From: an uncultured Brevibacillus sp.
Lineage (GTDB): Bacteria; Bacillota; Bacilli; Brevibacillales; Brevibacillaceae
Direction of reading: 5' to 3'
DNA length: 64,000 bases
Assembly: GCF_947502445.1 (NCBI RefSeq)
Contig: NZ_CANMZW010000021.1
Coordinates: 14,823-78,822 of the forward strand
In this document: positions 1 through 64,000 of the stretch, in pieces
Layout: each line of letters opens with the position of its first letter
Numbering within the stretch: the first letter of the stretch is position 1
The notes under the pieces: generated by a model
Databases searched by the model: none
Told to the model about the DNA's origin: nothing
What the model saw: only the letters and a program-made list of their open reading frames with translations
Position numbers and translations under genes: made by a program

Positions 1-78
1 GCGGCGGAGGCCCACCGCTATGTGGAGCAGGGCCACAAGAAAGGCAACGTGGTGTTAACCGTCCAGCAAGGTTTATAG
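1..78 (+). CDS. 3' end of an NAD(P)-dependent zinc-binding/quinone oxidoreductase (partial, runs off window)
   Basis: Frame 1 reads AAEAHRYVEQGHKKGNVVLTVQQGL*, matching the typical C-terminal EAHRYVExGHKxGNVV of MDR-family oxidoreductases. Confidence 0.65.
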   Translation, partial: AAEAHRYVEQGHKKGNVVLTVQQGL

Positions 79-150
79 GATTCGCTACTTTATCCTTGAA
101 AAGTTAGAATTAATACGTTTCGAAATCGAAAGACGAAGACTCCTTGTGCG

Positions 151-177
151 TTTAGCTATCGGGATCGATAGCGATAA
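151..177 (+). repeat. Putative recombination site S1 (cassette-boundary repeat)
   Basis: TTTAGCTATC-GGGATC-GATAGCGATAA; GCTATC/GATAGC inverted arms around 6 bp; near-identical to copies at 4100 and 5238. Confidence 0.7.
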
Positions 178-202
178 GCGGTTGCTTCGGCAGCCGTTTT
201 AT
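176..202 (+). terminator. Rho-independent terminator directly after site S1
   Basis: AAGCGGTTGC-TTCG-GCAGCCGTTT followed by T run. Confidence 0.75.
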
Positions 203-209
203 TATTTAT

Positions 210-238
210 TCCGCTAACAGCAGCTTCGTTTAAGAAGG
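210..238 (+). repeat. Degenerate putative site S2
   Basis: TTCCGCTAACAGCAGCTTCGTTAAGAAG; GCTAAC left arm, same position after a hairpin as S7 and S9. Confidence 0.4.
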
Positions 239-294
239 AATAAAAACTGAATAGGAAGAATATGTAATTTAGGTGCGGATCAATAGGAGGTTCA

Positions 295-609
295 ATGAAA
301 AAGCCTTTCTTGTTTGTATTTCTTTTAGTTTCAATTTTGGTCGGATGTGGTAGTGAATACGTTATTCTTTCTGGTGAAAGTGATGACTGGAAAGGAGAAT
401 ACTCAGCAAATATAGATGGTAATAGTGAAAATGGGAATTACCTTTTTAGTTTCAAAAGTGGAAACAATGATACTGAATTTAAGAACCTAGAGATTGTAAT
501 TAATGACGGTGAAACCTCCCAAAAGGAAAATAACCATAAAGGAGCAACCGTTAGAATATCAACTTCATGTTCTGGGTGTTCAGTAACAAAAAAAGATAAA
601 ATGGGATGA
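295..609 (+). CDS. Small lipoprotein, hypothetical
   Basis: RBS AGGAGG; basic N-terminus, hydrophobic stretch, lipobox LVGC; AT-rich. Confidence 0.75.
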   Translation: MKKPFLFVFLLVSILVGCGSEYVILSGESDDWKGEYSANIDGNSENGNYLFSFKSGNNDTEFKNLEIVINDGETSQKENNHKGATVRISTSCSGCSVTKKDKMG

Positions 610-663
610 CAAAAATGAAGTAACTTTTTATTTAAAGTGAGTCAAGTGCTATATAAAGGCTTG

Positions 664-690
664 TTCGATTAACGTATTCTCTAGTTCAAC
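664..690 (+). repeat. Putative site S3 just upstream of the recombinase
   Basis: TTCGATTAACGTATTCTCTAGTTCAAC fits TA-N10-TAG spacing of the repeat family. Confidence 0.55.
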
Positions 691-712
691 AAATGATTTC
701 GAAATACGTATT

Positions 713-763
713 AACCCCTCCCAAACATAGTGAAGCTAGTAGTAATTAGCCTTGGGAGGGGTT
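713..763 (+). promoter_or_regulatory. Stem-loop sequestering the recombinase ribosome-binding site
   Basis: Perfect 12-bp inverted repeat AACCCCTCCCAA (713-724) / TTGGGAGGGGTT (752-763); GGGAGG lies in the 3' arm; ATG at 771. Confidence 0.65.
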
Positions 764-770
764 TTGTTTT

Positions 771-1578
771 ATGAAATTGACTGATATCTGGACGTTGTAT
801 GAGGCCGATAAACGAATTCTGGGTTTTAGTCCGCACACTTTAAAAGCGTATACCCTTCAGTTTAAGGTACTGACTCGCGAGATTGGCAACTTAAATATCG
901 GAGAAGTACATTGGACTTGCTGAAAGAATACTTAGCAAAGCAGTCAGACCGGTTAAAGCCGAGCAGCATGGGACATCGTATACGGTTTATACGGTCCCTG
1001 TTTCGGTTTGCATTTGAAGAAGGACATATTATTAAAAATCCTACGCCTAAGCTAAGAGAACCAAAACTAGAAAAGAGGATCCCGAAGTTTTTAATTGAGG
1101 AAGATGTGATTAATCTTAAGATAGCCTGTGATTCCCTACGCGAGCGCGCACTCTTGGAGTTTTTATATTGTACTGGTTGTCGCGTAGGTGAAGTGCATAG
1201 GTTAGATATCGAAGACATCAACTGGGAGAGCTGCTCCGCGATTGTGCATAGTAAAGGCTCTAAGCAACGAGAAGTGTATTTTGCAACCGAATGTAAGGTC
1301 TGGTTAAAGAGATACCTCAAGAGTCGAGAGGATTCTTGCAAAGCCCTTTTTGTGACGGAGTCTTTTCCGCTGTTAAAAAGCTGGCAGCTCGTGGAGAGGT
1401 TGCAGTAAACGTTTATCCTCATCGTTTTCGTCATACGTATGCTTGTCACTTACTTGATAATGGTGCCCCGTTAGATTTTATTCAGGGTATGCTGGGTCAC
1501 GAGAAGGCTTCAACAACACAGATCTACGCGCAATTACGCGGTGAACGTCGCCGGGAATTATATAGGCGGTACTTTTAA
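771..1578 (+). pseudogene. XerD-like tyrosine recombinase/integrase, disrupted
   Basis: ATG 771 MKLTDIWTLYEADKRILGFSPHTLKAY; frameshift near 905-911 into DLLKEY..; catalytic motifs TGCRVGE, KGSK, HRFRH, LGHE, TQIY present; second frame break and apparent loss of about a dozen codons near 1365. Confidence 0.85.
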
Positions 1579-1591
1579 GAGCTGTGGCTCC

Positions 1592-1618
1592 CGCTGAACA
1601 AAGAGCAGTTTAACTTGG
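1592..1618 (+). repeat. Putative site S4 just downstream of the recombinase
   Basis: CGCTGAACAAAGAGCAGTTTAACTTGG; CA-N10-TAA variant of the repeat. Confidence 0.45.
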
Positions 1619-1735
1619 TATCATTTGTACGTAATAGGGACGAGGTGATCGTTTATATGGGGAATACGATAACTTTATGTGACAATTGTGATGAAAAAAT
1701 TGTTGAGTCATTCTCTATGTCAACTAGCACCAAAA

Positions 1736-2626
1736 TCAACCGTCCGACGGTGCGTACTTCCCCACGTCCGGCTCGAATGCCGCTCCGCTCGCCAGGTCCA
1801 GCTCCACATGGGTGGTTCCGCGATCGTCGGTCAGCACAATCATTCGCGACCCGACGACGGGAACGCGGTCGGCGCTGGTGCGCATGTGCGCTGAGACGAC
1901 AAGAGGGGCACTGTCAACGATATAATTTACCTCCACCGTGAACATTGGGAAATTAAAGAGCCAGCTATTAGTAAAGTTCACGGCGGTCAACGTCCCGGGG
2001 CATGACGAACCCTCCACGCGGAGTCGTTCGATGTCCGCCTGACGCCGTCGGGCGTGGGCGATAGAGCCGGGCAACCGCAGGATCGCGATGACGGCCCAGA
2101 GGGCGAAGCTAGCTCCGACGACGGCGCCGAGCTCTGGCGGGATCGTCGGCGATGTCGCTATGGCCTCGAGGTCAAAGGGGCGCGACAGGTCGCTTGTCAG
2201 CGTCCAGAGCAGGAGGATTCCCGCGATTGCTGCGAGTCCTCCTGCCACCGACAGCGTCGCGAACAGGCCGGCCACCCTGGTCTGTCCGAACTGCTCAATC
2301 GATCGCGAGTACACTCCGCCGGTCGTACCGATCGCGCCGAGCAGCAGCAAAACGGCGACGCCCACTGTGATCGGATGACCGAGGAGCATGCTGATCGCCG
2401 GTGTCGGCGCCATTCCGAGCAGTGCGCCGAACGGCACGGAGCCTGTCAGCGCCCACAGTGCAGCGGCTGTGAACAGCCACGGCATCAGCGGAGCCGCGCG
2501 TCCGACGCGATGTCCCGGCAGGAGCATAGTCATCCGTCCGTTCTTATCCGTGGTGGAGAACAGCGGCAGCGTCTCGATATGTTCTTGCTGCCTCTGCTTC
2601 TGTTGACCCTCCGCAGCATCCCTCAT
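1736..2626 (-). CDS. High-GC multi-pass membrane protein, hypothetical
   Basis: Four hydrophobic segments then a soluble tail; RBS GGAGGG 8 nt before ATG at 2626 (shorter than ORF-track start); conspicuously GC-rich versus flanks. Confidence 0.75.
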   Translation of the reverse strand: MRDAAEGQQKQRQQEHIETLPLFSTTDKNGRMTMLLPGHRVGRAAPLMPWLFTAAALWALTGSVPFGALLGMAPTPAISMLLGHPITVGVAVLLLLGAIGTTGGVYSRSIEQFGQTRVAGLFATLSVAGGLAAIAGILLLWTLTSDLSRPFDLEAIATSPTIPPELGAVVGASFALWAVIAILRLPGSIAHARRRQADIERLRVEGSSCPGTLTAVNFTNSWLFNFPMFTVEVNYIVDSAPLVVSAHMRTSADRVPVVGSRMIVLTDDRGTTHVELDLASGAAFEPDVGKYAPSDG

Positions 2627-2964
2627 TGGCATCGCCCTCCAGTTCAACTTCGTATTATCTTTGTACTCAGCCATGCACACCTTCACCCTCAATATTTCTT
2701 ATCTATATTTTACCACTATAAGATTGTCCGCTGTAAATACCCCTAAGTCGACATGCATTTCAATATGCGTGAGCAACGTACGATAGTGAACGAAACAAGC
2801 AGATGATCGCGCAGTAGCTGTTCTTTTCGCATTTTTCGCCGATAGTATCGTTAAACTGAACCTTACCAGTAAGTGACGGCGATAAAAATTGAGAGAAATG
2901 TCTTGAAGATGCCGTCGAACAGTATACGCGTTGTATCTCGTCCAAATGTTTGTCCAAGATCGCT

Positions 2965-3423
2965 TCAACTTTTTCCGATGAGGAGGGAATCCCTGTAGCT
3001 GTTAGCAATGTGACCGAGCGCAAAGCTCGCGGCGAAAATGAAAAAGAGGATAGAATGCAAAACGATAGAGGCAGCGAAGAAATAGAGGCAGGGAAACACG
3101 GCTATCGGAACTGGAATGCCAAGCATCGGGATTAGCAGACGAGCATAGCTTCTATCACTGCGGAGATACATGATCCAGTCTCTATAATAGAAGAGAAGCG
3201 CGGCCAGCATGACGATCAGTGATATCGTTTCATAGCTTCGTTCGGCGCGCATCGAATAAAACAAAGAAACGACCATGATGCCGAGCCTACCAATCGCTTC
3301 ACAAGTATTAAGGAGGAGGTTGATGGTTCGACGGACCGGCGGGCTTGTTGGCGGAAAGCGGACAAAAACGAGATTGGGCAACAGAATCATCAACGGGATA
3401 AGAAGACTGGTCGGATGAAGCAT
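2965..3423 (-). CDS. Hypothetical membrane protein
   Basis: RBS GGAGGT before ATG 3423; several hydrophobic helices. Confidence 0.65.
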   Translation of the reverse strand: MLHPTSLLIPLMILLPNLVFVRFPPTSPPVRRTINLLLNTCEAIGRLGIMVVSLFYSMRAERSYETISLIVMLAALLFYYRDWIMYLRSDRSYARLLIPMLGIPVPIAVFPCLYFFAASIVLHSILFFIFAASFALGHIANSYRDSLLIGKS

Positions 3424-3536
3424 GCGGACACCTCCTTCGTATGATCGTGTCATTATACACAACATTCGGAAGGAACTATCCGTGACTAATGTTGCAGAAA
3501 CACTGCGGAAACCACAAATATGCGAAAGAATTTTGT

Positions 3537-3562
3537 TACGTTAACGGGCAGAATAACTTAGC
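3537..3562 (+). repeat. Putative site S5
   Basis: TACGTTAACGGGCAGAATAACTTAGC, 77 nt upstream of the GNAT gene. Confidence 0.65.
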
Positions 3563-3639
3563 AATTAATTTTTCTTTGATTTGCAACTACCAACATTTGG
3601 AATAAACTCAATGTATCAGTCTGTTGGGAGTGTTGAAAG

Positions 3640-4107
3640 ATGAGTATTAGGCTTTGCCATGTTACAGAAACTAATTTTTGGGATGTCGTTAATCTAAAAT
3701 CTGATCCAGAACAAGAACAAAGGATACAGATATTTGAGCGTTGGGTAGGGTCTAATGCATTTTTTCTAGGAGCTTGTCAAGTTTATGGTTTTACCCCAAG
3801 AACTATATTTGATGACGAAATTTTAATAGGATTTACCTCATTTGGATATAGAAAAGAAAATGAAAGATATGAACTAATTAGTATGATGATAGGTCATCAA
3901 TTCCAAGGCAAAGGTTATGGAGTTCCAATAGTAACGGCGATTGTGAAAGAAATGGCAGATACATATAACTGTAAGGAAATCTTTTTAACTGTTATTCACG
4001 ATAATCAAAAGGCAATTCGTGTTTACGAGAAAGTTGGGTTTACACCGACTGGCGAAATTGAGCAGGGTCATCATCCTGAATTTGTCTATTGTCTGAAATT
4101 AAACTAA
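3640..4107 (+). CDS. GNAT family N-acetyltransferase (spermidine/spermine acetyltransferase-like)
   Basis: Motif A FQGKGYG, DNQKAIRVYEKVGF; AT-rich. Confidence 0.9.
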   Translation: MSIRLCHVTETNFWDVVNLKSDPEQEQRIQIFERWVGSNAFFLGACQVYGFTPRTIFDDEILIGFTSFGYRKENERYELISMMIGHQFQGKGYGVPIVTAIVKEMADTYNCKEIFLTVIHDNQKAIRVYEKVGFTPTGEIEQGHHPEFVYCLKLN

Positions 4108-4125
4108 CGGGTTCGATAGCGTAAC
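4100..4125 (+). repeat. Putative site S6, containing the GNAT stop codon
   Basis: TAAACTAACGGGTTCGATAGCGTAAC; TAA 4105-4107 is the stop codon. Confidence 0.75.
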
Positions 4126-4137
4126 GAAAACAAATAG

Positions 4138-4165
4138 AGGCTGTCGGTGTTCATGCCGGCAGCCT
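4138..4165. terminator. Hairpin between S6 and S7
   Basis: AGGCTGTCGG-N8-CCGGCAGCCT. Confidence 0.6.
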
Positions 4166-4167
4166 AT

Positions 4168-4194
4168 GCTTAACTAACGGGTAGGGTAGTTTGC
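4168..4194 (+). repeat. Putative site S7
   Basis: GCTTAACTAACGGGTAGGGTAGTTTGC. Confidence 0.75.
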
Positions 4195-4219
4195 TTAATA
4201 AGAATCTTTATCTTATTTT

Positions 4220-5149
4220 CTATAGTATGGCCTCTTTGGATAATGAGGCATGTACCCCGTTTACACCATTGACTAGCTGCGTTATACGCAAATCAACAAG
4301 AAGGCTTGACAAATTTAACGCCTCTTTACGCTCAAAATTATACAATTCCTGCATCCAATCAAGCATTCCCTCTAAGGCAATCATCGCTGCTTCATGTACT
4401 TCTTCATGGAATCCAAAGGTAATTCTCTTATGGGGAGTTTCTGCTCTTGGGAACGATAAACTTTGATCAATGACAGTGAAGGTTAGATCGACTAACTGCA
4501 TCGGGCATTCGAGAGCTGGACTGGATACCTCTCCATCACCTTGAACAGCATGACCGTCACCAACTGAAAAAAGACCACCTTCTACTGCGATGGGTAAGTA
4601 TAAAATGCTGCCAGGTACAAGTTCTTTACAATCAATATTCCCTCCACAGAACCTTGGAGGGTAAGTGGAGTGTATCCCTTCTTCATTTGGAGGCATGCCC
4701 ATAATACCCATAAAGGGCTTGAGCCGTATTTTATGCCCTTTGTTACTAATCCCTAAATTGTTGGAAGCATCTAACTCCCACATCAAAACATACTCTGGTC
4801 CCTCGTGAAGACCCAATCTTTTGTTAATAGTATTCGGGAATCCACCTCCGCTACTCCAGCCCCAATTGCCGGTCTTAATATCGTTTATACGAATAGCCAA
4901 GGTTTTTCCTTCTTTTGCTCCATTAATATAGATAGGTCCGATCAAGGCATGGCCGCTGTCTTGTGGATGATCTCTTTCGCAGAATTTCTCTCTTACACCG
5001 TCTAATTGAAATGGACCAGTATTCCACCCGCCGTCAATAGTCTCAAAGCGAACGGTGTCACCCGAATTGATTGATACTATTGGAGTGAACTCCTTTGAAA
5101 AAGAACCGTGCAGAGTTGAACGATCTGGGTGAATAAAAAACTCTGCCAT
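4220..5149 (-). CDS. Acetamidase/formamidase family protein
   Basis: GHALIGPIYINGAKEG, GGNIDCKEL, GGLFSVGDGHAVQGDGEV motifs; RBS GGAGGTG. Confidence 0.9.
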   Translation of the reverse strand: MAEFFIHPDRSTLHGSFSKEFTPIVSINSGDTVRFETIDGGWNTGPFQLDGVREKFCERDHPQDSGHALIGPIYINGAKEGKTLAIRINDIKTGNWGWSSGGGFPNTINKRLGLHEGPEYVLMWELDASNNLGISNKGHKIRLKPFMGIMGMPPNEEGIHSTYPPRFCGGNIDCKELVPGSILYLPIAVEGGLFSVGDGHAVQGDGEVSSPALECPMQLVDLTFTVIDQSLSFPRAETPHKRITFGFHEEVHEAAMIALEGMLDWMQELYNFERKEALNLSSLLVDLRITQLVNGVNGVHASLSKEAIL

Positions 5150-5237
5150 ATAGACACCTCCTAATTTGTATCCTATATTATTATATAACAGGGTATTTAT
5201 GGTAAGCGCACTGAGGTTGTGATTACTTTTCGAAATA

Positions 5238-5265
5238 TTGAGCTAACGGGGATCGATAGCGTAAT
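5238..5265 (+). repeat. Putative site S8
   Basis: TTGAGCTAACGGGGATCGATAGCGTAAT; near-identical to S1 and S6. Confidence 0.75.
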
Positions 5266-5292
5266 AAAACGGGTGCTACGGCATTCGTTTTT
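5266..5292 (+). terminator. Terminator hairpin between S8 and S9
   Basis: AAAACGGGTGC-TACG-GCATTCGTTTT. Confidence 0.7.
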
Positions 5293-5297
5293 GTATG

Positions 5298-5320
5298 TTA
5301 AGTTGACCGGCAGGATAAAT
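5298..5320 (+). repeat. Putative site S9 (variant)
   Basis: TTAAGTTGACCGGCAGGATAAAT; TG-N10-TAA variant. Confidence 0.5.
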
Positions 5321-5401
5321 TTTTTTGCCAACAGGATAAAGGCGGTAGAATCCAATGCGTTGGAAAAATTTTTAAAAAATTGTTCCGGAGGAGAATTCCG
5401 A

Positions 5402-6283
5402 TTGAGCGATTACTATTGGGATAGCAAAATCGATTATTTAAGCAAAACCAGAGGCCTGTATTACAATGATGATTATTTGGAATTCCTTGTTAAAAATGTT
5501 TGGAAGATGAGTCTTTCCCCAGTTCGAATAATTGATTTTGGATGTGGCTACGGATATTTGGGGACTAAGCTCTTACCATTACTTTCAGAAGGATCCACTT
5601 ACACAGGTGTGGATGCTGGATGTAAATTAATTGATCATGCCACGGATGTGTTCAAAGACGCCACTTTTAAGACCGAGTTTATTCAAGGCGATGTTAAACA
5701 ATTGGTTTTTGAACAAAAGTACGATGTTGTAGTTTGTCATGCATTCTTACTGCATGTGGAAAATCCAAAGGAGATTCTACAAAAGATGATAAGTTGTTTA
5801 GTAGATCGAGGAAGAATTATATGCTTTGAACCTCATTGGATCTCAGGCATGGCAAACTATTCTCTCTATGGATACGATTCTTCGGATGTAGTCCAGTTAG
5901 GGTTTCTTCAGAAATTATTTGAAAGAGACGCGCATCGTAGCGGTAAGGATGGGAATATCGGAATAAAAATACCTGTTTATTTAAGCCAATTAGGGGTTAA
6001 GCAAATCGAGTGCAGAGTCAGTGATAAAGTTAATTTCTTAGATCCCAATTCAGAGTTTGAGAAAACGAATGCTCTATTCAGCTCGTTAAAAGAAGATGGC
6101 TTTGGTGCAGACCCTGGGGAACAAGGGCAATTTATCTCGAATTTGATGAACCGCGGCGCAACCTATGAAGAGGCTCAGAATGAGTACAGATTAGAGTCGT
6201 TTCTGTCAAAAGCTTTTAAGAACGACACATTTCTGACCTATGCTGCAAATATGAAGATTACTACAGGGGTTATTGAGCGATGA
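5402..6283 (+). CDS. Class I SAM-dependent methyltransferase
   Basis: IIDFGCGYG motif I; true start probably TTG 5402 after GGAGGAG (ORF-track extension from 5219 runs through sites S8/S9). Confidence 0.85.
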   Translation: MSDYYWDSKIDYLSKTRGLYYNDDYLEFLVKNVWKMSLSPVRIIDFGCGYGYLGTKLLPLLSEGSTYTGVDAGCKLIDHATDVFKDATFKTEFIQGDVKQLVFEQKYDVVVCHAFLLHVENPKEILQKMISCLVDRGRIICFEPHWISGMANYSLYGYDSSDVVQLGFLQKLFERDAHRSGKDGNIGIKIPVYLSQLGVKQIECRVSDKVNFLDPNSEFEKTNALFSSLKEDGFGADPGEQGQFISNLMNRGATYEEAQNEYRLESFLSKAFKNDTFLTYAANMKITTGVIER

Positions 6284-6325
6284 AACCTTATAATTTCCAA
6301 ACTGGAAGCTAACCGTTGATGGCTT

Positions 6326-6357
6326 CATTTCGCTAAACGGGCAGCATTAGTGGAATG
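6326..6357 (+). repeat. Putative site S10
   Basis: CATTTCGCTAA-ACGGGCAGCA-TTAGTGGAATG; 11-bp arms matching at 9/11. Confidence 0.7.
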
Positions 6358-6467
6358 AAGGTTAACTGAGTCTTTAGCCTGAAATTCCGGCTTGCAGTCC
6401 TACTCATAATTAGATTGTTCAATTATTTGAATGGCGGTAAAGTATATGATAATCCCTTTGTAACATA

Positions 6468-7088
6468 TCAAATCTTCCTAGCAACAATGAAATATTCCTG
6501 AGAACTTTTCTTCAAGCAATCCGTTTCTACAATTGAAAAATTCCCTTCCTCAATTGTATCGACTAAATTGTGTATTTTAAATGATCTGATATTTGGTACT
6601 AAACCGACCCTACCTGCAAAGAATAACAAGTTTCTAAGAAATATCTTTTCTCCTACGCATGGTGTTGCAGAAATCAATAATCCTCCTGGCTTCAACAGTT
6701 CATTCATTCTTTGTAGAACGATATGTTCATCTTCCAACAAATGCAGAACATGAAAGACTAGGATGACATCAAATGAGCCTTTCTTATACCTTTCATCAAA
6801 AATGGTCGAATGAGCATAGTTTATATTTGCAATGTTTCGCTCTTTCGCCTTTTTTTCTGCAATTCCTATCATATTAGAAGATATATCAATCGCTTGAATC
6901 CCTTTCACATATTCTGCAATCTCATTTGATATCAATCCAGTCCCACAGCCATAATCCAAAACAATGTCGCTTATTTTGAGATGCGTTTTCGTTCTATTTA
7001 TTATATTGATGTAAGTCTGTTCATCCTTCATCTCTAACTGATCATATTTACTTGCTGTCTTGTCCCAATAACTTTCTGATTTATTCAT
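6468..7088 (-). CDS. Class I SAM-dependent methyltransferase
   Basis: VLDYGCGTG, FDVILVFHVLH, LLKPGG motifs. Confidence 0.9.
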   Translation of the reverse strand: MNKSESYWDKTASKYDQLEMKDEQTYINIINRTKTHLKISDIVLDYGCGTGLISNEIAEYVKGIQAIDISSNMIGIAEKKAKERNIANINYAHSTIFDERYKKGSFDVILVFHVLHLLEDEHIVLQRMNELLKPGGLLISATPCVGEKIFLRNLLFFAGRVGLVPNIRSFKIHNLVDTIEEGNFSIVETDCLKKSSQEYFIVARKI

Positions 7089-7121
7089 TTCAGTTTCACC
7101 TTCTTTTCTAGCACATTCATC

Positions 7122-7820
7122 TTAAATGGATAGAGAATCCTGCCCCGCCCGGTTGAATCCTTTAATGATTAGCCATATAGCCAAAACCAATTGTTGAAAG
7201 GCTATTGGAATGTTCAACGTCATGTAGGTTGCATCCAGACTGATGAAGCGAATCATAAATAATAAGCTTGCCAATATGGACAATGTAGCCCCAATGAGAC
7301 CCAAAAATGACAACCAAAGTGGGACTAATTTTATTTGGTAGAATATGCAATTAAACAAGAACATAGCCAAAACAAACGCCAGTGTTGTTGCCACATGGTT
7401 CACCAAATCACGTCCTTCCCGTAACAATCCACCCAGGGTCTGAAAATACGATGCATTCAGAGTACCAACTTTTGCAAATTCGTGGCTTAATGTCAGTAGC
7501 AACAGAAGAATGATTACACCCATAACAATGAACACATCTGCAATGATGCCGAAAGCAACAGAGCCAAGAGCTAAACCTTTCTTATGCTTACTTAAAATCG
7601 GATACATCAAAATCGGAATACCAACATACGCAACGACCATTAACAATTGGGAAAACGTTCCTATTAGTACCTGATTATCATTTGTAGAAGCCTGGACAAG
7701 GTAGTCTGCTCCATCTATAACAGGAACAACACTAAATATACCTGTAACCAACCCGGCTATTAATAACACCCCAGTAATGACTGCAGACCTTCTACCTGAA
7801 TTTGCACTCTTCCTCAACAT
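7122..7820 (-). CDS. DUF4386-like membrane protein
   Basis: Start MLRKSANSGRRSAVITGVLL after RBS GGAGGC; six or more TM helices; pattern typical of DUF4386. Confidence 0.7.
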   Translation of the reverse strand: MLRKSANSGRRSAVITGVLLIAGLVTGIFSVVPVIDGADYLVQASTNDNQVLIGTFSQLLMVVAYVGIPILMYPILSKHKKGLALGSVAFGIIADVFIVMGVIILLLLLTLSHEFAKVGTLNASYFQTLGGLLREGRDLVNHVATTLAFVLAMFLFNCIFYQIKLVPLWLSFLGLIGATLSILASLLFMIRFISLDATYMTLNIPIAFQQLVLAIWLIIKGFNRAGQDSLSI

Positions 7821-7951
7821 AATTAGCCTCCTTATAATACCTGCCCTTGACGGATGTTTGCGGGACGTGCGAATTAAGAGGTGGTCCAGTGGGTATGTCT
7901 GATTAATCAATACAGCCGTTGCAAATTTCACTCTCCAGTTTTATCCACGTT

Positions 7952-8167
7952 TTATTGCTCATCATATTGAAAGACCTCTTCGATGGACTTTCCGAAAACA
8001 CGCGCGATGCGAAAAGCCAGCTCCAATGAAGGTGAATAATTCCCCTTCTCGATAGCGACAATCGTTTGTCTGGTGACCCCAGCCTTATCTGCTAATTGCT
8101 GCTGGGTCATCTCGTTATGATGAAAGCGAAGATTCCGTATATGATTGCTGATTGCATCCTTTCCCAT
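7952..8167 (-). CDS. Xre/Cro helix-turn-helix transcriptional regulator
   Basis: MTQQQLADKAGVTRQTIVAIEKGNYSPSLELAFRIA. Confidence 0.92.
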   Translation of the reverse strand: MGKDAISNHIRNLRFHHNEMTQQQLADKAGVTRQTIVAIEKGNYSPSLELAFRIARVFGKSIEEVFQYDEQ

Positions 8168-8168
8168 G

Positions 8169-8615
8169 TTAAACTCCTTTTCTATAAAAGTATAATTGAG
8201 CGATACGTCCCAGTAGATCGGATAAGAAACCGAATAAGATCAACACAAGAAATGTTAAGTACGTTGGCAGATCCGTAACGAGCGGAACCATGGAGAATAT
8301 AAACCCGAGGAAAAACACATAAAGCGAAATCCGGTCTGCCTTCAACTCGATGATCTTATCCAACTCATCTTCAAAAGAAGGCTCATCTTCATTCGTAGCG
8401 ATCTTATTGAAGATGACAAACCCGATATGAATGATAACCTTCACTACAATCGACACCGGGAGCAGTACCAGAATGAAGGAACCCCAAAAACTGAAGTCGC
8501 TGGCCGAAGTGATGCTGCCTTCCTCGGCATTGTTTATCGCGTATAAAGTGTAGAGGGTAAAGATGAGTATACTGCTGATGATGGAAACAGAAATTTTTTT
8601 TTCTTGATAGGACAT
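8169..8615 (-). CDS. Small membrane protein (DUF2178-like), in operon with Xre regulator
   Basis: TM helices with EDELDKIIELKA motif; 1 nt from Xre start. Confidence 0.7.
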   Translation of the reverse strand: MSYQEKKISVSIISSILIFTLYTLYAINNAEEGSITSASDFSFWGSFILVLLPVSIVVKVIIHIGFVIFNKIATNEDEPSFEDELDKIIELKADRISLYVFFLGFIFSMVPLVTDLPTYLTFLVLILFGFLSDLLGRIAQLYFYRKGV

Positions 8616-8646
8616 ATTGACCTCCTAATTAAAGTATTATTCACCA

Positions 8647-8710
8647 AATGTAAAATAAACTATACATAATGTATTTAAAACTATTCTTTTTATCAACTTT
8701 ATTTTACATT
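8647..8710. promoter_or_regulatory. 13-bp perfect inverted repeat, likely Xre operator
   Basis: AATGTAAAATAAA (8647-8659) / TTTATTTTACATT (8698-8710) in the promoter of the membrane protein-Xre operon. Confidence 0.55.
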
Positions 8711-8770
8711 AGGCTGTACACTAGGTAGGGCGCTGCACGGTGAATCGTGCTATAAATAACAGGTACGTTG

Positions 8771-8797
8771 CTGAACTAACGGGCTCGACAGTTGAAA
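8771..8797 (+). repeat. Putative site S11
   Basis: CTGAACTAACGGGCTCGACAGTTGAAA, followed by a hairpin. Confidence 0.7.
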
Positions 8798-8812
8798 AAG
8801 ATAGACAAAGAA

Positions 8813-8837
8813 AGAGCCATCCCGTAAGGATGGCTCT
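8813..8837. terminator. Hairpin after S11
   Basis: AGAGCCATCC-CGTAA-GGATGGCTCT. Confidence 0.6.
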
Positions 8838-9014
8838 AAAACTTGCCGTTACTGACAGCGCGGAGAAGTCTACCACAAGTAATGGGTCATTTTGATCTTA
8901 ATGATTCTCATAGCTAACACCTACCGCAATTTACCCAATATTCCCCAATTCGTGATATGATTTTAAAGACAAGCGAATAAGCTTTAATAGAAAGGGATAT
9001 TAGGAGGGCGGCCA

Positions 9015-10883
9015 GTGGAATTCATTAAATTAAATTGTCCCAATTGTCAGGGGGACATTGAATATAAAGAAGGGAAGAAGTTCAAATGCCTGTATTGTGG
9101 AACTGAATTATTGTTGAAGGAGAATAACGTCTATTATGTTGACCAGACGATTAATCATTATTATGGAACCGCCCCTGCACAGGCACGACCAAAATCGAAC
9201 TCAAAGATCCTTCTTTTGCCGCTCATCATCATTTGTGTAGTAGTTGGATATTTCTTTTTGACCAACAATCAAACAGAGTACAGCATCCAAAAAGAGGTAC
9301 CTGTTCGAACGATGCCTGAAAGCGAAGTTCTCCTATTTTTCCTAAAGGATATTTTTGATAAAGGGGCAGCGATGCCAACAGAAGAGGAAATCGCAACGAT
9401 CCGCTATTTGTCTGCTTATCGTGAAAACGATCAGTGGCACATCGGCTACAGCTTTGATGATCCGTTTACGAATGAGCAAACTGAAATCTCCAACTATGTG
9501 ATTACGGATAAGCTATTGAATACACAAAGAATCGAACAAAAAGACTTTGAGGCATTTAGCGGGCTATCAGTGTTAAAACTGATGAATGAATACGACATTT
9601 CAAAAAGTGACCGAGTCAGCTTTCGACACTTACAAGGGTTGAAAAGCTATACAGGCGGCTTTAACGAATCATTTAGTTCGTTTGCACATTATTTTGGCGA
9701 TAAAGCAAAAATCGTAGAACTTTCCACACAAATTCGAAGTAATGAGGAAATGGCTTTATTATTACAGTTCCCGAATCTGCAGTCGCTTGAAATTTCGTAT
9801 GTCGATGAGTCTGTTACCAACTTCCATATCCTGAATCAGCTGTCATCATTAAAATCATTGTCTTTAACAATGATTAATGATTTGAAGTGGCTGTCTTCAT
9901 TAACTGGTTTAACGTCATTAACACTCGATAATAGTGATGCGACAGATTTCAGTTCGTTTTATGCGCTAAGTCAATTGCAAAAGTTAAAGCTTACGTTAGT
10001 GAGAAATTTAAAAACACTTGATTTTGTACAAAATATGCCAAACCTGCAGTCGCTTGATCTTGAAAATCTTGACATTACGAATTTAGAACTCCTGAGAAAT
10101 AAGCCATCATTGACGAAGCTGCGGTTAGCTTCTCTCTATCAAGTCGATTCTTTGGAGGTTGTGAATAGTCTGCCTTCCCTGACCGAATTGTCAATAACGG
10201 GTTTCGGTGGCACTGTATCACCGATCACAGCGCCAAATTTAAAGCAAGCGGAACTAAAAGACTCATTATTGCCAAAGTTAAAGGCGCCCGCTTTAAAATC
10301 GTTAACAGTTTACATACGCGGGTCGAGTGATAATCTGGATGGGGCAGATTTAGTGAAGTTTCCCCAGTTGGAACAGCTTTCAGTGATGGAGCGTGGAGAA
10401 GTTGTAGGCATTCGTTCTTTAAACCGTCTGCCGAATTTGCAAACATTAAATTTGGATGAGACGGCCTTCTACAGTGAAACGAGTGCATTATTCAATTTGC
10501 AGCATGTAAAAACGTTAAATTGCAATAAATGTTCGTTTCAATTAAATAGTGAGAAGCCTTTTGCGAATCATACGCTGGAACATTTAACGTTGAATAACCC
10601 ATCTTTTCGCGTAGGCAATGGAGAGTGGCTGCATGAAACAGATAAGATGATGCCTTACTTTGCTGATTTTACGGCTCTGCGTTCATTTACGATGCAGGAC
10701 ACCTCGCTTGGGTATTTAAGTTTTATGAAAAATTGGCAGCAAATTGAGGAGCTTCATTTGGAAAATAACGCGATTTCCAATATAGAGCCTTTACTGAAGC
10801 TGCCCAATTTAAAGAAGCTATATATTTTGGGGAATCAAGTGCAAAACAAATCTGTTGTTGGCAAGGGAGTTTTGATTTATTGA
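9015..10883 (+). CDS. Leucine-rich-repeat membrane protein with N-terminal zinc ribbon
   Basis: CPNC..CLYC, one TM helix (ILLLPLIIICVVVGYFFL), many LxxLxxLxL repeats; GTG start after GGAGGG. Confidence 0.85.
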   Translation: MEFIKLNCPNCQGDIEYKEGKKFKCLYCGTELLLKENNVYYVDQTINHYYGTAPAQARPKSNSKILLLPLIIICVVVGYFFLTNNQTEYSIQKEVPVRTMPESEVLLFFLKDIFDKGAAMPTEEEIATIRYLSAYRENDQWHIGYSFDDPFTNEQTEISNYVITDKLLNTQRIEQKDFEAFSGLSVLKLMNEYDISKSDRVSFRHLQGLKSYTGGFNESFSSFAHYFGDKAKIVELSTQIRSNEEMALLLQFPNLQSLEISYVDESVTNFHILNQLSSLKSLSLTMINDLKWLSSLTGLTSLTLDNSDATDFSSFYALSQLQKLKLTLVRNLKTLDFVQNMPNLQSLDLENLDITNLELLRNKPSLTKLRLASLYQVDSLEVVNSLPSLTELSITGFGGTVSPITAPNLKQAELKDSLLPKLKAPALKSLTVYIRGSSDNLDGADLVKFPQLEQLSVMERGEVVGIRSLNRLPNLQTLNLDETAFYSETSALFNLQHVKTLNCNKCSFQLNSEKPFANHTLEHLTLNNPSFRVGNGEWLHETDKMMPYFADFTALRSFTMQDTSLGYLSFMKNWQQIEELHLENNAISNIEPLLKLPNLKKLYILGNQVQNKSVVGKGVLIY

Positions 10884-11073
10884 GGTAAGGCTGGCAAAAA
10901 GCTCAAGTTCCATATGACTAGTAGAACGCTTCTGAAATAACGTTCATGTTCAACTATCACCTATAAGGGAGGATTATGCTCACATAGATCGACAACAAGT
11001 TCATTGGGAATTGGCGAATCGTTTTCGATGAAGAGGCCTAGGCCTTATTATGAATTGAGGGGGAGCTTGTTTC

Positions 11074-11910
11074 ATGCTTAAGTGGGATAGCGATATATGG
11101 GGAAAGCTGACAGGACCGTACAGTTCCGCAGACAACGTACCGGTGTTATTGCAGCAATTAATGCGGCAATACAGCCAGGAAATTTTTGACGACCTTTTTC
11201 AGGAGCACTTGTTCCATCAAAATACGATATATACAGCTACATATGCGGCAATGCCGTTTTTGGCACAAATAGCGTGTTCTACATCTGATGCAGAAGTGCG
11301 CAAAGAGCTGTTTATCAATTGCGGGGTAATCGAGGCAAGCCGTGACGAGCGCGATGGGGACCCATTTCCAGAATCTTGGGCTGAGCTGGTTGAAGAGGCA
11401 GGCAGCTCTGTCTGTACTGAATTGTATCGTGAATATTTAGAGGCGATCGGGAAGCTCAAGACGCTTACAAAGGAAGTATTCTCCTATGCAGCTGATGCTT
11501 CTATCGATGAGATGGAGAAACGTTATATTCTTGTCGCGGATGCCGCTTATCGGGGGTCGCATAGTGTTGCCAATATGCTGATGACTTTTATGAACGGTGA
11601 TGAGTATGTTGCTGTTTGTCCGGCTTGCACAGAAGATGTATTCATCTGGCCTCATGAAGATAATTCTGCAGAAATCCTTCAAGCCTTTGAAGAAGATCCC
11701 GTCTTTCACACTGACCAGGAAGCCCATATAATCGTTCCGGTCACGTCATTTGCAGATGAAGAAGTACGAGCATTAGCAGAGCGGGCGGAAGCGATCGGGG
11801 AGCAAACATTGGTTAGGCATCTGTATTATTTAGCGGGGGAAACAGTATGTCCATCCTGCCGTGAAAAAATTTCTGTTTGGCCGTCTTTACTTAGCACATT
11901 TACAATGTAG
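11074..11910 (+). CDS. Hypothetical protein with two CxxC pairs
   Basis: 278 aa ORF with RBS GGGAG; CPAC and CPSC; helical N-terminus with HQNTIYTATYAAMP. Confidence 0.75.
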   Translation: MLKWDSDIWGKLTGPYSSADNVPVLLQQLMRQYSQEIFDDLFQEHLFHQNTIYTATYAAMPFLAQIACSTSDAEVRKELFINCGVIEASRDERDGDPFPESWAELVEEAGSSVCTELYREYLEAIGKLKTLTKEVFSYAADASIDEMEKRYILVADAAYRGSHSVANMLMTFMNGDEYVAVCPACTEDVFIWPHEDNSAEILQAFEEDPVFHTDQEAHIIVPVTSFADEEVRALAERAEAIGEQTLVRHLYYLAGETVCPSCREKISVWPSLLSTFTM

Positions 11911-12042
11911 GGAGCAATTTATGGTGGAAAGTTAGGGTTACAGAACTGAACTTGTTAAGATGCCAAAGTTGTTTTGGAGTGGGCTGTCTAGAATGGCGGT
12001 TTGACTGGGAAGGTCTTGGAAGGTTATCTGAAAGTATTTTGT

Positions 12043-12132
12043 ATATTTAAGGACTTGTACGGGAGCCTATGGGATTTGCTAGAGCTAAAAGATGATCATC
12101 CAATCTCCAGTAGGAAAAAGTTTAAGCCCTAG
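12043..12132 (+). pseudogene. C-terminal fragment of a VOC/glyoxalase gene
   Basis: Reads IFKDLYGSLWDLLELKDDHPISSRKKFKP*, the characteristic VOC C-terminus (F-x-D-L-Y-G-N-L-W-D-L); no intact 5' part. Confidence 0.55.
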
Positions 12133-12414
12133 ATTACCCTAAATCAATAGTTCCAGTCTTATAGTTTTCATAATGTCTGTTCCTTAACTTAAGTTCAATA
12201 ATAACCCCAGTATGCCGATAATTGGTCAATGCTGGGGTTGTTTTATTCTTGGGTCAGAATCTCTAAAAGCAAAAGGCGACAGTATTGTCTAACGATAAAA
12301 AGCATCTAATTTTAGTCAGAAAATTCCACCATTTCCTATAGTTAAGCTGACTAGTCCACGATTCTTCTCATGTCATACGATACTATAACGTTTATTACAA
12401 GGAGAGGGTATCGA

Positions 12415-14439
12415 ATGCCAAATGGTTGCAACCAAATCGCAAGCGGGCTGTGTTCCGAAGCGGAAGGGATAGACACCGTCGCGAGTGGTGAAGGTTCCCA
12501 CGCCGAGGGAGTTACCACCACAGCCAGCGGTAAAGGATCGCATGCGGAAGGATTCAAAACTTCGGCAAGCAATTTCGGCGCTCACGCAGAAGGGATCGGA
12601 GGAACTGCAAGCGGACTTGCGGCTCATGCGGAAGGATTCAACACGACAGCAAGTGGAGATGAGTCACATGCGGAAGGGAAAGGGACGGTCGCAAGCGGAC
12701 TAATTTCCCATACAGAGGGTCTCCTTACAACAGCAACGCAACTAGCAGCCCATGCGGAAGGGATGTCTACGGCGGCGAGAGGAATCGCTTCACATGCGGA
12801 AGGAGATAGCACACAGGCACAAGCGGATCATTCCCATGCCGAGGGTTTTTCTACTATCGCCAGTGGACTGAATTCTCATGCTGAAGGGGAAGGAAGCATT
12901 TCTAGTGGAAGAGCCTCCCACGCAGAGGGTGCTAGGACAATTGCCAGTGGACTTGCAGCCCATGCAGAGGGTAATAGGGCAATTGCCAGTGGATTTGCAG
13001 CCCATGCGGAGGGTCTTTTTACAGTTGCAAGCGGAAGTTTTTCTCATGCCGAGGGTTCTAATACAGAGGCCAGTGGAATAGCATCCCATGCGGAGGGATC
13101 TGGTACAGAGGCTAGTCAATTTGCATCACATGCGGAAGGCTCTGCGACCGAGGCTAGTGGAATAGCATCCCATGCGGAGGGTGAACTCACAGAAGCTAGT
13201 GGAAGGGCATCTCAAGCCGAAGGTGCTTCTTCAAACGCTATTGGATTTGCGGCGCATGCAGAGGGTAATTTCGCAGATGCCATCGGGAATTTCTCCCATG
13301 CGGAAGGTGATGGGACAGATGCCACTGGAATAGCGTCCCACGCAGAGGGCTCGGGCACAGTAGCAAGTGGAGATACGTCCCATGCGGAGGGTTTTCATTC
13401 AAATTCCATTGGATTTGCTGCGCATGCGGAGGGTAATTTCGCAGATGCCATCGGGAATTTCTCCCATGCGGAGGGTGATGGGACAGATGCTACTGGAATC
13501 GCATCCCACGCGGAGGGTTCTGGTACAGTGGCGAGTGGAGTTGTGTCGCATACGGAGGGGTTTCACACTGTGGCCAGCGCATTTGCGTCCCATGCAGAGG
13601 GTTCTGAGACAGAGGCCAGTGCATTTGCATCCCATGCAGAGGGTTCTAACACCCTTGCAGATGGAAACTTCTCGCATACGGAAGGTTTGGGTACTTGCGC
13701 TGGTACACTTGGAGGAGTGCATGTGATGGGGGTTAACGGCGCTCCCAACCTTGCAGCGGGAGATCTGCCGTTTTCCTGGTACCTCGTTAATGGAGCAGCT
13801 CCGTGTGACATTACAGGCGTCAAAGCCAAAATTTTAAATAACGGCAGTGCATGTTTCGACTCGACCGTCACGGCATCAGCATTCATCGTAGCCGTCGGAG
13901 CTTGCGATTTTGCCGAGATGTTTGAGACGGCGGATGGCCAGCCGATTGATGTAGGTTATTTTGTAACCTTTGACGGAGAAAGTGAGACCATCCGGAAGGC
14001 TACTTCCAGCGACAACTATATCCTGGGAGTGACCAGCTCCAATCCGGCGATTTTGGCGGATGTGGAAGATCCGGGGTGCAGCAAGTTTGTTCTCGATGAA
14101 TGGAGTCGGATTCAATACCACGAGGTCGTGATTCCGGCAGTAACCGATCGGGAAGGAAATATCCTCATTCCCGAGCGAACCGAGCAGAGACCCGTAATCA
14201 ATCCGTACTGGGATCCGAACCGGAAGTGTAAAACGCGGAAAGATATGCCCAACTGGGTGGCGGTCGGCCTCATCGGTAAATTGCTTCTTCGCGACGATGG
14301 AACATGCCGGGCGGGGGGATATTGCAAGCCAAATGACGAAGGAATGGCGACGGCTTCGGGTACAGGTACAGGTTATCGGGTAATGAAACGGACAGGAGAG
14401 AATCAAATTTTGATATTGCTTAATGGGAACTGGGTATAG
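12415..14439 (+). CDS. Repeat adhesin/tailspike-like protein with C-terminal peptidase G2-type autocleavage chaperone domain
   Basis: 30 copies of a 14-aa unit (xxASGxxSHAEG); C-terminal DFAEMFET..GYFVT..IRKA..ILGVTSSNPA..VGLIGKLLLRDDGTC; ATG 12415 after GGAGAGG. Confidence 0.85.
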   Translation: MPNGCNQIASGLCSEAEGIDTVASGEGSHAEGVTTTASGKGSHAEGFKTSASNFGAHAEGIGGTASGLAAHAEGFNTTASGDESHAEGKGTVASGLISHTEGLLTTATQLAAHAEGMSTAARGIASHAEGDSTQAQADHSHAEGFSTIASGLNSHAEGEGSISSGRASHAEGARTIASGLAAHAEGNRAIASGFAAHAEGLFTVASGSFSHAEGSNTEASGIASHAEGSGTEASQFASHAEGSATEASGIASHAEGELTEASGRASQAEGASSNAIGFAAHAEGNFADAIGNFSHAEGDGTDATGIASHAEGSGTVASGDTSHAEGFHSNSIGFAAHAEGNFADAIGNFSHAEGDGTDATGIASHAEGSGTVASGVVSHTEGFHTVASAFASHAEGSETEASAFASHAEGSNTLADGNFSHTEGLGTCAGTLGGVHVMGVNGAPNLAAGDLPFSWYLVNGAAPCDITGVKAKILNNGSACFDSTVTASAFIVAVGACDFAEMFETADGQPIDVGYFVTFDGESETIRKATSSDNYILGVTSSNPAILADVEDPGCSKFVLDEWSRIQYHEVVIPAVTDREGNILIPERTEQRPVINPYWDPNRKCKTRKDMPNWVAVGLIGKLLLRDDGTCRAGGYCKPNDEGMATASGTGTGYRVMKRTGENQILILLNGNWV

Positions 14440-14467
14440 AGGAATATTCTGATAGGGAGATGGAAAG

Positions 14468-14644
14468 ATGAGTTCTCAAGAGAGACGCTTAGAACGGATC
14501 GAGAAGAATAAAAAGAAGATCTCCAAACTGGAAGTGAGACTGGGAGAGATTCCAGAACCTTTGAGAGAACAACAGATGAAAATGATCGACATGATGAAGA
14601 GCAGAATCGAAATGATCGAGAATGATATTCGTAAAACAGAATAG
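14468..14644 (+). CDS. Small charged coiled-coil protein, 58 aa (not in ORF track)
   Basis: RBS GGGAG; MSSQERRLERIEKNKKKISKLEVRLGEIPEPLREQQMKMIDMMKSRIEMIENDIRKTE*. Confidence 0.6.
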   Translation: MSSQERRLERIEKNKKKISKLEVRLGEIPEPLREQQMKMIDMMKSRIEMIENDIRKTE

Positions 14645-14702
14645 CGATTGTAAGGTATGTTATGCTCCCTTTTAAGTAGATAGGGATAAAAAATAGGTTT
14701 CG

Positions 14703-14755
14703 AATCCTGTTATGACAAACCATCGTCATAACAGGATTTTTTATTTCAGTTTCTA
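14703..14755 (+). terminator. Rho-independent terminator
   Basis: AATCCTGTTATGAC-loop-GTCATAACAGGATT then T run. Confidence 0.75.
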
Positions 14756-14908
14756 TGAGCAGGTTTTCATAGAAAATAAAATTTTAGACTGGCGATGAGG
14801 TATTACGCTCATGGACAGGACCACCGCAAATGAGATTTCCAGATTCGTCGATACTGGAAGCGAGGCTCGGATCAAGAATGTCATTGCAATCGGAAGTTGA
14901 ATCATTTA

Positions 14909-14931
14909 TTATGGACACTACAGGTCTATAA
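14909..14931. promoter_or_regulatory. Probable Rrf2 operator 1
   Basis: TTATGGAC-N7-GTCTATAA, 7/8 palindrome, upstream of the Rrf2 gene. Confidence 0.6.
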
Positions 14932-14963
14932 TAATGATGTTGTTGAGAAGGGAGGAGGGGAAC

Positions 14964-15449
14964 TTGCAGTTCTCTAAAAGTACAGATTATGCCCTACACG
15001 CTTTACTTCATCTGGGAAACTCGGAGCGTTGCAACAATGTAGGGATCAAGGAATTAGCTTCCACACTCGGTGTTTCTGAAAGCTATTTATCCAAAATCAT
15101 GTCCAAGTTGAGGCAGGACGGACTCGTACGTGCTGTGCCAGGGGTGAACGGCGGTTACGAGCTTTCCAGATCAACTGAACAAATTACGTTTCTTGATGTG
15201 ATTCAAGTAATTGAAGGAAGACAAAAGTTGTTCGAATGCTCCAATACGGATTCGCAGCAGCATCGGTTGTTAGCGGAAGAGGAGACTGCCGGGCGGGATC
15301 AGGAGCGTTCAGGAAAGTGCGAATGCTTGGTCCAGAAAGTGATGGAGGGTGCGGAACAGCATCTGCACCAATACTTGCGGGAACACACGATCCAGTCGGT
15401 ACTGGATGAGGCTTTCAAGCATGGGAACCATGAGACAAACAAGAAGTAA
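14964..15449 (+). CDS. Rrf2 family transcriptional regulator
   Basis: FSKSTDYALHAL, SESYLSKIMSKL, GVNGGYEL; TTG start after GGAGG. Confidence 0.9.
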   Translation: MQFSKSTDYALHALLHLGNSERCNNVGIKELASTLGVSESYLSKIMSKLRQDGLVRAVPGVNGGYELSRSTEQITFLDVIQVIEGRQKLFECSNTDSQQHRLLAEEETAGRDQERSGKCECLVQKVMEGAEQHLHQYLREHTIQSVLDEAFKHGNHETNKK

Positions 15450-15468
15450 TACACTTCTTGTGCTTTAA

Positions 15469-15491
15469 TTATGGATATAATAGATCTATAT
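15469..15491. promoter_or_regulatory. Probable Rrf2 operator 2
   Basis: TTATGGAT-N7-ATCTATAT, same layout as operator 1, upstream of the oxidoreductase. Confidence 0.55.
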
Positions 15492-15506
15492 AAGGATGTG
15501 CTATTG

Positions 15507-16424
15507 ATGGAAAAACAACGCTTCGATGTAGCGATTATTGGAGGCGGACCGGCTGGGTTGAACGCCGCTCTGGTGCTTGGGAGAGCAAGGAAAAAGGTGG
15601 CGGTGATCGACGAAGGCCGTCCCCGCAACGCTGTGACTCGCGAGGTCCACGGGTTTCTTACTCGCGACGGGATCAGTCCGAGCGAGTTTCGGCGAATTGC
15701 AAAGGAAGAGATCAGCGCTTATCCCTCCGTATCATTTGTGGGGGATACGGCGGTGTCGATCGTGGGAACCGACGGCCAGTTTCAAATTGAGACTGAGCAA
15801 GGACAAACCTTTGCAAGCAAAAAAGTATTGTTTACTGTTGGCATGAAGGATCGGCCGTTGGACATTCCGGGATTGGCTGAGGTATACGGAAAAAGTGCTT
15901 TCGTCTGCCCGTATTGCGATGGCTGGGAGTTGAGAGATCAGCCGCTTGTCATCATTACGAAGGGGGCTGAGCTTATGCATTTCGCTCCGATCATATCCGG
16001 ATGGACGAACCGTTTTACCGTCTGCACGAATGGCCCTGATGAACTGACGGATGCCGAGCGCGAGGAGCTTCAGCGGAATCAAGTGCCTTTGTTTGACTCG
16101 CCGATCCGGCACATCGACTCTAGCCATGGGATCGTTCAGCAAGTCGTTCTTGAAGACGGGACGATTGTTCCATGCAGGGGGATCTTTTTCAAACCGGAGC
16201 TGGTTACGGGATCGGATTTGCCGCGAACGATCGGATGCCAGATCACGGAAGCGGGGGAGATTGTCGTCGATGACTTCGGAAAAACGAACATTCCGGGTGT
16301 CTATAGTGCCGGGGATGCAACCTCACGAATGCATCAGGCGATAGCTGCGGCATCGAGGGGCGCACTCGTCTCCGCGATGATCAATAATGAGTTAAATACA
16401 GAGGCTTGGCGGAGAAACGGATAG
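15507..16424 (+). CDS. NAD(P)/FAD-dependent oxidoreductase, thioredoxin-reductase-like
   Basis: GGGPAG, CPYC, TNIPGVYSAGD motifs. Confidence 0.9.
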   Translation: MEKQRFDVAIIGGGPAGLNAALVLGRARKKVAVIDEGRPRNAVTREVHGFLTRDGISPSEFRRIAKEEISAYPSVSFVGDTAVSIVGTDGQFQIETEQGQTFASKKVLFTVGMKDRPLDIPGLAEVYGKSAFVCPYCDGWELRDQPLVIITKGAELMHFAPIISGWTNRFTVCTNGPDELTDAEREELQRNQVPLFDSPIRHIDSSHGIVQQVVLEDGTIVPCRGIFFKPELVTGSDLPRTIGCQITEAGEIVVDDFGKTNIPGVYSAGDATSRMHQAIAAASRGALVSAMINNELNTEAWRRNG

Positions 16425-16453
16425 ATTTTATTAAGGCAGAATGGGAGGTACTA

Positions 16454-17056
16454 GTGGGAAATACGGATAAGTTTGAAATGATAGCAAATAGATACGACAC
16501 TCCGGAAAGAATCCATATTGCAAAGGTATCAGCTAATGCCATTCGTGAATATGTAGTTGACGCTACGAGCAAGAACGCGATTGATTTTGGGTGTGGAACG
16601 GGTCTTGTCGGAATGAACTTGCTAAATGATTTTCATTCTGTGCTTTTCCTGGATACTTCACAAAACATGATTAATCAAATAAAGCTAAAAATTTCCGATT
16701 TTGCTATTCAGAATGTAGATACATTATGCTTTGATTTTGAAAAGGAAGCTCTATCAGATTTACATGTAGACTATATTTTTATGGCTCAGGCTCTACTCCA
16801 CATTCATGATGTTGAATTCGTTTTATCAAGATTGCTTGATGTGCTAAATGAAGGCGGACATTTACTAATCGTAGATTTTGATAAAAATGAAAAAGTAGTT
16901 TCAGATATCGTTCATAACGGGTTTGATCAAGTAGAGCTAACGGACATAATGACGAAAATAGGGTACAGGAATATTCAATCCAAAACTTTTTATAACGGAA
17001 GTAAAATATTCATGGGATATGATGCATCTATGTTTATACTTGATTCTCAAAAATAA
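16454..17056 (+). CDS. Class I SAM-dependent methyltransferase
   Basis: AIDFGCGTG; GTG start after GGGAGG; AT-rich relative to upstream gene. Confidence 0.85.
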   Translation: MGNTDKFEMIANRYDTPERIHIAKVSANAIREYVVDATSKNAIDFGCGTGLVGMNLLNDFHSVLFLDTSQNMINQIKLKISDFAIQNVDTLCFDFEKEALSDLHVDYIFMAQALLHIHDVEFVLSRLLDVLNEGGHLLIVDFDKNEKVVSDIVHNGFDQVELTDIMTKIGYRNIQSKTFYNGSKIFMGYDASMFILDSQK

Positions 17057-17255
17057 ACGCAGCAATTGTCGAGGTTGTTAAACCTGAGCGAATCGTCATG
17101 GTAGGGTTCTCATCTTCCTCCGACCTATCAGTATAGAAATTGAAGCGTCTACAGGAAACGTGGTAGAATTTCTCATGGGATCGTATACCATTTTTAGGTT
17201 TAATCAACAGGTGTGCTTAGCTACATAACGATTGTATTGGAGTTGAGATAAGACT

Positions 17256-18488
17256 ATGAAAAACGAGATCATGGATAGATTCATCTCTTACGCACAAGTG
17301 AATACACAGTCCGATGAGGACAGCGAAACCTGCCCTTCAACATCAGGGCAGCTAGTGCTTGCCCAAATGCTCGTAGACGAGCTGAATGCCATCGGTATGC
17401 AGGAAGTTACGATGGATTCGAACGGTTATGTAATGGCAACCCTTCCGGCCAATACAGACAAAGAGATTCCAACGATCGGTTTTCTTGCCCATATGGATAC
17501 GGCCACTGATTTTACTGGCGCTAGCGTGAACCCGCAAATTGTAGAAAATTATAACGGACAAGACATTGTCTTGAACAAAGCACGGAATATTGTACTTTCT
17601 CCTATCGATTTTCCAGAGCTGACAGGATACAAAGGTCACACACTCATAACGACAGACGGAACCACATTACTTGGCGCTGATGATAAAGCCGGTATTGCCG
17701 AAATCATGACCGCTATGGCTTATCTCATTCGACACCCAGAACTGAAACACGGGAGGGTACGAGTAGCTTTCACCCCGGATGAAGAAATCGGCAGAGGCCC
17801 CGAGAAGTTTGATGTGTCCGCTTTCGACGCAGTGTACGCCTATACGATGGATGGCGGTCCTCTCGGTGGGATCGAGTACGAGAGCTTTAACGCTGCATCA
17901 GCTATCATTACTTGCAAAGGGACGAATGTCCACCCTGGTACAGCCAAAGGTAAAATGGTCAACGCTGCTAAAATAGCCATGGAGCTGCACGGCATGCTGC
18001 CGGCTGATGAGACTCCTGAGAAGACGGAAGGCTATGAAGGCTTCTACCATCTATCGTCTATTCGTGGTGACGTAGAGCAAACACAGCTTCGTTATTTGAT
18101 TCGGGAGCACGATCGGAATCGGTTTATGGAGAGAAAGTCCGAGCTGGCTCGTATTGTAGAAGAATTACAGAAAAAATACGGTGATAAGCGAATTGAGTTC
18201 GAAATCAAAGACGAATATTTCAACATGAGGGAAAAGATAGAGCCTGTCATGGAAGTAGTGGACATCGCTAAACGAGCGCTAGAAAATCTCGGAATCGTGC
18301 CGATTATTGAGCCGATTCGCGGTGGTACGGATGGCTCTCAGCTATCCTACATGGGGTTGCCAACACCGAATATATTCACAGGCGGGGAAAATTACCACGG
18401 GCCGTTCGAATATGTTTCGGTTGATAACATGGTGCAGGCTGTGAACACCATCATCGAAATTGTTAAGCTGTATGAACAAAGATCCTAA
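17256..18488 (+). CDS. pepT: Peptidase T (tripeptide aminopeptidase, M20B)
   Basis: [38 protein letters not shown] motifs. Confidence 0.95.
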
Positions 18489-18654
18489 TCGTGAACAGTA
18501 TCTAGGATGCATAGGCTGCCAAAAAGCCGAGCGAATTTCAGGACATCATTCCTGTTTTTCCTCGGTTTTTTTGCTTTGATTCTGCGGTAGGTTTCTCGTT
18601 GTGTAAAGGGATAAAGAAAGGGGGCTGAGGAATGCATAGCTTAACGTGAATAGT

Positions 18655-18710
18655 ATGGATTGCTTAAAATGATCACTTTTGGACGTTTCCATTCACTCCA
18701 ATGGTTGATA
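18655..18710 (+). promoter_or_regulatory. Probable MocR-family operator/promoter, copy 1
   Basis: ATGGATTGCT...CCAATGGTTGATA, same motif and spacing as 21597-21652. Confidence 0.5.
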
Positions 18711-18751
18711 AACTTACCAAATACTTTCACATACAAATAGGAGTGATAACC

Positions 18752-19288
18752 ATGGTTGGGGTACGTTACAAGATACGAGAAGTGTTGGACGAGAGCAAGA
18801 TTGAGACGTTTTTGCAGCAAGCTCGCATAGGACATCTTGGGATGGTCGATGGTCATCTGCCATATGTTGTTCCGCTCAATTTTGTTTGGACAAATGGGAA
18901 GCTTTATTTCCATGGTGCTACCGGGGGAAGACGAAATCAGGTTATGGATTCGAATCCAGAGGTCTGTTTTACGGTTTGTGAAGAATATGGAACGATTACT
19001 GATCCGGTGCCAGCCAAGACAGACACAGCGTATATGAGTGTAATGATTTTTGGCAAGGCGCAGCCCATCGCCGAATTGGAAGAAGCTACACACATGCTGC
19101 AGGAAATGATAAATAAATATGTACCTGGTTACTATAATCGACCTTTACCCAAGCAGCACGTAGACAAATACCGATCAGCAGTATTTGGCGGTCCAGTTCA
19201 GGTGTACCGTATTGATCCATACCATATCACCGCGAAAGAAAACCCGATTGAAGAAGAGAAAATGTTCGAACCAGGGAAAACCGTGTAA
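18752..19288 (+). CDS. Pyridoxamine 5'-phosphate oxidase / NimA-like flavin-binding protein
   Basis: PYVVPLNF, LYFHGATGGRR, YMSVMIFGKA; ATG after GGAGTG. Confidence 0.85.
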   Translation: MVGVRYKIREVLDESKIETFLQQARIGHLGMVDGHLPYVVPLNFVWTNGKLYFHGATGGRRNQVMDSNPEVCFTVCEEYGTITDPVPAKTDTAYMSVMIFGKAQPIAELEEATHMLQEMINKYVPGYYNRPLPKQHVDKYRSAVFGGPVQVYRIDPYHITAKENPIEEEKMFEPGKTV

Positions 19289-19301
19289 GAGGGGTGGGGT
19301 C

Positions 19302-19837
19302 ATGAGCCAGCTAGTCAAAGAGAACCTCAATATGGTGAGGAAGCAGATGGAATTGGCTTGCCAAGCCTCAGGATGCAACATAGAGGACGTAAAATTGTTG
19401 TTGGCGACCAAAACGGTACCGCTTGAAAAATTACAAATGGCTATACAAGCCGGTGAGACTCTATTTGGGGAAAACAAGGCGCAAGAGCTTCGGGACAAAT
19501 TTCCACTTATGCAGCAGGATCAGCAGGTGCAATGGCAGAGCAATTGGCTCAGTTCGAAACATTAAACATAAAGGGCCTCATGACGATCGGAAAATGGAAT
19601 GCTACAAACGACGAGACCCGGCACTGCTTCCGATTATTAAAATTGCTTCAAACTCAAATCAGGGGGAAAAAGCTTCCGCGTGTAGAAATGGATACTCTCT
19701 CGATGGGTATGTCTGGTGATTTCAAGGTGGCCATCGAAGAAGGCGCTACCATCATTCGCGTGGGGACAAGCGTATTCGGCCAACGTTACTTGCCAGACAC
19801 CTATTACTGGAATGAAACCGCGCGCCAGGACGATTAG
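19302..19837 (+). pseudogene. yggS: YggS/PLP homeostasis protein, internal deletion with frameshift
   Basis: LLLATKTV, FGENKAQE ends at QW near 19535; resumes in another frame with GLMTIG and LSMGMSGDF..RVGTSVFG; the HFIGxLQxNK-to-QVN segment is absent. Confidence 0.85.
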
Positions 19838-19855
19838 GAGAGAGGCAGGAGAACA

Positions 19856-20105
19856 ATGATGAACACACCACCCCCCCTCGCTGCGCGCCCGCGACTTGAT
19901 ATCACCGACCATAGCTCTGTCATCGTCAACTACGGGGGCACCATTGATTACGTTTTTAGCAACAGCTGCGAATGTGACATTGCTTGGCGTTGGCGGAGCA
20001 TTTTGGGGACTTGTCGCAGGTTTGGCGGCACATCTATTGATTCATGGGAAATTTCATAGAAAGCCATACAGGCCGACAGAAGTGCAACAAGCAGAACAGA
20101 AATAA
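19856..20105 (+). pseudogene. BenE benzoate/H+ symporter family remnant
   Basis: N-terminal SVIVNYGG joined out of frame to C-terminal LITFLATAANVTLLGVGGAFWGLVAG; 250 bp versus roughly 1.2 kb typical for the family. Confidence 0.65.
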
Positions 20106-20136
20106 TAGGAGGCGAGTAATGGCGGAGATGCTTGTA

Positions 20137-21567
20137 TTAGATAAGCATCTCCGCAAGACGATAAATGCCTTCTTCAATGGCAGCTTCATCTACTTTCGCA
20201 AAACCTAGTACCCATCCCCTTCGATTACTTTCCAAGCAATACTTGCTAAGCGGATAAACACGGATTCCTTTTTCGAGTGCTAGGTTCGTCATGGCTTCTT
20301 CGTCGAACGAATTATCAGCTTCAAGAAGCATATGCAACCCTGTTTCGACGCCGCTTAGTGTGAAGTGCTCACTCAGACCTGTCGTGATGATGGCTTTGGT
20401 CATGGCTTCGTGTCTGCGCCGGTATACATTTCGGACTCGTCTCATATGGCGCATGAAATGTCCATGCTCGATAAAATGAGTGAGTGTTAGTTGCTCCATA
20501 ATCGGCAGATGGCGATAGGTCAATGCATGAACCCCAGCAAGCTGACGGATGGCCTCTTTGGGACCGATGATTGCTGATATCCGAATACCAGGAGCAATCA
20601 TTTTGGAAAAGCTCATCATATACAAAGTATTCTGAGGTCGCTGACTGAACAAGGTCGGAAGTGGGTCGCCGCGATAGCGGAATTCGCTGTCGTAATCATC
20701 CTCAACAATCCAAACACGATGCTTGGCAGCCAAATGTAACAATTGTTGCCTGCGAGGCTCAGACATAATGACTCCAACCGCACACTGATGTGATGGTGTA
20801 ACAAAGACTAGCTTGGAATCAGGGTGAATACGGTCTACACATAGCCCATGCTCGTCGACCGGAACGGATGCAACTTGCATACGCTGATACTTCATCGCCA
20901 TCCAGGCAGCAGGGAAGCCAGGATCTTCAACAGAAACGGTATCTCCCTCATGTAAAAGGGCCTGGGCGATCAAATCGATGCTATGCTGTGCACCTGAGGT
21001 TAAAAGGATCTGATCGGTATCCACATGAACGCCCCGTTCAAGTGACAAATAACGTTGGATTTGTTCTCGTAGCGGCAGGAATCCATACGCATCTCCGTAA
21101 GCCCAGCTTTCCAGATCTGTTTCTGTGGAAGCCCGTAAAAACGATTGTCTCCAATTCTTTTGAAACTGTTCGTCCAAATAGGGTTCATGCGGACTGAAAT
21201 CGATCTCAACTTTTTGATTTTCTTTGTCTCCAAACCAACTGTGTAAATGACCGATTGAAGCGTTTAATAGAGGCAATTCGGGGAGGACAGGTCCCTCCTG
21301 CGCAGTATCTTCTGAAGGGCGAGTAGCATAAGTCCATTCACTAACTCTTGTCCCGCCGCGACGAGAGGTTACGGTATACCCGCGGCTGAATAGCTCCTCG
21401 TAAACAATCTGTATAGTTGAACGGGAAACGCCAATTAATAGAGCGAGTTCGCGGGATGGGAGCAGCAATTCGCCGGGTGGCCACTTTCCAGTTGTAATAT
21501 TATGGATCGCCTGGTCGAGCAGTTGCTGCCAAATGGGACGTTCGTCATCGCGGTTTACTTTTAGCAT
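20137..21567 (-). CDS. MocR/GabR family PLP-dependent transcriptional regulator
   Basis: wHTH LLPSRELA..VSRST; VEDPG, FVTPSHQ, WIVEDDYDSEF, SFSKMIAPGIR. Confidence 0.93.
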   Translation of the reverse strand: MLKVNRDDERPIWQQLLDQAIHNITTGKWPPGELLLPSRELALLIGVSRSTIQIVYEELFSRGYTVTSRRGGTRVSEWTYATRPSEDTAQEGPVLPELPLLNASIGHLHSWFGDKENQKVEIDFSPHEPYLDEQFQKNWRQSFLRASTETDLESWAYGDAYGFLPLREQIQRYLSLERGVHVDTDQILLTSGAQHSIDLIAQALLHEGDTVSVEDPGFPAAWMAMKYQRMQVASVPVDEHGLCVDRIHPDSKLVFVTPSHQCAVGVIMSEPRRQQLLHLAAKHRVWIVEDDYDSEFRYRGDPLPTLFSQRPQNTLYMMSFSKMIAPGIRISAIIGPKEAIRQLAGVHALTYRHLPIMEQLTLTHFIEHGHFMRHMRRVRNVYRRRHEAMTKAIITTGLSEHFTLSGVETGLHMLLEADNSFDEEAMTNLALEKGIRVYPLSKYCLESNRRGWVLGFAKVDEAAIEEGIYRLAEMLI

Positions 21568-21596
21568 GCATTCACCTTCATTGTTTTACTGATATT

Positions 21597-21652
21597 ATGG
21601 ATTGCTATAAATATTGAATTTCGACTGCCTAACAGCAATCCATTGGTTGGTA
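21597..21652 (+). promoter_or_regulatory. Probable MocR-family operator, copy 2
   Basis: Perfect inverted repeat ATGGATTGCT-N27-AGCAATCCAT followed by TGGTTGGTA. Confidence 0.6.
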
Positions 21653-21856
21653 TCCTATCATGACAAACATCGCTTTTACAACACGATATTTCTAGCGATG
21701 TGGGGATAGAGCATACTAGATCGTATTCGTTTGCCTTATGTTAGTATGTGGAAGGAAAGATTCACTCTTCATCTTCACAACATAATTCGAAGAGATGCAA
21801 GGAGGATGGTATAGGGAAACTTTCTACACTTTTTGATTAGATAGGAGGAATGGAGA

Positions 21857-22785
21857 ATGAGGAAGAGATTTTGGAAGCGCTTATAAGGTAGGAGAGCAGG
21901 GCGACTTTTCGGTTGAAGACGATCCGATTGCTCAATTCTTAATGGAGAATCCTGACAGAGCTTCCCTGTATGTCATTCGCAATGGAGATAAGGTGATCGA
22001 TTATAACTCCAACCGAGCGATGACTCTGGCCAGCACCTCAAAATTGATCATTGCGCTTGAGTTCGCCAAGCAGGCGTCCAAAGGAAAGATCAATCCCTCG
22101 AAAAAGGTGTCGTTGGATGATTTGGCTCTGTTTTACGTGCCAGGGAGTGATGGCAATGCTCATGAAGCTTGGCTGCAGGATATCGAGACGCGTCAAGTGG
22201 TTCAAAACGGCAAAGTCAGCTTGCAGGAAGTTGCAAAAGGAATGATCAAGTTTAGCTCCAATGCCAACTCAGAGTATTTGTTAATGCTTCTTGGTATCAA
22301 TAAAGTCAACGATAACCTGGACGATTTGAACTTTAACAAGCATGAGAAGTTTTTCCCCTCCTATGCATCCATTATCTTTGTCCCCTACTCCATAATGTCT
22401 ACTCTGGACCCTGATTTACCATTCAATGAGAGGGTCGATCTTGTCAAAACCCAGCTCAGTAATATGTCGCAGAAAAATTTCATTGCCGAGGTGAACAAAA
22501 TATTCAAAATCTTGCAAAAAGACAAAACTGGCGGTCATTGAGAACCCGCTGAAGCCGGATAGTCCGTTTACTCGCATTGGCTTAAAAGGTGGAAGTACAG
22601 CAAAAGTACTTACGATGTCTTTTTACTCCACAGATAAAAACGGGAACAAGATAGAGCTGGCTCTTTTTACAAATGAGCTAACGAAAGCAGAGTTTCAGCA
22701 AATTGCCCAACATTTAAGCGTATTTTTTTTAGAACGGGTTCAGGATGAGGACTATTTAGATGATCTAAAGCAATATTTGCAGTAG
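21857..22785 (+). pseudogene. Serine hydrolase (beta-lactamase class A-like), two frame-breaking deletions
   Basis: MRKRFWK start, frame break near 21875; LASTSK (SxxK), SSN (SxN); second break near 22530; C-terminus with KGGST ends TAG 22785. Confidence 0.75.
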
Positions 22786-22834
22786 AACAATTAGTGAGCC
22801 AGCAGCCCTACACATAGATAAAGGGGAGATCGAG

Positions 22835-23322
22835 TTGAGCGAATGGGTACAGATTTTAAAGGAGCTGTCAGAGGCGTCAGGAGTTCCAGGACAGGAACAG
22901 GAAGTGCGGGAGCTGATGCGCACCTATTTGGAGCCTTACACAGAAGAGTTATCCACCGATAATCTGGGAAGCATCGTTGGTCGAAAAACGGGGATTGCGG
23001 GGGCGACTGTACAAGAGGAAGTGGGACTTCGCGGGGCAGGGACAAGCACGACCATGATTGGACCGGATCTGTTTATTGCCATACGGCGGAAGAAGAAGGA
23101 ATCCCCTATCAGTTCGGAGCCGCTCCTGGTGTGGGGACAGATGCTGGCGCCGCTCATCTGATCGGGATAGGAGTACCATCGATTGTGATCGCGATCCCGG
23201 CGCGTTATATACACAGCCATGCATCTATTCTTCATCATAATGATGTCGAGAATACGGTGAAATTACTCGTTGCGCTCATCAAAAAGCTGGATCAAAAAAC
23301 AGTCGATTGGATCAAATCGTAG
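22835..23322 (+). pseudogene. M42 family metallopeptidase, two large internal deletions
   Basis: SGVPGQEQEV..DNLGS joined to [12 protein letters not shown], then a frame break to [18 protein letters not shown]; 488 bp versus roughly 1.1 kb typical. Confidence 0.85.
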
Positions 23323-23435
23323 CAGGCGTACCTCTTTAAGGTAGTGGAAGAACCACCGAAGGATGAAAAATCCAGTGCGGTGGTTCTTTTTTTCTCTCTT
23401 CTTCCATGCCATCATTAATGAGGGGGCGATGAAGG

Positions 23436-24920
23436 ATGTTCCAGGATTTCAAGCTCGTCGGTGACCGGCCGGTCGCGATACAAGTGAAAGAATACGTCAA
23501 ACGTTTAATTATAAAAGGGGCGCTTCAGGCAGATCAGAAGCTGCCCTCTACACGTGAAATGAGTGGTCTGTTAAAGCTGAGCCGCAATACGGTCATTGCA
23601 GCCTATGAAGGCTTGGAGGATGACGGATTTACGTATGCGATTCCCGGCAAAGGCAGCTATGTAGCGGCTATGGTTAACCATTTGGCTGCAGATAACGGAG
23701 GAGCTGATGGCTCCGCCACTTGGCAGATCGACTGGAAGGCAAGACTGAACGATTATGCTGTATCGGCTGTAGAGCTGGATATGATGAAGCAGGGCATTCG
23801 CGCCAAAAAAGGAACGATCTCGTTCACGAGCATCGCTCCGGATGAACAGCTGTTTGATCTGGGAGATGTCAGGCGAGCCTTTTTGGACCGGATGGCAATC
23901 GAAGGGCAGATGCTGCTTAACTATGGCTATGCCAAGGGCTACAAGCCGCTGATCGATTACTTGATGCGTTATATGGAAAATAAGGGCGTCGATATAAGCG
24001 ACAAGGATATGCTGATTACAAATGGGTTTACAGAAGGCTTTGACATCGTGCTTTCGGCATTGCGTCCTTCTGCGCGCCGCGGGGCAGCCATATGTGAAAA
24101 TCCGACCCACCATACAGCGATCAAAAATTTGAAGCTGCAAGGATTTGAAATTACCGGCATTCCGATGGAGCGTGACGGTATTGATGTGGAGCAGCTTGAG
24201 GAGGTATTGAAGAAGCAGACTACTCACTTCGATCTGGCCTATTTGACACCTTCCTATCACAATCCGACTGGTATTGTCATGTCGCCGGAGAAGCGCAGCG
24301 CCGTTATGAAACTAATGATGCGCTATCAGATTCCGGTGATTGAGGATGGATTCAATGAGGAGCTGCGCTACTCAGGAGCGCATGTGGCCCCTTTAATAGC
24401 AACAGCAGGGCGAGGGAACGGAGTTATCTATATTGGCAGCTTCTCCAAAGTGCTTTTCCCCGGCTTGCGAGTAGGCTGGGTGCTTGGAGACCGAGCACTG
24501 ATCAACACTCTGGAAAGCATGAAGCGCGCACGCACCATTCATACCTCAACAATCGATCAATCGATTTTGTATCAATACTTGCTTAACGGAAATTTTGATA
24601 AGTATGTAAAAAAAGCACGCACAGAGTATAAGCGCAAATATGAGCTGACAAAGGCATGCTGCGAGGCGCATCTTCCAGAGGCTCAGCTGTCTGGTGACGG
24701 TGGCTTGCATATATTCCTCACCTTTCCGACAGGAGTAAAAACACGCCAGCTGCTGGAAGCTTGCACAAAACAAGGCGTTATATTTACACCTGGAGACAAG
24801 TTTTTTATTCAGGAAGGCGAAGGGACGAACACGTTGCGGCTCGGTTTTTCACGTGTCACAGATGAAAATATCGAGCGGGGTATTCAAATCATCGGCAAAC
24901 AGGCGCGTAGCTTTCTTTAG
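23436..24920 (+). CDS. ddlR: MocR-family regulator of D-Ala-D-Ala ligase (DdlR-like)
   Basis: wHTH LPSTREMS..LSRNTV plus PLP aminotransferase domain (YLTPSYHNPTG, GSFSKVLFPGLR); directly upstream of ddl. Confidence 0.8.
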   Translation: MFQDFKLVGDRPVAIQVKEYVKRLIIKGALQADQKLPSTREMSGLLKLSRNTVIAAYEGLEDDGFTYAIPGKGSYVAAMVNHLAADNGGADGSATWQIDWKARLNDYAVSAVELDMMKQGIRAKKGTISFTSIAPDEQLFDLGDVRRAFLDRMAIEGQMLLNYGYAKGYKPLIDYLMRYMENKGVDISDKDMLITNGFTEGFDIVLSALRPSARRGAAICENPTHHTAIKNLKLQGFEITGIPMERDGIDVEQLEEVLKKQTTHFDLAYLTPSYHNPTGIVMSPEKRSAVMKLMMRYQIPVIEDGFNEELRYSGAHVAPLIATAGRGNGVIYIGSFSKVLFPGLRVGWVLGDRALINTLESMKRARTIHTSTIDQSILYQYLLNGNFDKYVKKARTEYKRKYELTKACCEAHLPEAQLSGDGGLHIFLTFPTGVKTRQLLEACTKQGVIFTPGDKFFIQEGEGTNTLRLGFSRVTDENIERGIQIIGKQARSFL

Positions 24921-24946
24921 ATATAAAAGAAAAATGAGGTGTCAAG

Positions 24947-25888
24947 ATGAGAGTTGGCGTGATTATGGGCGGTATTTCCTCTGAACGTGAGGTTTCTCTG
25001 TGGACAGGTCAAGAGATGGTCAAACATCTGAATCGCAGTCGCTACGAGGTGGTTCCGATTGTGATCAAGCAGCGAACGGATTTAGTCACACAGGTTCAGC
25101 AGGCAGGCATCGACTTCGCACTACTTGCGCTGCATGGTCAATTTGGCGAGGACGGCACAGTGCAGGGAGTACTGGAGACACTGGGCATTCCCTATTCAGG
25201 AAGCGGAGTTTTGGCAAGCAGTCTTTGCATGAATAAGCAGCTGTCCAAGATTCTGCTAAAGGCAGTGGGCGTGCATACACCTGCAGGTTTTTGCTGGCAG
25301 GGGATGGACGACTATGATCCGCAGGCAGTAGAGCAGCTGGGCTACCCGGTTATTGTGAAGCCGAATACAGGGGGATCGAGTATCGGCGTTCAGCCTGTGC
25401 AAAATGAGAAGGAGCTGCTGCCCGCTATTCAGGAAGCGTTTGGCTTGGGTCAGACGATCTTGATTGAGCCGTATATTAAAGGGACGGAGCTGACTTGCCC
25501 GATCCTGGATGGCGAGGTACTGCCGATTATCGGTATTCGCTCCGCACACTCGGAGTGGTTTGATTTCAAAGCGAAATACGAGGTGGGTGGGGCTGAGGAG
25601 AAAGTCATCCAGCTTCCTCCCGTTATCGAGCAGCGTGTGCGCGAGGCGGCGTTAGCCAGCTACCAGCAGCTGCAGTGCAAGGTCTATGCCAGGGTCGATA
25701 TCATTTTGTCTCAGGATACGCCATATGTGCTGGAGGTAAATACCTTGCCGGGAATGACAGAGGGCAGCCTTTTTCCAAAGAGCGCAGCTGCAGCAGGCAT
25801 GACGTATACACAGCTGCTGGACCGTATTATTGCTAGCTCTCTTCATGAGCGGAACCAGGAGGCGCCATGGCTTGGTTGCCAAGGATGA
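24947..25888 (+). CDS. ddl: D-alanine--D-alanine ligase (last residues altered by a deletion)
   Basis: GGISSEREVS, LHGQFGEDG, KPNTGGSS, ARVD, EVNTLPG. Confidence 0.93.
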   Translation: MRVGVIMGGISSEREVSLWTGQEMVKHLNRSRYEVVPIVIKQRTDLVTQVQQAGIDFALLALHGQFGEDGTVQGVLETLGIPYSGSGVLASSLCMNKQLSKILLKAVGVHTPAGFCWQGMDDYDPQAVEQLGYPVIVKPNTGGSSIGVQPVQNEKELLPAIQEAFGLGQTILIEPYIKGTELTCPILDGEVLPIIGIRSAHSEWFDFKAKYEVGGAEEKVIQLPPVIEQRVREAALASYQQLQCKVYARVDIILSQDTPYVLEVNTLPGMTEGSLFPKSAAAAGMTYTQLLDRIIASSLHERNQEAPWLGCQG

Positions 25889-26192
25889 GATGATGGCGAG
25901 CTACAATGAACGCCGCAAGCTATTTGTTGCCGGCTTGAATGCAATCGGGCTGACCTGTCACGAGCCTGAGGGAGCTTTCTATGCTTTCCCTTCCATTGCT
26001 TCGACTGGATTGTCATCTGAACAGTTCGCTCTAAGGCTACTGGAGGAAGCAAAGGTGGCGGTGGTGCCGGGACATGTATTCGGATCAGGCGGAGAGGGCT
26101 TTATTCGCTACTCATATGCAGCCTCGCTCGTCGATCTGGAGGAATCGCTGGAACGGATGGGAAGCCTTATGCAGGTGATGCAGCCGGTTTGA
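25866..26192 (+). pseudogene. C-terminal remnant of a class I/II aminotransferase fused to the ddl 3' end
   Basis: RRKLFVAGL..PEGAFYAF..VAVVPG..GEGFIRYSYA; no 5' part or RBS. Confidence 0.8.
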
Positions 26193-26316
26193 TAAAAGGC
26201 CGCTTGTTAGGGCATCATTCCTGAGTCTTTCCAACTGACCCATGATAAATATGACATAAGCTGACGTGTTTTAAACCGTACAATAAGGGGGAAATCAGCG
26301 AAAGGAGCGACAAATC

Positions 26317-27228
26317 ATGAAACCTTTAGAGGGAAAAGTAGCTTTGGTAGCAGGTGCAACACGAGGAGCGGGTAGAGGAATCGCAATTGAATTAGGGGCG
26401 GCTGGGGCAACGGTATATGTGACGGGACGCACGACAAGGGCACAACGCTCCGAGTACAATCGTCCTGAAACGATTGAAGAAACCGCCGAGCTAGTAACGA
26501 GTGCGGGGGGACGAGGGATAGCTGTTCAAGTAGATCATCTGCAGCCCGAGCAGGTACAGGCGCTCATAGCTCGGATTGAGGAAGAACAAGGCAGGTTGGA
26601 CATCCTGGTCAACGATGTGTGGGGTGGCGAATATTTGACACAGTGGAACGTGCCCGTCTGGGAGCACTCCCTTGAACGGGGATTTCGCCAGCTTCGATTA
26701 GCGATTGACACGCATATTATTACAAGCCATTATGCACTGCCGTTGTTAATACGCAACGAGAACGGTCTGGTTGTGGAGATAACAGATGGAACGGCAGAAT
26801 ACAACGACAAAAACTACCGTTTATCTCTGTACTACGATCTGGCAAAGTCGTCAGTCATTCGCATGGCGAAGTCTTTAGCCCATGAGCTCTCGCCCTATAA
26901 ATGCACCGCTGTAGCATTAACGCCGGGATGGATGCGGTCGGAAATCATGCTTGAGCATTTTGGTGTTGAGGAAGAAAACTGGCGAGACGCTACTGTGCGG
27001 GAGCCCCATTTTATTATTTCGGAATCTCCGCGATTTGTTGGACGCGCTGTCGCTGCCCTGGCAAAAGATCCGGAGGTCGGGCGATGGAATGGTCATTCTG
27101 TTTCCAGCGGTCAGCTCGCACAAGTGTATGATTTTTATGATATTGACGGCTCACAGCCTGATAGCTGGCGGTATATCGTAGAAGTGCAGGAAGCAGGCAA
27201 GCCGGCGGATGCTTCTGGATATCGTTAA
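26317..27228 (+). CDS. SDR family oxidoreductase
   Basis: VAGATRGAGRGIA, ILVNDVWG, YYDLAK. Confidence 0.9.
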   Translation: MKPLEGKVALVAGATRGAGRGIAIELGAAGATVYVTGRTTRAQRSEYNRPETIEETAELVTSAGGRGIAVQVDHLQPEQVQALIARIEEEQGRLDILVNDVWGGEYLTQWNVPVWEHSLERGFRQLRLAIDTHIITSHYALPLLIRNENGLVVEITDGTAEYNDKNYRLSLYYDLAKSSVIRMAKSLAHELSPYKCTAVALTPGWMRSEIMLEHFGVEEENWRDATVREPHFIISESPRFVGRAVAALAKDPEVGRWNGHSVSSGQLAQVYDFYDIDGSQPDSWRYIVEVQEAGKPADASGYR

Positions 27229-27527
27229 GCGAAAGTAAAATTACCCAAATTCAGGCTTACAAGGTGGTAGCGTCAGTTTAAGACTGTATTTTTCGGTCTG
27301 TGGCTGATGCTGCCTGGCTGCGAAGAAAATAGTATATATTCTACAACAACGATTAAACGTTTACTAGCCGGCCTGACGGGTCGGTCTTTTTCATGCACCC
27401 AGTATAATAGAGCGGGTAAAAACAAAATCACCCACAAACCCTGCTGGATATAATGTGTAAGAATCGTCAGAAATTGTGTAAAATGACGTGAACGCTTGCT
27501 ATAAGTGGCGTTTCACGTTTTTTTAGG

Positions 27528-27544
27528 TTGGCATAGCATTTGCA
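27528..27544 (+). promoter_or_regulatory. Sigma54 (SigL) -24/-12 promoter
   Basis: TTGGCATAGCATTTGCA = GG-N10-GC, 32 nt upstream of the PTS IIA gene; sigma54 activator nearby. Confidence 0.8.
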
Positions 27545-27576
27545 AAAGGTAAGGATAGAGGAGGTGCAATAAAATA

Positions 27577-28059
27577 GTGAGTTTGTCAGAATATATTGGT
27601 AAGGACCATATCCGCATATTTGAAGAAGCAGTGGACCAAGCGGAAGTGTTGCATCAATTGGGAGACATGTTGGTTCAGACGGGTGCAATTAGTATCGAGT
27701 ATATGGAGTCAGTGCGTAAACGCGAACAAGCATTTCCGACCGGATTGTACACGGGAGAAGTGAATGTCGCGATCCCGCATGCGGATCCTGAGAACTACGT
27801 CAAGCAACCCGCTATTGCACTCGGTGTGGTACGAAAAGGAGTAGCGTTTCGTAACATGGCTGACCCAACAGACGATATTTCGGTTCAACTGGTGTTTTTA
27901 CTTGCACCGGAACGAGGAGAAACACAGCTGGTCATTTTGGAACAGATCATGAATCTGATACAAGATCAGGCAAATATGCGACAAATTATGGATGCACAGG
28001 GAACAGAAGACGTCTGGAACGTACTGGGCCAACTGGTGCAAGTGGAGGAGAAATTATGA
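27577..28059 (+). CDS. PTS EIIA (galactitol/fructose class)
   Basis: REQAFPTGL..VAIPHAD. Confidence 0.9.
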   Translation: MSLSEYIGKDHIRIFEEAVDQAEVLHQLGDMLVQTGAISIEYMESVRKREQAFPTGLYTGEVNVAIPHADPENYVKQPAIALGVVRKGVAFRNMADPTDDISVQLVFLLAPERGETQLVILEQIMNLIQDQANMRQIMDAQGTEDVWNVLGQLVQVEEKL

Positions 28060-28340
28060 ACAAGAAAAAAGTACTTGTGATTTGTGGGACAGGAGTAGCA
28101 ACATCGACGATAGTGATGCAAAAATTGAAAGCGTTTTTACGGGACAAAAGCATCGAAGCAACGTTGGAACAATCCAAGGTGAGTGACGTTTTGAACAAAG
28201 CGGGTCAATATGATCTGATTATTTCTACAACAGCAGTACCCCCTTCCATGGTCGATAAAGTTATCAATGCTGTGCCTTTGTTAACGGGGATCGGGAAAGA
28301 GCAAGTATATGATGAAATAGAAGCAAGACTAAAAATGTAA
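28056..28340 (+). CDS. PTS EIIB (galactitol class)
   Basis: VLVICGTGVATST. Confidence 0.9.
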   Translation: MNKKKVLVICGTGVATSTIVMQKLKAFLRDKSIEATLEQSKVSDVLNKAGQYDLIISTTAVPPSMVDKVINAVPLLTGIGKEQVYDEIEARLKM

Positions 28341-28373
28341 TGTGACTATCTGCCTTATCTAAGGAGGTTCACT

Positions 28374-29723
28374 ATGGACGTTATCAAATACCTCGTTGAC
28401 CTTGGCCCTTCGGTTGTTTTGCCGGTTCTCATCTTCTTGTTTGGGATTATCCTGAAAACGAAGCCGGGTGAAGCCTTCCGTGCTGGCCTTACAGTAGGGA
28501 TTGGTTTCATTGGGATCAACCTTGTGATCGGCTTGCTAATGGGTAGCCTGGGACCTGCCGCACAGGACATGGTGAAAAATTTGGGAATCCAGCTTACGAT
28601 TATTGATGTGGGCTGGCCAGCTACATCGGCGATTGCATTCGGCTCGGCAGTAGGCGCACTTGCGATTCCGATCGGACTTGCTGTCAATCTCGGGATGCTT
28701 GTATTAGGCTTGACCCGAACGCTCAATATCGATTTGTGGAATCTGTGGCATATCGCTTTTACGGGTTCTTTGGTTGCTGTCATGTCCAACAACATTACGC
28801 TTGGCATCCTGACTTCAATCGCTCACGCAATCATCCTGCTCGTCCTGGCGGATCTGACGTCCAAGCATGTCTCCAGCTACTATGGATATGCGAACATTTC
28901 GTTTACACACGGAACTGCGACGCCATACTACTTGATCGCATTGCCATTGGAAAAATTGTTTGACCGTATTCCGGGCTTCCGCAACCTGAAAGCTGACCCT
29001 GAGTCCATTCAAAAACGCCTTGGGCTTTTAGGGGAATCGACAGTTCTTGGACTCATTTTAGGCTTTATTATCGCCCTTTTGGCAGGCTGGGACTTGCCTA
29101 AGGTTCTTGACTTAGGTGTAAAAACAGCAGCGGTTATGCTCATTCTCCCGCGGATGGTAAGTATTTTGATGGAGGGTCTGATGCCGATTTCGGAGGCTGC
29201 TGGCGATTTTGTTCGTAAGCGCTTTCCTGGTCGAGAAGTCCACATCGGAATGGATGCAGCGTTGGCGGTTGGGCATCCGGCTACCATTGCCGCTTCGCTA
29301 GTAATGATTCCGATTGTACTTGGGCTGGCCGTTTTGATGCCGGGCAACAAAGTGCTTCCTTTCGGTGATCTGGCGACCATTCCATTCATCGTCTGCCTCA
29401 TGGTGCCGATTTTCAAAGGGAATGTGATCCGGACAGTAATCGGTGCGACCATCTCACTTGCATTCGGCTTGCTGTTAGCGACTTACATTTCACCGTTGTT
29501 CACAAAAGCAGCACAGAACGCAGGCTTTAAATTCCCGGATGGCGCCAGTGCGATTTCATCACTCGTGGACGGTGCTGTTCCGACTACGGCGATCTTCCTT
29601 TTTGGCGCAAAGCTAGGCTATGTGGGCATTATTGGAATAGCCATTATCGGTTTGGTCGTTGCTTACCTGGTACAGCGCAAGCATCGTTTGGCCGCCGCCA
29701 ATACGGTTAATAAAGCATTATAA
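28374..29723 (+). CDS. PTS EIIC (GatC-like, galactitol class)
   Basis: IDVGWP, NIDLWNLWH, LPFGDL; multi-TM. Confidence 0.9.
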   Translation: MDVIKYLVDLGPSVVLPVLIFLFGIILKTKPGEAFRAGLTVGIGFIGINLVIGLLMGSLGPAAQDMVKNLGIQLTIIDVGWPATSAIAFGSAVGALAIPIGLAVNLGMLVLGLTRTLNIDLWNLWHIAFTGSLVAVMSNNITLGILTSIAHAIILLVLADLTSKHVSSYYGYANISFTHGTATPYYLIALPLEKLFDRIPGFRNLKADPESIQKRLGLLGESTVLGLILGFIIALLAGWDLPKVLDLGVKTAAVMLILPRMVSILMEGLMPISEAAGDFVRKRFPGREVHIGMDAALAVGHPATIAASLVMIPIVLGLAVLMPGNKVLPFGDLATIPFIVCLMVPIFKGNVIRTVIGATISLAFGLLLATYISPLFTKAAQNAGFKFPDGASAISSLVDGAVPTTAIFLFGAKLGYVGIIGIAIIGLVVAYLVQRKHRLAAANTVNKAL

Positions 29724-29861
29724 CGCGGACTTCATCAATAACACCCTGTACGTCGCCCGAGCGGCATGTGTAGGGTGTTTCACTTGGTTATGGGAAGTTG
29801 ACAAAAAACAGCAGCAGCGATGGACTTTCTTACAAGCCCACGGCTACTGCTGTCTATCCCG

Positions 29862-31499
29862 TTATTTACTATGAACAACCATCGCTTTAATCTCTTGCTT
29901 CATTTTGGGTATAGACGAAGGAGTCATGCTTAATTCGTCAACACCGAGTGCAACCAGCTCTTTTGCATAGGTAGGATCACCTGCCATTTCACCGCAGACC
30001 CCGACCCATTTGCCGTGTGCGTGCGCATCCTGTACCACTGTGCCAATCAAGCGAAGGATCGCGGGATGTCCAGGATTGTACAGATAGCCTACCTTTTGAT
30101 TCATGCGGTCAGCCGCAAAGGTATACTGGATCAAGTCATTGGAGCCGATGCTGAAAAAGTCTACATGTGGCGCCAGTTGATCGACAATCAGCGCAGCAGA
30201 GGGGACTTCAATCATAATCCCTGTCTCGATTTGTTCAGCGAAAGAAGATTGTCTGGCTGCTAGCTGCTCTTTGGCCAGCTCCCATAACGCTTTTGCCTCC
30301 AAAAGCTCCTCGACAGTCGCGATCATCGGGAACATGACTTTTACATTCCCGAAAAGGGAGGCGCGAAGGATTGCTCGCAGCTGCGTCAAAAACATCTCTT
30401 TTTCAGCAAGACACAAGCGGATGGCTCGAAACCCGAGAAACGGATTCTCTTCAGGCTCCATCTGCAGGTACGGTAATTGTTTGTCTCCTCCAATGTCCAT
30501 GGTGCGAATAATGACTGGGCGTCCCGCCATTTCACGGGCAACTGCGGCGTATGCTTCAAATTGCTCGTCCTCACTCGGCATTTGTTCCCGCTCGAGAAAT
30601 AAAAACTCAGATCGAAATAGGCCAATCCCGTCTCCGCCGTTTGCAAGTACGGCCTTGCAATCCTCTGGAGTTCCGATATTGCCCGCCACTTCAATCAACT
30701 TGCCGTCTGACGTGTGAGCAGGTGCGTGTGCAGCATCTCGCAGGACTGCTAGTTCTTCTACATATTCCCGTTGCAGGCGCTGGTACCTATTGATTTGCTC
30801 GGCAGCTGGATTGAGCTGCAGCTCTCCCGTATTTCCATTCAGGGCAAGCGTCGTCTCATTTGTGATGTTATCTAAAATGCTGCCACATCCCACAACAGCG
30901 GGGATTTGCAGCGTGCGTGCCAAAATGGCAGAGTGACTGGTGGTGCCGCCAATCTCTGTAACAATCCCTTTGACCCATTCCGGTTTCAATCGCGCTGTTT
31001 GAGAAGGGGTCAAGTCATGTGTAACCAGGATGACGGGGCGCTCGATCTGATCTAGCGAAGAATCTGCGATGCCTAGCATTTTTCGCGCAATTTTATCTCG
31101 CAGGTCTTTGAAGTCAGCTGCCCGTTCCCGCAAATACTCGTCATCCAGTTGTTCAAAAAATGCGATATGTCCTGAAAAGACGTGATAAGCTGCCCAGGCT
31201 GCATTCTTGTTTTCGCCTTTGATTTCCTTGTCCATCTCTTGAACGAGGGTTGGATCATCCAAAATCATGAGATGGGAGTCGAAGATCGCGCACTCATGCT
31301 CACCTATACGCTGCCTTACAGTCTCCCGCGTGACAGCGATTTCAATTTTCACTTGCTCAAGAACCTCACAAAGCTTTTGTTGTTCTTGATCTGCCTGGTC
31401 GGCAGCAATCGTCTCGCTGGGAATAACCAGTTCTGCCTCTTTCAGTACAAAAACACGTTCTGCTGCATAACCGGGTGAGGCTGCAATTCCTTTTATCAT
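29862..31499 (-). CDS. ptsI: Phosphoenolpyruvate-protein phosphotransferase (PTS enzyme I)
   Basis: MIKGIAASPG start after GGAGGG; GGTTSHSAIL (active His), GIGLFRSEF, ENPFLGFRAIR, FFSIGSNDL, GVCGEMAG. Confidence 0.93.
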   Translation of the reverse strand: MIKGIAASPGYAAERVFVLKEAELVIPSETIAADQADQEQQKLCEVLEQVKIEIAVTRETVRQRIGEHECAIFDSHLMILDDPTLVQEMDKEIKGENKNAAWAAYHVFSGHIAFFEQLDDEYLRERAADFKDLRDKIARKMLGIADSSLDQIERPVILVTHDLTPSQTARLKPEWVKGIVTEIGGTTSHSAILARTLQIPAVVGCGSILDNITNETTLALNGNTGELQLNPAAEQINRYQRLQREYVEELAVLRDAAHAPAHTSDGKLIEVAGNIGTPEDCKAVLANGGDGIGLFRSEFLFLEREQMPSEDEQFEAYAAVAREMAGRPVIIRTMDIGGDKQLPYLQMEPEENPFLGFRAIRLCLAEKEMFLTQLRAILRASLFGNVKVMFPMIATVEELLEAKALWELAKEQLAARQSSFAEQIETGIMIEVPSAALIVDQLAPHVDFFSIGSNDLIQYTFAADRMNQKVGYLYNPGHPAILRLIGTVVQDAHAHGKWVGVCGEMAGDPTYAKELVALGVDELSMTPSSIPKMKQEIKAMVVHSK

Positions 31500-31786
31500 C
31501 GTATCCCTCCAGTGCAGTATGGCAAAAAGCATGCAAAAAGGCCAGGGAAATACCTCCCTGACCCGTGATCCAAAGGATTTGAATACATGTATCATATATT
31601 TTCTGACAATGGTCGTCAATGGAAAGGAATAAATTGTGGGAAAAATCTCACAAAAACTACCACAGAATATTCTGGTTTGCCTTTGTATTTGTGGTACGGT
31701 AGAAAATGTAGAGCGGATTAAAAGGCATTTTACGGCTTGAACGGACTGGTATGATACTTGCTTGTAATAGATTGTGGGGGGATGTT

Positions 31787-34666
31787 ATGGAGGAACGCAT
31801 CAAGCAGATTATTGATCAAGAGGATAAAAAAGTTCCGTATACCGATGAGCAGATTGCGCGTCAGATGGGAATTCGTCGAGATGAGGTAACGCTGCTTCGG
31901 CATAAACTCCAGGTTCCCGACTCACGCAAAAGAAGGCAGCCTCTCTTGCTCAAGGATATGGAGAAGCTTTTACATTCTTCACCGAACATGACGAGCCGGG
32001 AGCTAACGAGCCGTTTGAACGAACAAGGCTATGATGTATCTCGTTTCATGGTTCATCAATTACGAAGCAAAATGGAAGCGTTCTCAGGTGAAACGCCAAA
32101 CATAGATGACCATGCTCGCCAAAAAACGAGGAAGGTCAGCCAGGCGGTTACCTTCGCCAGTCTGATAGGAGCAAAGAGTACACTGAAAGCGGCTATTCAA
32201 CAAGCGCAAGCAGCAGTCCTCTATCCACCACACGGACTTCATACTCTCTTTTTTGGAGCTACAGGTGTGGGCAAGAGCAGAATGGCGGAAGCGATGTACC
32301 AGTTTGCAATCGAGCAGCAGGTGATGAAGAAAAACGCACCGTTTGTTATTTTTAACTGCGCCGATTACGCCAAAAATCCGCAGCTGTTGCTTTCCCAGCT
32401 ATTCGGGTATGTAAAGGGAGCGTTTACTGGTGCCCAGCAAGATAAGCCCGGGTTAGTGGACCAGGCAGACGGTGGAATTCTGTTTTTGGATGAAATTCAT
32501 CGATTGCCACCGGAAGGGCAGGAAAATCTCTTTTATCTGATCGACAAAGGCGTATATCGACGTTTGGGAGAGGTCCAGTTCCAGCAAAAGGCGACCATAC
32601 TGATCGTCGGTGCGACGACAGAGGCCCCCGAATCAAGCCTGTTGTTGACGTTGCGTAGACGGATTCCCATGACGATAGAGCTACCCTCTCTCTCCGAATG
32701 GACACAACAGGAGCGTCTATCTCTGATTTTCCATTATTTGAATGAAGAGACAGACCGTATTGGCAGAGAGGTTGTCGTCCAAAAGGATGTGGTTGCCTCC
32801 CTTTTGACCTATGATTGTCCTGCAAATATGGGGCAGCTGCACAGTGATATTCGTGTCCTGTTGGCGAAAGCCTTTTTGAAAACGATTCATCAGGTAGAAA
32901 AGACGGCTGTTCAGGTCGATCGATATGATTTGCCTATGCACGTCGCCAGTCACCAGCAATCAGCCGAGCTGGCACCAGAGCTGCCAATGCTAAAGAAAGA
33001 CCAGTTCCTATTTGTTCCCGGCCAACGCTCCGATCTGGTGGGAACAGAGATAGTCGAGGATGCTCCCCAGCATCTCTATGATTGGGTGGTAGAGCGCTAT
33101 CAAAATCTCAAAAATCAAGGTCAAAGCGAAGAATTGATCGAGCTCATCGTAAACAAGGAACTGGATACACGGATGGAGCCGTTCACAGGCGAAGAAGAAA
33201 AACGCTCGCTGCGCTTGCAGCAGCTGGTCAAACTGGTCGGGGATCAGGTTGTTCAGGCTGTGGAACAAATGCTCTGGATCGCGGAGCGCCACATTACTCT
33301 GGATTACCAACGGATCTCCTATGCTCTCGCCATTCATTTGCATGGACTGTTGGAGAGATGGCCGGATACGAAAGAAATGGATAGCTGGATCGAAACCGAT
33401 CAGGAGTCGATGGAGTTCAAAGTGGCGCTGGAAATGGCAAAGGTGATCCAAACCAGCTATGGAATATTACTGCCTGTAAAAGAAGTGTCTGTTCTCGCCA
33501 TGTACGTCAAGCAGTGCTCGATCTATACAGAGCCGAAGCCAATGATTGGTGTAGTCGTCACTTCGTATGGACTCGTAGCCAAAAGCATGGCCGACGTCGC
33601 TTCCCGCCTGTTTGAACGAAAGCATGCGCAGGCAGTTGAGCTGTATTGGAACGATGATCTGGTTGTGTCAATCGAGCGAATCAGCACAATGATCCAGCAA
33701 GCGGATCAAGGAGAAGGGGTCATTTTGCTGGCAGATATGGGGAGCAATCTGCTGAGTGAAGAGGAATGGAATAGGCGAAGCGGTGTACGTGTAAAGGTCC
33801 TGCCCAATGTGACCACTACTCTCGTCATCGAGGTCATCAGAAAATGTCTCTACTCCAGTGAATCGCTTGAGCAGATCGTGGACCAGATGCAGCATTTGCC
33901 TGTCAAATCTCTTCATTCGATCCAGTCACTTACTCCCAAGCCAGTAGCCATTGTCACCATTTGTATCACGGGTAAAGGTGCCGCCAAACGATTGGATCAG
34001 CTTTTACAAGAAAAGCTGGAGACTGCTGCAACGCAGGTCACCATTTTACAGGCAAGCTCGCTTTCGATTCGAAAGCAGTATAAGGAATGGTTGGAGAAAT
34101 ATCACATCTTTGCTGTTGTCGGTACGGTGAATCCCATGCTGGATGGCATTCCGTTTATTTCGATAAAAGAGATTGTGGACGAGTCCGGCATCAGCTTTAT
34201 CAAACGATTGTTGCTCGTGGCCAATCGGACACTCCAGCCAGCATGGGTTCCTCGCTTACATGGATTGCGCGATCTACTCTACCCGGAGTTGGTCTGTGAC
34301 GATTTGGAGCTGTCTACGAAGCAGCAGGTGATCACTGTCCTTGCGCAACGACTGAGAGAGCACGGTTTCGTTGAGGCAGGCTTCGAGGGCAAAGTGTGGG
34401 AACGCGAAAAAATAGGGAACACATGCCTGTTTGGAACAGCGATCCCGCATGCCGATACGACACAAACGATCAGACCGGGTATCGCGATTGCCAATCTCGC
34501 ACAGCCAATTGAATGGGAAACAGGATACTTTGTAAGTCAAGTGTTCATGCTTGCCATCACGGAGACATGCCAACTGGCGGTAGAGGAGCTGTACCAATTT
34601 TTACACGAGCACGAAGAAGAGAATGTGCCACCTGATTTACAGACATTCATGAAGCTTGAACAGTAA
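31787..34666 (+). CDS. Sigma54-interacting PRD/PTS-regulated activator (LevR-like)
   Basis: GATGVGKS Walker A, GAFTGA, LFLDEIH; followed by PRD, EIIA-like, EIIB-like (ICITGKGAA) and EIIA (AIPHAD) segments. Confidence 0.9.
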   Translation: MEERIKQIIDQEDKKVPYTDEQIARQMGIRRDEVTLLRHKLQVPDSRKRRQPLLLKDMEKLLHSSPNMTSRELTSRLNEQGYDVSRFMVHQLRSKMEAFSGETPNIDDHARQKTRKVSQAVTFASLIGAKSTLKAAIQQAQAAVLYPPHGLHTLFFGATGVGKSRMAEAMYQFAIEQQVMKKNAPFVIFNCADYAKNPQLLLSQLFGYVKGAFTGAQQDKPGLVDQADGGILFLDEIHRLPPEGQENLFYLIDKGVYRRLGEVQFQQKATILIVGATTEAPESSLLLTLRRRIPMTIELPSLSEWTQQERLSLIFHYLNEETDRIGREVVVQKDVVASLLTYDCPANMGQLHSDIRVLLAKAFLKTIHQVEKTAVQVDRYDLPMHVASHQQSAELAPELPMLKKDQFLFVPGQRSDLVGTEIVEDAPQHLYDWVVERYQNLKNQGQSEELIELIVNKELDTRMEPFTGEEEKRSLRLQQLVKLVGDQVVQAVEQMLWIAERHITLDYQRISYALAIHLHGLLERWPDTKEMDSWIETDQESMEFKVALEMAKVIQTSYGILLPVKEVSVLAMYVKQCSIYTEPKPMIGVVVTSYGLVAKSMADVASRLFERKHAQAVELYWNDDLVVSIERISTMIQQADQGEGVILLADMGSNLLSEEEWNRRSGVRVKVLPNVTTTLVIEVIRKCLYSSESLEQIVDQMQHLPVKSLHSIQSLTPKPVAIVTICITGKGAAKRLDQLLQEKLETAATQVTILQASSLSIRKQYKEWLEKYHIFAVVGTVNPMLDGIPFISIKEIVDESGISFIKRLLLVANRTLQPAWVPRLHGLRDLLYPELVCDDLELSTKQQVITVLAQRLREHGFVEAGFEGKVWEREKIGNTCLFGTAIPHADTTQTIRPGIAIANLAQPIEWETGYFVSQVFMLAITETCQLAVEELYQFLHEHEEENVPPDLQTFMKLEQ

Positions 34667-34681
34667 TCGAGGAGGATTTCC

Positions 34682-34945
34682 ATGGAAAAACAAGTGACGA
34701 TTCTAAATAAAACAGGACTTCACGCTCGTCCCGCATCTGAGTTTGTCAAACTGGCTGCCCGTTTCGAGTCAGAGATCACGATTTTGGTGGGGACAAAAGT
34801 CGCGAATGCGAAGAGTATCATCAACGTTTTATCGCTGGCGGCAACGATGGGTACCGTTTTTACTCTGAGAGCGGTAGGGCCAGATGAAGCTGAAGCAATC
34901 GATGCTCTCTCCTCTTTAATTGAGAGAAAGTTTGGGGAAGAATAA
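34682..34945 (+). CDS. HPr family phosphocarrier
   Basis: GLHARPA (His15), AKSIINV (Ser46). Confidence 0.93.
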   Translation: MEKQVTILNKTGLHARPASEFVKLAARFESEITILVGTKVANAKSIINVLSLAATMGTVFTLRAVGPDEAEAIDALSSLIERKFGEE

Positions 34946-34956
34946 ACATTTGACCC

Positions 34957-35019
34957 TTGACTACGTAATCAGAATATTTATAATGAATTACAAATGTAAC
35001 CACAAGGAACAAATGTAAA
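34957..35019 (+). promoter_or_regulatory. SigA promoter with tandem operator A
   Basis: TTGACT-N16-TATAAT then TTACAAATGTAAC-N7-AACAAATGTAAA. Confidence 0.7.
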
Positions 35020-35039
35020 AATATCCGGAGGTGACGTGC

Positions 35040-35204
35040 ATGAAGCCGATTGAAAAGATAACTCCCGGAGCAAAAGTATACAAACTGTTTGAACACGAAA
35101 AGCTGGTTTGCGAAGGAAAAGACGAGGTTTTCATTATCTCGATCACCAAGATGTCGCGCGAGGAATACGAGCGGGACCTGAAGCAGGCAGCTGTTAATCA
35201 ATAA
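35040..35204 (+). CDS. Small hypothetical protein, 54 aa (not in ORF track)
   Basis: RBS GGAGGTG; MKPIEKITPGAKVYKLFEHEKLVCEGKDEVFIISITKMSREEYERDLKQAAVNQ*. Confidence 0.65.
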   Translation: MKPIEKITPGAKVYKLFEHEKLVCEGKDEVFIISITKMSREEYERDLKQAAVNQ

Positions 35205-35324
35205 ACTTGATACGCACTACGACGCTTGGACCACGGGTCAGGTGGGGGATTCAAACCTCCATCTGGTCCGTTTTTTTCTTCATACAAGCCTGTTGATACT
35301 GGCATATCCGAGGAGGAGAGGACT

Positions 35325-36311
35325 TTGATTACTAACATAAACGTTCCACCCATGATTACAGAGAAAAAGCTGGTGGAGCTGTATCATCAAATGTGGCTGA
35401 TTCGCTTTTTCGACGAGAAGGTAGATGAGTTTTTTGCCAAAGGACTGATCCATGGAACGACCCACTTGTGTGTGGGCCAGGAGGCTTCGGCAGCAGGTGC
35501 CATTGCGGTTCTGGAAGATCGGGACAAGATCACCAGCACGCACCGTGGACATGGTCATTGCATCGCCAAAGGTGCAGAGGCGAACCGGATGATGGCAGAG
35601 CTGTTCGGTCGTGTAACCGGATATTGCCGTGGTAAAGGCGGATCGATGCACATTGCGGATGTAGATAAAGGCAACCTGGGGGCGAATGGCATTGTCGGCG
35701 GTGGGATTCCAATCGCTGTCGGATCAGCTCTCACTTCGCAGATGAAAAAGCTAGGCTATGTGACCATGTGCTTTTTCGGAGATGGCGCCACCAATGAAGG
35801 CAGCTTTCATGAAGCGGTCAATATGGCGGCGATCTGGAACCTTCCTGTCGTCTTTGTTTGTGAAAATAATCAATACGGGATGTCCGGCCCGGTCAAGGAC
35901 ATGGTGAAAGTCGCGAACATCGCGGATCGTGCAGCAGCGTATGGCATTCCTGGCAAAGTGGTAGACGGCAATGACATTTTTGCCATGATGAACGTGACTC
36001 ATGAAGCAGTGGAACGAGCACGGCGAGGAGAAGGTCCAACGCTCATCGAAGCCAAGACCTATCGCTGGAAAGGCCACTCCAAGAGCGATGCGAAAAAATA
36101 TCGTACACGTGATGAGGAAATGGATTGGCGCAATAATCGTGATCCGATTGAGCGGATGAAGCGCGTTCTGATCAGTGAAGGAATCGTAAGCGAGCAGGAA
36201 GCAGCGCAGCTGGAAGCAGATGCAAGACAAGAAATTGAAAATGCGGTCAAGTTTGCTGAGGAAAGCCCGATGCCGCCGCTCGAAATTTTAGAAGAAGACG
36301 TCTACGCATAG
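35325..36311 (+). CDS. ThDP-dependent dehydrogenase E1 alpha (AcoA/PdhA-like)
   Basis: HLCVGQEA, STHRGHGH, GDGATNEG..N ThDP motif, YRWKGHS; TTG start after GAGGAGG. Confidence 0.92.
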   Translation: MITNINVPPMITEKKLVELYHQMWLIRFFDEKVDEFFAKGLIHGTTHLCVGQEASAAGAIAVLEDRDKITSTHRGHGHCIAKGAEANRMMAELFGRVTGYCRGKGGSMHIADVDKGNLGANGIVGGGIPIAVGSALTSQMKKLGYVTMCFFGDGATNEGSFHEAVNMAAIWNLPVVFVCENNQYGMSGPVKDMVKVANIADRAAAYGIPGKVVDGNDIFAMMNVTHEAVERARRGEGPTLIEAKTYRWKGHSKSDAKKYRTRDEEMDWRNNRDPIERMKRVLISEGIVSEQEAAQLEADARQEIENAVKFAEESPMPPLEILEEDVYA

Positions 36312-36329
36312 GCGAGGGAGGGATATCAA

Positions 36330-37322
36330 TTGTCAACGATGAGAGAGCTTACTTACCTGGAAGCGGTACGCGAATGTATGAGTCAGGAAATGCGCGTCAA
36401 TGAAGACGTATTTATCATGGGTGAAGATATTGGTTTGTATGGAGGGGCGTTTGGGGTCACTCGCGGGATGCTCGAAGAATTTGGCAAAGAACGCGTGCGA
36501 AATACGCCGATCTCGGAAGCAGCAATTGCTGGTGCTGCGGTTGGAGCAGCCATGACGGGTATGCGGCCCATCGTGGAGCTGCAGTTCTCCGATTTCATCA
36601 CGATTGCGACCGATCAGATCGTAAACCAGGCTGCGAAGAACCGCTATATGTTTGGCGGCAAAGGAAAAGTGCCACTCGTACTGCGGACACCATCCGGTTC
36701 AGGTACAGGAGCAGCTGCCCAGCACTCGCAGAGCCTGGAAGCCTGGATGGCACACATTCCGGGGCTAAAAGTTATCCAGCCGTCTACCGCCTATGATGCA
36801 AAAGGGTTGCTGAAAGCTGCAATCGATGACGACAATCCTGTAATCTTTTACGAGCACAAGCTCCTTTACCGGACAAAAGGTCATGTGCCTGAGGAGTCGT
36901 ACAGCTTGCCAATCGGGAAAGCAGATATCAAGCGTTCCGGTACGGATGTGACAATCGTGGCTACTGCAATTATGGTTCATAAGGCATTGCAAGCTGCAGT
37001 CGAGCTGGAAAAGGACGGGATCAGCGTCGAAATCATCGATCCTCGTACGCTCGTTCCTCTGGACATTGAGACAATTGTGGAATCGGTGAAAAAGACCGGG
37101 CGACTTGTTGTCGTTCATGAGGCGGTAAAGCGTGGCGGGTTTGGCGGGGAGATCGCAAGCTTGATCGCAGAGAGCGAAGCCTTTGATTATTTGGATGCAC
37201 CTATCAAGCGTTTAGGTGGCAAATCGGTGCCAATTCCGTACAATCCTGTCCTCGAAAAAGCAGCCATACCACAAGAACTTGATATCATCCAAGCGGTAAA
37301 AGAGACAGTTTTCCGCCGCTGA
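36330..37322 (+). CDS. Dehydrogenase E1 beta (AcoB/PdhB-like)
   Basis: [30 protein letters not shown]. Confidence 0.92.
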
Positions 37323-37342
37323 CATAGGAGGGGTCGAACATC

Positions 37343-38563
37343 ATGGCAACTGCCGTATTTATGCCAAAACTGAGTATGACAATGGAAACCGGAACAGTCA
37401 TCCAATGGTTCAAGCAAGAAGGGGACCAGGTTCGTGAAGGTGACGTCCTGCTGGAAGTTTTGACGGATAAAATCAACATCGAAGTAGAATCGTACACGAC
37501 CGGAACACTCCTGAAAATTTACTATGGCGCGGACCAAGTCGTTCCTGTAAATCAGGTGATCGGATACGTAGGAGAAGCAAACGAAAATGTACCAGATACA
37601 CCTCCGCTGGTAGAAACTAGTGCCAGTCAGGAAGAAGCAGAAGCCCCAGACGATCAACCGTCCAAGGAAGAAACACAAGGCAGTGAATCACTTGACCAGA
37701 AAATCAGAGCAACTCCTGTCGCTCGCCGAATGGCACGGGAGAACGGAATCGATCTGGGACAAGTGAATGGTTCCGGTCCCAATGGCCGCGTCCAAAAAGC
37801 AGATATCGAACATACTCTTTCTGCGAACGCTGGCAAATCAGCTTCCACAAGTACGGGACCAGTGACAAGCCTGCCAGGTCAACAAGTGAAAGTGGAAGGC
37901 ATGCGCAAGGTTATTGCAGAGCGTATGGTAGCGAGTGCGTACACCGCTCCTCACGTGACTCTCTCAACGGAAGCAGATATGAGCCAGGTAATCGAGGTAC
38001 GTTCTGCTTTGCTGCCTACGATCGAGAAATTGACCGGACATCGCTTGTCCTACACGGAAATTATTATAAAAGCTGTCGCCATGGCATTAGCTCGTCATCC
38101 GAAAGTAAATGCGTCACTCAAAGATGATGTGATCCAGCTTCACGAGACCATCAATATCGGTGTGGCTGTCGCGGTGACAGACGGATTGCTCGTACCCGTA
38201 ATCAAACAGGCGGATCAAAAAGGGCTCACACATTTGACTACCGAGACAAAAAGGCTGGCTGGATTGGCTCGTGATGGCCGTCTGCTTCCGGATGATATGC
38301 GCGGTGGCACGTTTACGATCAGCAACCTTGGGATGTATGCGATTGATGTGTTTACACCTATCATCAATCAGCCAGAGAGTGCCATTCTTGGAGTGGGACG
38401 AATCCATGAGAAGCCAGTAGGTGTAAATGGACAGATCGTACTACGACCAATGATGTCTCTTTCCTTGTCATTTGACCACCGTGTTATGGACGGGGCACCT
38501 GCGGCTGCATTCTTGCAAGAGATCAAAGAATTGCTGGAATCACCCTATCATCTGCTGGCGTAA
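37343..38563 (+). CDS. Dihydrolipoamide acyltransferase E2
   Basis: Lipoyl [11 protein letters not shown]3-binding ATPVARR, DHRVMDG. Confidence 0.92.
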
Positions 38564-38581
38564 AAGGAGGAGCAAACAACC

Positions 38582-39964
38582 ATGCAAACATACGATATCG
38601 CTGTTATAGGTGGAGGGCCAGCAGGGTATGTGGCTGCCATCCGAGCTTCCAAGGAAGGGAAGCGGGTCGCCCTGATTGAAGCAGACTTCGTGGGAGGGAC
38701 TTGCCTGAACCGGGGCTGCATTCCGTCGAAGACGCTGCTGCATAGTGCAGGTGTCATCGATCAAATTCGCAAGGCTTCCAGCTGGGGGATCGAGACAGGT
38801 GAGGTCACTGTTTCCCTGGAGAAAATGATGACTCGTAAAAATCAGGTCATCACACGACTAAGAACAGGAATCACGTCCTTGTTGAAGGCAGGAAAAATTG
38901 ATTTGCTCCAAGGCTTTGGCGAGGTGAATGCAGATAAAAGCATTCGCGTTCGGATCGGAGAAGAAGTCCAAACGATCCAGGCCAGCTCTATCATTCTCGC
39001 TACTGGCTCTACACCAGCGGTTCCGCCCATTCCGGGATTGGCAGATGTGCCTTTCTATACAAGCGATACGATTTTTGATATTGAACAGGTGCCAGAGTCC
39101 ATTGCCATTCTCGGCGGAGGATTCATAGGGGTGGAATTTGCCTGCATTTTTGCCAGCTTGGGTGCGAAAGTGACGATCGTCGAAATGGCAGATCGTCTTA
39201 TCCCTCTGGAGGATGCAGATGCATCAGGTGTATTGTCCAAATCTCTGCGCAGCAAAGGCGTTACCTTGGGGACTGGATTGAAGGTCACCTCGGTAACCAA
39301 AACGAGTGGGGGCATTCAAGTAAATGCCGAGAATACAAAGGGTGACACACAAGCGATTTCGTGTGAGGCTTTGCTCGTAGCAGTGGGGCGCAAACCGAAT
39401 TTATCTGCCTTTAGCCAGCTGAAGCTGGAGCTTAGTGGTCCATTTGTCAAAGTAAATGAATTTCTGGAAACAAGCGTCCCGGGAATTTTCGCTGCAGGTG
39501 ATGTGATCGGTGGATGGCAGCTCGCGCATGCTGCGAGTGCAGAAGGACAGACGGCAGCTATCAATGCAGCCGGTGGTAGGGAAAAAGTGAATGACAGAGC
39601 GGTCCCTCGCTGCATTTATACCCATCCTGAGATTTCGAGCGTAGGCTTGAGTGAGGAAGAAGCAAAAGCGCGTGGCTATGCTGTGAAAACGAGTGTCTAT
39701 CAGCACAGCGGAAACGGCAAGGCGGTGGCTTCTGATGAAAATGGCGGCTTTACCAAGCTCATTGCGGAAGAGACTTACGGTGAAGTACTGGGAATCGTGA
39801 TGGTTGGCCCTCATGTCACGGAAATGATTGCAGCTGGCACGGCGTTCTTGAGCTTGGAAGCAACTGTTGACGATGTAGCAGGAATGATTTACCCACATCC
39901 AACCGTTTCCGAGAGTCTGATGGAGGTTGCGGCAAAATGGTTGGGAAAAGGAATCCACTCCTAA
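38582..39964 (+). CDS. lpdA: Dihydrolipoyl dehydrogenase E3
   Basis: GGTCLNRGCIPSK, YPHPTVSE. Confidence 0.93.
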   Translation: MQTYDIAVIGGGPAGYVAAIRASKEGKRVALIEADFVGGTCLNRGCIPSKTLLHSAGVIDQIRKASSWGIETGEVTVSLEKMMTRKNQVITRLRTGITSLLKAGKIDLLQGFGEVNADKSIRVRIGEEVQTIQASSIILATGSTPAVPPIPGLADVPFYTSDTIFDIEQVPESIAILGGGFIGVEFACIFASLGAKVTIVEMADRLIPLEDADASGVLSKSLRSKGVTLGTGLKVTSVTKTSGGIQVNAENTKGDTQAISCEALLVAVGRKPNLSAFSQLKLELSGPFVKVNEFLETSVPGIFAAGDVIGGWQLAHAASAEGQTAAINAAGGREKVNDRAVPRCIYTHPEISSVGLSEEEAKARGYAVKTSVYQHSGNGKAVASDENGGFTKLIAEETYGEVLGIVMVGPHVTEMIAAGTAFLSLEATVDDVAGMIYPHPTVSESLMEVAAKWLGKGIHS

Positions 39965-39977
39965 AAAAAGATTACAT

Positions 39978-40031
39978 TTGACATGAAAACGGTTTCAATT
40001 TACAATTGTAACTGGTTAGAACATTTGTAAA
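39978..40031 (+). promoter_or_regulatory. SigA promoter with embedded cre and tandem operator B
   Basis: TTGACA-N17-TACAAT; TGAAAACGGTTTCA (cre-like) at 39984-39997; TTACAATTGTAAC-N7-AACATTTGTAAA at 40000-40031. Confidence 0.8.
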
Positions 40032-40044
40032 GAGAGGTGGTCAC

Positions 40045-40458
40045 TTGGCTTCTTGGGGATACGTTGTTCTGCTGTTTGCGGGGCTTTGGATATTACAGGT
40101 CGTCTTCACTCAGCTGCAATCCCGCCACTACTACCGGGAGTTACGCGAGATGCAACGGCAACCAAGCGGGTACCTGGGAGTCGGGGTGAACAAACGCCGT
40201 TTTGGAGTAGGTGCCGTCATCATTCTGGTAACGGATGTGCAGGGAAACGTAACGAATTGCAAGCGAATGTCTGGCATTAGCGTATTTTCCCGCTTTCGTC
40301 CGTATAATGACGCGATTGGAAAACCGATCGACAGCTTGTATGAAAGTGCGTCACAGCATCAGAAGCATCCGGTGCAAACGGCACTTCGAATGGCGATTGA
40401 CCAAATTCGGGGCGCGCAGGCCAAACAGCAGCAAGACAATCAACAACAAATTGGATAA
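40045..40458 (+). CDS. gutM: GutM/SrlM-like glucitol operon activator
   Basis: N-terminal TM, GxxGVG..G motif, position before srlA-like gene. Confidence 0.75.
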   Translation: MASWGYVVLLFAGLWILQVVFTQLQSRHYYRELREMQRQPSGYLGVGVNKRRFGVGAVIILVTDVQGNVTNCKRMSGISVFSRFRPYNDAIGKPIDSLYESASQHQKHPVQTALRMAIDQIRGAQAKQQQDNQQQIG

Positions 40459-40532
40459 AAATGTTGGGCCGCGGGCCAGATGGATGACCATCTGGTTTTT
40501 TTCGCATCATTTTCTAGGGGAGGTATGGGTAA

Positions 40533-41066
40533 ATGGACTTTTTTGTTCATCTTGCAGAGGGATTCATCGGCATGTTTCAAGAGGGGGGCAAGACCTTCAT
40601 CGGGCTGGTGACAGGCATCATCCCTACGTTGATTTGCTTGATCACAGCTGTAAACGCCTTCATCAAATTTGTGGGAGAAGAACGCATCGAACGGTTTGCT
40701 TCTAAATGCACCGGCAATATTATTTTGCGCTATACCCTCTTCCCGGTCTTATCCATGTTTTTCCTGACTAACCCAATGGCTTATACATTCGGCAAGTTTT
40801 TGCCTGAGCACCAGAAGCCAGCCTTCTACGATTCAGCTGTATCGTTCTGCCATCCGATCACAGGATTGTTCCCACATGCGAATGCGTCTGAGCTGTTCGT
40901 GTATATGGGCATCGCCACCGGAATCACTCAGCTTGGTCTGTCTCTTGGACCCCTCGCTATTCGCTACTTCTTGGTCGCGATTGTCATCATCTTGATTCGC
41001 GGTATTGTAACGGAATATATCACCAAAATGATGATGAAGCGCCGCGAGATGCAGGCAGCGGCATAG
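40533..41066 (+). CDS. srlA: PTS glucitol/sorbitol EIIC
   Basis: TGIIPTL, FLTNPMAYTFGKFLPE, FPHANASELFV. Confidence 0.88.
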   Translation: MDFFVHLAEGFIGMFQEGGKTFIGLVTGIIPTLICLITAVNAFIKFVGEERIERFASKCTGNIILRYTLFPVLSMFFLTNPMAYTFGKFLPEHQKPAFYDSAVSFCHPITGLFPHANASELFVYMGIATGITQLGLSLGPLAIRYFLVAIVIILIRGIVTEYITKMMMKRREMQAAA

Positions 41067-41088
41067 AAGCGGAAAGGGGAGACACAGG

Positions 41089-42111
41089 ATGAGCAACTAT
41101 CGTGCGGTGCAAGTAACAAAAGGGTCCAGCGGTTGGGGAGGACCACTTACGATCCTGCCGACGGATGAGAAACCATATATTGCTTCGATTACAGGTGGTG
41201 GCATTCACCCTGTAGCGGCGCAAATTGCTGAGCTGACAGGCGGTATTGCAGTAGATGGCTTTACCAACAAAGTAGAGCCTGATGAAATGGCATGCGTCAT
41301 CATTGACTGCGGCGGAACGGCTCGAATTGGTGTTTATCCTAAGCTGGGAGTCTTGACAGTCGACGTAATGGCATCGTCACCATCCGGACCGTTGATCAAC
41401 TTTATTAAGGAAACCAACTTTGTTTCTGGCGTAAAAGTGAACAACGTCGAACTGACGAATGAAGTAGCTGCGGCTGCTGTCAGCACAGCTGGCGATCAAC
41501 AAAAGAAATCGGCACAGGAGCTGAAGGCCGAAGCGCGTGCCAAAGTAGCGAGCATGCAAAGCAATCAGCCGCAAAGGAAAACCGGCTTCATCGAAAAAGT
41601 CGGTCGTTTGATGGGTGGGGTAGTCAGCACCTTTTATCAGGCCGGGCGCGACACAGTCGATCAAGTATTGCGCAATATTTTGCCGTTCATGGCTTTTGTC
41701 AGTACGCTGATCGGGATCATCCTGTTCACCGGAATTGGCGATGTCATGGCAAATATTATTAAACCACTGGCTGGGAATTTGATTGGTCTTTTGATCATCT
41801 CCATCGTTTGCGCACTTCCCTTCTTGTCTCCGCTGCTGGGGCCGGGTGCGGTTATTGCACAAGTCGTAGGCGTGCTGGTAGGGGTGGAAATCGGGCGTGG
41901 TACAATTCCGCCGCAACTGGCGCTGCCGGCTCTGTTCGCCATCAATCCTCAAGTTGGATGCGACTTTGTTCCGGTGGGATTGACACTGGGAGAAGCAAAA
42001 CCAGAGACGATCGAAGTGGGAGTGCCTGCCGTTCTCATGTCTCGCCAAATTACGGGACCGATCGCAGTCGTTATCGCTTATGTGGCAAGCTTTGGGCTTT
42101 ATACCGAATAA
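41089..42111 (+). CDS. srlE: PTS glucitol/sorbitol EIIB/C
   Basis: GWGGPL, IDCGGTARIGVYPK, SPLLGPGAVIAQ, QVGCDFVPVG. Confidence 0.88.
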   Translation: MSNYRAVQVTKGSSGWGGPLTILPTDEKPYIASITGGGIHPVAAQIAELTGGIAVDGFTNKVEPDEMACVIIDCGGTARIGVYPKLGVLTVDVMASSPSGPLINFIKETNFVSGVKVNNVELTNEVAAAAVSTAGDQQKKSAQELKAEARAKVASMQSNQPQRKTGFIEKVGRLMGGVVSTFYQAGRDTVDQVLRNILPFMAFVSTLIGIILFTGIGDVMANIIKPLAGNLIGLLIISIVCALPFLSPLLGPGAVIAQVVGVLVGVEIGRGTIPPQLALPALFAINPQVGCDFVPVGLTLGEAKPETIEVGVPAVLMSRQITGPIAVVIAYVASFGLYTE

Positions 42112-42132
42112 TTCATAATCAGGAGGGTACAC

Positions 42133-42498
42133 ATGAACACCTTGTTTTCCAGCACGATCGTTTCCATCGGAGATTTGGTTCCAGATTTCCTCAAAGAGAA
42201 TACAGTGATTCTTTTCAATGAAGATGCTCCAGATGAGCTGCGCGATATTGCCGTGCTGCACACCAAATCCGAGCAATTCGTAAGCATCGAGCCAGGCGAC
42301 ATTTTCCAGATCGGTGACCTGCAGCTACGGGTTACATCAGTCGGAGAAAAAGCAAACGAAACCCTACAAACCATTGGTCATTGCACTGTGAAAGCGGATG
42401 GAAGTGCTGCCCCGCAGCTGCCTGGGATGATTCATGTCGAAGACGCTACCCTTCCTTCTTTAGAGATTGGGGTCAAAGTTGCCTTTTTCCGTCCGTAA
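42133..42498 (+). CDS. srlB: PTS glucitol/sorbitol EIIA
   Basis: ILFNEDAPDEL, VGEKANETLQTIGHCT. Confidence 0.88.
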   Translation: MNTLFSSTIVSIGDLVPDFLKENTVILFNEDAPDELRDIAVLHTKSEQFVSIEPGDIFQIGDLQLRVTSVGEKANETLQTIGHCTVKADGSAAPQLPGMIHVEDATLPSLEIGVKVAFFRP

Positions 42499-42537
42499 AT
42501 CACAACATCTACTATACAAAAGAGAGGGAGAGACACC

Positions 42538-43827
42538 ATGTTGGGATTCAATAGACGACTGGCAGCATTAGAGAAAGAGGGAGGCTGCATTCGCGTCGGT
42601 CTGGTCGGTGCTGGCCAAATGGGTCGGGGGCTGATCTCACAAATCGAAGGAATGAAAGGGATGTCCGTGGTAATCACGGCTGACTTGTTCCCTGAGAATG
42701 TAAAAGCCGCCTATCGCAAGGCAGGAGTACCTGAAAGCCGAATCACGGAAACGCAAGACCTCGACAAAGCGGATAAGGCGATCGCTTCTGGTCATTCGGT
42801 TGTAATGACAGATGCAGAGCTGATTCCTCAACTGGCGAATGTCGATGTGATCGTCGATGCGACTGGGATGCCGGAGATTGGTGCCAAGGTCGCATGGGAA
42901 GCGATCCGACATAAGAAGCATATCGTTATGCTGAACGTCGAAGCAGATATCACCATCGGACCACTCCTGAAGCAGCAGGCCGATGAAGCAGGTGTTATCT
43001 ATACAGGCTCGGCAGGGGATGAGCCTGGCGCGATTATGGAGCTCCATGACTTCGCAGACGCATTGGGCTTCGAGATTGTTGCTTTGGGAAAAGGAAAAAA
43101 CAATGCCTTGAACGTCCACGCCAATCCAGACACAGCTCGTGCAGAAGCCGCTCTAAAAGGATCGAGTCCCAAAATGCTTGCATCGTTTCAGGACGGAACC
43201 AAAACAATGGTGGAAATGACAGCAGTAGCCAATGCCACTGGATTTGTTCCTGACATTCCTGGTATGCATGGACGAAAAGCTCGATTGGAAGAACTGCCAG
43301 GTCTCTTCTCACTTGCTGAACAGGGCGGTATGCTTGGCCGCACAAAGATTGTCGATTATGTGGACGGTGTTGCCCCAGGCGTGTTTGCGATTATTTCCTC
43401 CGCGATGCAAGAAGTGCATGACACCATGAAATATCTGAAAATGGGCGCGGGTCCAAATTACGTCCTGTATCGCCCGTATCATTTGACTAGCTTGGAAACT
43501 CCTTTGTCTATTGCACGCGCGTATTTGCAGAAGGAAGCAACAATCGCCCCTTACTACGGCATGGTAGCAGAGACCGTAGCGGTAGCAAAGAAACAGCTGA
43601 AAGCCGGAGATGCGATGGATGGTATCGGTGGATTCTCCGCTTATGGCAAGATTGTGTCAGCAGCAGACAAGCGTGAGCAGAACGCATTGCCAATCGGCTT
43701 GATTGGGCCACACATTCGCTTGAAAAAAGATGTGGAGCAAGGAACCATTATTACTCTGGATGATATTGAATTTACCGAGCAAACCACTATTCTGCGACTG
43801 CGTGAGCAAATGGATAATGGGAATTAA
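42538..43827 (+). CDS. NAD(P)-dependent oxidoreductase with C-terminal SAF domain (homoserine-dehydrogenase-like)
   Basis: VGAGQMG, VDATG, NVEADITIG, GDEPG, DGTKTMVE, LYRPYHL, AVAKKQLKAGDAMDGIGG. Confidence 0.85.
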   Translation: MLGFNRRLAALEKEGGCIRVGLVGAGQMGRGLISQIEGMKGMSVVITADLFPENVKAAYRKAGVPESRITETQDLDKADKAIASGHSVVMTDAELIPQLANVDVIVDATGMPEIGAKVAWEAIRHKKHIVMLNVEADITIGPLLKQQADEAGVIYTGSAGDEPGAIMELHDFADALGFEIVALGKGKNNALNVHANPDTARAEAALKGSSPKMLASFQDGTKTMVEMTAVANATGFVPDIPGMHGRKARLEELPGLFSLAEQGGMLGRTKIVDYVDGVAPGVFAIISSAMQEVHDTMKYLKMGAGPNYVLYRPYHLTSLETPLSIARAYLQKEATIAPYYGMVAETVAVAKKQLKAGDAMDGIGGFSAYGKIVSAADKREQNALPIGLIGPHIRLKKDVEQGTIITLDDIEFTEQTTILRLREQMDNGN

Positions 43828-43947
43828 ATAGGTAGAGGGGAAGGAAGGCATGAACATGTCTTCCTCTTTCCTTTCTATAAAGAGGAACAAATCTGTTATA
43901 ATATGTAACGTAGAAGAGCATAGTAACGTTTTTAATGAGGGGTACGT

Positions 43948-44922
43948 ATGGATAACTGGACAGAAAAACGCGAAATGGTACGAGTCGCAAAATTATACTA
44001 TTTGACTGGACTCACACAGGCAGAAATTGCTAAAAAGCTGGGCGTTTCCCGTCCGGTGATTTCCAAGATGCTGCAGCGTGCCAAAGATACCGGCATCGTA
44101 GAAATTTATATCCGTGATGAAACGATGAGTATGGTGGAGCTGGAGCAGCAGCTGGAAGCAGCACTACGTCTGGATGAAGTCATTGTAGTCCCGTCATATG
44201 GGAACAAAAATGAAGAAGTGATCAAACAACAAGTTGCCAAAGCAGCTGCCCAGTACCTGCCCAAGTGGATTCGCAACAAACGGAGGATTGGAATCTCTTG
44301 GGGGACAACACTGTACCACCTCGTTAATGAATACCCGTTTGAGAGACACCATAAGATGAAAGTATACCCTCTGGTAGGCGGGATCGGCCGTCAGCGAATC
44401 GAAATTCACTCTAATCAGCTCGCCTATGAATTTTCAAAAAAATTGGGTGCAAGCTGTGAGTTTCTTTATGCTCCAGCTATCGCAGATTCTATGGAGCTAA
44501 AAAGACAGCTGGTAGACTCTCCGGACGTTCGCTCGATTTTGGAGGAGGCTCGACAAGTAGAGCTTGCCATCGTCGGGATTGGCAATCCGTATGAATCGAC
44601 CATGACAGAAATGGGATATCTTAAGGAAGAGGATCTTTGTCAATTGCAGGAAGGCAAGGCGGTTGGGGATATCAGTTCACGCTTTATCGATAAAACCGGT
44701 AAACCCATCCATAACGATTTGAATAATCGCGTCATCGGGATTGAGCTGGACGAACTGAAGCATATTCCAACCGTCGTGGGAGTCGTTTCTGGAAGCAATA
44801 AGCTGGACGCGGTTTGGGCCAGTTTGCAAGGCAATTATTTCGATAAGTTGATCATAGACGAATATTTGGCAGAAGTGTTATTGGAAAAGGCGAAGGAGGT
44901 GAGCATAAGTGAAAGAGGATAA
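43948..44922 (+). CDS. SorC/DeoR sugar-binding transcriptional regulator
   Basis: LTQAEIAKKLGVSRPVISKML; ISWGTT, VGIG, AVGDI. Confidence 0.9.
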   Translation: MDNWTEKREMVRVAKLYYLTGLTQAEIAKKLGVSRPVISKMLQRAKDTGIVEIYIRDETMSMVELEQQLEAALRLDEVIVVPSYGNKNEEVIKQQVAKAAAQYLPKWIRNKRRIGISWGTTLYHLVNEYPFERHHKMKVYPLVGGIGRQRIEIHSNQLAYEFSKKLGASCEFLYAPAIADSMELKRQLVDSPDVRSILEEARQVELAIVGIGNPYESTMTEMGYLKEEDLCQLQEGKAVGDISSRFIDKTGKPIHNDLNNRVIGIELDELKHIPTVVGVVSGSNKLDAVWASLQGNYFDKLIIDEYLAEVLLEKAKEVSISERG

Positions 44923-44923
44923 A

Positions 44924-45232
44924 ATGAGAACGACTCTGTTTTGTGACACTTGTATGGATGATACTGAACATGAAGTAACCTATGTAGATAAAATCCTGTA
45001 TCAGATTCGTTGTGTGGAATGTGAAAAATCACATTCGCGCGGATCAGAAATACAAAGAGAGCTTTACATGAATTATATGGAACGAGTCTTTAGCAAGCCA
45101 AAACGCTTCAAAAACGAGGCTGGGGAAAACTTACCTCATTTCCTGTTTTCACTCCCTTATCGTGTGATGAGCAAGCCTTTTCGTACCTACAAGGAAATTA
45201 AAAACATGTTTAATTATAAACGGAAAATTTGA
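44924..45232 (+). CDS. Hypothetical protein with two CxxC motifs
   Basis: CDTC and CVEC; 1 nt after the regulator stop. Confidence 0.7.
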   Translation: MRTTLFCDTCMDDTEHEVTYVDKILYQIRCVECEKSHSRGSEIQRELYMNYMERVFSKPKRFKNEAGENLPHFLFSLPYRVMSKPFRTYKEIKNMFNYKRKI

Positions 45233-45690
45233 GGAGAAACGCAAAAAGGGGCTGTCCAGAAAGTCGGATTATCTGACCTTCTGGAGCCTTTTTTATCGAA
45301 AGCCCCGGCTCGTTTTTTTGAGAAGAACAAAGCGATCATGCAAGGTTAACAAAACAAAAGCACAGTATTCGACGAGCTTCCCACTCGTTTGGATGCTGTG
45401 CTTTTGCCTGTTTGCCGTGTAAATCATTCCGAACTACTCAAGTGACGCAAGCATCATTTTGACAGCATTATCGATAAAGGCTCGGTTTGTGTATCAATGG
45501 CGAGAGCGCTTAATCCTTGCGAGATATTGCCAGTTAGAGCAAAAACGTGATATGCTTTTGTTAGGTAAAAGATAACGATCTGCTCACTGTAATCCTGGGA
45601 GCCTGATGATTGATGCTGGGAAACCGCGTCATGATCAGGCTCCTTTATGCTTTTATTAGGGCCATTATTTGCCTTAAATAAGCATAAGGA

Positions 45691-46950
45691 GTGAAGAGAG
45701 TGGGAGAAATTTTCAGGAATCGCAATTTTCGCAGGCTGTTCTTTTCTAATTTGTTTTCGGGGTTTGGGCAGGGGATGACCATGATTGGGATATCGTGGTA
45801 TCTGGTAGAGTCGACGGGCTCGGCTAGTTTGCTTGGCTCTACAATGCTTTTTTCCTCCATATTGACGCTTCTCGTGGGACCTTATTCGGGTACGTTGGTT
45901 GACCGTTTTTCGCGTAAGACGATTTTACAAATGGAACAGCTGGGTGGCTTCGCAGTACTGGCGCTTTTGGCCGTTTGGGGATTTTGGGGGAGTTATCACG
46001 AGTGGATGCTGGTTCTGCTTTATATGGCGACGTTATTCATGTTTCAGATTCATGAGCCAGCACAGGCTGCCTTTGTACAGGAGACATTCGCTCCCAAGCA
46101 TTACAAGGCGATCAACTCTTCACTGGAGATTGAGAATCAAACGGCATTGGTTTTAGCAGGAGGATTCGCGGGAATTATTTTGGGGAAATTCGGACTGCAT
46201 GTAGTACTGCTGTTCAATGCTTTCACGTACTTGATTGCTTTTATGATGCTGTCAGGAATTGACTACGTTTTTACACTGGGCAAGCAAACGGAGAAATCCC
46301 CGCGAACGTCTTGGGTAGAGCAATTTTATCAAAGCTGGGTTTATATCAGGGAGAGAAGAGGATTTATGATCTTCGGGGTTTCCGCTCTGGTACCGTTCAT
46401 AGCCGTTATGCTGGCGAATCTGTTGAATCCGATTTTTGTGAGTCAGGTTTTGCGAGAAGATGTGAAGATTTATTCGCTTGGAGAGGTGACGTATTCGATT
46501 GGTGCCGTAACAGCTGGTATTATGCTTGCCTGGTTTAGTAGAAAGCTCGGAGCTTTTTCGTACATGGTGCTGAATTATGTGTTCATGGCGATTGTGTTTG
46601 TTTTGACTATCGCTATACCAAACGGGTGGGTGTTTGTACTGCTGTCTGCTTTTATCGGATGGTGCAATGTTTCAACCCGGCTGATCCGACAGACCTTGTA
46701 CATGGAGCTGCTGCCCAATCGTTTTATGGGGAGGGTCATGAGCTTTTTTAAATCAATCGGCACACTGATGAGACTTTTGCTGCTGTCTCTGTTCACAGTC
46801 ATGCTTGACTCTACGGGAGCGCAAGCAGGATACGTTGTGCTCGCCAGCTTTTTAATCATAGCAGCTCTCGGAATTGTCTTTTCTATGCGCCTGTTGATGA
46901 GACAGGTAGACAAAGCTGAGACGGTGACAGGTCAGGGGTCTGTGGAGTAA
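45691..46950 (+). CDS. MFS transporter
   Basis: GTLVDRFSRK motif A; about 12 TM helices. Confidence 0.9.
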   Translation: MKRVGEIFRNRNFRRLFFSNLFSGFGQGMTMIGISWYLVESTGSASLLGSTMLFSSILTLLVGPYSGTLVDRFSRKTILQMEQLGGFAVLALLAVWGFWGSYHEWMLVLLYMATLFMFQIHEPAQAAFVQETFAPKHYKAINSSLEIENQTALVLAGGFAGIILGKFGLHVVLLFNAFTYLIAFMMLSGIDYVFTLGKQTEKSPRTSWVEQFYQSWVYIRERRGFMIFGVSALVPFIAVMLANLLNPIFVSQVLREDVKIYSLGEVTYSIGAVTAGIMLAWFSRKLGAFSYMVLNYVFMAIVFVLTIAIPNGWVFVLLSAFIGWCNVSTRLIRQTLYMELLPNRFMGRVMSFFKSIGTLMRLLLLSLFTVMLDSTGAQAGYVVLASFLIIAALGIVFSMRLLMRQVDKAETVTGQGSVE

Positions 46951-47225
46951 GGGTAAAGGTGGGAGATTATCCACGATAGAATAGCTCCTCACCAGGGAGG
47001 GGCTTTTAGGTAAAAAGCGCCTCGATGGGCGCCTTTTACCTAGTGCATTATTTTCGTTTGGCATTAGCCAGAAACTCATCCAGATACGCTCTGACAGGCG
47101 GCGACAGTCGTTCCTTCTTCATTTGTAAAGTTTGGAATTCTCGTTATATCCATTATACGATACGCTGCATTTCATAGAGGCAACAAAAAAGCCAGGGGAG
47201 GCCCCTGGCTTTACTCCATTCAGCG

Positions 47226-48278
47226 TTACTGTTTCGGACTTACGAGAATTTTAACCTGATTTTTTTCTTTTAGCAAGGCTTCAAAGCCATGCTCCACGAT
47301 ATCGTCCAGCTTGATTCGTTGGGTGACCAGCTTGTCCGCTGGGAAGAAGCCTTTTTCCATCAAGCTGATTACAGCAGGGAACACGTCACGATAACCGATG
47401 ATGCCTGTCATGTTGCGTTCTTTCATGACGATGTGGTTCGGTTTGATTGGCGCTTCTCTTTCAAAGATGCTGACGATCATGATTTGTCCTGCAATTTTGG
47501 TGGATTCGATGGCTTGGGTGAGGACTGGTGGTACACCGGTTACCTCAAAAGCGATGTCGGCACCGCCGTTTGTGCGGTTGTGAATTTCTTGAACGACGTC
47601 GTATTCTTTTGGATCGATGACGATGGCGCCCAGTTCTGCTGCTTTTTGTTTACGCTCTGGAGAGAGCTCAACAGCATAAATTTCTGCGGCACCAGAAGCT
47701 TTCAGTGCTTCGATGACGAGCAAGCCGATTGGACCTGCACCGAATACGACTGCTTTATCGCCGACTTTCAGCTGACTGGAACGAACTGCATAAAGAGCGA
47801 CAGCAGATGGCTCGACGAGAGCACCTTGTTCATAGGAGAGGCTGTCTGGAATTTTGTGAACCATATGCTCATCAGTAGCAACGTATTCGGAGAAGCCACC
47901 GCCGCCACCTGCCAGACCGAGGAAGCCCATTTTTTCGCAAAGATTGTATTTGCCTTGTTTGCATGCTGGACATGTGCCGCATGCGAAAACTGGTTCTACA
48001 ACGACACGATCGCCAACCTTGATCGAGGTTACATCTTCCCCGATTTCTACGACTTGTCCGGAAAATTCATGTCCCATCACGATCGGTGCTTTTTCGCCTG
48101 TCAGTGGATGAGCTGTGCCTTCAGGAATGAAAATCGGGCCAGCTACGTATTCATGCAGGTCACTACCGCAAATACCGCACCATTCTACTCTGATTTTTAC
48201 TTTTCCTTTGAGGGCCTGAGGCTCCGTAATCGTTTCCAATCGCAGGTCTTTCAAACCATGCCAGCGCAACGCTTTCAT
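47226..48278 (-). CDS. bdhA: 2,3-butanediol dehydrogenase (Zn-MDR)
   Basis: MKALRWHG, CGICGSDLHEY, GHEFSG, CGTCPACKQGKYNLC, GGGGGFSEY. Confidence 0.85.
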   Translation of the reverse strand: MKALRWHGLKDLRLETITEPQALKGKVKIRVEWCGICGSDLHEYVAGPIFIPEGTAHPLTGEKAPIVMGHEFSGQVVEIGEDVTSIKVGDRVVVEPVFACGTCPACKQGKYNLCEKMGFLGLAGGGGGFSEYVATDEHMVHKIPDSLSYEQGALVEPSAVALYAVRSSQLKVGDKAVVFGAGPIGLLVIEALKASGAAEIYAVELSPERKQKAAELGAIVIDPKEYDVVQEIHNRTNGGADIAFEVTGVPPVLTQAIESTKIAGQIMIVSIFEREAPIKPNHIVMKERNMTGIIGYRDVFPAVISLMEKGFFPADKLVTQRIKLDDIVEHGFEALLKEKNQVKILVSPKQ

Positions 48279-48335
48279 AACGGTCATCTCCTTGTTGGGC
48301 TAGAGGATTATATATGAAATTCAGAAAGAGAAATA

Positions 48336-48347
48336 GGAAACGTTTCC
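48336..48347. promoter_or_regulatory. LacI-type/cre palindrome between bdh and the LacI gene
   Basis: Perfect palindrome GGAAACGTTTCC; variant GAAAACGATTCC at 48518-48529. Confidence 0.6.
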
Positions 48348-48555
48348 GAAATAAATATGTCATAACTTTGACATATTGTCAAATCGCTATATGTGTGCAA
48401 AAAGTCAAATAGTGTGTTGCTCGCAGATGCTTCGTAGACGTGCAGCCAGCTTTGCGATCAGGTCACGGAGATATGGTATAATCAACTAAAGAAAGCTTAC
48501 TTTGAATCGAAAAAACAGAAAACGATTCCGAGATGGAAAGGATCTCTACCATACG

Positions 48556-49581
48556 ATGAAAAATAAAGTAACGATTGAAGATGTAGCAAAACGGGCGGGC
48601 GTAGGGATTGCTACCGTCTCTCGTGCCATTAATGATAGCGGGGGAATTAGTCCCAAGACAAAAGCGATGATTCTGGAGGTCATCGAGGAGCTTGGCTTTA
48701 CTCCAAATACTTCTGCGCAAAGTCTGAAAATACGTCAAACGTATCAAATTGCACTTGCCGTGCCGGACATTCGCAACGCGATCATTCCGGAAATCTCCTG
48801 GTCTGTAGAACAGGCAGCCAAGCAGCATGACTATCGTGTCGTGCAAATCAACACGTCAGGGAATGCCCGAGCTGAGCTTGAGACGGTGCGCGAAGTCAAA
48901 AAGCTGCATGTCGATGGGCTCATTATCATGCCGCTTGCCTATCCGAAGACGTTGGTTGATTTGATTAATAAAGCAAGTGTTCCGGTTTCCATAATCAATT
49001 ATGGAAAAAAGCTTGATGATCATGTGAAAGCAGATGTAGTCAGCCTCGCTCGTCAGGAAGGCCGCCTCGTCATGGAGCATTTGATCAAGATCGGGCGTAC
49101 ACGGATTGCCTATGCAGGAGCACCCAAGGACAAGATCGAGGAACGATACTTTGCCTACGAAGGATCTCTGGCGCATGTCGATCCTTCCTTGGTTTATTTC
49201 GGTGAGGACTTTTCCTTTGAGACGGGCTTGCGTGCTGCGGATTACTTTTTCAGCTTAAAAAATATGCCGGACGCTATTTATGCGGTTAATGACATGGTGG
49301 CGATCGGGATTGTGAATCGGTTCAAGGAGCTGGGTGTCCGTGTCCCTGATGATGTAGCCGTGGTGGGCATCGACAACAATTTATGGACGACGATTACGAC
49401 TCCGCAAATCAGCTCGGTTTCAATTATGGGGGATGAAGTGGCTCGTTTGGCTACTGAGCTTTTGCTGAAGCGGATTCGCGAGCAAGGAGCAGGGGCTTAT
49501 GAGCGCGTTCAGTTCGAACCTCGACTGATCGTGAGGGAGTCGAGTGTGGCGGTTATTCGTAAATCGCCTTTGGAGATGTAA
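48556..49581 (+). CDS. LacI family transcriptional regulator
   Basis: TIEDVAKRAGVGIATVSRAIN; VPDDVAVVGID. Confidence 0.92.
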   Translation: MKNKVTIEDVAKRAGVGIATVSRAINDSGGISPKTKAMILEVIEELGFTPNTSAQSLKIRQTYQIALAVPDIRNAIIPEISWSVEQAAKQHDYRVVQINTSGNARAELETVREVKKLHVDGLIIMPLAYPKTLVDLINKASVPVSIINYGKKLDDHVKADVVSLARQEGRLVMEHLIKIGRTRIAYAGAPKDKIEERYFAYEGSLAHVDPSLVYFGEDFSFETGLRAADYFFSLKNMPDAIYAVNDMVAIGIVNRFKELGVRVPDDVAVVGIDNNLWTTITTPQISSVSIMGDEVARLATELLLKRIREQGAGAYERVQFEPRLIVRESSVAVIRKSPLEM

Positions 49582-49829
49582 AGAATGCTGGATTGTATCG
49601 TGGCAGGCTGTCGATCATGTTGGCGGCCTTTTTTGCGTGCATGACTTTGCTAAATGACATTGATCCCAGGGCCACCTGCTTTTTCGTCATGGAATGAACT
49701 CTTTGCAGTGTAGCGGCTAGGCTGGCAAACGATCCGAGTGGACTCTTTTGCTTTTGACCGGGAATCAAAAGACCCTGATAAAGGACCTTTTCAATGGTTT
49801 CCATCATCAGGGTCTCGTTAATCAATTGT

Positions 49830-50840
49830 TTAAGTTCTTTCCAATAGAACTTTTAGTGTAGAATCAATGAAATTCGCATCGGTTGGATTCAGTCCAAAAC
49901 CAGCTAAGTGCCCCCAGATCGATTCAATCGGCTGAAATACAGCATTTGGTATGAGGCTCGTCTCGTATTGGCTGTCTTCCGGGGTGAAATATAGATCAGT
50001 CCTCACGGGCATCACAACGGTTTGTGCCTTTATGCTTTTCAAGGCGAGGGCAAAGTCTCCAACATACAAGGGATTCCTGCTAATATCAGCATGCTGCCAA
50101 GTCCACATCATAGCCAGCAAATCATTCGCATCTGATTGGATGAAGCTCTCCTCCCAAAACTTCACAATAAAATCAGAAAGAGAAGCGAAGCCCAGCTCTT
50201 TGAAGCATTCTTCCCGGTAAAAGGCTTGTGAAAATCCCCAGCTCGCATAAACGCGCCCCAATGTACGCAAGCCCAGCTCAGGTGGTACTGTGTATATGCC
50301 TTTATTCCACGCAGCATCTGCTTGCAGTGCAGCTCGTATGCCCTCGATCATGACCGAGTTGTGCGGCCAGGTCTTGGCGGTCCCCGCAAATGGAGCCAAA
50401 CGCTCTACCATATCTGGATAGCTTGCTCCCCATTGAAAGGCCTGAATCGCCCCCATCGACCATCCGGTAGCCAAAGCAACCTTCTTGACGCCAAACCTCT
50501 CTGTCAGCAGCCGATGCTGCAAAGCGACATTATCAAAGATCGTGACATTCGGAAAATTCGCCTTGTCAAAAGGGCTTGCTGTGTTGCTAGGAGACGAGGA
50601 TAATCCATTCCCTAGCATATTGGGTATCACGATGAAATATTTCTCCGGGTTTAACGCCTTATTTATTCCGATCAGCCATTCATTCTGATAATGCTGATCG
50701 CCAAATGACGTAGGAAAAACGATGACGTTATCCTTGGTTGCGTTGAGTGTGCCATACGTTTTATAGGCTAAAAATGCTTGCGGGAGTGTCTCCCCTGATT
50801 GCAATTCTACATCTCCTAGCTCAAAAATGTCGTAGTCCAT
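49830..50840 (-). CDS. Alpha/beta hydrolase, homoserine O-acetyltransferase-like
   Basis: LAYKTYGTLN, GNGLSSSPSN, GWSMGA, DLYF, IWGHLAG. Confidence 0.85.
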   Translation of the reverse strand: MDYDIFELGDVELQSGETLPQAFLAYKTYGTLNATKDNVIVFPTSFGDQHYQNEWLIGINKALNPEKYFIVIPNMLGNGLSSSPSNTASPFDKANFPNVTIFDNVALQHRLLTERFGVKKVALATGWSMGAIQAFQWGASYPDMVERLAPFAGTAKTWPHNSVMIEGIRAALQADAAWNKGIYTVPPELGLRTLGRVYASWGFSQAFYREECFKELGFASLSDFIVKFWEESFIQSDANDLLAMMWTWQHADISRNPLYVGDFALALKSIKAQTVVMPVRTDLYFTPEDSQYETSLIPNAVFQPIESIWGHLAGFGLNPTDANFIDSTLKVLLERT

Positions 50841-50875
50841 CTGTTTTCTCCCCTTTGTATGCTTGTTCAGCTTCA

Positions 50876-50907
50876 ACTGTAAACGTTCCAGTATAGGGGA
50901 AGGTCAA
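50876..50907 (-). promoter_or_regulatory. MerR-type long-spacer promoter/operator for the hydrolase
   Basis: Minus strand TTGACC-N20-TACAGT with dyad ACCTTCC...GGAACGT; MerR gene is divergent. Confidence 0.7.
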
Positions 50908-50956
50908 GAGGGTTAATCGGTTATAATGCAAGAAAACCCGTAAAAGAGGTTGGCGA

Positions 50957-51781
50957 ATGTTTAAAATCAGTGAGTTTTCCCGCTTGAGCCGAGTATCGTT
51001 AAAAACGCTGCGTTATTATGACGATTTCGGCATCTTGAAGCCAGCGAAGATCGATAAAGAGACCGGCTACCGTTATTACTCAGCGGATCAATTACTTACA
51101 CTTAATCGCATTCTTATGTATAAAGACTTGGGATTTACTCTGCAGCACATTCAGCAGTTACTGCGTGAAGATATTTCAATGGAGAGCGTTCGAGGAATGC
51201 TTCAGAGAAAAGAAAACGAAATTCAACAGCGGCTTGAAGAGGAACGGGAGCGACTTAGTAAAATTCAAGATCGATTGCTGTTGCTTAAGCGAGAGGGAAG
51301 GGTAGAAAAGGAACAAGAAGTGTTCATGAAAAGTGTGGAAGCGCAAAAAATTATTTCCTTTTGTTCACATGGAACGGTGGAAGAGATCCCGGAGCTGTTT
51401 CATAAGTTAGAACAACTGGTAGGCAAACAAAAAAGACAGCTGCTCCCGCAGATGGTTATGTGGAAAGAATCGGAGAGTAACGAGGCGGAATTCGAATTGG
51501 AGGTAGCCTATTCACTCAAGCAGGAGATTGCCATCTCCTCCGACATCCTGAATGTGCGCATGCTGCCTGAGGAGCCGATGATGGCAACGTTGTTACAACG
51601 GGTAGACCCATTCGTTCCTTCTACGGCCTGCATTGATTTAGCCAAGTGGCTGGAGGACAATCACTATCGAATAAAAAAGGACCAGCCTGGGAGAGAAGTG
51701 TATGTACAATCACTCGAAGAGAATGGCGGTACTTACGTAGAGGTTCAAATTCCGATTGAAGCGGTACGGAGAGGCTCTTGA
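50957..51781 (+). CDS. MerR family regulator with GyrI-like effector domain
   Basis: MFKISEFSRLSRVSLKTLRYYD, ETGYRYYS; C-terminal PGREVY..EVQIP. Confidence 0.92.
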   Translation: MFKISEFSRLSRVSLKTLRYYDDFGILKPAKIDKETGYRYYSADQLLTLNRILMYKDLGFTLQHIQQLLREDISMESVRGMLQRKENEIQQRLEEERERLSKIQDRLLLLKREGRVEKEQEVFMKSVEAQKIISFCSHGTVEEIPELFHKLEQLVGKQKRQLLPQMVMWKESESNEAEFELEVAYSLKQEIAISSDILNVRMLPEEPMMATLLQRVDPFVPSTACIDLAKWLEDNHYRIKKDQPGREVYVQSLEENGGTYVEVQIPIEAVRRGS

Positions 51782-51860
51782 AGTGGCGCAGGTCGTTGCT
51801 TTTCTGGCGTCAGATCGAGCATCCTTTGTCACTGGAAGTGCGTATGGCGTGGCTGCCGCT
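51780..51860 (+). pseudogene. C-terminal fragment of an SDR gene
   Basis: EVAQVVAFLASDRASFVTGSAYGV begins at the MerR stop codon. Confidence 0.65.
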
Positions 51861-51951
51861 CTCCTTTTGCCCATAAAATCATGTGTCTTTTTCCAAAGTG
51901 ATTCATAGCATATAACATTCTCACTATAGCATCCGAGAAAGGAGTTCTCTT

Positions 51952-53319
51952 TTGGAAAAGACAAAGCTAACAGGGCGAATCGTTACGCCTGATGATGCTG
52001 ATTATGAGCTTGCCAGAACCAATAATAATTTGAGCGTCCCCAAATTCCCGAAGATCATTGTGTTTTGCCAGGATGTAGATGATGTCGTGAATGCGCTGAA
52101 ATGGGCGAGGGAAAATCAAGTGCCGTTTCGAATAAGGAGCGGCAGGCATAGCTATGAAAATTTTTCGCTAGTAAATGGCGGTCTGGTTATTGATGTCAGC
52201 GAGATGAATAAAATTACTGTCAATCGCGAAAACATGACAGCAAAAATAGAAGCTGGAGCCGGTCTGGGGAAAGTATACAATGAACTATGGGAATTTGGTA
52301 CGACGATCCCGGCGGGTACCGAAAGCAGTGTCGGTCTTGTGGGCCTTATGCTCGGTGGAGGCATTGGGATGCTGTCACGGTTGTTCGGACTTACCTGTGA
52401 CAATCTGCTTAAGGTCGAAATCGTAATTGCGGATGGCGAGAAGGGGGCAAGACTGATTCGGGCAGACAAGCATCACAACAGTGATCTGTTTTGGGCTTGT
52501 TGTGGTGGTGGCGGTGGAAACTTTGGCATTGTCACGTCTCTTACATTCAAGGTGCATGCCATTTCCAAGGTGTCCATTTTCTCGATTACGTGGGGGTGGG
52601 AAGATCTCGAAGCGGCATTTGACGCCTGGCAGCATTGGGCACCTACCACTGATTTACGCCTTACCTCAGAAATTGAATTACGGGCAAAGGAAGCCAATCG
52701 AATTATTGCGCAAGGTGAATTCGTCGGTCCAGCTTCCAGTTTGCGGGCACTGCTTCGACCTTTAACGGACGCTGGTTCACCGACAAACGTATTCATAAAA
52801 GAAGTTCCATATAAAAAGGCTTTCCAATTTTTTGACGAGCCTGCTGGAAACGTGCCAGCTCACCGTAAGAGATCCGGGTCCTTTCTAAAAAAGCCTTTCC
52901 CGATGAAAGCGATTTCGATAATGAAGCATTTTTTGGAGAGCGCCCCAAATGAAAGATCCGCAATCTGGCAGCAATCTCTCGGAGGAGCAACCAGGCAGTA
53001 CTCCCCAACTGAAACCGCCTTTTTCTATCGGGAGGCCATTATCGCCCAGGAGTACCTCGCTACATGGAGCGATCCTGATGAAAAACAACAAAACGTACGC
53101 TGGATCGAAGAATTACGGGACGCCTTGAAAAAATATACAACGGGCGACTACGTGAACTGGCCGGACCTGCATATCAAAAATTGGCCAAAGGCGTACTATG
53201 GCGAAAACATAAAGCGACTTCAGGAAGTGAAGAAAGAGTACGATCCAACCAATGTATTCTCGTTTCCGCAGAGCATCCGACTAAAGACGGACGACAAAAA
53301 AAGTGCCCATCTCCGCTGA
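51952..53319 (+). CDS. FAD-binding oxidoreductase, berberine-bridge-enzyme-like
   Basis: RIRSGRHSYE, GGGGGNFGIVT, YVNWPD, AYYGEN..YDPTNVF. Confidence 0.9.
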   Translation: MEKTKLTGRIVTPDDADYELARTNNNLSVPKFPKIIVFCQDVDDVVNALKWARENQVPFRIRSGRHSYENFSLVNGGLVIDVSEMNKITVNRENMTAKIEAGAGLGKVYNELWEFGTTIPAGTESSVGLVGLMLGGGIGMLSRLFGLTCDNLLKVEIVIADGEKGARLIRADKHHNSDLFWACCGGGGGNFGIVTSLTFKVHAISKVSIFSITWGWEDLEAAFDAWQHWAPTTDLRLTSEIELRAKEANRIIAQGEFVGPASSLRALLRPLTDAGSPTNVFIKEVPYKKAFQFFDEPAGNVPAHRKRSGSFLKKPFPMKAISIMKHFLESAPNERSAIWQQSLGGATRQYSPTETAFFYREAIIAQEYLATWSDPDEKQQNVRWIEELRDALKKYTTGDYVNWPDLHIKNWPKAYYGENIKRLQEVKKEYDPTNVFSFPQSIRLKTDDKKSAHLR

Positions 53320-53338
53320 GATGGGCTTTGCTGTAATG

Positions 53339-53722
53339 ATATAAGGGGTGCTTGCCGCCATTGTAGGGAGAGACCGGATCAGCGAACGTTCTCAAGCCAA
53401 ACTCATACTCGCCACTTCGCAGATTGCAGTAATAATAATTGGCGAATTTATTTCCTTCTTCATTCAGCAAATCTGTAGCCAGCACGCCTCCCAGCTGACG
53501 ATATAGCTGCGAACTTGTCAGCTTTCTTTGCTTGAAATCCTCGATGTGACGGGAGTAGTGGTTGAAGGCATCCACACTGTACATGTCATGGTCTTCAATC
53601 CAGCCCAGAAAAAATCCTGTAAAAACATAGGCTTGTTCCCGTGGCAAATCCGTTGGGAAATCGCCCTCGTAATGATACTTCGCTTTGTCATACACGGTAT
53701 TGGTGGAAAGAGTATCGCTCAT
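53339..53722 (-). pseudogene. Hypothetical protein, apparently 3'-truncated
   Basis: YDKAKYHYEGDFP..NEEGNKFANYYY..LYH, then the ORF reads through a terminator hairpin into the antisense of the neighbouring gene. Confidence 0.5.
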
Positions 53723-53805
53723 CCGTTTTCTCCTTTGGTGATGCAATAAAAGGAGCTGCCCCGCTATTCACGAGGGGCAGCTCCTTTATGTACAGTGAGA
53801 TTCAA

Positions 53806-55200
53806 CTACTTCACAAATTCAACCTTATAGCCTTTTTGCTTCAACTGGTCGATGACCATATCCTTCAAGACAAAGTGTCCTGCGCCTACCACTACAAAAT
53901 AGGTGGACTTGCCTTCTTTATCGAGCAAGGCCGCTATTTTGGTCGCCATGTTTTTGTCGCGTTCGCCAAATAAGCGTTTTGCGCTGTCGCTTTCTACGAA
54001 ATCCTGAGAGGCAGTAAAGGATTGGGTAAAGCCTTCTACATCACCTTTTGCCCATTGCTGCTGCCATTTGGTAAACTCACCAGCGTTATTTTGCTGGTTA
54101 GCCGTAGGATTCAAAATGGCATCAAGCGCGTCGTTCAATTCCTTTTCTTGAATGTTCATCGGAACGTTGTTGAAGACGTCTGATTGAAGCTTCAAGCCTT
54201 CGAGCTCTTCAATCGGTTTATCGGTAAGTAATGCGCTTTGCAGAAAATACATATCGATTCCCAGCGTAGCGGCTTGGTTCATATCTTCTGGTGAGCTAAC
54301 CAGAGAGGACATGGACAGACTGGTGGTGATTGCCCACGGCTTCAATGTTTCGAAAGCTTGCATCGGAAGATCCAGCTTGTCCAACACCTTCTGAAGCTTA
54401 TCATAGGTTTCTTTGGAAATATGATCTTTCAAGGTCGTGCCATCCGTCAGCATCATGGAGTCTGTAAAATATTTCATGTCTTCTGGTTTAGGGGATGCCA
54501 GGTTCACTTCGACAAACAAGGAATTGGATGCTGCAAATGCGTCCCTGACCTCTTTGTGCAGCGGGTACATGTCGGAAATCCCCAAGTGAATGGAGCCGAG
54601 CAAATAGAGCGTATTTTCGCCCTTGGTCGCTTTCCAGAGAAGTCCTTTTGCTCCGGCCTGGGCAGTATCATACGCATAGGAGACGAGTCTGCTTGCGAGT
54701 ACAGCAGCTTGTTCCGTGGTGCTTGGCTGATCCAGCTCAAGGCCACGAGGGGTTCCCTGAATGATACCTTTCTTTTGGAGGTACTCGTTTGCCGAGTATT
54801 TATCAATCTCAAAAGCTTGCGATAATTCGTACTGCGTTAGGATAGCGTATAAAGTGCGGGTGACCGTTTCTCTCGTAATCGTTCCTGTTGCTGGCAACGC
54901 GGGCAGGGTTCCCTTTTTCTTCAGTCCCAAGGAATCCAGTTTCTTCGTTGTATCGGCCATTAACGCTTGGAACTTGTCTGCAGTAATCGGCTTTTGAAAA
55001 GTCCCGTCATAATACCAGGAAAGTGGGAATATGCCGTATTTTTCGCCTTCGTGTAAGGTTGGAATCGACCACTGGCTAATCGAAGGAGCTGCAGGGACCT
55101 CGTTTGCTTGTACTGTATAGACGCTTCCCAGTATTGTCGTTAGACCGAGGACACCACTGGCAATCAGGCGACTAAGGCTGCTCCATTTTCTAAGTTTCAT
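53806..55200 (-). CDS. Secreted TraB/GumN family protein
   Basis: Signal peptide; LYLLGSIHLG, GIDMYF, RDKNMA, FVVVGAGHF. Confidence 0.88.
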   Translation of the reverse strand: MKLRKWSSLSRLIASGVLGLTTILGSVYTVQANEVPAAPSISQWSIPTLHEGEKYGIFPLSWYYDGTFQKPITADKFQALMADTTKKLDSLGLKKKGTLPALPATGTITRETVTRTLYAILTQYELSQAFEIDKYSANEYLQKKGIIQGTPRGLELDQPSTTEQAAVLASRLVSYAYDTAQAGAKGLLWKATKGENTLYLLGSIHLGISDMYPLHKEVRDAFAASNSLFVEVNLASPKPEDMKYFTDSMMLTDGTTLKDHISKETYDKLQKVLDKLDLPMQAFETLKPWAITTSLSMSSLVSSPEDMNQAATLGIDMYFLQSALLTDKPIEELEGLKLQSDVFNNVPMNIQEKELNDALDAILNPTANQQNNAGEFTKWQQQWAKGDVEGFTQSFTASQDFVESDSAKRLFGERDKNMATKIAALLDKEGKSTYFVVVGAGHFVLKDMVIDQLKQKGYKVEFVK

Positions 55201-55354
55201 GCAGAAATCTCCTCTCTTGTAAAAATCTCACTAATTATAGCCTACTCTTGTGATTATAACAAACGCATATAGGAAAAGACGGATTGCTGCGATGAAATGA
55301 AGAGAGGCTTTTTTGGCATGAAAAAGCGCCAACAGGACTGCTGGCGCATAGCTA

Positions 55355-57085
55355 CTACACTTTAAATTTGGCGACGAGTGACTGCATTTCATCTGCCACT
55401 TTTGAGAGGGAAGCGGCAGACGCAGCGATTTCTTCCATAGAAGCGAGCTGCTCTTCGCCAGATGCTGCTACACTTTGCGAATGGCTCGAAGATGTTTTGG
55501 CAATCTGATTGACTTCCACCATAGAGGAAGTGATTTGCTTACTGTTAGCAGACAAATCGAGCGTCGTGTTGGAAACATCCTGAATTTGCTCAGCAACCTC
55601 GCGTAGTGTGAGCAGAATCGTTCCGAATTTTTCCTCGGTAGAATGAACGATTTCCAAGCCTACACGTACCTCATCCTGCACCTGATTCATCGATGAAGTG
55701 GAATTGTTCGTGTCCGCTTGAATCTCGATGATGAGATCTGAAATTTGTTGAGCGGATTGGGTCGATTGCTCCGCCAGCTTGCGGACTTCATCGGCTACCA
55801 CTGCAAATCCACGGCCATGCTCGCCAGCGCGTGCGGCTTCAATGGCTGCATTGAGGGCTAGTAGATTCGTCTGATCCGCGATTCCGCGAATGACATCAAT
55901 GATTTGCCCAATTTGCTCGGAGCGTCCATTCAGCTTGGTAATGAGCGTGCTGGAATTTTCAACGGTTGCCTGTATTCGTTCCATTTGTCCAACCACCTGC
56001 TGCAACGATTGGTTGCCTTCTTCGGCTTGTGCAGAGGAGGTTTGGGCTGACGCGGATACTTCCGCACAGTGATGGGCGATGGTTTGGATCGATTGCTCCA
56101 TCGTTTTTGTGGTATGTACGGCCTCCTCGGAGTGTGCGGTTTGTGACTCGGAGCCACTCGCTACCTCTTGGATGGCAATGACGATGTGCTCAGTTGCTTT
56201 CGAGCTTTGCTCTGCACTGGCAAAAAGCTGTTCAGATGAAGAGGCTACTTGATGAGAAGTAGCAGAAATTTGCCCAAGCAGCTGACGAATGCTGCTTACC
56301 ATCTGGTCGAAGCCTTTGACCAGGGTGCCGATTTCATCCCGATTTTTTACCGTAATAGCGTCTACCTGCAAATCACCTTGGGCAATTTGTTCGGTTTGTT
56401 TGGCTAGCAGACCAAGCGGACGCGTGATGCTTCTCGTAAACAAAATAATGATCGTCCCGCCTGCGATAACAGACGCACAAAGCGTAATGATCAGGCTGCG
56501 TAACACATCCTGTGCTGGTGAGTTGAAGTCCATGTAATACGTAGTAGCGGTGATGGCCCAGCCCCATGTCGAGTCAAACTCGGTGTAGGCGATTTTCGGA
56601 AGCATTTTCGTTTCGTCATCAGGCGCGTACCACTCTGTATCCATGAAGGCTCCGCCAGTTTTACTGAGCTCAATATTTTCCTGAATCAGATAACGACCAG
56701 AGCTGTCCTGTAGATTCCAAAGATTTTCTCCCTCACCGTCTGGAGCGGCAACCTGGTTTCCTTTTTCGTCATAAATGTAAATGTATCCGTACTTGCCCAA
56801 GTTCACGTTTGGATTGACAGGGCGTGTTCCGTCAGCATTTTTTTCTCCCAGAATCGCTACTTTTACTCTTTCCTGAGCCTCTGCCAGGTCAAGTCGACCA
56901 GCTTTTACTTCCTGATCCAGCTGGTGAATCAATTCAATCGTCGTACGGACGGAATTTTTGAGAGTAGTCTTGCCCAATTCCTCCATAGACGACTTGCCTT
57001 GTGAGTATCCAATAAGTCCAATAATCAAACTGGGAATTAATAAAATCAGAAAACAGATGGTAAGTAGTTTACTGCGTAAATTCAT
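55355..57085 (-). CDS. Methyl-accepting chemotaxis protein (Cache, HAMP)
   Basis: Two TM helices, [44 protein letters not shown]. Confidence 0.95.
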
Positions 57086-57548
57086 GTAATCCCTTCCCCA
57101 TAATTTTGTCTTTACTTCCCATTTCCCTGTGTAAAAAGAATTGAAACCATCGCATTTGGGTGATGCATGGGTCGAATGACGATTGCTTTTGATTCAAAGG
57201 ATGCACTATCCGATTGAGTGGGCAATGCGGAAAGTGACGGTGTAGATTTGAAAGTTGTATCTATTATAATTAAGAAGAGGAGCTGTCCCCACAGCTCCCC
57301 ACATGAAACAGGGAATAGACCATCCGGCGCAAAAGGAGGGATCTATTCCTTTATTGTTTTTCCTTAGTCACTTCTTTGTTGGACAAGTCAGTCGTTGTTA
57401 TCTGAAAAATATATCAAATAAAATCAATTTGGACAAATTGTAAAGATGCTGAAAATAGACGTAAAGATTGTGCAAACGAATCACGGCAATATCCTTGATA
57501 ATAAATAGGATAGAGTCGGAAGATGCAAAAAGAGAGGATGGATCATGG

Positions 57549-58769
57549 ATGAGTGGTGCTTATTGGTTAACCAATGTTCGCTTGGAAACAGGGTATCATC
57601 GGGAAAACGGTGCCGTGATCGGGACAGAAACGGCTTTCTTTCACCTTTTGATTAAAGAGGGAAAGTTTGCATCCATTGTTCCTGCCACCGAAATTTTGAC
57701 GGATGGTCTTGAGCAGAGGGATGCAAAAGGACGATTAGCGATCCCTTCCCTGATCGAAAAGCATGTCCATCTGGATAAAACGCTGCTTGGAGAAGAATGG
57801 CGAGCGGTCATTCCAGCGGCGAATGTCATTGAGCGATGTGAAATCGAAAAGCGCATCCTGCCAGGGCTGGCGACATCAACAAAGGAGCGCGCTGAAAATT
57901 TCCTCGCCCTCTTGCTCTCTTATGGCTCCACACATGTTCGGACGCATGTAGATATGTATCCAGAAGTCGGCATCTCCAATCTGCATGGGGTCAAAGAAGC
58001 TCTCGCTACCTTTGAAGGTCGCCTGACCCACGAAATCGTTGCGTTTCCACAGCATGGCTTGCTGCGCACCAAAGCAAAGGAGCTGGTACGGGAAGCACTG
58101 CGCCAAGGTGCTACACATGTAGGTGGCGTAGACCCTGCAACCGTGGACGAGGATATCGAGGAATCGCTGTATCAAATGGTCGATATGGCTGTAGAGGCCA
58201 ATGCAGGCATCGACCTTCATCTGCACGATATGGGACACTTGGGTACTTTTACGATGAAACGTTTGGCTGCCATGACAGTTGATGCTGGCTTGCAGGGCAA
58301 GGTGGCCATTAGTCACGCGTTTGCTTTAGGCGATATTCCTGTGAATGAAGCGGAAGAAATGGCGGCGATTTTGCGTGAGGCGGGCATTAGCATTATTACG
58401 AGTGTGCCATATTTTAGAGTGATTCCGCCAGTTCCGGTGCTGCACAAAAATGGCGTAGAGGTAGCGGTCGGATGTGACTGCGTGTTTGATTCCTGGCAGC
58501 CTTACGGGAATGGGGACGTGCTGGAACGTCTATGGCGTCTGGCGGAGCGTTCTCGCTGGCTGGACGAGCTTTCTCTATCTCAATCGCTGCAATTTATTAC
58601 TGGTGGCAAAACAACGCTGGATCTGGAAGGCAAGCAGCTGTGGCCAGCGCCTGAGGATGAAGCGAGCCTACTGCTTGTTGAGGCAACCTGCACGGCAGAA
58701 GCCATTGCCCGCCGAGCGAAGCGGAGCGCGGTATTTTTCAAAGGTAGCCTGGTTTCTGGACAAATGTAG
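57549..58769 (+). CDS. Amidohydrolase, cytosine-deaminase-like (paralog 1)
   Basis: HVHLDKT, VRTHVD, VAFPQHG, DLHLHD, ISHAFAL, GCDC. Confidence 0.88.
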   Translation: MSGAYWLTNVRLETGYHRENGAVIGTETAFFHLLIKEGKFASIVPATEILTDGLEQRDAKGRLAIPSLIEKHVHLDKTLLGEEWRAVIPAANVIERCEIEKRILPGLATSTKERAENFLALLLSYGSTHVRTHVDMYPEVGISNLHGVKEALATFEGRLTHEIVAFPQHGLLRTKAKELVREALRQGATHVGGVDPATVDEDIEESLYQMVDMAVEANAGIDLHLHDMGHLGTFTMKRLAAMTVDAGLQGKVAISHAFALGDIPVNEAEEMAAILREAGISIITSVPYFRVIPPVPVLHKNGVEVAVGCDCVFDSWQPYGNGDVLERLWRLAERSRWLDELSLSQSLQFITGGKTTLDLEGKQLWPAPEDEASLLLVEATCTAEAIARRAKRSAVFFKGSLVSGQM

Positions 58770-58837
58770 TCCTCGAAATCGTTGGAAGGCAATAGATCGG
58801 TTTCAGTTATTTTATAGAGAAAGGGTGTACGAAATAG

Positions 58838-60055
58838 ATGTCTACAGCCTATTGGATTTCAAACGTTCGCTTGGAGAGCGGCTATCGCGTGGAAAATGAA
58901 AAAGTGGTGGCGACAAATACCGAAACCGCGCATTTGTTGATCGAGGATGGTCGTATCGCCCAAATCGTTTATGGAGACCTGCCACAGACCGAGCTGCCTA
59001 CGCAGAATGCAGGGGGACTTTTGGCGCTGCCGTCTTTCCGCGATATGCATATTCACATCGACAAAACGTATTATGGTGGTCCGTGGAAGGCGGTTACTCC
59101 GGTTAAAAATTTGCTGGGACGTCTGGATGAAGAGAGCAAGCTGATGCTGAAGCTGTTGCCAACGGCGCAGGAACGTGCGGAAAAAATGCTGGATTTGCTG
59201 TTGTCTGCGGGCTCCACCCAGGTTCGCACTCATTGCAATATCGATCCTTATATCGGATTAAAAAACCTGGAGGCGACACTGGCTGCTATGGAAACCTTTA
59301 GCGGCAAGCTCCAGTGTGAGGTAGTGGCGTTCCCACAGCAAGGTCTTCTGCGCAGCAATCAGGTGGAGAACATTCGCCAAGCTTTGAAAATGGGGGCGAC
59401 TTTTGTAGGTGGGGTTGATCCGGCAACCGTAGATCAAAACATCGAAAAGTCGCTGGCGACGATTTTTGAGCTGGCTGTAGAGGCAGATGCGCCGATTGAT
59501 GTCCATTTACATGACCCTGATCACCTGGGTATTTTCACCTTCAAGCGACTCGCGAAAATGACGGAGGAAGCGGGCTGGCAAGGACGCGTTACGATCAGCC
59601 ATGCGCTTGCTCTGGCTGACATCAGCTTGGCAGAAGCAAGAGAAGTAGCTGAAATGCTGGCTGGTCTGGGTATTTCAATTACCTCGACCGTTCCGGTGAA
59701 CCGAGCGACGATCCCGATTCCGCTTTTGCGTGACAAGGGTGTATCTGTATCGCTTGGTGACGACAGTATCACTGATCACTGGTCCCCGTTTGGTCGCGGA
59801 GACAGCCTGGAAAAAGCGGGAGTCTTGGCGGAGCGTTTCCGTATGCAGGACGAGCGCTCCCTGTCACAGGCGCTTGGATTCATCACGGGTGGCAAAACAC
59901 CGCTCGATAAAGAGGGCAACCGCATGTGGCCAAATGTGGGGGACGAGGCGGATATCGTCTTCGTCCATGCTACATCTTCAGCAGAGGCAGTGGCACGCAG
60001 AGCGAAGCGTCAGGCAGTTATGTTCCGTGGAAATGTCGTGTCGGGCGAGTTGTAA
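58838..60055 (+). CDS. Amidohydrolase, cytosine-deaminase-like (paralog 2)
   Basis: HIHIDKT, VRTHCN, VAFPQQG, DVHLHD, ISHALAL, GDDS. Confidence 0.88.
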   Translation: MSTAYWISNVRLESGYRVENEKVVATNTETAHLLIEDGRIAQIVYGDLPQTELPTQNAGGLLALPSFRDMHIHIDKTYYGGPWKAVTPVKNLLGRLDEESKLMLKLLPTAQERAEKMLDLLLSAGSTQVRTHCNIDPYIGLKNLEATLAAMETFSGKLQCEVVAFPQQGLLRSNQVENIRQALKMGATFVGGVDPATVDQNIEKSLATIFELAVEADAPIDVHLHDPDHLGIFTFKRLAKMTEEAGWQGRVTISHALALADISLAEAREVAEMLAGLGISITSTVPVNRATIPIPLLRDKGVSVSLGDDSITDHWSPFGRGDSLEKAGVLAERFRMQDERSLSQALGFITGGKTPLDKEGNRMWPNVGDEADIVFVHATSSAEAVARRAKRQAVMFRGNVVSGEL

Positions 60056-60122
60056 GACCACAAAAATGAAGAGTAGAAGAGGAGGCAAAACCAACGGGGT
60101 TTTAGCCTCCTTTTTCTTGTGT

Positions 60123-61335
60123 TCAGGACTGCTCTATCATGATCGGCAAGCTGTTGAGCGTAAATCCGTGCTTCAGGAGATGCTCCTCTGGTCGAAAGTC
60201 AGGTGCGAAACAGATGCTGGGAAATCTGCGTATGAAGGAGCTGAGCGCAATCTGTGTCTCCAATCGTGCTAATGGAGCGCCGAGACAGAAGTGCTCTCCA
60301 TTCCCGAAGGTCAAATGATCGCGGCTATTCTTCCGGGTGATATCAAACTGATCGGCATTTGCAAAATGACTCTCATCACGGTTAGCCGATGAAATCCAAG
60401 CAATAATGATGTCGCCTTTTTTCATCAGTGGCCCAAATATGTCCGTATCTTCTGTTACTGTGCGATCCATACTGGCTGTGAAGCGGTAGCGAAGAACTTC
60501 TTCAGCAGCCCCGGGAATCAGACTGGGATTTTCGCGCAACTTGGGGTAGATTCTCTCGTCTATAAAACTGTAGAAGGCATTTGTTAACCAGGTCGTAGTC
60601 GTTTCGTTTCCGGCGCCTAACAGTCCGATCCCTGTAAACGATTTCTTCGTCTTTTAGTCGTTCGCCATCGTATTCAGCTTGTGTCAGGTCAGAGAGGATA
60701 TCATTTTGGGGATTTTTGCGCTTATGCTGGACCAACGGCAATAGATACTCTGCGAAGGTCTGCATCGTTTGCCCCTTGAGCTTTGTCGTTTCTTCGATTC
60801 CTTCCGCATGATGTGGCATGAAAAGAATGTCTGACCATTCCTTGATTTTAGCCCAGTCCTGATTTGGAACTCCGAGCAGATCGGCGATTATCGTAACCGG
60901 GATGGGTACAGCAAAATCTTTCATCATATCAATGGGCTTTGACGTGTCCTCACTTGCGATTTTGTCGATTAGCACGTCCGCAACTGCTTGAATACGCGGC
61001 TTCCATGACTCGAGACTGCGAGGGGTGAAGGCTTTGGCAAGCAAACCCCGACGTTTTCGATGCACAGGTGGATCGGAGAAGGCAAGATTGACCCCGTTAT
61101 CCTGGACCGGAACGGGAATCAAACTGCGTTTGCGTTCGCTAGAGAATGTTGTGAAATCAGAGAGGACACGTTTGACATCATCGTATCGAAAGACGTTCCA
61201 AACGCGCTGGCCTTCATCGTAGAAAACAGGATGATGGTCTCGCATCTCTTTGTACCAGGGGTAAGGGTTCCAGCGTTCTGCATTTGATGTAAGCTTCGAG
61301 ATTTCGTTTAAAAAGATGATATCCAAAGTGGCCAT
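60123..61335 (-). pseudogene. Cytochrome P450 (CYP109/CYP106-like), frameshifted
   Basis: FSDPPVHRKRR; frame break near 60635 just before GLLGAGNETT; EEVLR, HLTFGNGEHFCLGAPLAR in the second frame. Confidence 0.85.
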
Positions 61336-61446
61336 TCTACAGTCCTCCTGCTTTTACTTGATGAACATATTGCTTTGGCAGTCAATGATTGTCACCAGTA
61401 ATCTGCCCGCCATGGGCAAAGCTTACCCGATTAAAGGAGAAGTCAA

Positions 61447-62310
61447 ATGAACTTTGTTGACCAGCTGATAAGCAAAAAAATCAAATTCCGCCCCATACCG
61501 CAGTGGGGATCGTACTTACGAAAACAATGGGAGAACACATTCGCCAATCATCTAACTGAGGATGAGAAAAAATCGATGTATCTAACTACCAGGGGAGGAT
61601 ATCTATGGCACCTGTTTAGTTATAATAGTAGGGAGTGTTTGGACCAAGACGCCGCCAATGAAGCTTTCGACAACGAAGAAAAAGGCGCGTGCTTTGTGTT
61701 TTACCAACATACCAATGATGCCATTCTCATCGAGGACGCTTCTCGCTTAAAAGTAGCGGATCTGCAAGGTAAGCGCGATTTTTATACAGATGATATGTAT
61801 ATCATGGATAAAAACGGAGAGTGGACGTATGTCATCACTCACGAAACGGGATGGTGTGGACCGTATTTTTGCCGGCAATCGGATGGCATAAACACAATGG
61901 AAAGGACGGGAAAAGAGATGCAGATTAAACTGACAAGCGTTTTTGTGGATGATCAGGATAAGGCTCACAAGTTTTATACCGAGGTGTTAGGGTTTGTCAC
62001 CAAAAGAGACATTCCTATTGGAGGAGCCAAATGGCTAACGGTCGTTTCTCCTGAGGAACCGGATGGAGTGGAGCTTTTGCTGGAGCCAAACGGGAATCCA
62101 GCCGCCACTGCTTATCAGAAAGCTATTTTTGACCAAGGAATTCCTGCTACGACCTTTCTTGTGGATGACGTTCAAAAAGAGTATGAGAGAATGAAGGAAC
62201 TGGGTGTCGCATTCAAGAAGGAGCCAACTACAGCAGGAGAGGTCATACTTGCTATTTTGAACGATACATGTGGAAACCTGATTCAAATCTATCAGGTCCA
62301 AGCACCATAA
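61447..62310 (+). CDS. DUF4275-like protein read through in frame into a VOC/glyoxalase protein (own RBS/ATG at 61918)
   Basis: N-half GGYLWHLFSY..WTYVITHE..GPYF; C-half MQIKLTSVFVDDQDKA..DTCGNLIQI. Confidence 0.7.
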   Translation: MNFVDQLISKKIKFRPIPQWGSYLRKQWENTFANHLTEDEKKSMYLTTRGGYLWHLFSYNSRECLDQDAANEAFDNEEKGACFVFYQHTNDAILIEDASRLKVADLQGKRDFYTDDMYIMDKNGEWTYVITHETGWCGPYFCRQSDGINTMERTGKEMQIKLTSVFVDDQDKAHKFYTEVLGFVTKRDIPIGGAKWLTVVSPEEPDGVELLLEPNGNPAATAYQKAIFDQGIPATTFLVDDVQKEYERMKELGVAFKKEPTTAGEVILAILNDTCGNLIQIYQVQAP

Positions 62311-62360
62311 AGAAGCAAGCAAAGCCTGATCTCGCTGTCATAGCGTTGATCAGGCTTTTT

Positions 62361-63422
62361 TTAGGTAAGAACAGGCTGTTTTTGATAGCCCCGCATGATG
62401 GAGGTAAGCAGCGTCTTGTCCATTGTGAGCTCACTGCGGTTTACTTTGCGTAAAAGCCCTTTTGTATTATCGGTTGGAAAGTGGAGTGTGCGAGTGAAAT
62501 ATTCTTTAAAAATGCCCATGGATGCGTGAAACACTTTTTCCTCTACTGTTAAGGGCTCGTTCGATTCATAGGGGATCGCCTGCAAATTAGGGAAATCCAG
62601 AACCTCCTTGATACATTCGATGACCAATTCCTGAGTGGGCGGAGCCGGATTGGAAGCGTGGTAGATCGTCTTGTTTTGGGCGTGTGTGAGCGCTGCTACC
62701 AAAACAGAGGTTACATAATCTACGGGAACGAGATTGGTCTGGACGTTTACATCCAACCGCATTCGGTATGTTTGGTTTTGCCAGCCCGCTGTCCGGGATG
62801 CTCTTCTTTTGAGGACACATAAACCTTTTAACAATCCATACAGGCCAAAATTCGTATCAGCTTCGCCCGTTCGCGAATCACCGATGATGATGGACGGTCT
62901 GACGATGACGACCTCCATTTTATCGCTATGGGAGATAACGAGATGTTCTGCCAGGCATTTGGATTCTTCGTAATGATTTACAAAAGATCGCTCTGGGCTG
63001 TACAGCTCTTCCTTTCCCGCGACTTCTTTCCCTACCGTATAAGCTGTGCTTACGTAGATAAAACGGCTTGCCCCGATTCCTTCAGCAAATAGCAGTGTGT
63101 TTTTCGTCCCGTCTACATTGACCGTAAACGTTTGCGTTTTATGGGCTGGATCAAAGGAGAGGTAGGCAGCCAGATGATACACCGCATCTATTTTGTGCTG
63201 GACGAGCTGCAGGTCCTGCTGAGTTAAACCGAGTCCTGGAAGCGAGACATCACCCATCACCATATGTATTTTTGATTTGACCTTATCGGCAAAGCTTTGC
63301 AGCAATTGGCTCGCTTTCTGTTCATTTCGTGCAAGCAGGAAAAGGGTATGGCCCTCATTTACTAAATCTTGTGATAGCTTTTTTCCGAGAAAACCAGTTG
63401 CTCCTGTTACGAGGATGTTCAT
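62361..63422 (-). CDS. Extended SDR / NAD-binding (male-sterility, thioester-reductase-like) protein
   Basis: VTGATGFLG, YHLAA, YVSTAY, YEESK, RPSIIIG. Confidence 0.88.
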   Translation of the reverse strand: MNILVTGATGFLGKKLSQDLVNEGHTLFLLARNEQKASQLLQSFADKVKSKIHMVMGDVSLPGLGLTQQDLQLVQHKIDAVYHLAAYLSFDPAHKTQTFTVNVDGTKNTLLFAEGIGASRFIYVSTAYTVGKEVAGKEELYSPERSFVNHYEESKCLAEHLVISHSDKMEVVIVRPSIIIGDSRTGEADTNFGLYGLLKGLCVLKRRASRTAGWQNQTYRMRLDVNVQTNLVPVDYVTSVLVAALTHAQNKTIYHASNPAPPTQELVIECIKEVLDFPNLQAIPYESNEPLTVEEKVFHASMGIFKEYFTRTLHFPTDNTKGLLRKVNRSELTMDKTLLTSIMRGYQKQPVLT

Positions 63423-63569
63423 TTGATTTAACCAGCTCCGTACTCTTTCGATATAGGGTGAACTTTTAAGGTGTAGCGAGGGGATATAAATATATCAATA
63501 TTTAATTATATCGAAAGAGAGCGGATGTGACGGAGGAGGTTGGAACGATCTGGTGAACGATGCACCTTA

Positions 63570-63998
63570 TTACCTCTTTTCCTGTACGCCAAAACGGGAA
63601 AACAACTGCCATATCAGTTCCCTGCGACTAGTCACTCCGGTTTTTACAAAAATCGATTTCAGATGATCCTGCACGGTATAAGCAGAGATGTGATACGTGT
63701 TTGCCAATTCTTTTGTAGAAAAGCCTCTGACGATTCCCTCCAATATTTGTTTTTCTCGCTCCGATAAACCGTATGCTTCGGAAACGAGAGGGAGCATGTC
63801 AGCGGGCTTGGCGGGCTCGAACCAGACGGCGATATGGATAGTATTGCTTACCCCGTGCATCAGACTGGCTTGGAGAGTGAGATAAGGTCCATCAGGCATA
63901 CGGATACATACTTTTGCCATGGAGGCTTGTCCCTGTGGCGCTGGATGCTCGGATAGTGCACGGGAACAGACAGCCCGGATTGGTCTGGGCAGTGTTTG
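63570..63998 (-). CDS. LuxR-type HTH regulator, 3' part (runs off window)
   Basis: LSEREKQIL..STKELA..ISAYTVQDHLKSIFVKTGVTSRREL; frame open to window edge. Confidence 0.85.
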   Translation of the reverse strand, partial: QTLPRPIRAVCSRALSEHPAPQGQASMAKVCIRMPDGPYLTLQASLMHGVSNTIHIAVWFEPAKPADMLPLVSEAYGLSEREKQILEGIVRGFSTKELANTYHISAYTVQDHLKSIFVKTGVTSRRELIWQLFSRFGVQEKR

Positions 63999-64000
63999 TT

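Follow-up and report, generated by a model that had tools for sequence, protein, structure and literature searches.

The window, i.e., the whole stretch of 64,000 nucleotides that was analysed, carries in its first 9 kb a succession of gene modules set between short recurrent sites (Table 1). All copies of the motif that were listed in a preliminary description of this DNA are present where it had placed them, on the + strand and lying between ORFs or at ORF ends. As was also stated there, the units between the sites vary in orientation and GC content (57% GC at 2-3 kb versus about 40% around), and Pfam backs the GNAT, acetamidase/formamidase, two methyltransferase, DUF4386 and Xre-type HTH proteins.

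Table 1. Features of the array segment in window coordinates. T, position of the T of TAACGGG; bits, score with the matrix derived from other genomes; L numbers denote loci used for comparison.
Position	Strand	Feature	T	Bits	Remarks
150-236, 4098-4196, 5237-5325, 8770-8870		Composite units 1 to 4 (A site, hairpin, B site)
150-178	+	A-type core site, weak variant GCTATCGGGATCGATAGCGATAA	157	6.3	3' of ORF ending at 77
176-199	+	GC-rich hairpin, then T run			Centre of unit 1; terminator-like site
208-236	+	Weak site at B position of unit 1, CCGCTAACAGCAG/CTTCGTTTAAG			Position only; no matrix score
295-609	+	Gene module: 104-aa ORF, lipoprotein-type signal sequence			No Pfam match
663-691	+	Recombinase-upstream A-type variant, degenerate GATTAACGTATTCTCTAGTTCAAC; family consensus CTAACGGGnAACGCTAGTTCAAT		0.8	Position as in 47 homologous loci
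715-761	+	Hairpin: CCCCTCCCAA pairs with ribosome-binding site TTGGGAGGGG			Directly 5' of recombinase ATG
771-1578	+	Pseudogene of 280-aa Xer-like tyrosine recombinase			Alignment to intact L001 gene
1581-1620	+	Small hairpin and recombinase-downstream B-type variant, degenerate (CTGAAC-AAAGAGCAG; family consensus TTCAACTAAAGGGCAG)			Site versus L001: one base lost, one G>A
1621-3534	-	Atypical module: two membrane-protein ORFs (1736-2692, 2965-3465)			Part at 57% GC; end without A site or hairpin
3535-3563	+	B site TTACGTTAACGGGCAGAATAACTTAGC	3542	35.4
3640-4107	+	Gene module: GNAT acetyltransferase			Stop codon is TAA of A site
4098-4126	+	A site AAACTAACGGGTTCGATAGCGTAAC	4105	21.0	Exact pattern match
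4138-4165	+	GC-rich hairpin AGGCTGTCGG...CCGGCAGCCT			Centre of unit 2; class of the 130 array hairpins
4168-4196	+	B site CTTAACTAACGGGTAGGGTAGTTTGCTTAAT	4175	20.4
4220-5149	-	Gene module, reversed: acetamidase/formamidase			64%-identical homologue is a forward cassette (L033, 857-1789)
5237-5266	+	A site GAGCTAACGGGGATCGATAGCGTAAT	5244	33.3
5266-5291	+	Hairpin, then T run			Centre of unit 3; terminator-like site
5297-5325	+	B site variant AAGTTGACCGGCAGGATAAATTT	5304	10.7
5402-6283	+	Gene module: SAM-dependent methyltransferase			Start codon probably TTG at 5402, preceded by GGAGGAG
6303-6355	+	Compact junction: A-like remnant GGAAGCTAACCGTTGATGGCTTC, immediately 3' of it a B-type site one base longer than usual CGCTAAACGGGCAGCATTAGTGG	6335	7.1	No hairpin
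6468-8615	-	Multi-gene module: methyltransferase, DUF4386 membrane protein, Xre-type HTH regulator, 148-aa membrane protein
8770-8798	+	A site GAACTAACGGGCTCGACAGTTGAAAAA	8777	17.2
8813-8837	+	Hairpin AGAGCCATCC...GGATGGCTCT			Centre of unit 4
8842-8870	+	Variant B-position site GCCGTTACTGACAG/CGCGGAGAA			Final site of the array that can be recognised in the window; B position after A and hairpin in L021; inside arrays in L013 and, inverted, L004

With a weight matrix of 34 nt built from 87 units of other genomes only, the motif is confirmed as real, in a graded manner, with six strong sites on the + strand. These six sites of at least 10 bits are all located at 3.5-8.8 kb in the first 9 kb, the + strand of the remaining 55 kb having none, and thus the motif is not randomly scattered; shuffled sequence gives with the same matrix 0.5 such sites per strand per 64 kb. 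The exact pattern CTAACGGG occurs 5 times versus 1.0 expected, with four of the five occurrences on the + strand in 4104-8783, and a minus-strand match at 31127, within a 585-aa ORF, is taken as chance. The copies at 664 and 1592 give no score with the general matrix, and their positions are exactly those of two conserved site variants that flank the recombinase homologues; on this comparison they are mutated forms of these variants. The copy at 210 is weak, and its sole support is the B position after an A site and a hairpin.

Site architecture and the recombinase family

Across genomes, 657 sites were observed in 81 loci. The core site, of 28-29 bp, consists of a 6-7-nt spacer between inverted arms of 11 bp (ATTGAACTAAC / GATAGTTCAAT). 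By their spacer the sites divide into flavour A (GGGNAAC or GGGTAC) and flavour B (GGGCAG), and the usual unit, located 3' of a gene, comprises an A site, a GC-rich hairpin and a B site in 85-100 bp. The earlier statement that the sites are much shorter than attC is thus wrong, because they are the halves of such composite units. In the observed arrangement the intervals from B to A are gene-sized (median 689 bp; 250-1500 bp in 172 of 217), those from A to B measure 45-130 bp in 132 of 216, and 330 intervals versus 57 have their longest ORF co-oriented. The A/B alternation is broken in about one quarter of the intervals (71 A-A and 65 B-B among 569). By the unit pattern alone, 100 loci with 581 same-strand sites were found, and only 3 of these 100 loci have a recombinase gene within the stored flanks, and therefore the arrays are either very long or often without an enzyme of their own.

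The 130 distinct hairpins have a median energy of -16.2 kcal/mol and a median z of -3.9. In a strict terminator scan only some of them pass, with the counts not above those for shuffles (12 versus 8.1; 9 versus 8.0). At fixed offsets, with the A spacers varying by one base, no covariation was found from arm to arm, nor between A-right and B-left or A-left and B-right. Judged by this absence at fixed offsets and by the fit to the consensus, the arms would act as protein half-sites.

The 280-aa recombinase shows 70-88% identity across many Paenibacillus and Cohnella, and a genome scan located it, conserved at 70-90%, at 397 places, nearly all in Paenibacillus and often several per genome. The catalytic R-K-H-R-H-Y residues are kept, the family scores are 197 bits for XerC, 195 for XerD and 189 for XerA (equivalog cut-offs 335, 330 and 220), and the best structure matches are PDB 4a8e and 1a0p. 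The integron-integrase models stay far under their cut-offs (TIGR02249, 93 versus 265 bits; NF011946, 55 versus 435), with the TIGR02249 match split around the IntI-specific region, which bears out the view that the protein lacks the IntI-specific insertion and is not IntI. The gene in the window has a 1-nt deletion near 907 and a 34-nt deletion near 1368, at 91.5% DNA identity to the intact L001 gene. From the alignment it is a pseudogene with mutated flanking sites, i.e., the local copy is dead or decayed.

The bracketing of the recombinase by sites, noted before for the window, is seen in 47 loci, where the homologues have their own conserved site variants on both flanks and lie co-oriented inside arrays. 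The sites likewise cluster around the homologues in the same orientation, since in the 1.24 Mb that surround 80 homologues TAACGGG has 379 occurrences on the recombinase strand versus 59 on the opposite one. The recombinase module is ordered as A-type right half, ribosome-binding-site hairpin, gene, hairpin and special B-type left half CTAAAGGGCAG; the hairpin 5' of the gene is conserved in all compared loci, with the 6 pairs of its outer stem preserved in 33 sequences and one pair being CG in 18 and UA in 10. Having A-type and B-type half-sites, the recombinase gene therefore lies inside the arrays, oriented as the cassettes are; it is a module of the array and not a platform gene, which the preliminary description had missed. 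It had also missed the attC-sized two-site units, the two spacer flavours with junctions at both and the decay of the local copy.

Junctions and cargo

The sharp junctions are observed directly. For segments shared at at least 85% identity, about half of the breakpoints fall in site cores: on the left side 25 of 52 and on the right side 33 of 63 are located within -15 to +30 nt of a site, versus about 7% by chance, and A sites hold 22 of the 33 mapped right ones. Near-identical genes of different species start and stop exactly at sites. L032 and L045 share a stretch of 1145 bp at 97% identity, which starts at CTAACGGGCAG and runs into an A site, with the similarity reaching the A spacer and the sequences being unrelated beyond it, while the 98.9% identity between L018 and L054 ends at CGGGCAG. 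Both A and B sites are thus junctions, and the hairpin segment is putatively exchangeable by itself. The cargo is very diverse, with 487 ORFs falling into 399 clusters (median 168 aa) and with families that include GNAT, NUDIX, glyoxalase, Cass2 and SUKH/Imm. Two IS110-family elements are precisely inserted in the left arms of sites in many arrays.

Proposed model and alternative explanations

We consider it likely that the window at 1-8.9 kb is part of a cassette array belonging to a site-specific recombination system widespread in Paenibacillaceae. Based on our model, the enzyme would be the dedicated 280-aa Xer-family tyrosine recombinase. The two flavours alternate along the array, with B ahead of the gene module and A after it, and between A and the next B there is a short hairpin module, GC-rich and often terminator-like. 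Dimers of the recombinase would bind double-stranded sites and the exchange would pair like spacers, A with A and B with B. Two direct sites would then yield an excised circle with one copy each of gene, A site, hairpin and B site, which may re-enter any array at a matching site. The cutting of the sites by the recombinase, the double-stranded substrate and the like-with-like exchange are inferred, with no experiment or circular junction at hand, and the like-with-like rule has the A/B alternation as its sole basis. The window copy would be mobile only if an intact recombinase elsewhere in the genome acts on the sites at 3542, 4105, 4175, 5244 and 8777. The earlier proposal, in which cassettes are captured and shuffled by a system that has a site family of its own and a tyrosine recombinase other than IntI, is thus supported in each testable part, by sequence comparison only.

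The arrays resemble sedentary chromosomal integrons in that they are long successions of mostly single, small, co-oriented and extremely diverse genes, each followed by an 85-100-bp element with two direct simple sites around a variable palindromic centre, with core sequences of the CTAAC/GTTAG type, a tyrosine recombinase from an Xer-related branch, a cargo palette of GNAT, glyoxalase, NUDIX, Cass2 and immunity proteins, and occasional carriage beside Tn7-like transposition genes. IS1111-attC elements target integron attC sites, and in the Paenibacillaceae arrays it is IS110-family elements that target the sites. By contrast with integrons, the recombinase is not IntI and has arrays on both sides, neither an attI nor a common promoter is evident, each of the two simple sites is a junction, with a separately exchangeable hairpin segment between them, the central hairpin is often terminator-like, and the host belongs to Bacillota, where IntegronFinder surveys gave one complete integron and a few CALINs (PMC9024848; PMC4889954).

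The same system could instead work by an integron-type mechanism, in which a single strand of the entire A-hairpin-B unit would fold so that the outer arms form the R box and the inner arms the L box around the hairpin; a one-strand exchange at the B end would follow, the junction being resolved by replication. The layout of the units, which follow an ORF with the same polarity, is that of attC, the cores are CTAAC...GTTAG-like, the central hairpins are very stable and sequence-diverse, and the A/B spacer heterology would be harmless in a one-strand exchange. However, in IntI the extrahelical bases of folded attC are read by a specific domain (PMC4792948) that is missing from the recombinase, its TIGR02249 score is low, the fixed-offset test gives no covariation between the arms that would pair and hence no sign of selection for long-range pairing, and the A site is also a junction (L032/L045 and most of the mapped right breakpoints), which is not predicted by a crossover at R' only. 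We regard this mechanism as unlikely.

It is also conceivable that the modules are moved by the host XerC/XerD homologues, as pdif modules are, or by a hybrid of host Xer and the 280-aa protein, as for Tn6022, a mobile element with an Xer-like protein; a transposon-borne XerC-like protein acting with host XerD at a hybrid site has been documented (PMC11014353). Like the pdif modules of Acinetobacter plasmids, the arrays have discrete gene modules, one module being found in differing contexts, and 28-bp Xer-type sites with 11-bp arms and a centre of 6 nt (6-7 nt in the arrays), i.e., a dif-type geometry. XerC and XerD are the closest named families of the protein, the XerC/XerD/XerA proteins giving its best family and structure matches with identical catalytic residues, and most array segments have no recombinase gene nearby. 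Against this, the two arms present one and the same sequence in inverted copies, which points to one protein species rather than a C/D pair; the sites are all direct, whereas pdif modules alternate in orientation; and a dedicated recombinase, co-oriented with the arrays, is flanked by its own site variants. Unlike pdif modules and Tn6022, the arrays have symmetric arms, two spacer flavours and interleaved hairpin modules, and they reach tens of cassettes on chromosomes. Unlike XerC, XerD and XerA, the recombinase is under every equivalog cut-off, is about 15 residues shorter than XerD, and is multi-copy, in variable regions and tied to hundreds of sites versus one dif. Movement by host Xer proteins, alone or in such a hybrid, is thus very unlikely in our judgement. 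The tyrosine recombinase IntXO of Bacillus anthracis pXO1 also acts on a short, perfectly palindromic site, PSL, with a 7-nt centre (PMC5567495), but the array recombinase is only 22% identical to it, the PSL sequence is unrelated, and IntXO-PSL has a single site, a plasmid maintenance role and no cassettes.

Only a slender chance is left for the repeats being REP- or BIME-like intergenic repeats, or terminator-linked protein-binding sites, that pile up in variable regions, with the recombinase being merely one of many genes among them. They are indeed palindromic, intergenic and next to terminator-like hairpins, most site-rich segments have no recombinase, and functional evidence is absent; but the between-species breakpoints are base-sharp at the sites, the sites show a strict bias in orientation with respect to the recombinase, dedicated site variants flank each recombinase gene, the sites are tightly clustered, the + strand lacking any of 10 bits or more throughout the window's 55 kb of ordinary chromosome, the cargo turnover is extreme, and the geometry is that of tyrosine-recombinase core sites. 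An ordinary integron (IntI and attC) located in a Firmicute, which the cassette-array look, the attC-like units and the integron-like cargo including Cass2 might suggest, is next to impossible with a gene that is embedded and co-oriented in the array instead of divergent beside attI and with junctions at both simple sites, and the integrase-model scores, far under cut-off, refute membership in ordinary integrons.

In the literature searched, no description of such an integron-like system was found, and the cassette system widespread in Paenibacillus is apparently undescribed so far. With exchange at the A and B sites by the dedicated recombinase, as in our model, the outcome would be gene shuffling, hairpin swaps and the transfer of cassettes between genomes, by an integron-like system that sits in a phylum from which integrons are nearly absent.

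The core sites and their units

An imperfect palindrome that recurs in one orientation at gene boundaries had been listed in the preliminary description, with copies from 151 to 8771, and all of these copies are found again, on the plus strand and between ORFs or at their ends. Based on the comparison with relatives, the site is a pair of inverted 11-bp arms, with the consensus sequences ATTGAACTAAC and GATAGTTCAAT, separated by a short spacer of one of two flavours, GGGCAG in the B sites and GGGNAAC or GGGTAC in the A sites, with the arms at −7 to +3 and +10 to +20 (B) or +11 to +21 (A) around GGGCAG or GGGNAAC. An A site, a GC-rich hairpin and a B site together form a unit; in the 88 distinct units A and B lie 56-74 nt apart and the full length is 85-100 bp, and the usual place of the unit is directly after an ORF and on the same strand.

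In the window, CTAACGGG occurs exactly five times against 1.0 expected, with four of the five on the plus strand within 4104-8783. With a 34-nt weight matrix built from 87 units of other genomes only, the window being excluded, six sites of at least 10 bits are obtained (3542, 4105, 4175, 5244, 5304 and 8777, counted at the T of TAACGGG), all on the plus strand in the first 9 kb, where shuffled sequence gives 0.5 per strand per 64 kb. The strong sites are thus confined to 3.5-8.8 kb, and the plus strand of the other 55 kb has none of at least 10 bits, so that a random scatter of the motif, which would have refuted a cassette array, is not seen. The list of copies itself stands only in part: six reach 10 bits on the plus strand, those at 157 and 6335 are weaker (6-7 bits), those at 664 and 1592 are mutated forms of the two special variants that flank every recombinase homologue, and that at 210 is supported by its position alone. 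On the minus strand, the matrix matches are the mirror scores of palindromic A sites; a separate match at 31127 lies inside a coding region and is read as chance.

The 130 distinct hairpins extracted have a median length of 40 nt, a median folding energy of −16.2 kcal/mol, a median z against shuffles of −3.9, a GC content of 53% versus 41% in the background, and a T-rich tail at the 3' end. Only some of them pass a strict terminator scan, and simple promoter and terminator scans of the window and of L033, a locus of another genome, gave no enrichment over shuffles; the word terminator therefore denotes a likeness only, for part of the hairpins, and a promoter for each cassette is not claimed. 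The hairpin may insulate the cassettes as a terminator, belong to the architecture of the site, or do both. Moreover, no covariation above shuffles is present between A-left and A-right, A-right and B-left, A-left and B-right, or B-left and B-right arms, in a test of low power with fixed offsets and near-consensus arms, and we have thus given up the idea of selection for attC-like folding of the unit. The window has no Rfam match at gathering thresholds over its whole length, and no tRNA gene.

The recombinase and its surroundings

The ORFs at 771-923, 911-1408 and 1336-1578 are fragments of a single recombinase gene, which is 91.5% identical in nucleotides to the intact gene of the metagenomic relative L001 and differs from it by the loss of 1 nt near 907 and of 34 nt near 1368. 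The homologues, of 280 aa, are 70-88% identical, keep the catalytic residues, and occur in many Paenibacillus and in Cohnella. A scan of one genome per species gave 397 places. A genome often has several of them, and many lie at the end of a contig; the best 80 of the 397 are nearly all from Paenibacillus, the remainder being from Cohnella, two Brevibacillus, Candidatus Pristimantibacillus and two records labelled 'Bacillus sp.'.

The recombinase is Xer-like but outside every named family. It scores below the NCBIfam cut-off for XerC (197 against 335 bits), XerD (195 against 330), archaeal XerA (189-208 against 220), the integron integrase TIGR02249 (93 against 265) and NF011946 (55 against 435), and is thus a member of none of the XerC, XerD and XerA equivalogs; its best matches of solved structure are a XerC-like protein and XerD. 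The match to TIGR02249 is split, with query 17-187 and (in the homologue P0103) 205-271 against profile 12-181 and 238-304, leaving about 40 profile positions without counterpart at the region of the IntI-specific domain. Based on these scores and this split the recombinase is not an IntI, in agreement with the first reading, in which no IntI-specific insertion was discerned. IntXO-PSL of pXO1 was considered as a characterised relative and rejected, being only 22% identical and having an unrelated site.

More distant relatives are found in other settings. A clade 55% identical to the recombinase lies among phage tail genes in three metagenomic contigs (L084 10001-10843, also L085 and L086), which encode tail tube, CBM96 and F5/8 type C proteins; there CTAACGGGG stands about 170 nt upstream of the start of the gene and the array is absent. 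Homologues 52-55% identical are carried by large plasmids of Peribacillus and Bacillus mycoides. The Peribacillus simplex plasmid pSHB26 (L087) has two tandem recombinase genes, 3873-4724 and 6001-6840, and three good sites, at 6878, 8724 and 8837 (13-24 bits), by which the site family extends past the Paenibacillaceae.

The tie between sites and recombinase homologues that had been supposed is borne out by the strand bias of TAACGGG, present 379 times on the recombinase strand versus 59 times on the opposite one in 1.24 Mb around 80 homologues, and by the flanking variants. At every recombinase gene the order is fixed: an A-type site with right arm GCTAGTTCAAT, a hairpin, the gene, a variable hairpin and a special B-type site, TTCAACTAAAGGGCAG. 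Both flanking sites are mutated in the window, in keeping with the pseudogene. Among 20 loci where the recombinase has 9 kb or more to either side, sites lie on both sides in 10, upstream only in seven, downstream only in one and on neither side in two. In L046 the upstream site of the recombinase stands where the B site of the preceding cassette would be; the recombinase gene is thus itself an array module, and it fills the place of a hairpin module. It may be speculated, by analogy with attI, that the special site after the recombinase is a preferred entry point.

In the conserved leader hairpin (window 715-761; 50 nt before the ATG in 47 loci), with the conserved loop GAAGCAAACTAGATTTAATAGC, an anti-Shine-Dalgarno CCTCCC pairs with the ribosome-binding GGGAGG just before the recombinase ATG, and the RNAalifold consensus consists of this 6-pair stem only, the inner stem having failed to align. 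Hairpins that hide the ribosome-binding site in read-through transcripts are a known device of insertion sequences, and it is possible that the leader hairpin is such a translational block; it may also contain the gene's own promoter.

Junctions, arrays and cargo

That the sites are junctions, as was inferred in the preliminary description, is supported to the exact base. A segment of 1145 bp is 97% identical between L032 (P. radicibacter) and L045 (P. pabuli); it starts exactly at CTAACGGGCAG of a B site and stops in the spacer of an A site, and outside both ends the two loci are unrelated. Between L018 and L054 a small gene, the A site, the hairpin and the left part of the B site are in common at 98.9% identity up to CGGGCAG, and the same kind of junction is found between L054 and L064. 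When all segments shared at 85% identity or more are counted, the left breakpoint falls within −15 to +30 nt of a site in 25 of 52 cases, 18 of them at B sites, and the right breakpoint in 33 of 63, of which 22 are at A sites; about 7% would be expected by chance. A and B sites are thus both junctions, and the hairpin segment is exchangeable apart from the gene.

The matrix finds 657 sites in 81 loci, with A and B alternating in about three quarters of the intervals. The B-to-A intervals are gene-sized (median 689 bp; 250-1500 bp in 172 of 217), the A-to-B intervals measure 45-130 bp in 132 of 216, and the longest ORF of an interval is co-oriented with the sites in 330 cases versus 57 opposed. 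In an independent sample, for which the unit pattern was the only criterion (97 metagenomic and 3 'viral' stretches, 565 kb), there are 581 same-strand sites, or 5.8 per 5.6 kb, and only three recombinase genes, which implies that the arrays are long or often without an enzyme of their own. The 487 inter-site ORFs, of median length 168 aa, fall into 399 clusters, with only two recurrent, the recombinase (42 members) and one IS110 transposase (nine members). Pfam annotation of 148 representatives gives GNAT, alpha/beta hydrolases, NUDIX, glyoxalase/bleomycin-resistance, GyrI-like, MerR and methyltransferase families, SUKH and Imm11 immunity proteins, and three members of Cass2 ('integron-associated effector binding protein').

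The array of the window extends from before base 1, the ORF ending at 77 already having a unit behind it, to about 8870, and holds about eight gene modules. Their contents are as first described: a small ORF with lipoprotein signal, the broken tyrosine recombinase, two membrane ORFs, a GNAT, an acetamidase/formamidase, two methyltransferases, a DUF4386 protein and an Xre-type regulator. Two modules are reversed, the acetamidase, whose 64%-identical homologue is a forward cassette in L033, and the four-gene block 6468-8615. Moreover, the 1.9-kb module with high-GC DNA ends without an A site or a hairpin, the hairpin is lost at the junction 6303-6355, and the recombinase module is dead; from these atypical features we read the array as old and partly eroded. 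The stretch 1650-2700, of 57% GC inside an array of about 40% GC, encodes on the minus strand a 318-aa membrane protein without Pfam match and looks like foreign DNA without canonical bounding sites, judged from sequence. No array site was found in the window beyond 8870; a gene for a 622-aa leucine-rich-repeat protein follows at 9015-10883, and the GC content stays at 39-40% up to about 11 kb. Four arrays have a variant site in common, GCCGTTACNGACAG with the conserved CGCGGAGAA behind it, and the copy in L004 is inverted behind a reversed GNAT gene.

Coordinates of units, variant sites and transposable elements in the window and in compared loci of other genomes (L handles)
Feature	Locus and coordinates	Remark
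A-hairpin-B units	window 150-236, 4098-4196, 5237-5325, 8770-8870	
Variant site GCCGTTACNGACAG	window 8845-8867; L004 8902-8924; L013 9405; L021 151	L004 copy on minus strand
B-site IS110 element	L064 7132-8806	transposase 7339-8544, minus strand
B-site IS110 element, other copies	L006 14392-16072; L046 13982-15581; L035 57-1507, 17970-19634; L031 1-998	
A-site IS110-like element	L043 12954-14737; L020 12114-13903; L030 5895-7677; L007 12037-13834; L029 691-2411	
Tn7-like genes	L004 174-3901, 11288-12259; L007 2222-7190; L017 2195-7273; L074 2916-7194	

Relation to known systems, mechanism and meaning

Among the closest known systems is the integron. From the literature on the 59-base elements, attC is an element of 57-141 bp that follows an ORF and has a variable palindromic centre between two simple sites, R''-L'' and L'-R', which stand in direct order, and the Paenibacillaceae units meet this anatomy in length, arrangement and their cores of CTAAC/GTTAG type. 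However, the integron integrase is an IntI with an additional domain (the I2 helix), absent from the 280-aa recombinase; intI is divergent, beside attI and the common promoter, whereas the recombinase gene here is co-oriented and flanked by sites; and in integrons the crossover falls at the R' end of attC only, so that a gene keeps its own attC, whereas here the L032/L045 identity stops at the A spacer and A sites account for 22 of the 33 mapped right breakpoints. In its working the system appears integron-like, yet on this evidence it fails membership by integrase family, gene position and single crossover point.

Mobile elements add some parallels. In six arrays, from five genomes, an IS110-family element with a 401-aa DEDD transposase occupies one and the same position in B sites, with CTA on one side and ACGGGCAG on the other, paralleling the IS1111-attC elements that target attC sites in integrons. 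Another element, also IS110-like, interrupts A-type sites within their left arm (ATTAAGC / TAACGGG); its right end also lies directly upstream of the recombinase in L001, L052 and L065, and the transposase frame of its L043 copy is broken. Of about 80 loci, 4 have Tn7-like tnsA-tnsB-tnsC-tniQ genes no more than 10 kb from the recombinase, and a TniB-like ATPase gene is next to it in three more (L011, L015, L028); by analogy with class 1 and class 2 integrons, it is possible that Tn7-like transposons carry some of the arrays or have them alongside.

The sites also have the geometry of Xer/dif and pdif sites (28 bp, 11-bp arms, 6-8-nt centre). However, pdif sites alternate in orientation around a module while all sites here are direct, and pdif modules use host enzymes, which is inferred not to hold for this system; derivation from the host dif or use by the host XerC/XerD is made less likely by the symmetry of the arms and by the presence of a dedicated recombinase, although the host dif was not located. 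Repeats of REP/BIME type are dispersed between genes over the whole chromosome, which is not the case within the 64 kb of the window, no whole genome having been scanned.

The analysis establishes the anatomy of the sites, their association with the recombinase and their junctions, while recombination itself is still unshown. We propose that the 280-aa protein would bind the arms as a dimer, which is inferred without binding data, and that strand exchange would fall in the spacer of double-stranded sites, as with Xer-type enzymes. By contrast, attC recombines as a folded single strand, with R and L boxes paired and some bases extrahelical. The inference of double-stranded sites rests on the absence from the recombinase of the domain by which IntI reads folded attC (PMC4792948), and on the fit of the arms to consensus without covariation in the low-power test. 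The regular A/B alternation would be best accounted for if only like spacers recombine: an A-A or B-B event between direct sites would release a circle that carries a single gene and a single hairpin with one site of each flavour, and re-insertion of the circle at a like site would keep the alternation. If gene modules were inserted at any site, the hairpins would not stay interleaved.

We lean, though only modestly, towards the view that the Paenibacillaceae, together with some Bacillaceae plasmids, have a working counterpart of the integron of their own, which arose independently of IntI from a Xer-like recombinase without the attC-reading domain, with an attC-like unit of two ordinary double-stranded core sites on either side of a hairpin, and with the integrase gene as a mobile cassette. 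Cassette arrays built by a recombinase are of a known kind, and we found no description of this system in the literature, including by search with the site sequence; most subscription journals were not covered and absence is no proof, and with recombination unshown the system is an undescribed form within the literature searched. It offers a new recombinase/site pair with two non-equivalent spacer flavours, recombination being inferred, and the site matrix with the recombinase clade gives annotation rules for finding such arrays.

The stepwise rise of attC-like double sites and of the IntI-specific domain is an open question of integron origin (PMC4792948). Here double sites exist without that domain, and if our proposal is true, the system would be a living model of the two-simple-site, I2-less stage proposed for that origin. 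IntegronFinder surveys found no or almost no integrons in Firmicutes, only a few CALINs, although Firmicutes make up over a fifth of sequenced genomes, and called the reason unclear (PMC9024848, PMC4889954). That a large soil genus has a widespread cassette system, and one whose recombinase and sites are its own, suggests that a different machine fills the integron role in Firmicutes, and, if true, would help explain the near-absence of classical integrons from Bacillota. For Paenibacillus, it means a large unexplored pool of small accessory genes, including acetyltransferases, hydrolases, immunity proteins and regulators.

Follow-up and report, generated by a model that had tools for sequence, protein, structure and literature searches.

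Known cassette platforms and the Brevibacillus array

Integrons are generally held to be the only platform that bacteria have specifically for capturing cassettes, and the Bacillota to lack them almost entirely; surveys reportedly find few or none in this phylum. The class 2 integron rides in Tn7. Among the users of Xer/dif-type sites, pdif modules lie between sites of opposite orientation and rely on XerC/XerD of the host. In engineered recombinase-mediated cassette exchange, heterospecific lox or FRT sites recombine like with like and order is preserved. Integron cassettes without an ORF, for example promoter-bearing ones, are outlined in bioRxiv 10.1101/427781, and the XerC-like/dif-like site of Tn6022 (PMC11014353) belongs to a different Xer-like/dif-like system.

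The window analyzed here is a stretch of 64,000 nucleotides from an uncultured Brevibacillus sp. Positions 1-8900 are low in GC and make up an array in which unrelated genes alternate with sites of a single orientation. The array and its relatives resemble integrons in their compact, mostly single-gene cassettes of unrelated functions, in co-oriented sites, in a special site beside the recombinase gene, in a junction architecture that is constant while its sequence varies, in the inner arm bases (..TAAC / GTTA..) and in cargo stop codons that fall within the site. A co-oriented cassette array next to an integrase gene with an attI-like site is present, the latter being an A-type site ~90 nt upstream. 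They differ from integrons in having a Xer-like recombinase that is not of the IntI family, two sites per junction instead of one with crossovers at both, a recombinase gene that runs in the direction of the cassettes and forms a separate unit within the array, flanked by cargo left and right, and hosts that are Bacillota. The sites themselves, judged by sequence, appear to be ordinary double-stranded 11-6/7-11 core sites, the folded form of integron sites finding no support.

With the ORF-less integron cassettes, as far as that outline describes them, the array shares short gene-less units between recombination sites, possibly carrying a regulatory signal alone; here, however, such a unit stands at nearly every junction and has its own 5' site type, a conserved stem core and a length of 58-74 nt. 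IMEX elements, the pdif modules of Acinetobacter plasmids and Tn6022 likewise have a Xer-branch recombinase, sites in which two inverted arms of 11 nt enclose a 6-7 bp centre, and gene modules bounded by such sites. In contrast to pdif modules, the array encodes a single dedicated recombinase and has two alternating centre types with a hairpin between them, and its sites are direct repeats, the inverse orientation of flanking pdif sites not being found. Engineered cassette exchange also places cargo between two sites with common arms and different spacers, but it is man-made, whereas here the selectivity would be a natural one and mixed A/B joints exist. In the literature searched, by keyword and by site sequences, no description of this system was found, and the longer site strings were unmatched. 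We consider that the modules are probably the standard cassette junctions of an integron-like array, served by a dedicated 280-aa Xer-type recombinase acting on paired double-stranded sites.

Junctions and sites in the window

At three junctions (148-234, 4096-4200 and 5235-5324) an A site is followed by a GC hairpin and then by a B site. Of two more, the one at 6304-6360 is decayed and the one at 8768-8865 rearranged. Single sites outside the modules lie at 663-690, 1593-1618, 3484-3506 and 3533-3564. The features are as follows.

148-177, plus strand: module 1 A site, left arm GCGTTTAGC-TATC (148-160), centre GGGATC (161-166), right arm GATAGCGATAA (167-177)
178-197, plus strand: hairpin 1, GCGGTTGC-TTCG-GCAGCCGT, with a T-run behind it that extends to 209; fits the canonical intrinsic-terminator rule on this strand
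206-234, plus strand: module 1 B site, left arm TTATTCCGC-TAAC, centre AGCAG (219-223), right arm CTTCGTTTAAG
235-662, plus strand: lipoprotein cargo cassette with a 104-aa lipoprotein gene (295-609), also present in L037
663-690, plus strand: recombinase-proximal 'I' site, GTTCGAT-TAAC, centre GTATTCT, right arm CTAGTTCAAC
713-763, plus strand: conserved hairpin at the recombinase ribosome-binding site, pairing GGGAGGGG, with TTTTGTTTT next
771-1578, plus strand: broken Xer-like tyrosine recombinase gene, 1 nt missing after 907 and 34 nt after 1368
1593-1618, plus strand: damaged B site at the end of the recombinase unit, GCTGAAC-AAAGAGCAG; relatives have GCTGAAC-TAAAGGGCAG
1605-3501, unstranded: cargo cassette in which two membrane ORFs lie on the minus strand, one with 57-60% GC in the GC profile
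3484-3506, plus strand: B-like site, GAC-TAAT-GTTGCAG-AAAC
3533-3564, plus strand: B site, TTGTTACGT-TAAC, centre GGGCAG, right arm AATAACTTAGCAA; 18.3 bits
3565-4108, plus strand: GNAT acetyltransferase cargo cassette (gene 3640-4107), its stop codon being the TAA of the module 2 A site
4096-4125, plus strand: module 2 A site, AAATTAAAC-TAAC, centre GGGTTC, right arm GATAGCGTAAC
4138-4165, unstranded: hairpin 2, AGGCTGTCGG-TGTTCATG-CCGGCAGCCT, with the family GGCWGCC core and no canonical T-run on either strand
4166-4200, plus strand: module 2 B site, ATGCTTAAC-TAAC, centre GGGTAG, right arm TTTGCTTAATA
4201-5234, minus strand: acetamidase/formamidase-family cargo cassette (gene 4220-5149)
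5235-5265, plus strand: module 3 A site, ATATTGAGC-TAAC, centre GGGGATC, right arm GATAGCGTAAT; 20.6 bits
5266-5291, plus strand: hairpin 3, AAAACGGGTGC-TACG-GCATTCGTTTT, with a 5' A-tract and a 3' T-tract; passes the canonical terminator rule
5295-5324, plus strand: module 3 B site, ATGTTAAGT-TGAC, centre CGGCAG, right arm GATAAATTTTT
5325-6303, plus strand: SAM-dependent methyltransferase cargo cassette, frame ending at 6283
6304-6322, plus strand: decayed A-like site, GGAAGC-TAAC-CGTTGATGG, no hairpin downstream
6323-6360, plus strand: B site, CTTCATTTCGC-TAAAC, centre GGGCAG, right arm CATTAGTGGAATGAAG
8768-8797, plus strand: A-like site of the partial module, TTGCTGAAC-TAAC, centre GGGCTC, right arm GACAGTTGAAA; 20.7 bits
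8813-8837, minus strand: hairpin 4, AGAGCCATCC-loop-GGATGGCTCT; fits the canonical terminator rule when read on this strand
8838-8865, minus strand: inverted B-like site, CTCCGCGCTGTCAG-TAAC-GGCAAG-TTTT on that strand

The three site-hairpin-site modules of the original prediction were all recovered at its coordinates and with the architecture it had described. Its partial module (8771-8837) also stood, as an A-like site and a hairpin, and gains the inverted B-like site; hairpin 4 and this site form a conserved terminal element with homologues in L007 (8905-8960) and L028. The decayed module at 6304-6360 had been missed. The fixed-length consensus first proposed for the leading site proved too rigid, matching at 5243 only (0.10 chance matches expected) because of a 1-nt indel. 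The gaps between A site and hairpin are 0, 12, 0 and 15 nt in modules 1, 2, 3 and the partial one. A weight matrix built from other loci only scored the window sites at 157, 3542, 4105, 4175, 5244 and 8777 with 15-20.7 bits, all six on the plus strand and inside 9 kb, and found no comparable site in the remaining 55 kb. Since a repeat search of the window also recovered the A sites as families D1, D2, D11 and D16, the recurrence of the A sites and modules is not due to chance.

Position frequencies across 40 strictly defined modules from other loci, in which A and B lie 58-74 nt apart, gave the site anatomy: the left arm (RTTRARC-TAAC) is 11 nt long, the centre measures 6-7 bp, and the right arm repeats the left imperfectly in inverted form. 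Two inverted arms of ~11 bp around a 6-8 bp centre are the layout of a Xer/dif-type site. One conserved asymmetry, GATAG replacing GTTAG, gives the site its polarity. The A centres read GGGWTC or GGG(N)NAC and the B centre is invariantly GGGCAG. The second site of each module, originally called a different site, does differ in right arm and in the rest of the centre, but it belongs to the same family, having in common with the first its left arm and TAAC-GGG, whose GGG opens the centre; as far as their sequences tell, A and B are two versions of one site. The I site at 663-690 is of A type, with a divergent centre in this window. The module 2 B centre carries a tandem duplication of GGTAG (4179-4189), and these 5 nt are absent from contig X1. 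The recombinase gene is broken and three sites are damaged, and the system in this window looks frozen. An Rfam scan of window positions 1-12000 (E up to 1) gave zero matches, so no known RNA family accounts for the sites or hairpins. Exact-protein look-ups of the GNAT and acetamidase proteins returned no record.

The hairpins had been thought unrelated in sequence. This is true in part, but hairpins 1 and 2 share GCAGCC, and a GGCWGCC-type stem core occurs in 22 of the 40 modules elsewhere, against a background of 2%. The mean folding energy of the spacers is -19.6 kcal/mol versus -10.0 for shuffles. A terminator-only, insulating role had also been proposed. By the canonical rule, hairpins 1 and 3 pass on the plus strand and hairpin 4 on the minus strand, whereas hairpin 2 fails, and among the 40 modules 15 pass on the plus strand and 13 on the minus strand, though most cargo is on the plus strand. 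The stem core points to a constraint besides, or in place of, termination. The 58-74 nt spacer is best read as a structured hairpin that would often serve as a terminator; in part of the modules (2-3 of 4 in the window) the GC hairpin may act as an intrinsic terminator that insulates neighbouring cassettes.

The recombinase family and its arrays

After repair, the window recombinase shows ..CRVGE.., HSKGSK, HRFRHT, GH and QIY, the R..K..HxxR..H..Y catalytic set of the Xer branch. Its best profile matches are the XerC, XerA and XerD models (187-191 bits, 1e-55 to 1e-56), all of them under the equivalog cut-offs of these models. The integron-integrase models score far below their cut-offs (TIGR02249, 90.4 bits against 265; PRK15417, 50.8 against 435), and in a PDB search the nearest solved structures are the XerC-like 4a8e and XerD 1a0p, with IntI4 (2a3v) aligning over residues 208-267 only. 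The protein is therefore not an IntI-family integrase by model scores and structure match, and its Xer-like identity fits an 11-6-11 double-stranded site. In the family the recombinase is conserved at 280 aa, the window copy being a pseudogene. Equivalents of the I site lie ~90 nt upstream of the recombinase ATG in five loci (L005, L012, L013, L019 and L028). Conserved recombinase units have their left ends at an A-type site (20) and their right ends at a B site (15), the latter often exactly 6 nt past TAAC. A clade at 55% identity (L039, L040) lacks such sites, and plasmid relatives at ~50% identity have B-like sites only. Distant relatives of the recombinase sit on Bacillus and Peribacillus plasmids.

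The module recurs in more than 40 loci that encode the conserved recombinase. In 387 kb of such loci, 97 A and 95 B sites lie on the recombinase strand and 6 of each on the other, as compared with 6-15 of each site type in 453 kb around unrelated Xer genes. The two types alternate, with 54 AB, 46 BA, 25 AA and 9 BB transitions. Distances from A to B are either 58-74 nt, with the hairpin, or ~950-980 nt, with the recombinase gene, and in this survey no cargo was ever found between A and B. The intervals from B to A are cargo (median 689 nt), mostly single genes of unrelated function: GNAT, methyltransferases, DinB, MFS/TetR, pentapeptide and CPT-like proteins. The spacing of site, hairpin and site, which the original prediction had proposed to collect, is 58-74 nt in the strict modules of the recombinase loci. 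It had taken the A-to-B units for gene-less mini-cassettes; they are no occasional feature, and the recombinase gene itself occupies an equivalent interval.

In L007 seven consecutive boundaries are all A-hairpin-B, and this array rides in a Tn7-like transposon; no Tn7-like genes were found downstream of the array in the window. The A centres are heterogeneous inside arrays, and their match to the recombinase-proximal site, 22% in the same locus and 7% in other loci, is enriched threefold yet far from strict. A scan of a genome collection with the exact A site returned two Brevibacillus loci and two presumed chance matches (a halomonad and an archaeal MAG), about four being expected by chance. 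It missed the Paenibacillus arrays because the exact-site pattern is too strict; these were reached via the recombinase.

Crossover positions and competing explanations

Synteny with related strains and soil metagenomes breaks inside both A and B, so that both are crossover points. The region is a cassette array, as the original prediction had it. Most break points come from assembled contigs, not reads, and recur in independent runs and in isolate genomes. Raw reads of two 2026 WGS runs from an unrelated organism (X39, X40) were searched for excision joints and yielded none. At module 1, B. reuszeri (L004) is 97.8% identical to the window up to GCTAACAGCAG (position 223, in B1) and unrelated beyond, while the A1 site of L037 differs in left arm and centre and is identical from CGATAGCG on. 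Hairpin unit 1 accordingly occurs in three contexts: between QOR and the lipoprotein gene in the window, between QOR and another gene in L004, and between another gene and the lipoprotein gene in L037. The last case shows that it does not always stay with its upstream gene, a co-segregation that the original prediction had named as part of the outcome against it. Contig X1 matches 1605-3501 exactly with other flanks and breaks at B sites, at 1605 in the damaged B site and at 3501, where X4 also breaks.

Further along, A2 breaks at 4097/4109 in X2, X3 and X30, with a different upstream partner in each, and in X3 the end of the GNAT gene joins a B-type centre directly. At B2 the left partners differ at 4190/4191 in X1 and X28, and in isolate X30 a 1348-nt cassette is inserted at 4177/4198, parting unit 2 from the acetamidase cassette. 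A3 breaks at 5255 (X3, X4) or at 5267-5269 (X2, X28, X30). Breaks at 6336/6337 in X1-X4, X25 and X28 lead to three more B-type right halves, one A-type and one I-type. The decayed A-like site at 6304-6322 stays with the methyltransferase cassette in all of X1-X4. Elsewhere, a DUF2268 cassette is delimited by a B site on the 5' side and an A site on the 3' side, and its neighbours in L011 are not those in L033.

In the reading with paired sites, each junction would hold two complete double-stranded core sites, A recombining mainly with A and with the recombinase-adjacent A-type site, and B mainly with B. We infer this preference because tyrosine recombinases need matching centres for complete exchange; from their centre sequences, A and B would be largely non-cross-reacting. 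An excised circle would then carry a single cargo gene and a single hairpin unit together with one site of each type, and exchange of A with A and B with B would automatically keep the order cargo, A, hairpin, B, cargo. Against this proposal stand the heterogeneity of the A centres, the mixed A/B/I joints and the pseudogene state of the window recombinase.

The same breaks may be explained by independent terminator mini-cassettes, with all sites equivalent, a one-strand exchange at TAAC^GGG whatever the centre, and a free-standing hairpin unit that is gained, lost or moved alone like an ORF-less integron cassette. Breaks inside both A and B make the unit separable from either neighbour, as its three neighbour combinations illustrate, and to this extent the gene-less units first proposed have been retained. 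Behind the GNAT and the methyltransferase cassettes, one genome has an A-hairpin unit where another has a B site immediately after the cargo. Right halves of A, B and I type are all found on the same left arm, so that exchanges between types do take place, and the A centres are too heterogeneous for strict homology. Yet free assortment would scramble the order, and the strong A/B alternation, with A-to-B intervals free of cargo, speaks otherwise. In the loci examined no tandem hairpin units were seen, nor any case of the same neighbour pair with and without the unit, and the invariant B centre implies that centre homology matters. The unit is the regular junction of the family, as the 40 strict modules attest, and we think free-standing mini-cassettes unlikely.

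Still less probable, in our judgment, is that A, hairpin and B together make a ~90-bp imperfect palindrome recognized as a folded single strand in the manner of IntI and attC. A-left would pair with B-right (R box) and A-right with B-left (L box), the unlike centres forming the unpaired spacer and the GC hairpin a variable tip. Such a fold is geometrically possible, since the four arms are mutually inverted repeats, and the constant architecture with variable hairpin sequence, the spacers folding far better than shuffles and the cargo stop codons inside the left arm, as in integron cassettes, all agree with it. However, the arms show no complementarity beyond consensus in whole-module folds, four permutation tests and a per-position test. 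A-left scored 5.42 against the reverse complement of B-right and 5.38 in permuted pairs, A-right against that of B-left 6.92 and 6.56, and no single position survived multiple testing. The A-left/B-right pairing appears in only 6 of 40 minimum-energy folds, and site-specific R/L box pairing was found neither by covariation nor in these folds. Instead of the single crossover point per junction of integrons, breaks fall in both A and B. Moreover, the recombinase gene is flanked by an A-type and a B-type site ~970 nt apart, both of which are junctions, and the recombinase reaches 90 bits on an integron-integrase model whose cut-off is 265.

That the hairpins are ordinary gene terminators beside a dispersed REP- or MITE-like repeat without a role in recombination is very improbable: hairpins 1 and 3 look the part and hairpin 1 comes after a plus-strand gene, but synteny breaks inside the sites in many independent genomes, the sites are tied to one recombinase family and its strand (97+95 vs 6+6), module 3 adjoins the start and not the end of its upstream gene, and an Rfam match is absent. 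A REP/BIME or MITE repeat was also rejected as an identity of the site itself, which is missing from the remaining 55 kb and confined to loci of the family recombinase. Least credible of all is the other suggestion of the original prediction, that A and B are attL and attR hybrids, the left and right products of single integration events; their fixed recurrent order would suit it, but site anatomy contradicts it, because a single exchange would yield products with a common centre and unlike arms, whereas A and B share left arm and polarity and differ in the central crossover region, and each subtype is itself a junction with many partners.

Returning to the paired-site reading, it is a tenable though tentative extension, which we put at somewhat below even, that these arrays represent a capture system independent of integrons in origin, found in Paenibacillaceae and possibly on Bacillaceae plasmids, in which a dedicated Xer-type recombinase uses two non-cross-reacting double-stranded sites per junction, one on either side of a conserved hairpin. 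Excision, insertion or replacement of cargo would then leave the array grammar intact, as in a natural recombinase-mediated cassette exchange; the recombinase gene would itself be an exchangeable unit, and the system could ride Tn7-like transposons, as the L007 array does. The site motif offers a simple means of delimiting these arrays, whose hosts are soil bacilli (Brevibacillus and Paenibacillus), in genome annotation. If this holds, the pair of sites would be a natural orthogonal set for one small recombinase, potentially useful in cassette exchange, and the arrays would hold a large and so far unexplored reservoir of mobile genes from soil, with many detoxification- or resistance-type genes among them. 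They would form a second capture platform of different chemistry, in which a Xer-type enzyme acts on double-stranded sites, two to a junction, and cassette capture would have evolved more than once.

Modules and cassettes of the window

In the first 8900 nt of the window, where GC content is 37-42% as against 45-54% in most of the remainder, unrelated genes lie in both orientations with intergenic sites based on CTAACGGG, on the + strand in every case. The sites come in two versions, A and B, and the three A-hairpin-B modules of the original prediction were confirmed at 148-234, 4096-4200 and 5235-5324. With a weight matrix trained on other loci only, six sites reached 15-20.7 bits; they are all + strand and lie from 157 to 8777, and the other 55 kb of the window gave no comparable site. 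The site/hairpin array had no match in Rfam.

Features of window positions 1-8900
Module 1, + strand: A site 148-177, hairpin 178-197, B site 206-234
Module 2, sites on + strand: A site 4096-4125, hairpin 4138-4165, B site 4166-4200
Module 3, + strand: A site 5235-5265, hairpin 5266-5291, B site 5295-5324
Partial module: A-like site 8768-8797, hairpin 8813-8837
Lipoprotein gene
Tyrosine recombinase gene, frameshifted
Two membrane ORFs, one with 57-60% GC
GNAT acetyltransferase gene
Acetamidase-family gene
Two methyltransferase genes
DUF4386 protein gene
XRE regulator gene and a membrane-protein gene

Several other observations concern this region and its border. The membrane ORF at 1736-2692 (minus strand, 318 aa, no match in Pfam) has 57-60% GC within an array of 38-42% GC, which suggests that its cassette (1605-3501) was taken up from a high-GC donor; a contig of soil-metagenome run X1 corresponds precisely to 1605-3501 with different flanks. 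The segment 7871-8617, holding the XRE regulator and the adjoining membrane-protein gene, is replaced by TAGGAGG in isolate X30 and metagenome X25, a difference not located at a recombination site. An element of about 55 nt at 8813-8865, also found in the Paenibacillus hemerocallicola locus L007 (8905-8960) and in L028 (about 880-930), joins a terminator hairpin to a B-like site whose centre is GGCAAG. It is about 85% conserved relative to P. hemerocallicola, is inverted in the window, forms with the A-like site at 8768 inverted repeats flanking the hairpin, and may mark the end of an array or a past inversion. Similarity to the window ends after 11929 in three related isolates and also in a sediment metagenome, and none of the four covers the stretch from there to 14000. 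Specific to this genome, the segment from 11930 to about 14500 carries a gene (12370-14439) for a 689-aa Peptidase_G2-domain protein.

The recombinase family and its junction element

The window recombinase gene (771-1578) is by its sequence a pseudogene: against every soil-metagenome copy, 1 nt is missing after 907 and another 34 nt after 1368. Once repaired, it encodes 280 aa with all catalytic residues present and has more than 100 relatives at 56-92% identity (mostly at least 70%, nearly all of 280 aa) in Paenibacillus, Cohnella and soil metagenomes. The protein is Xer-like, its closest solved structures being an XerC-like protein and XerD; it stays under the curated XerC and XerD model cut-offs, and far under the integron-integrase one. 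Directly 5' of its ATG lies a hairpin (713-763), conserved in L005, L007, L011, L012, L019 and L028, in which the ribosome-binding site GGGAGGGG pairs with CCCCTCCC and a T-run follows; it probably stops read-through and recombinase translation. Recombinases about 50% identical to the family occur on large plasmids of Bacillaceae, pSHB26 of Peribacillus simplex (L094) and one of Bacillus mycoides (L095). Since B-like sites (TATC-GGGGCAG-GATAT and TAAC-GGGGCAG-GATAGTTGAAG) flank the Peribacillus gene, plasmids may carry a related system.

About 45 loci around family recombinase genes were compared. In 387 kb of family loci the recombinase strand bears 97 A and 95 B sites and the opposite strand 6 of each; 453 kb around unrelated Xer genes gave 6-15 of each type, and a recombinase clade at 55% identity gave none. 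In 40 strictly defined modules, a left arm RTTRARC-TAAC is followed by a centre of 6-7 bp and a right arm that is its inverted repeat, GATAGYnnAAY in A and KWTAGTTnAAY in B, with polarity given by one conserved asymmetry, GATAG rather than GTTAG. The B centre is GGGCAG, itself part of the B-site selection, which permitted at most two mismatches in TAACGGGCAG. Paenibacillus A sites have the centre GGG(N)NAC, those of the window and its Brevibacillus-like relatives GGGWTC. Judged by sequence, the sites are laid out like the ordinary double-stranded core sites of Xer/dif type on which tyrosine recombinases act. Each recombinase start is preceded, at a distance of about 90 nt, by a third version, I, which combines an A-type centre with the right arm CTAGTTYAAC, and the recombinase stop codon is followed by the B site GCTGAAC-TAAAGGGCAG.

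The sites alternate (AB 54, BA 46, AA 25 and BB 9 transitions, many of the AA and BB arising from degenerate partner sites not picked up by the scan). From A to B the distance is 58-74 nt, enclosing a hairpin, or about 950-980 nt, enclosing the recombinase gene, which thus fills the same kind of slot; the B-to-A intervals hold the cargo (median 689 nt). The site-hairpin-site module is therefore the regular junction element of the family, and in L007 it occurs at seven boundaries in a row. There (174-12259), genes resembling tnsA, tnsB and tnsC, together with a tniQ gene, enclose both array and recombinase, which are thus cargo of a Tn7-like transposon.

Break points and the mode of recombination

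Soil-metagenome contigs carry the window cassettes in other contexts, and synteny breaks were located within A as well as B sites.

Synteny breaks in the window
B site, 223: B. reuszeri locus L004
B sites, 1605 and 3501: X1 and X4
B site, 4190/4191: X1 and X28
B site, 4177 to 4198: extra 1348-nt cassette inserted in isolate X30
B site, 6336/6337: further B-type right halves beyond
A site, A1: locus L037 identical to the window from CGATAGCG through the lipoprotein cassette, upstream arm and centre different
A site, 4097/4109: three other upstream partners
A site, 5255 and 5267-5269

A DUF2268 cassette common to L011 and L033 has a B centre and the next A left arm as its exact limits, with different neighbours on either side, and conserved recombinase units start at an A-type site and end in a B site, often exactly 6 nt past TAAC. 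The hairpins do not always co-segregate with the upstream gene: hairpin unit 1 was seen with three neighbour combinations, and the GNAT and methyltransferase cassettes are followed by an A-hairpin unit in some genomes and directly by a B site in others. The second site is conserved. Co-segregation and second-site conservation are the points on which the original prediction had asked to be tested. Runs X1 and X3 each gave contigs that break off within the GNAT gene at TAACGGCG (position 3932), which may be a secondary site or simply the end of alignment to a diverged homologue.

The reading we favour is that every junction holds two double-stranded sites that largely do not cross-react. Like would recombine with like (A x A, B x B); every circle excised in this way would hold cargo and a hairpin unit together with a single A and a single B, which would make the alternation self-sustaining. 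The strict array grammar, the constant B centre and the lineage-specific A centre support this reading, as does the three-fold more frequent match of A centres to the local I site (22% versus 7%). Against its strict version, A centres vary within arrays; mixed exchanges also happen, since one left arm is joined to right halves of the A, B and I types.

Among the main rivals, freely moving terminator mini-cassettes, as originally predicted, would fit the break points but conflict with the array grammar. Of the hairpins in the 40 modules, 15 pass a canonical terminator rule on the + strand and 13 on the - strand; in the window, hairpins 1 and 3 pass it on the + strand, hairpin 4 on the - strand and hairpin 2 on neither, so that termination is a plausible role for part of them. 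It does not account for the conserved stem core: contrary to the claim that the hairpins are unrelated in sequence, 22 of the 40 share a GGCWGCC-type core (background 2%), as do window hairpins 1 and 2, and six more of the 40 have GAGCAG/CTGCTC. Spacer folding energy averages -19.6 kcal/mol, against -10.0 for shuffles. The core, GGCWGCC(G)/(C)GGCWGCC, resembles the B centre (C/G)GGCAG on both strands in the 40 modules and in window hairpins 1 and 2. Under the second rival, A-hairpin-B is one composite, folded attC-like site. Such a fold is geometrically possible, every arm being an inverted repeat, but arm-complementarity tests gave no covariation support and crossovers occur at both A and B. 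Plain terminators beside a dispersed repeat are contradicted, and the site and break-point data contradict an attL/attR pair, that is, the predicted left and right junction products of integration.

Relation to integrons and state of the array

The system resembles integrons in its cassette arrays with co-oriented sites, the special site adjoining the recombinase gene, stop codons within sites and the presence of one array in a Tn7-like element. It is integron-like in its working, yet the membership tests for the integron family were negative: the recombinase lies outside the IntI family, no sign of folded attC sites was found, crossovers occur at two sites per junction, and the recombinase gene stands within the array and points the same way as the cargo. 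In layout the sites are of the Xer/dif kind; unlike in pdif modules, they are arranged as direct repeats and served by a recombinase dedicated to the array. Keyword and site-string searches of open-access literature and bioRxiv found no description of the system; an earlier one elsewhere is possible.

In the window the array looks inactive: its recombinase gene is disrupted and followed by a mutated B site, the I centre is divergent, and the centre of B2, the B site of module 2, carries a 5-nt GGTAG tandem duplication (4179-4189), missing in a metagenome copy, that probably inactivates this site. Isolate X30 has the same cassettes in a different order on a single 80-kb contig, and to judge from such comparisons related isolates show that these cassettes were recently reshuffled.

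What the first reader, a model, noticed from the sequence alone, without database searches (positions are those of the whole stretch)
27528..34945. Self-contained PTS island: galactitol-class EIIABC with its own enzyme I, HPr and sigma54 activator but no catabolic enzyme
Seen: a -24/-12 promoter, IIA-IIB-IIC, a convergent full enzyme I, a LevR-like activator and HPr. No dehydrogenase, kinase or aldolase lies inside. Known: Bacillales normally use one general ptsHI pair, and LevR-type activators typically control mannose-class PTS. Inference: a private phosphorelay insulated from general catabolite control, importing an unusual polyol that is probably processed by the adjacent 35-45 kb enzymes, or acting mainly as a sensor.
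Basis: partly seen in the sequence, partly recalled or inferred. Interest (0 to 1): 0.62.

Follow-up and report, generated by a model that had tools for sequence, protein, structure and literature searches.

The report
Sugar-uptake operon with private phosphorelay
A soil Brevibacillus carries a sigma-54-controlled sugar or polyol uptake system with its own extra copies of the two general PTS proteins (enzyme I and HPr); it is not a free-standing island but the front half of a larger conserved catabolic locus whose substrate is unknown.

Summary
The region holds a -24/-12 promoter, a Gat-family IIA-IIB-IIC, a convergent complete enzyme I (EI), a LevR-like sigma-54 activator (ACT) and HPr. The genome has two other EI-HPr pairs, so these copies are extra.

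The "self-contained island without enzymes" reading does not hold.
- Thirteen of 61 Brevibacillales genomes carry an ACT orthologue. Where the contig continues, ACT-HPr is followed by a 54-aa ORF and a PDH/acetoin-type E1E2E3 operon. All 13 also carry the downstream gut-PTS/DRL oxidoreductase.
- A second conserved -24/-12 promoter sits in front of ACT. No terminator separates HPr from the next genes.
- Deeper-branching relatives have an L-ribulose-5-P 4-epimerase-family gene between IIC and EI. The window's clade has lost it.
- EI is under purifying selection here (dN/dS about 0.07). It is absent in two relatives and cut to its N-terminal half in a third. HPr is always kept, and is fused to ACT in Ammoniphilus.
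- A cre-like box inside IIB is invariant across orthologues, and HPr keeps Ser46. Both argue against insulation from catabolite control.
- ACT belongs to a known LevR subtype ending in an EIIA-Mtl-like domain. Its Brevibacillales orthologues have lost the histidine (now Tyr) through which HPr activates LevR.

Verdict: a new variant of a known kind, with moderate interest.

The parts
27430..27481 (+). Candidate enhancer (UAS) boxes for the activator upstream of P1: ACCCACAAAC (27430-27439), AATGTGTAAG (27452-27461), AAATTGTGTAA (27471-27481)
   Evidence: These blocks are conserved in alignments of the P1 upstream regions from six loci. Related AATTGTGG / CACAA boxes lie upstream of P2. Binding is inferred, not tested.
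27529..27544 (+). P1, sigma-54 (-24/-12) promoter of the IIA-IIB-IIC operon: TGGCATAGCATTTGCA
   Evidence: It is conserved at the same position in L101-L106. sigL is present in the genome.
27577..28059 (+). EIIA (EIIA_2, Mtl/Fru/Gat type), 160 aa, with the AIPHAD histidine motif
   Evidence: PF00359 at 108 bits. The best NCBIfam hit is galactitol IIA, far below its cut-off. dN/dS is 0.11.
28056..28340 (+). EIIB (Gat/Lac-type), 94 aa, with an N-terminal VICGTG cysteine; its start overlaps the IIA stop
   Evidence: PF02302. Orthologues are aligned.
28126..28139 (+). cre-like box TGAAAGCGTTTTTA inside the IIB gene (candidate CcpA roadblock)
   Evidence: One mismatch to TGWAANCGNTNWCA. It is present in all nine loci scanned. 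It is the only invariant run of 8 nt or more in the IIB alignment of eight orthologues, where 48% of columns are invariant overall.
28374..29723 (+). EIIC of the Gat family (TC 4.A.5-like), 449 aa; the only EIIC-GAT gene in the genome
   Evidence: PF03611 at 288 bits; TIGR00827 at 469 bits against a 542 cut-off. tblastn finds a single genomic hit. dN/dS is 0.035.
29740..29853 (.). Two convergent terminator hairpins: 29740-29779 after IIC, and 29808-29853 read on the minus strand with a T-run after EI
   Evidence: Fold of 29715-29870 gives -53 kcal/mol, z-score -3.6.
29862..31499 (-). Enzyme I paralogue, 545 aa, all three domains, with catalytic His (GGTTSHSAI) and Cys (CGEMAGD) motifs
   Evidence: TIGR01417 at 651 bits. 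Aligned to S. carnosus EI 2hro. It is 49% identical to the C7 EI and 43-45% to the C18 EI. The locus EIs form a monophyletic clade on a long stem. dN/dS is 0.07.
31539..31619 (-). EI control region: sigma-A-like promoter TTGACG-17-TATGAT (31619 to 31591) and a terminator-like hairpin plus T-run (31564 to 31539) in the 5' leader, ahead of the RBS and ATG
   Evidence: Both elements are conserved in L103-L106. No Rfam family matches. The mechanism is unknown.
31631..31675 (+). Candidate UAS for P2: AAATTGTGGGAAAAATCTCACAAAA (inverted TTGTG/CACAA) and CCACAGAATATTCTGG
   Evidence: Conserved in the P2 upstream alignment. Inferred only.
31747..31762 (+). P2, second sigma-54 (-24/-12) promoter, 25 nt upstream of the activator ATG: TGGTATGATACTTGCT
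   Evidence: The same position in relatives carries closer-to-consensus versions: TGGCACAAATGTTGCT, TGGCACGTATCTTGCA and TGGCATAGATATTGCA.
31787..34666 (+). LevR-like sigma-54 activator (ACT), 959 aa: HTH, AAA+ (GAFTGA), PRD (H517), EIIA-Man-like domain with Tyr594 in place of the phospho-His, EIIB-Gat-like (C726), EIIA-Mtl-like (H888)
   Evidence: A cre-like box at 32073-32086 is conserved in most orthologues.
34682..34945 (+). HPr paralogue, 87 aa, with His15 (TGLHARPA) and Ser46 (AKSI), 16 nt after ACT
   Evidence: PF00381 at 101 bits. The best solved relative is HPr entry 3le1, with the same KFGEE tail. It follows ACT in all 13 genomes and is fused to ACT in Ammoniphilus.
34957..35271 (+). 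Junction to the downstream operon: sigma-A-like promoter (34957-34984), conserved 54-aa ORF (35040-35204), strong terminator/attenuator hairpin (35233-35271)
   Evidence: No terminator lies between HPr and the small ORF. A silage metatranscriptome contig spans 34768-35228, and depth falls after the hairpin.
35325..39964 (+). PDH/acetoin-dehydrogenase-type E1 alpha, E1 beta, E2 and E3; the conserved partner of ACT-HPr and the likely catabolic enzyme of the system
   Evidence: Found directly downstream of ACT-HPr in the window, L101-L107, L110-L113 and L116. The E1 alpha start is approximate.

Best explanation
The region is the regulatory and uptake half of a larger catabolic locus conserved in Brevibacillales. 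It is not an autonomous island.

Layout:
- Two sigma-54 promoters, each preceded by AATTGTG-type boxes, drive (i) a Gat-family EIIA-IIB-IIC permease operon and (ii) the activator gene with a dedicated HPr gene.
- Transcription from the second promoter can run on into a 54-aa ORF. Past an attenuator hairpin it can reach a PDH/acetoin-type E1E2E3 complex.
- The activator is a LevR-like enhancer-binding protein of the known subtype that ends in EIIB-Gat-like and EIIA-Mtl-like domains.

Proposed control (inferred by analogy with LevR, CelR and MtlR):
- Without substrate, the phosphorylated Gat-type EIIA/EIIB phosphorylate the activator's C-terminal PTS-like domains (Cys726, His888) and keep it off.
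- With substrate, these phosphates drain to the sugar.
- The activator, stimulated by P~His-HPr (most likely at PRD His517), then switches on both promoters. This includes its own gene, giving positive feedback.
- The dedicated HPr, and where present the dedicated EI, supply this phosphorylation locally. HPr is the indispensable partner of the activator. EI is an ancestral accessory that is not essential.
- The system remains under general carbon catabolite control through cre boxes and HPr Ser46.

Substrate (speculative): unknown. It is probably a pentulose, pentitol or deoxy-ketose type compound whose phosphate ester is processed by the E1E2E3 complex, after an AraD-like epimerase step in deeper-branching relatives.
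For: Shown:
- Gene content, domains and catalytic residues.
- Two conserved -24/-12 promoters and sigL in the genome.
- No terminator after HPr, then a strong hairpin after the small ORF.
- Metatranscriptome contigs continuous across ACT, HPr and the small ORF, with depth dropping after the hairpin.
- ACT-HPr adjacency in all 13 of 61 Brevibacillales genomes that have the activator, with E1E2E3 following directly wherever the contig continues.
- An ACT-HPr fusion in Ammoniphilus.
- A Gat-class PTS linked to this E1E2E3 even in lineages where IIC is only 43-47% identical: Ammoniphilus and G079.
- An L-ribulose-5-P 4-epimerase-family gene between IIC and EI in B. humidisoli, G075 and WF146.
- Purifying selection on every gene of the block.
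- The locus EIs are monophyletic and distinct from the vertically inherited EI.
- An invariant cre-like box in IIB, and hprK present.
- Clostridial homologues of the activator sit beside a Gat-class IIA(-IIB)-IIC with varied catabolic genes and no EI or HPr.

From the literature (PMC10864463): the LevR/CelR phosphorylation logic, and the existence of LevR-like regulators that end in an EIIA-Mtl-like domain.
Against: - No phosphotransfer, binding or induction has been tested.
- The His that HPr phosphorylates in LevR (His585 equivalent) is a Tyr in all Brevibacillales orthologues in the alignment. The activation site proposed here (PRD His517) is therefore a guess.
- EI is missing or truncated in 3 of the 10 loci with an orthologous Gat-type PTS block, so a strictly private EI-to-HPr chain cannot be essential.
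- P2 in the window's own clade deviates from consensus (TGGTAT..TTGCT).
- A sigma-A promoter with a SorC-type operator also precedes the small ORF and E1E2E3. That complex may be driven mainly from there.
- gut-PTS/DRL modules occur without E1E2E3 or ACT in another genus.
- The metatranscriptome evidence rests on assembled contigs from a related strain and could include DNA.
Confidence: 0.6

Rival explanations
1. Orthogonal private phosphorelay. The locus EI phosphorylates only the locus HPr, and that HPr serves only the Gat-type EIIA and the activator. The system would then be blind to the phosphorylation state of the general PTS and escape catabolite repression.
For: - A third EI and a dedicated HPr exist beside two other pairs.
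- The locus EIs form a separate long-stem clade under purifying selection.
- EI has its own promoter and leader.
- The activator has lost the usual HPr-target His, which could mark a rewired interface.
Against: - EI is lost in G026 and G077 and reduced to its N-terminal 275 aa in WF146, while the rest of the locus stays intact.
- HPr keeps Ser46 and hprK is present.
- There is an invariant cre-like box in IIB and a conserved one in ACT.
- No specificity determinant has been tested.
Confidence: 0.2
2. Sensor-only PTS. The Gat-type EII does little net transport. Together with HPr and EI it reports an external compound to the activator, whose real targets are the E1E2E3 genes and neighbouring genes.
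For: - There is no catabolic enzyme inside the block in this clade and no AraD-like gene anywhere in the genome.
- HPr is coupled or fused to the activator.
- From my own recollection, not checked here: PTS transporters used mainly as sensors are described for Listeria ManR/EIIMpo.
Against: - IIC is full length and the most strongly constrained PTS or regulatory gene of the block (dN/dS 0.035, 94-99% identity where EI is 75-97%).
- Relatives carry a sugar-phosphate epimerase in the permease operon.
- Homologous activator plus Gat-PTS units in Clostridia sit in ordinary catabolic operons.
Confidence: 0.12
3. Decaying remnant. The window's clade has lost the epimerase and the pathway is no longer functional. 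EI and HPr are leftovers of a horizontally acquired package.
For: - The AraD-like gene has been lost.
- The IIC|EI junction is an indel hotspot carrying unrelated or broken genes in G004, G009 and G026.
- The upstream flank varies between species.
Against: - All six genes are intact and under strong purifying selection between species with dS of 0.5-0.8.
- Promoters, the cre box and the leader hairpin are conserved.
- A related strain shows transcripts in a metatranscriptome.
Confidence: 0.08

Closest known systems
Bacillus subtilis lev operon with LevR; B. thuringiensis and C. acetobutylicum CelR (sigma-54-dependent, PRD-containing activators of PTS operons)
   Same: - A -24/-12 promoter with an upstream enhancer.
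- An activator built of HTH, a sigma-54 AAA+ domain (GAFTGA), PRD, and EIIA-Man-like and EIIB-Gat-like domains.
- Control expected from the cognate EII and from HPr.
- CcpA/cre superimposed, as shown for Bt cel (PMC10864463).
   Different: - The controlled PTS is Gat-family, not Man- or Lac-family.
- The C-terminus is an EIIA-Mtl-like domain instead of PRD2.
- The HPr-target His of the EIIA-Man-like domain is Tyr.
- The activator gene has its own sigma-54 promoter and carries a dedicated HPr gene behind it.
- A dedicated EI lies beside it.
[quoted passage not shown] 2014, as cited in PMC10864463)
   Same: - Same domain order, with 37-40% identity over the full length.
- They sit next to a Gat-class IIA(-IIB)-IIC.
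   Different: - The clostridial members keep the THG histidine.
- They have no adjacent HPr or EI.
- They are linked to sugar-acid or Zn-dehydrogenase genes rather than to an E1E2E3 complex.
MtlR/LicR/ManR-type PRD activators
   Same: A C-terminal EIIB-Gat-like plus EIIA-Mtl-like pair with a conserved Cys and His. In MtlR these receive phosphate from the cognate EIIA/EIIB (my own knowledge).
   Different: Those regulators lack the sigma-54 AAA+ domain and act at sigma-A promoters.
Paralogous phosphorelays of Proteobacteria: EI-Ntr/NPr/EIIA-Ntr, FryA and DhaM of E. coli, and multiphosphoryl transfer proteins clustered with transporters (PMC2405797)
   Same: Extra EI and HPr copies are tied to one transporter or one regulatory task. 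The N-terminal-only EI of WF146 recalls the EI-N-like domain of DhaM.
   Different: - Here the proteins are separate and full length, without a GAF domain.
- They occur in a Firmicute. There ptsH-ptsI are described as one vertically inherited unit (PMC2405797).
- They are coupled to a sigma-54 activator.
B. subtilis acoABCL with AcoR (sigma-L-dependent acetoin dehydrogenase operon)
   Same: An E1 alpha, E1 beta, E2, E3 operon placed under a sigma-54 enhancer-binding protein encoded next to it.
   Different: - The activator here is PTS-controlled (LevR-like), not AcoR-like.
- The operon is flanked by two PTS permeases.
- It also has a sigma-A promoter and an attenuator.

Membership tests
PTS galactitol (Gat) family EIIABC, TC 4.A.5 | EIIC of Pfam EIIC-GAT, separate EIIB with an N-terminal Cys, and EIIA of the EIIA_2 type with His | tested here: met
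   PF03611 at 288 bits, PF02302 and PF00359. The VICGTG and AIPHAD motifs are read from the sequence.
PTS galactitol (Gat) family EIIABC, TC 4.A.5 | Galactitol specificity: passes the equivalog/subfamily cut-offs and is linked to gatD and gatYZ | tested here: not met
   TIGR00827 scores 469 against a 542 cut-off, and the GatA and GatB models score far below theirs. No GatZ/KbaZ is found in the genome. No gatD or gatYZ lies near any of the 13 loci.
LevR-type sigma-54 PRD activator | Sigma-54 interaction AAA+ domain with GAFTGA, plus a cognate -24/-12 promoter | tested here: met
   PF00158 at 131 bits. KGAFTGA is invariant. P1 and P2 are conserved.
LevR-type sigma-54 PRD activator | EIIA-Man-like domain carrying the histidine phosphorylated by HPr (LevR His585) | tested here: not met
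   Tyr594 aligns with the His of MHG/THG in 3gx1, 3gdw and 3ipr. The residue is SYG in all Brevibacillales orthologues in the alignment and THG in the clostridial homologues.
LevR-type sigma-54 PRD activator | Two PRDs, the second C-terminal (inhibitory His) | tested here: not met
   Pfam finds only one PRD. The C-terminus is EIIA_2 at 71 bits. This matches the known EIIA-Mtl-ended subtype.
General enzyme I (PtsI) | Three domains with the catalytic His and the PEP-site Cys | tested here: met
   TIGR01417 at 651 bits. GGTTSHSAI and CGEMAGD align to 2hro.
General enzyme I (PtsI) | The single, vertically inherited, genome-wide EI of a Firmicute | tested here: not met
   It is the third EI in the genome. 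Orthologues occur in only 5 of 36 other same-genus species genomes and in two deeper relatives, B. humidisoli and G075. It forms a separate clade from the C7 EI, which groups with the EIs of Bacilli.
HPr | His15 and, in Firmicutes, Ser46 | tested here: met
   TGLHARPA and AKSI align to 3le1.
Regulatory PTS-Ntr-like relay | [quoted passage not shown] | tested here: not met
   The EI has no GAF domain, and a full EIIC is present.
Mobile genomic island | Composition shift, integrase or tRNA border, and transfer as one unit | tested here: not met
   GC is flat at 0.48-0.49 across 26-36 kb. No integrase is found in the block. Its parts (EI, epimerase, IIABC, gut-DRL) are gained and lost separately.

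The most novel reading that the evidence does not exclude
In Brevibacillales, a LevR-like activator that has lost the usual HPr-target histidine has recruited its own HPr and, ancestrally, its own EI. HPr is translationally coupled to the activator and fused to it in Ammoniphilus. Together they would form a dedicated signalling phosphorelay, a Gram-positive counterpart of PTS-Ntr. This relay would gate sigma-54 transcription of a Gat-type permease and of an acetoin-dehydrogenase-like complex that cleaves a ketose or deoxy-ketose phosphate. That would be a sugar-phosphate catabolic route with no kinase, dehydrogenase or aldolase step of the usual kind.
Probability: 0.2. Interest if true: 0.7.

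Novelty: new variant of a known kind. Interest (0 to 1): 0.5.

Why it matters
In Firmicutes, EI and HPr are treated as single general proteins whose phosphorylation state integrates all PTS sugars and drives catabolite repression. A genus that routinely carries several EI-HPr pairs, each attached to one sugar system, would challenge that picture if the pairs are selective. One of these pairs is wired to a sigma-54 activator that has lost the canonical HPr site. The locus also ties a PTS permease to a 2-oxoacid/acetoin-dehydrogenase-type complex, an unusual end point for a PTS substrate, so finding the substrate could reveal a new catabolic route. B. choshinensis is an established laboratory and expression host, so the tests are feasible.

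Tried and rejected
- Close EI relatives outside the genus. The best hits were about 49% identical ordinary EIs of many Firmicutes, so no donor lineage could be named.
- EI tree. It did not place the locus EI clade next to any sampled group.
- Rfam search of 27.0-35.4 kb for a riboswitch or RAT-like element in the EI leader. Nothing was found, and the leader does not resemble the RAT consensus as I remember it.
- A -24/-12 element in front of the small ORF or E1 alpha. None was found with 2 mismatches or fewer.
- Galactitol assignment. Rejected, because model scores are below cut-off and the genome has no gatZ.
- Mobile-island reading. Rejected, because composition is flat and the parts turn over piecemeal.
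- The inserts between IIC and EI in G004, G009 and G026 as the missing catabolic genes. They hold a glycosylase, a broken MFS gene, an amine oxidase, an isochorismatase, a deacetylase and a MerR regulator, none of them sugar enzymes.
- Literature searches for extra EI or HPr in Firmicutes or Brevibacillus. They returned only the general evolutionary survey PMC2405797. One query was mostly noise.
- Run X6. Its depth is flat across all genes, so it is probably DNA and was not used as expression evidence.

Full report
**1. What is there**

- The IIA-IIB-IIC genes (27577-29723, plus strand) belong to the Gat family. IIC matches PF03611 and scores 469 bits on TIGR00827, below the 542 cut-off. IIA and IIB score far below the galactitol equivalog cut-offs.
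- Enzyme I lies on the minus strand with all three domains (TIGR01417, 651 bits). Its true start is the ATG at 31499 (MIKGIAASPG, preceded by GGAGGG), not the TTG at 31619.
- The catalytic His (GGTTSHSAI) and Cys (CGEMAGD) of EI align with S. carnosus EI.
- The activator (ACT) starts at 31787. It has an HTH, a sigma-54 AAA+ domain with GAFTGA, one PRD, an EIIA-Man-like domain, an EIIB-Gat-like segment and a C-terminal EIIA-Mtl-like domain.
- HPr follows ACT after 16 nt and keeps His15 and Ser46.
- The promoter TGGCATAGCATTTGCA at 27529-27544 is real and is conserved in all orthologous loci.
- sigL and hprK are present in the genome.

**2. Are these the only pts genes?**

No. The genome is a Brevibacillus: ACT is 90% identical to a B. 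choshinensis protein. It has three EI and five HPr-family genes. I read the contexts of the other copies from sequence.

- Contig C18 carries glcT-crr-ptsH-ptsI-ptsG.
- Contig C7 carries mtlA-mtlR-mtlF-mtlD-ptsI-ptsH.
- A second LevR-like activator on C7 heads a Lac/Chb-class PTS operon that ends with yet another HPr.
- Contig C52 carries a Crh-like gene beside the yvcJKL genes.

In a maximum-likelihood tree the mtl-linked EI groups with the general EIs of Bacilli. The locus EIs form their own clade (100/100 support) on a long stem. The C18 EI is a very long branch. Most genomes of the genus have two or more EI genes.

**3. Distribution and synteny**

- Orthologues of the locus EI (75-97% identity) occur in only 5 of the 36 other same-genus species genomes.
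- ACT orthologues (56-98%) occur in 13 of 61 Brevibacillales genomes.
- I fetched these loci and compared them with the window's proteins. The invariant core is ACT-HPr. It is followed by a 54-aa ORF and E1 alpha-E1 beta-E2-E3 wherever the contig continues.
- An orthologous IIA-IIB-IIC (IIC at least 74% identical) sits upstream in most loci.
- EI is full length in the window's clade and in the deep-branching B. humidisoli and G075 (60-62% identity). It is absent without remnant in G026 and G077. In Brevibacillus sp. WF146 it is reduced to the N-terminal 275 residues.
- B. humidisoli, G075 and WF146 have a 217-aa gene between IIC and EI. It passes the NCBIfam L-ribulose-5-phosphate 4-epimerase subfamily cut-off (311 against 251 bits). 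The window's genome has no homologue of it anywhere.
- In G004, G009 and G026 the same junction holds unrelated or broken genes.
- In Ammoniphilus, ACT is fused in frame to an orthologous HPr and is followed directly by E1E2E3. A more distant Gat-type PTS lies 2 kb further on.
- The DRL oxidoreductase of the downstream gut cluster occurs in 18 of 61 genomes, including all 13 with ACT.
- In another genus, GutM-gut PTS-DRL exists without E1E2E3 or ACT. G079 has E1E2E3-gut PTS-Gat PTS without ACT.

The parts therefore combine as modules. The Gat-type PTS, ACT-HPr and the E1E2E3 complex are repeatedly linked.

**4. Regulation**

- A second -24/-12 element lies 25 nt upstream of the ACT start (31747-31762). 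It is closer to consensus in relatives, so ACT-HPr is probably autoregulated.
- Both promoters are preceded by conserved AATTGTG(G/T) / CACAA boxes.
- No terminator follows HPr. A strong hairpin with a T-run lies after the 54-aa ORF.
- In a silage metatranscriptome, contigs 97-99% identical to the window run continuously across ACT, HPr and the small ORF. Depth falls after that hairpin. This is suggestive only.
- EI has its own conserved sigma-A-like promoter and a conserved terminator-like hairpin in its leader. No Rfam family matches it.
- A cre-like box inside IIB (28126-28139) is the only invariant run of 8 nt or more among eight orthologues whose IIB proteins are as little as 66% identical to the window's. 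This points to selection on the DNA itself and to CcpA control.

**5. The activator**

- Its architecture is widespread in Thermoanaerobacter, Thermoanaerobacterium and related Clostridia.
- In both clostridial loci examined it sits beside a Gat-class IIA(-IIB)-IIC. One carries sugar-acid genes and the other Zn-dehydrogenase genes. Neither has EI or HPr nearby.
- The literature already notes LevR-like regulators of Clostridiales in which PRD2 is replaced by an EIIA-Mtl-like domain. It places HPr-dependent activation of LevR at His585 of the EIIA-Man-like domain (PMC10864463).
- In all Brevibacillus, Ammoniphilus and Aneurinibacillus orthologues in the alignment that histidine is a tyrosine. 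The clostridial homologues keep it, and alignment to solved domains confirms the position.
- His517 (PRD), Cys726 and His888 are invariant.
- The lineage that lost the canonical HPr site is the one that gained a dedicated HPr. I cannot explain this coincidence.

**6. Selection**

Between the window and G004 (dS 0.5-0.8), dN/dS is 0.07 for EI and ACT, 0.04 for HPr and 0.035 for IIC. All genes are functional in this clade.

**7. Interpretation**

The best reading is a sigma-54, LevR-like-controlled catabolic locus. Its enzymes are the adjacent E1E2E3 complex and, ancestrally, an AraD-family enzyme.

- The dedicated HPr is the activator's obligate partner. The EI is an old but dispensable accessory.
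- A fully orthogonal phosphorelay is possible but is weakened by the EI losses, the retained Ser46 and the cre boxes.
- The phosphorylation logic is inferred from LevR, CelR and MtlR.
- The substrate is unknown. A pentulose, pentitol or deoxy-ketose is a guess, based on the epimerase and on the acetoin-dehydrogenase-like chemistry.
My data add that E1E2E3 is at least as tightly tied to ACT-HPr and the Gat-type PTS as to gut/DRL.

**8. Novelty**

Each component is known, and the activator subtype has been described. Three features are new compared with what I could find:

- An operon-embedded EI and HPr in a Firmicute. In that phylum ptsHI are described as one vertically inherited unit (PMC2405797).
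- The coupling of that HPr to a LevR-like activator lacking the canonical HPr site.
- The link of a PTS to an E1E2E3 complex.

I rate it a new variant of a known kind, with interest 0.5.

Noticed in passing
own genome, contigs C7:105206-112433 and C18:98024-103120 (outside the window): Brevibacillus seems to carry several sugar-linked EI-HPr pairs as a rule: mtlA-mtlR-mtlF-mtlD-ptsI-ptsH (reversed order) and glcT-crr-ptsH-ptsI-ptsG. The mtl-linked EI groups with the general EIs of Bacilli, while the glc-linked EI is a very long branch. Most genomes of the genus have two to four EI hits.
   Followed up: partly
own genome, C7:73003-81138: A second LevR-like activator (899 aa) heads a Lac/Chb-class PTS operon: IIB, IIC, a ChbG-like gene, IIA, a GH4 glycosidase and a HAD gene. 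The operon ends with its own HPr gene. This is another operon-embedded HPr in the same genome (gene roles read from sequence only).
   Followed up: no
window 31539-31619, minus strand: The EI paralogue has a conserved sigma-A-like promoter followed by a conserved terminator-like hairpin and T-run in its 5' leader. This suggests attenuation or antitermination control of unknown type. No Rfam family matches.
   Followed up: partly
window 28126-28139: A cre-like box inside the IIB coding region is invariant across eight orthologues, including at synonymous positions. It is the only invariant run of 8 nt or more in the gene.
   Followed up: yes
L107 (Ammoniphilus sp. 3BR4) 2918-17978: There are two tandem E1E2E3 sets with the same identity to the window's proteins. 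The first follows a ribose-type ABC transporter and is followed by a GolD/DthD-like SDR. The second follows the ACT-HPr fusion.
   Followed up: no
L104 4130-7998, L105 6951-8004, L111 2288-8486: The IIC|EI junction is an indel hotspot. It holds a glycosylase plus a split MFS gene in G004, about 1 kb in G009, and a 6-kb block (amine oxidase, isochorismatase, deacetylase, MerR) replacing EI in G026.
   Followed up: partly
L119 (G079) 1279-15837: DRL lies divergent from a single run of E1E2E3-GutM-gut PTS-Gat-type IIA-IIC-IIB, with a SorC regulator further on and no LevR-like activator or HPr. Both permeases are in one operon with the dehydrogenase complex.
   Followed up: no
window 31788-35590, run X19: A silage metatranscriptome holds contigs 97-99% identical to the IIA-IIB genes and to ACT, HPr and the small ORF. 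A close relative of this strain therefore appears to express the locus in silage.
   Followed up: partly
own genome, many contigs: About 45 tblastn hits to the sigma-54 AAA+ domain of the activator are spread over the genome. This is an unusually large set of enhancer-binding proteins for a member of the Bacilli.
   Followed up: no
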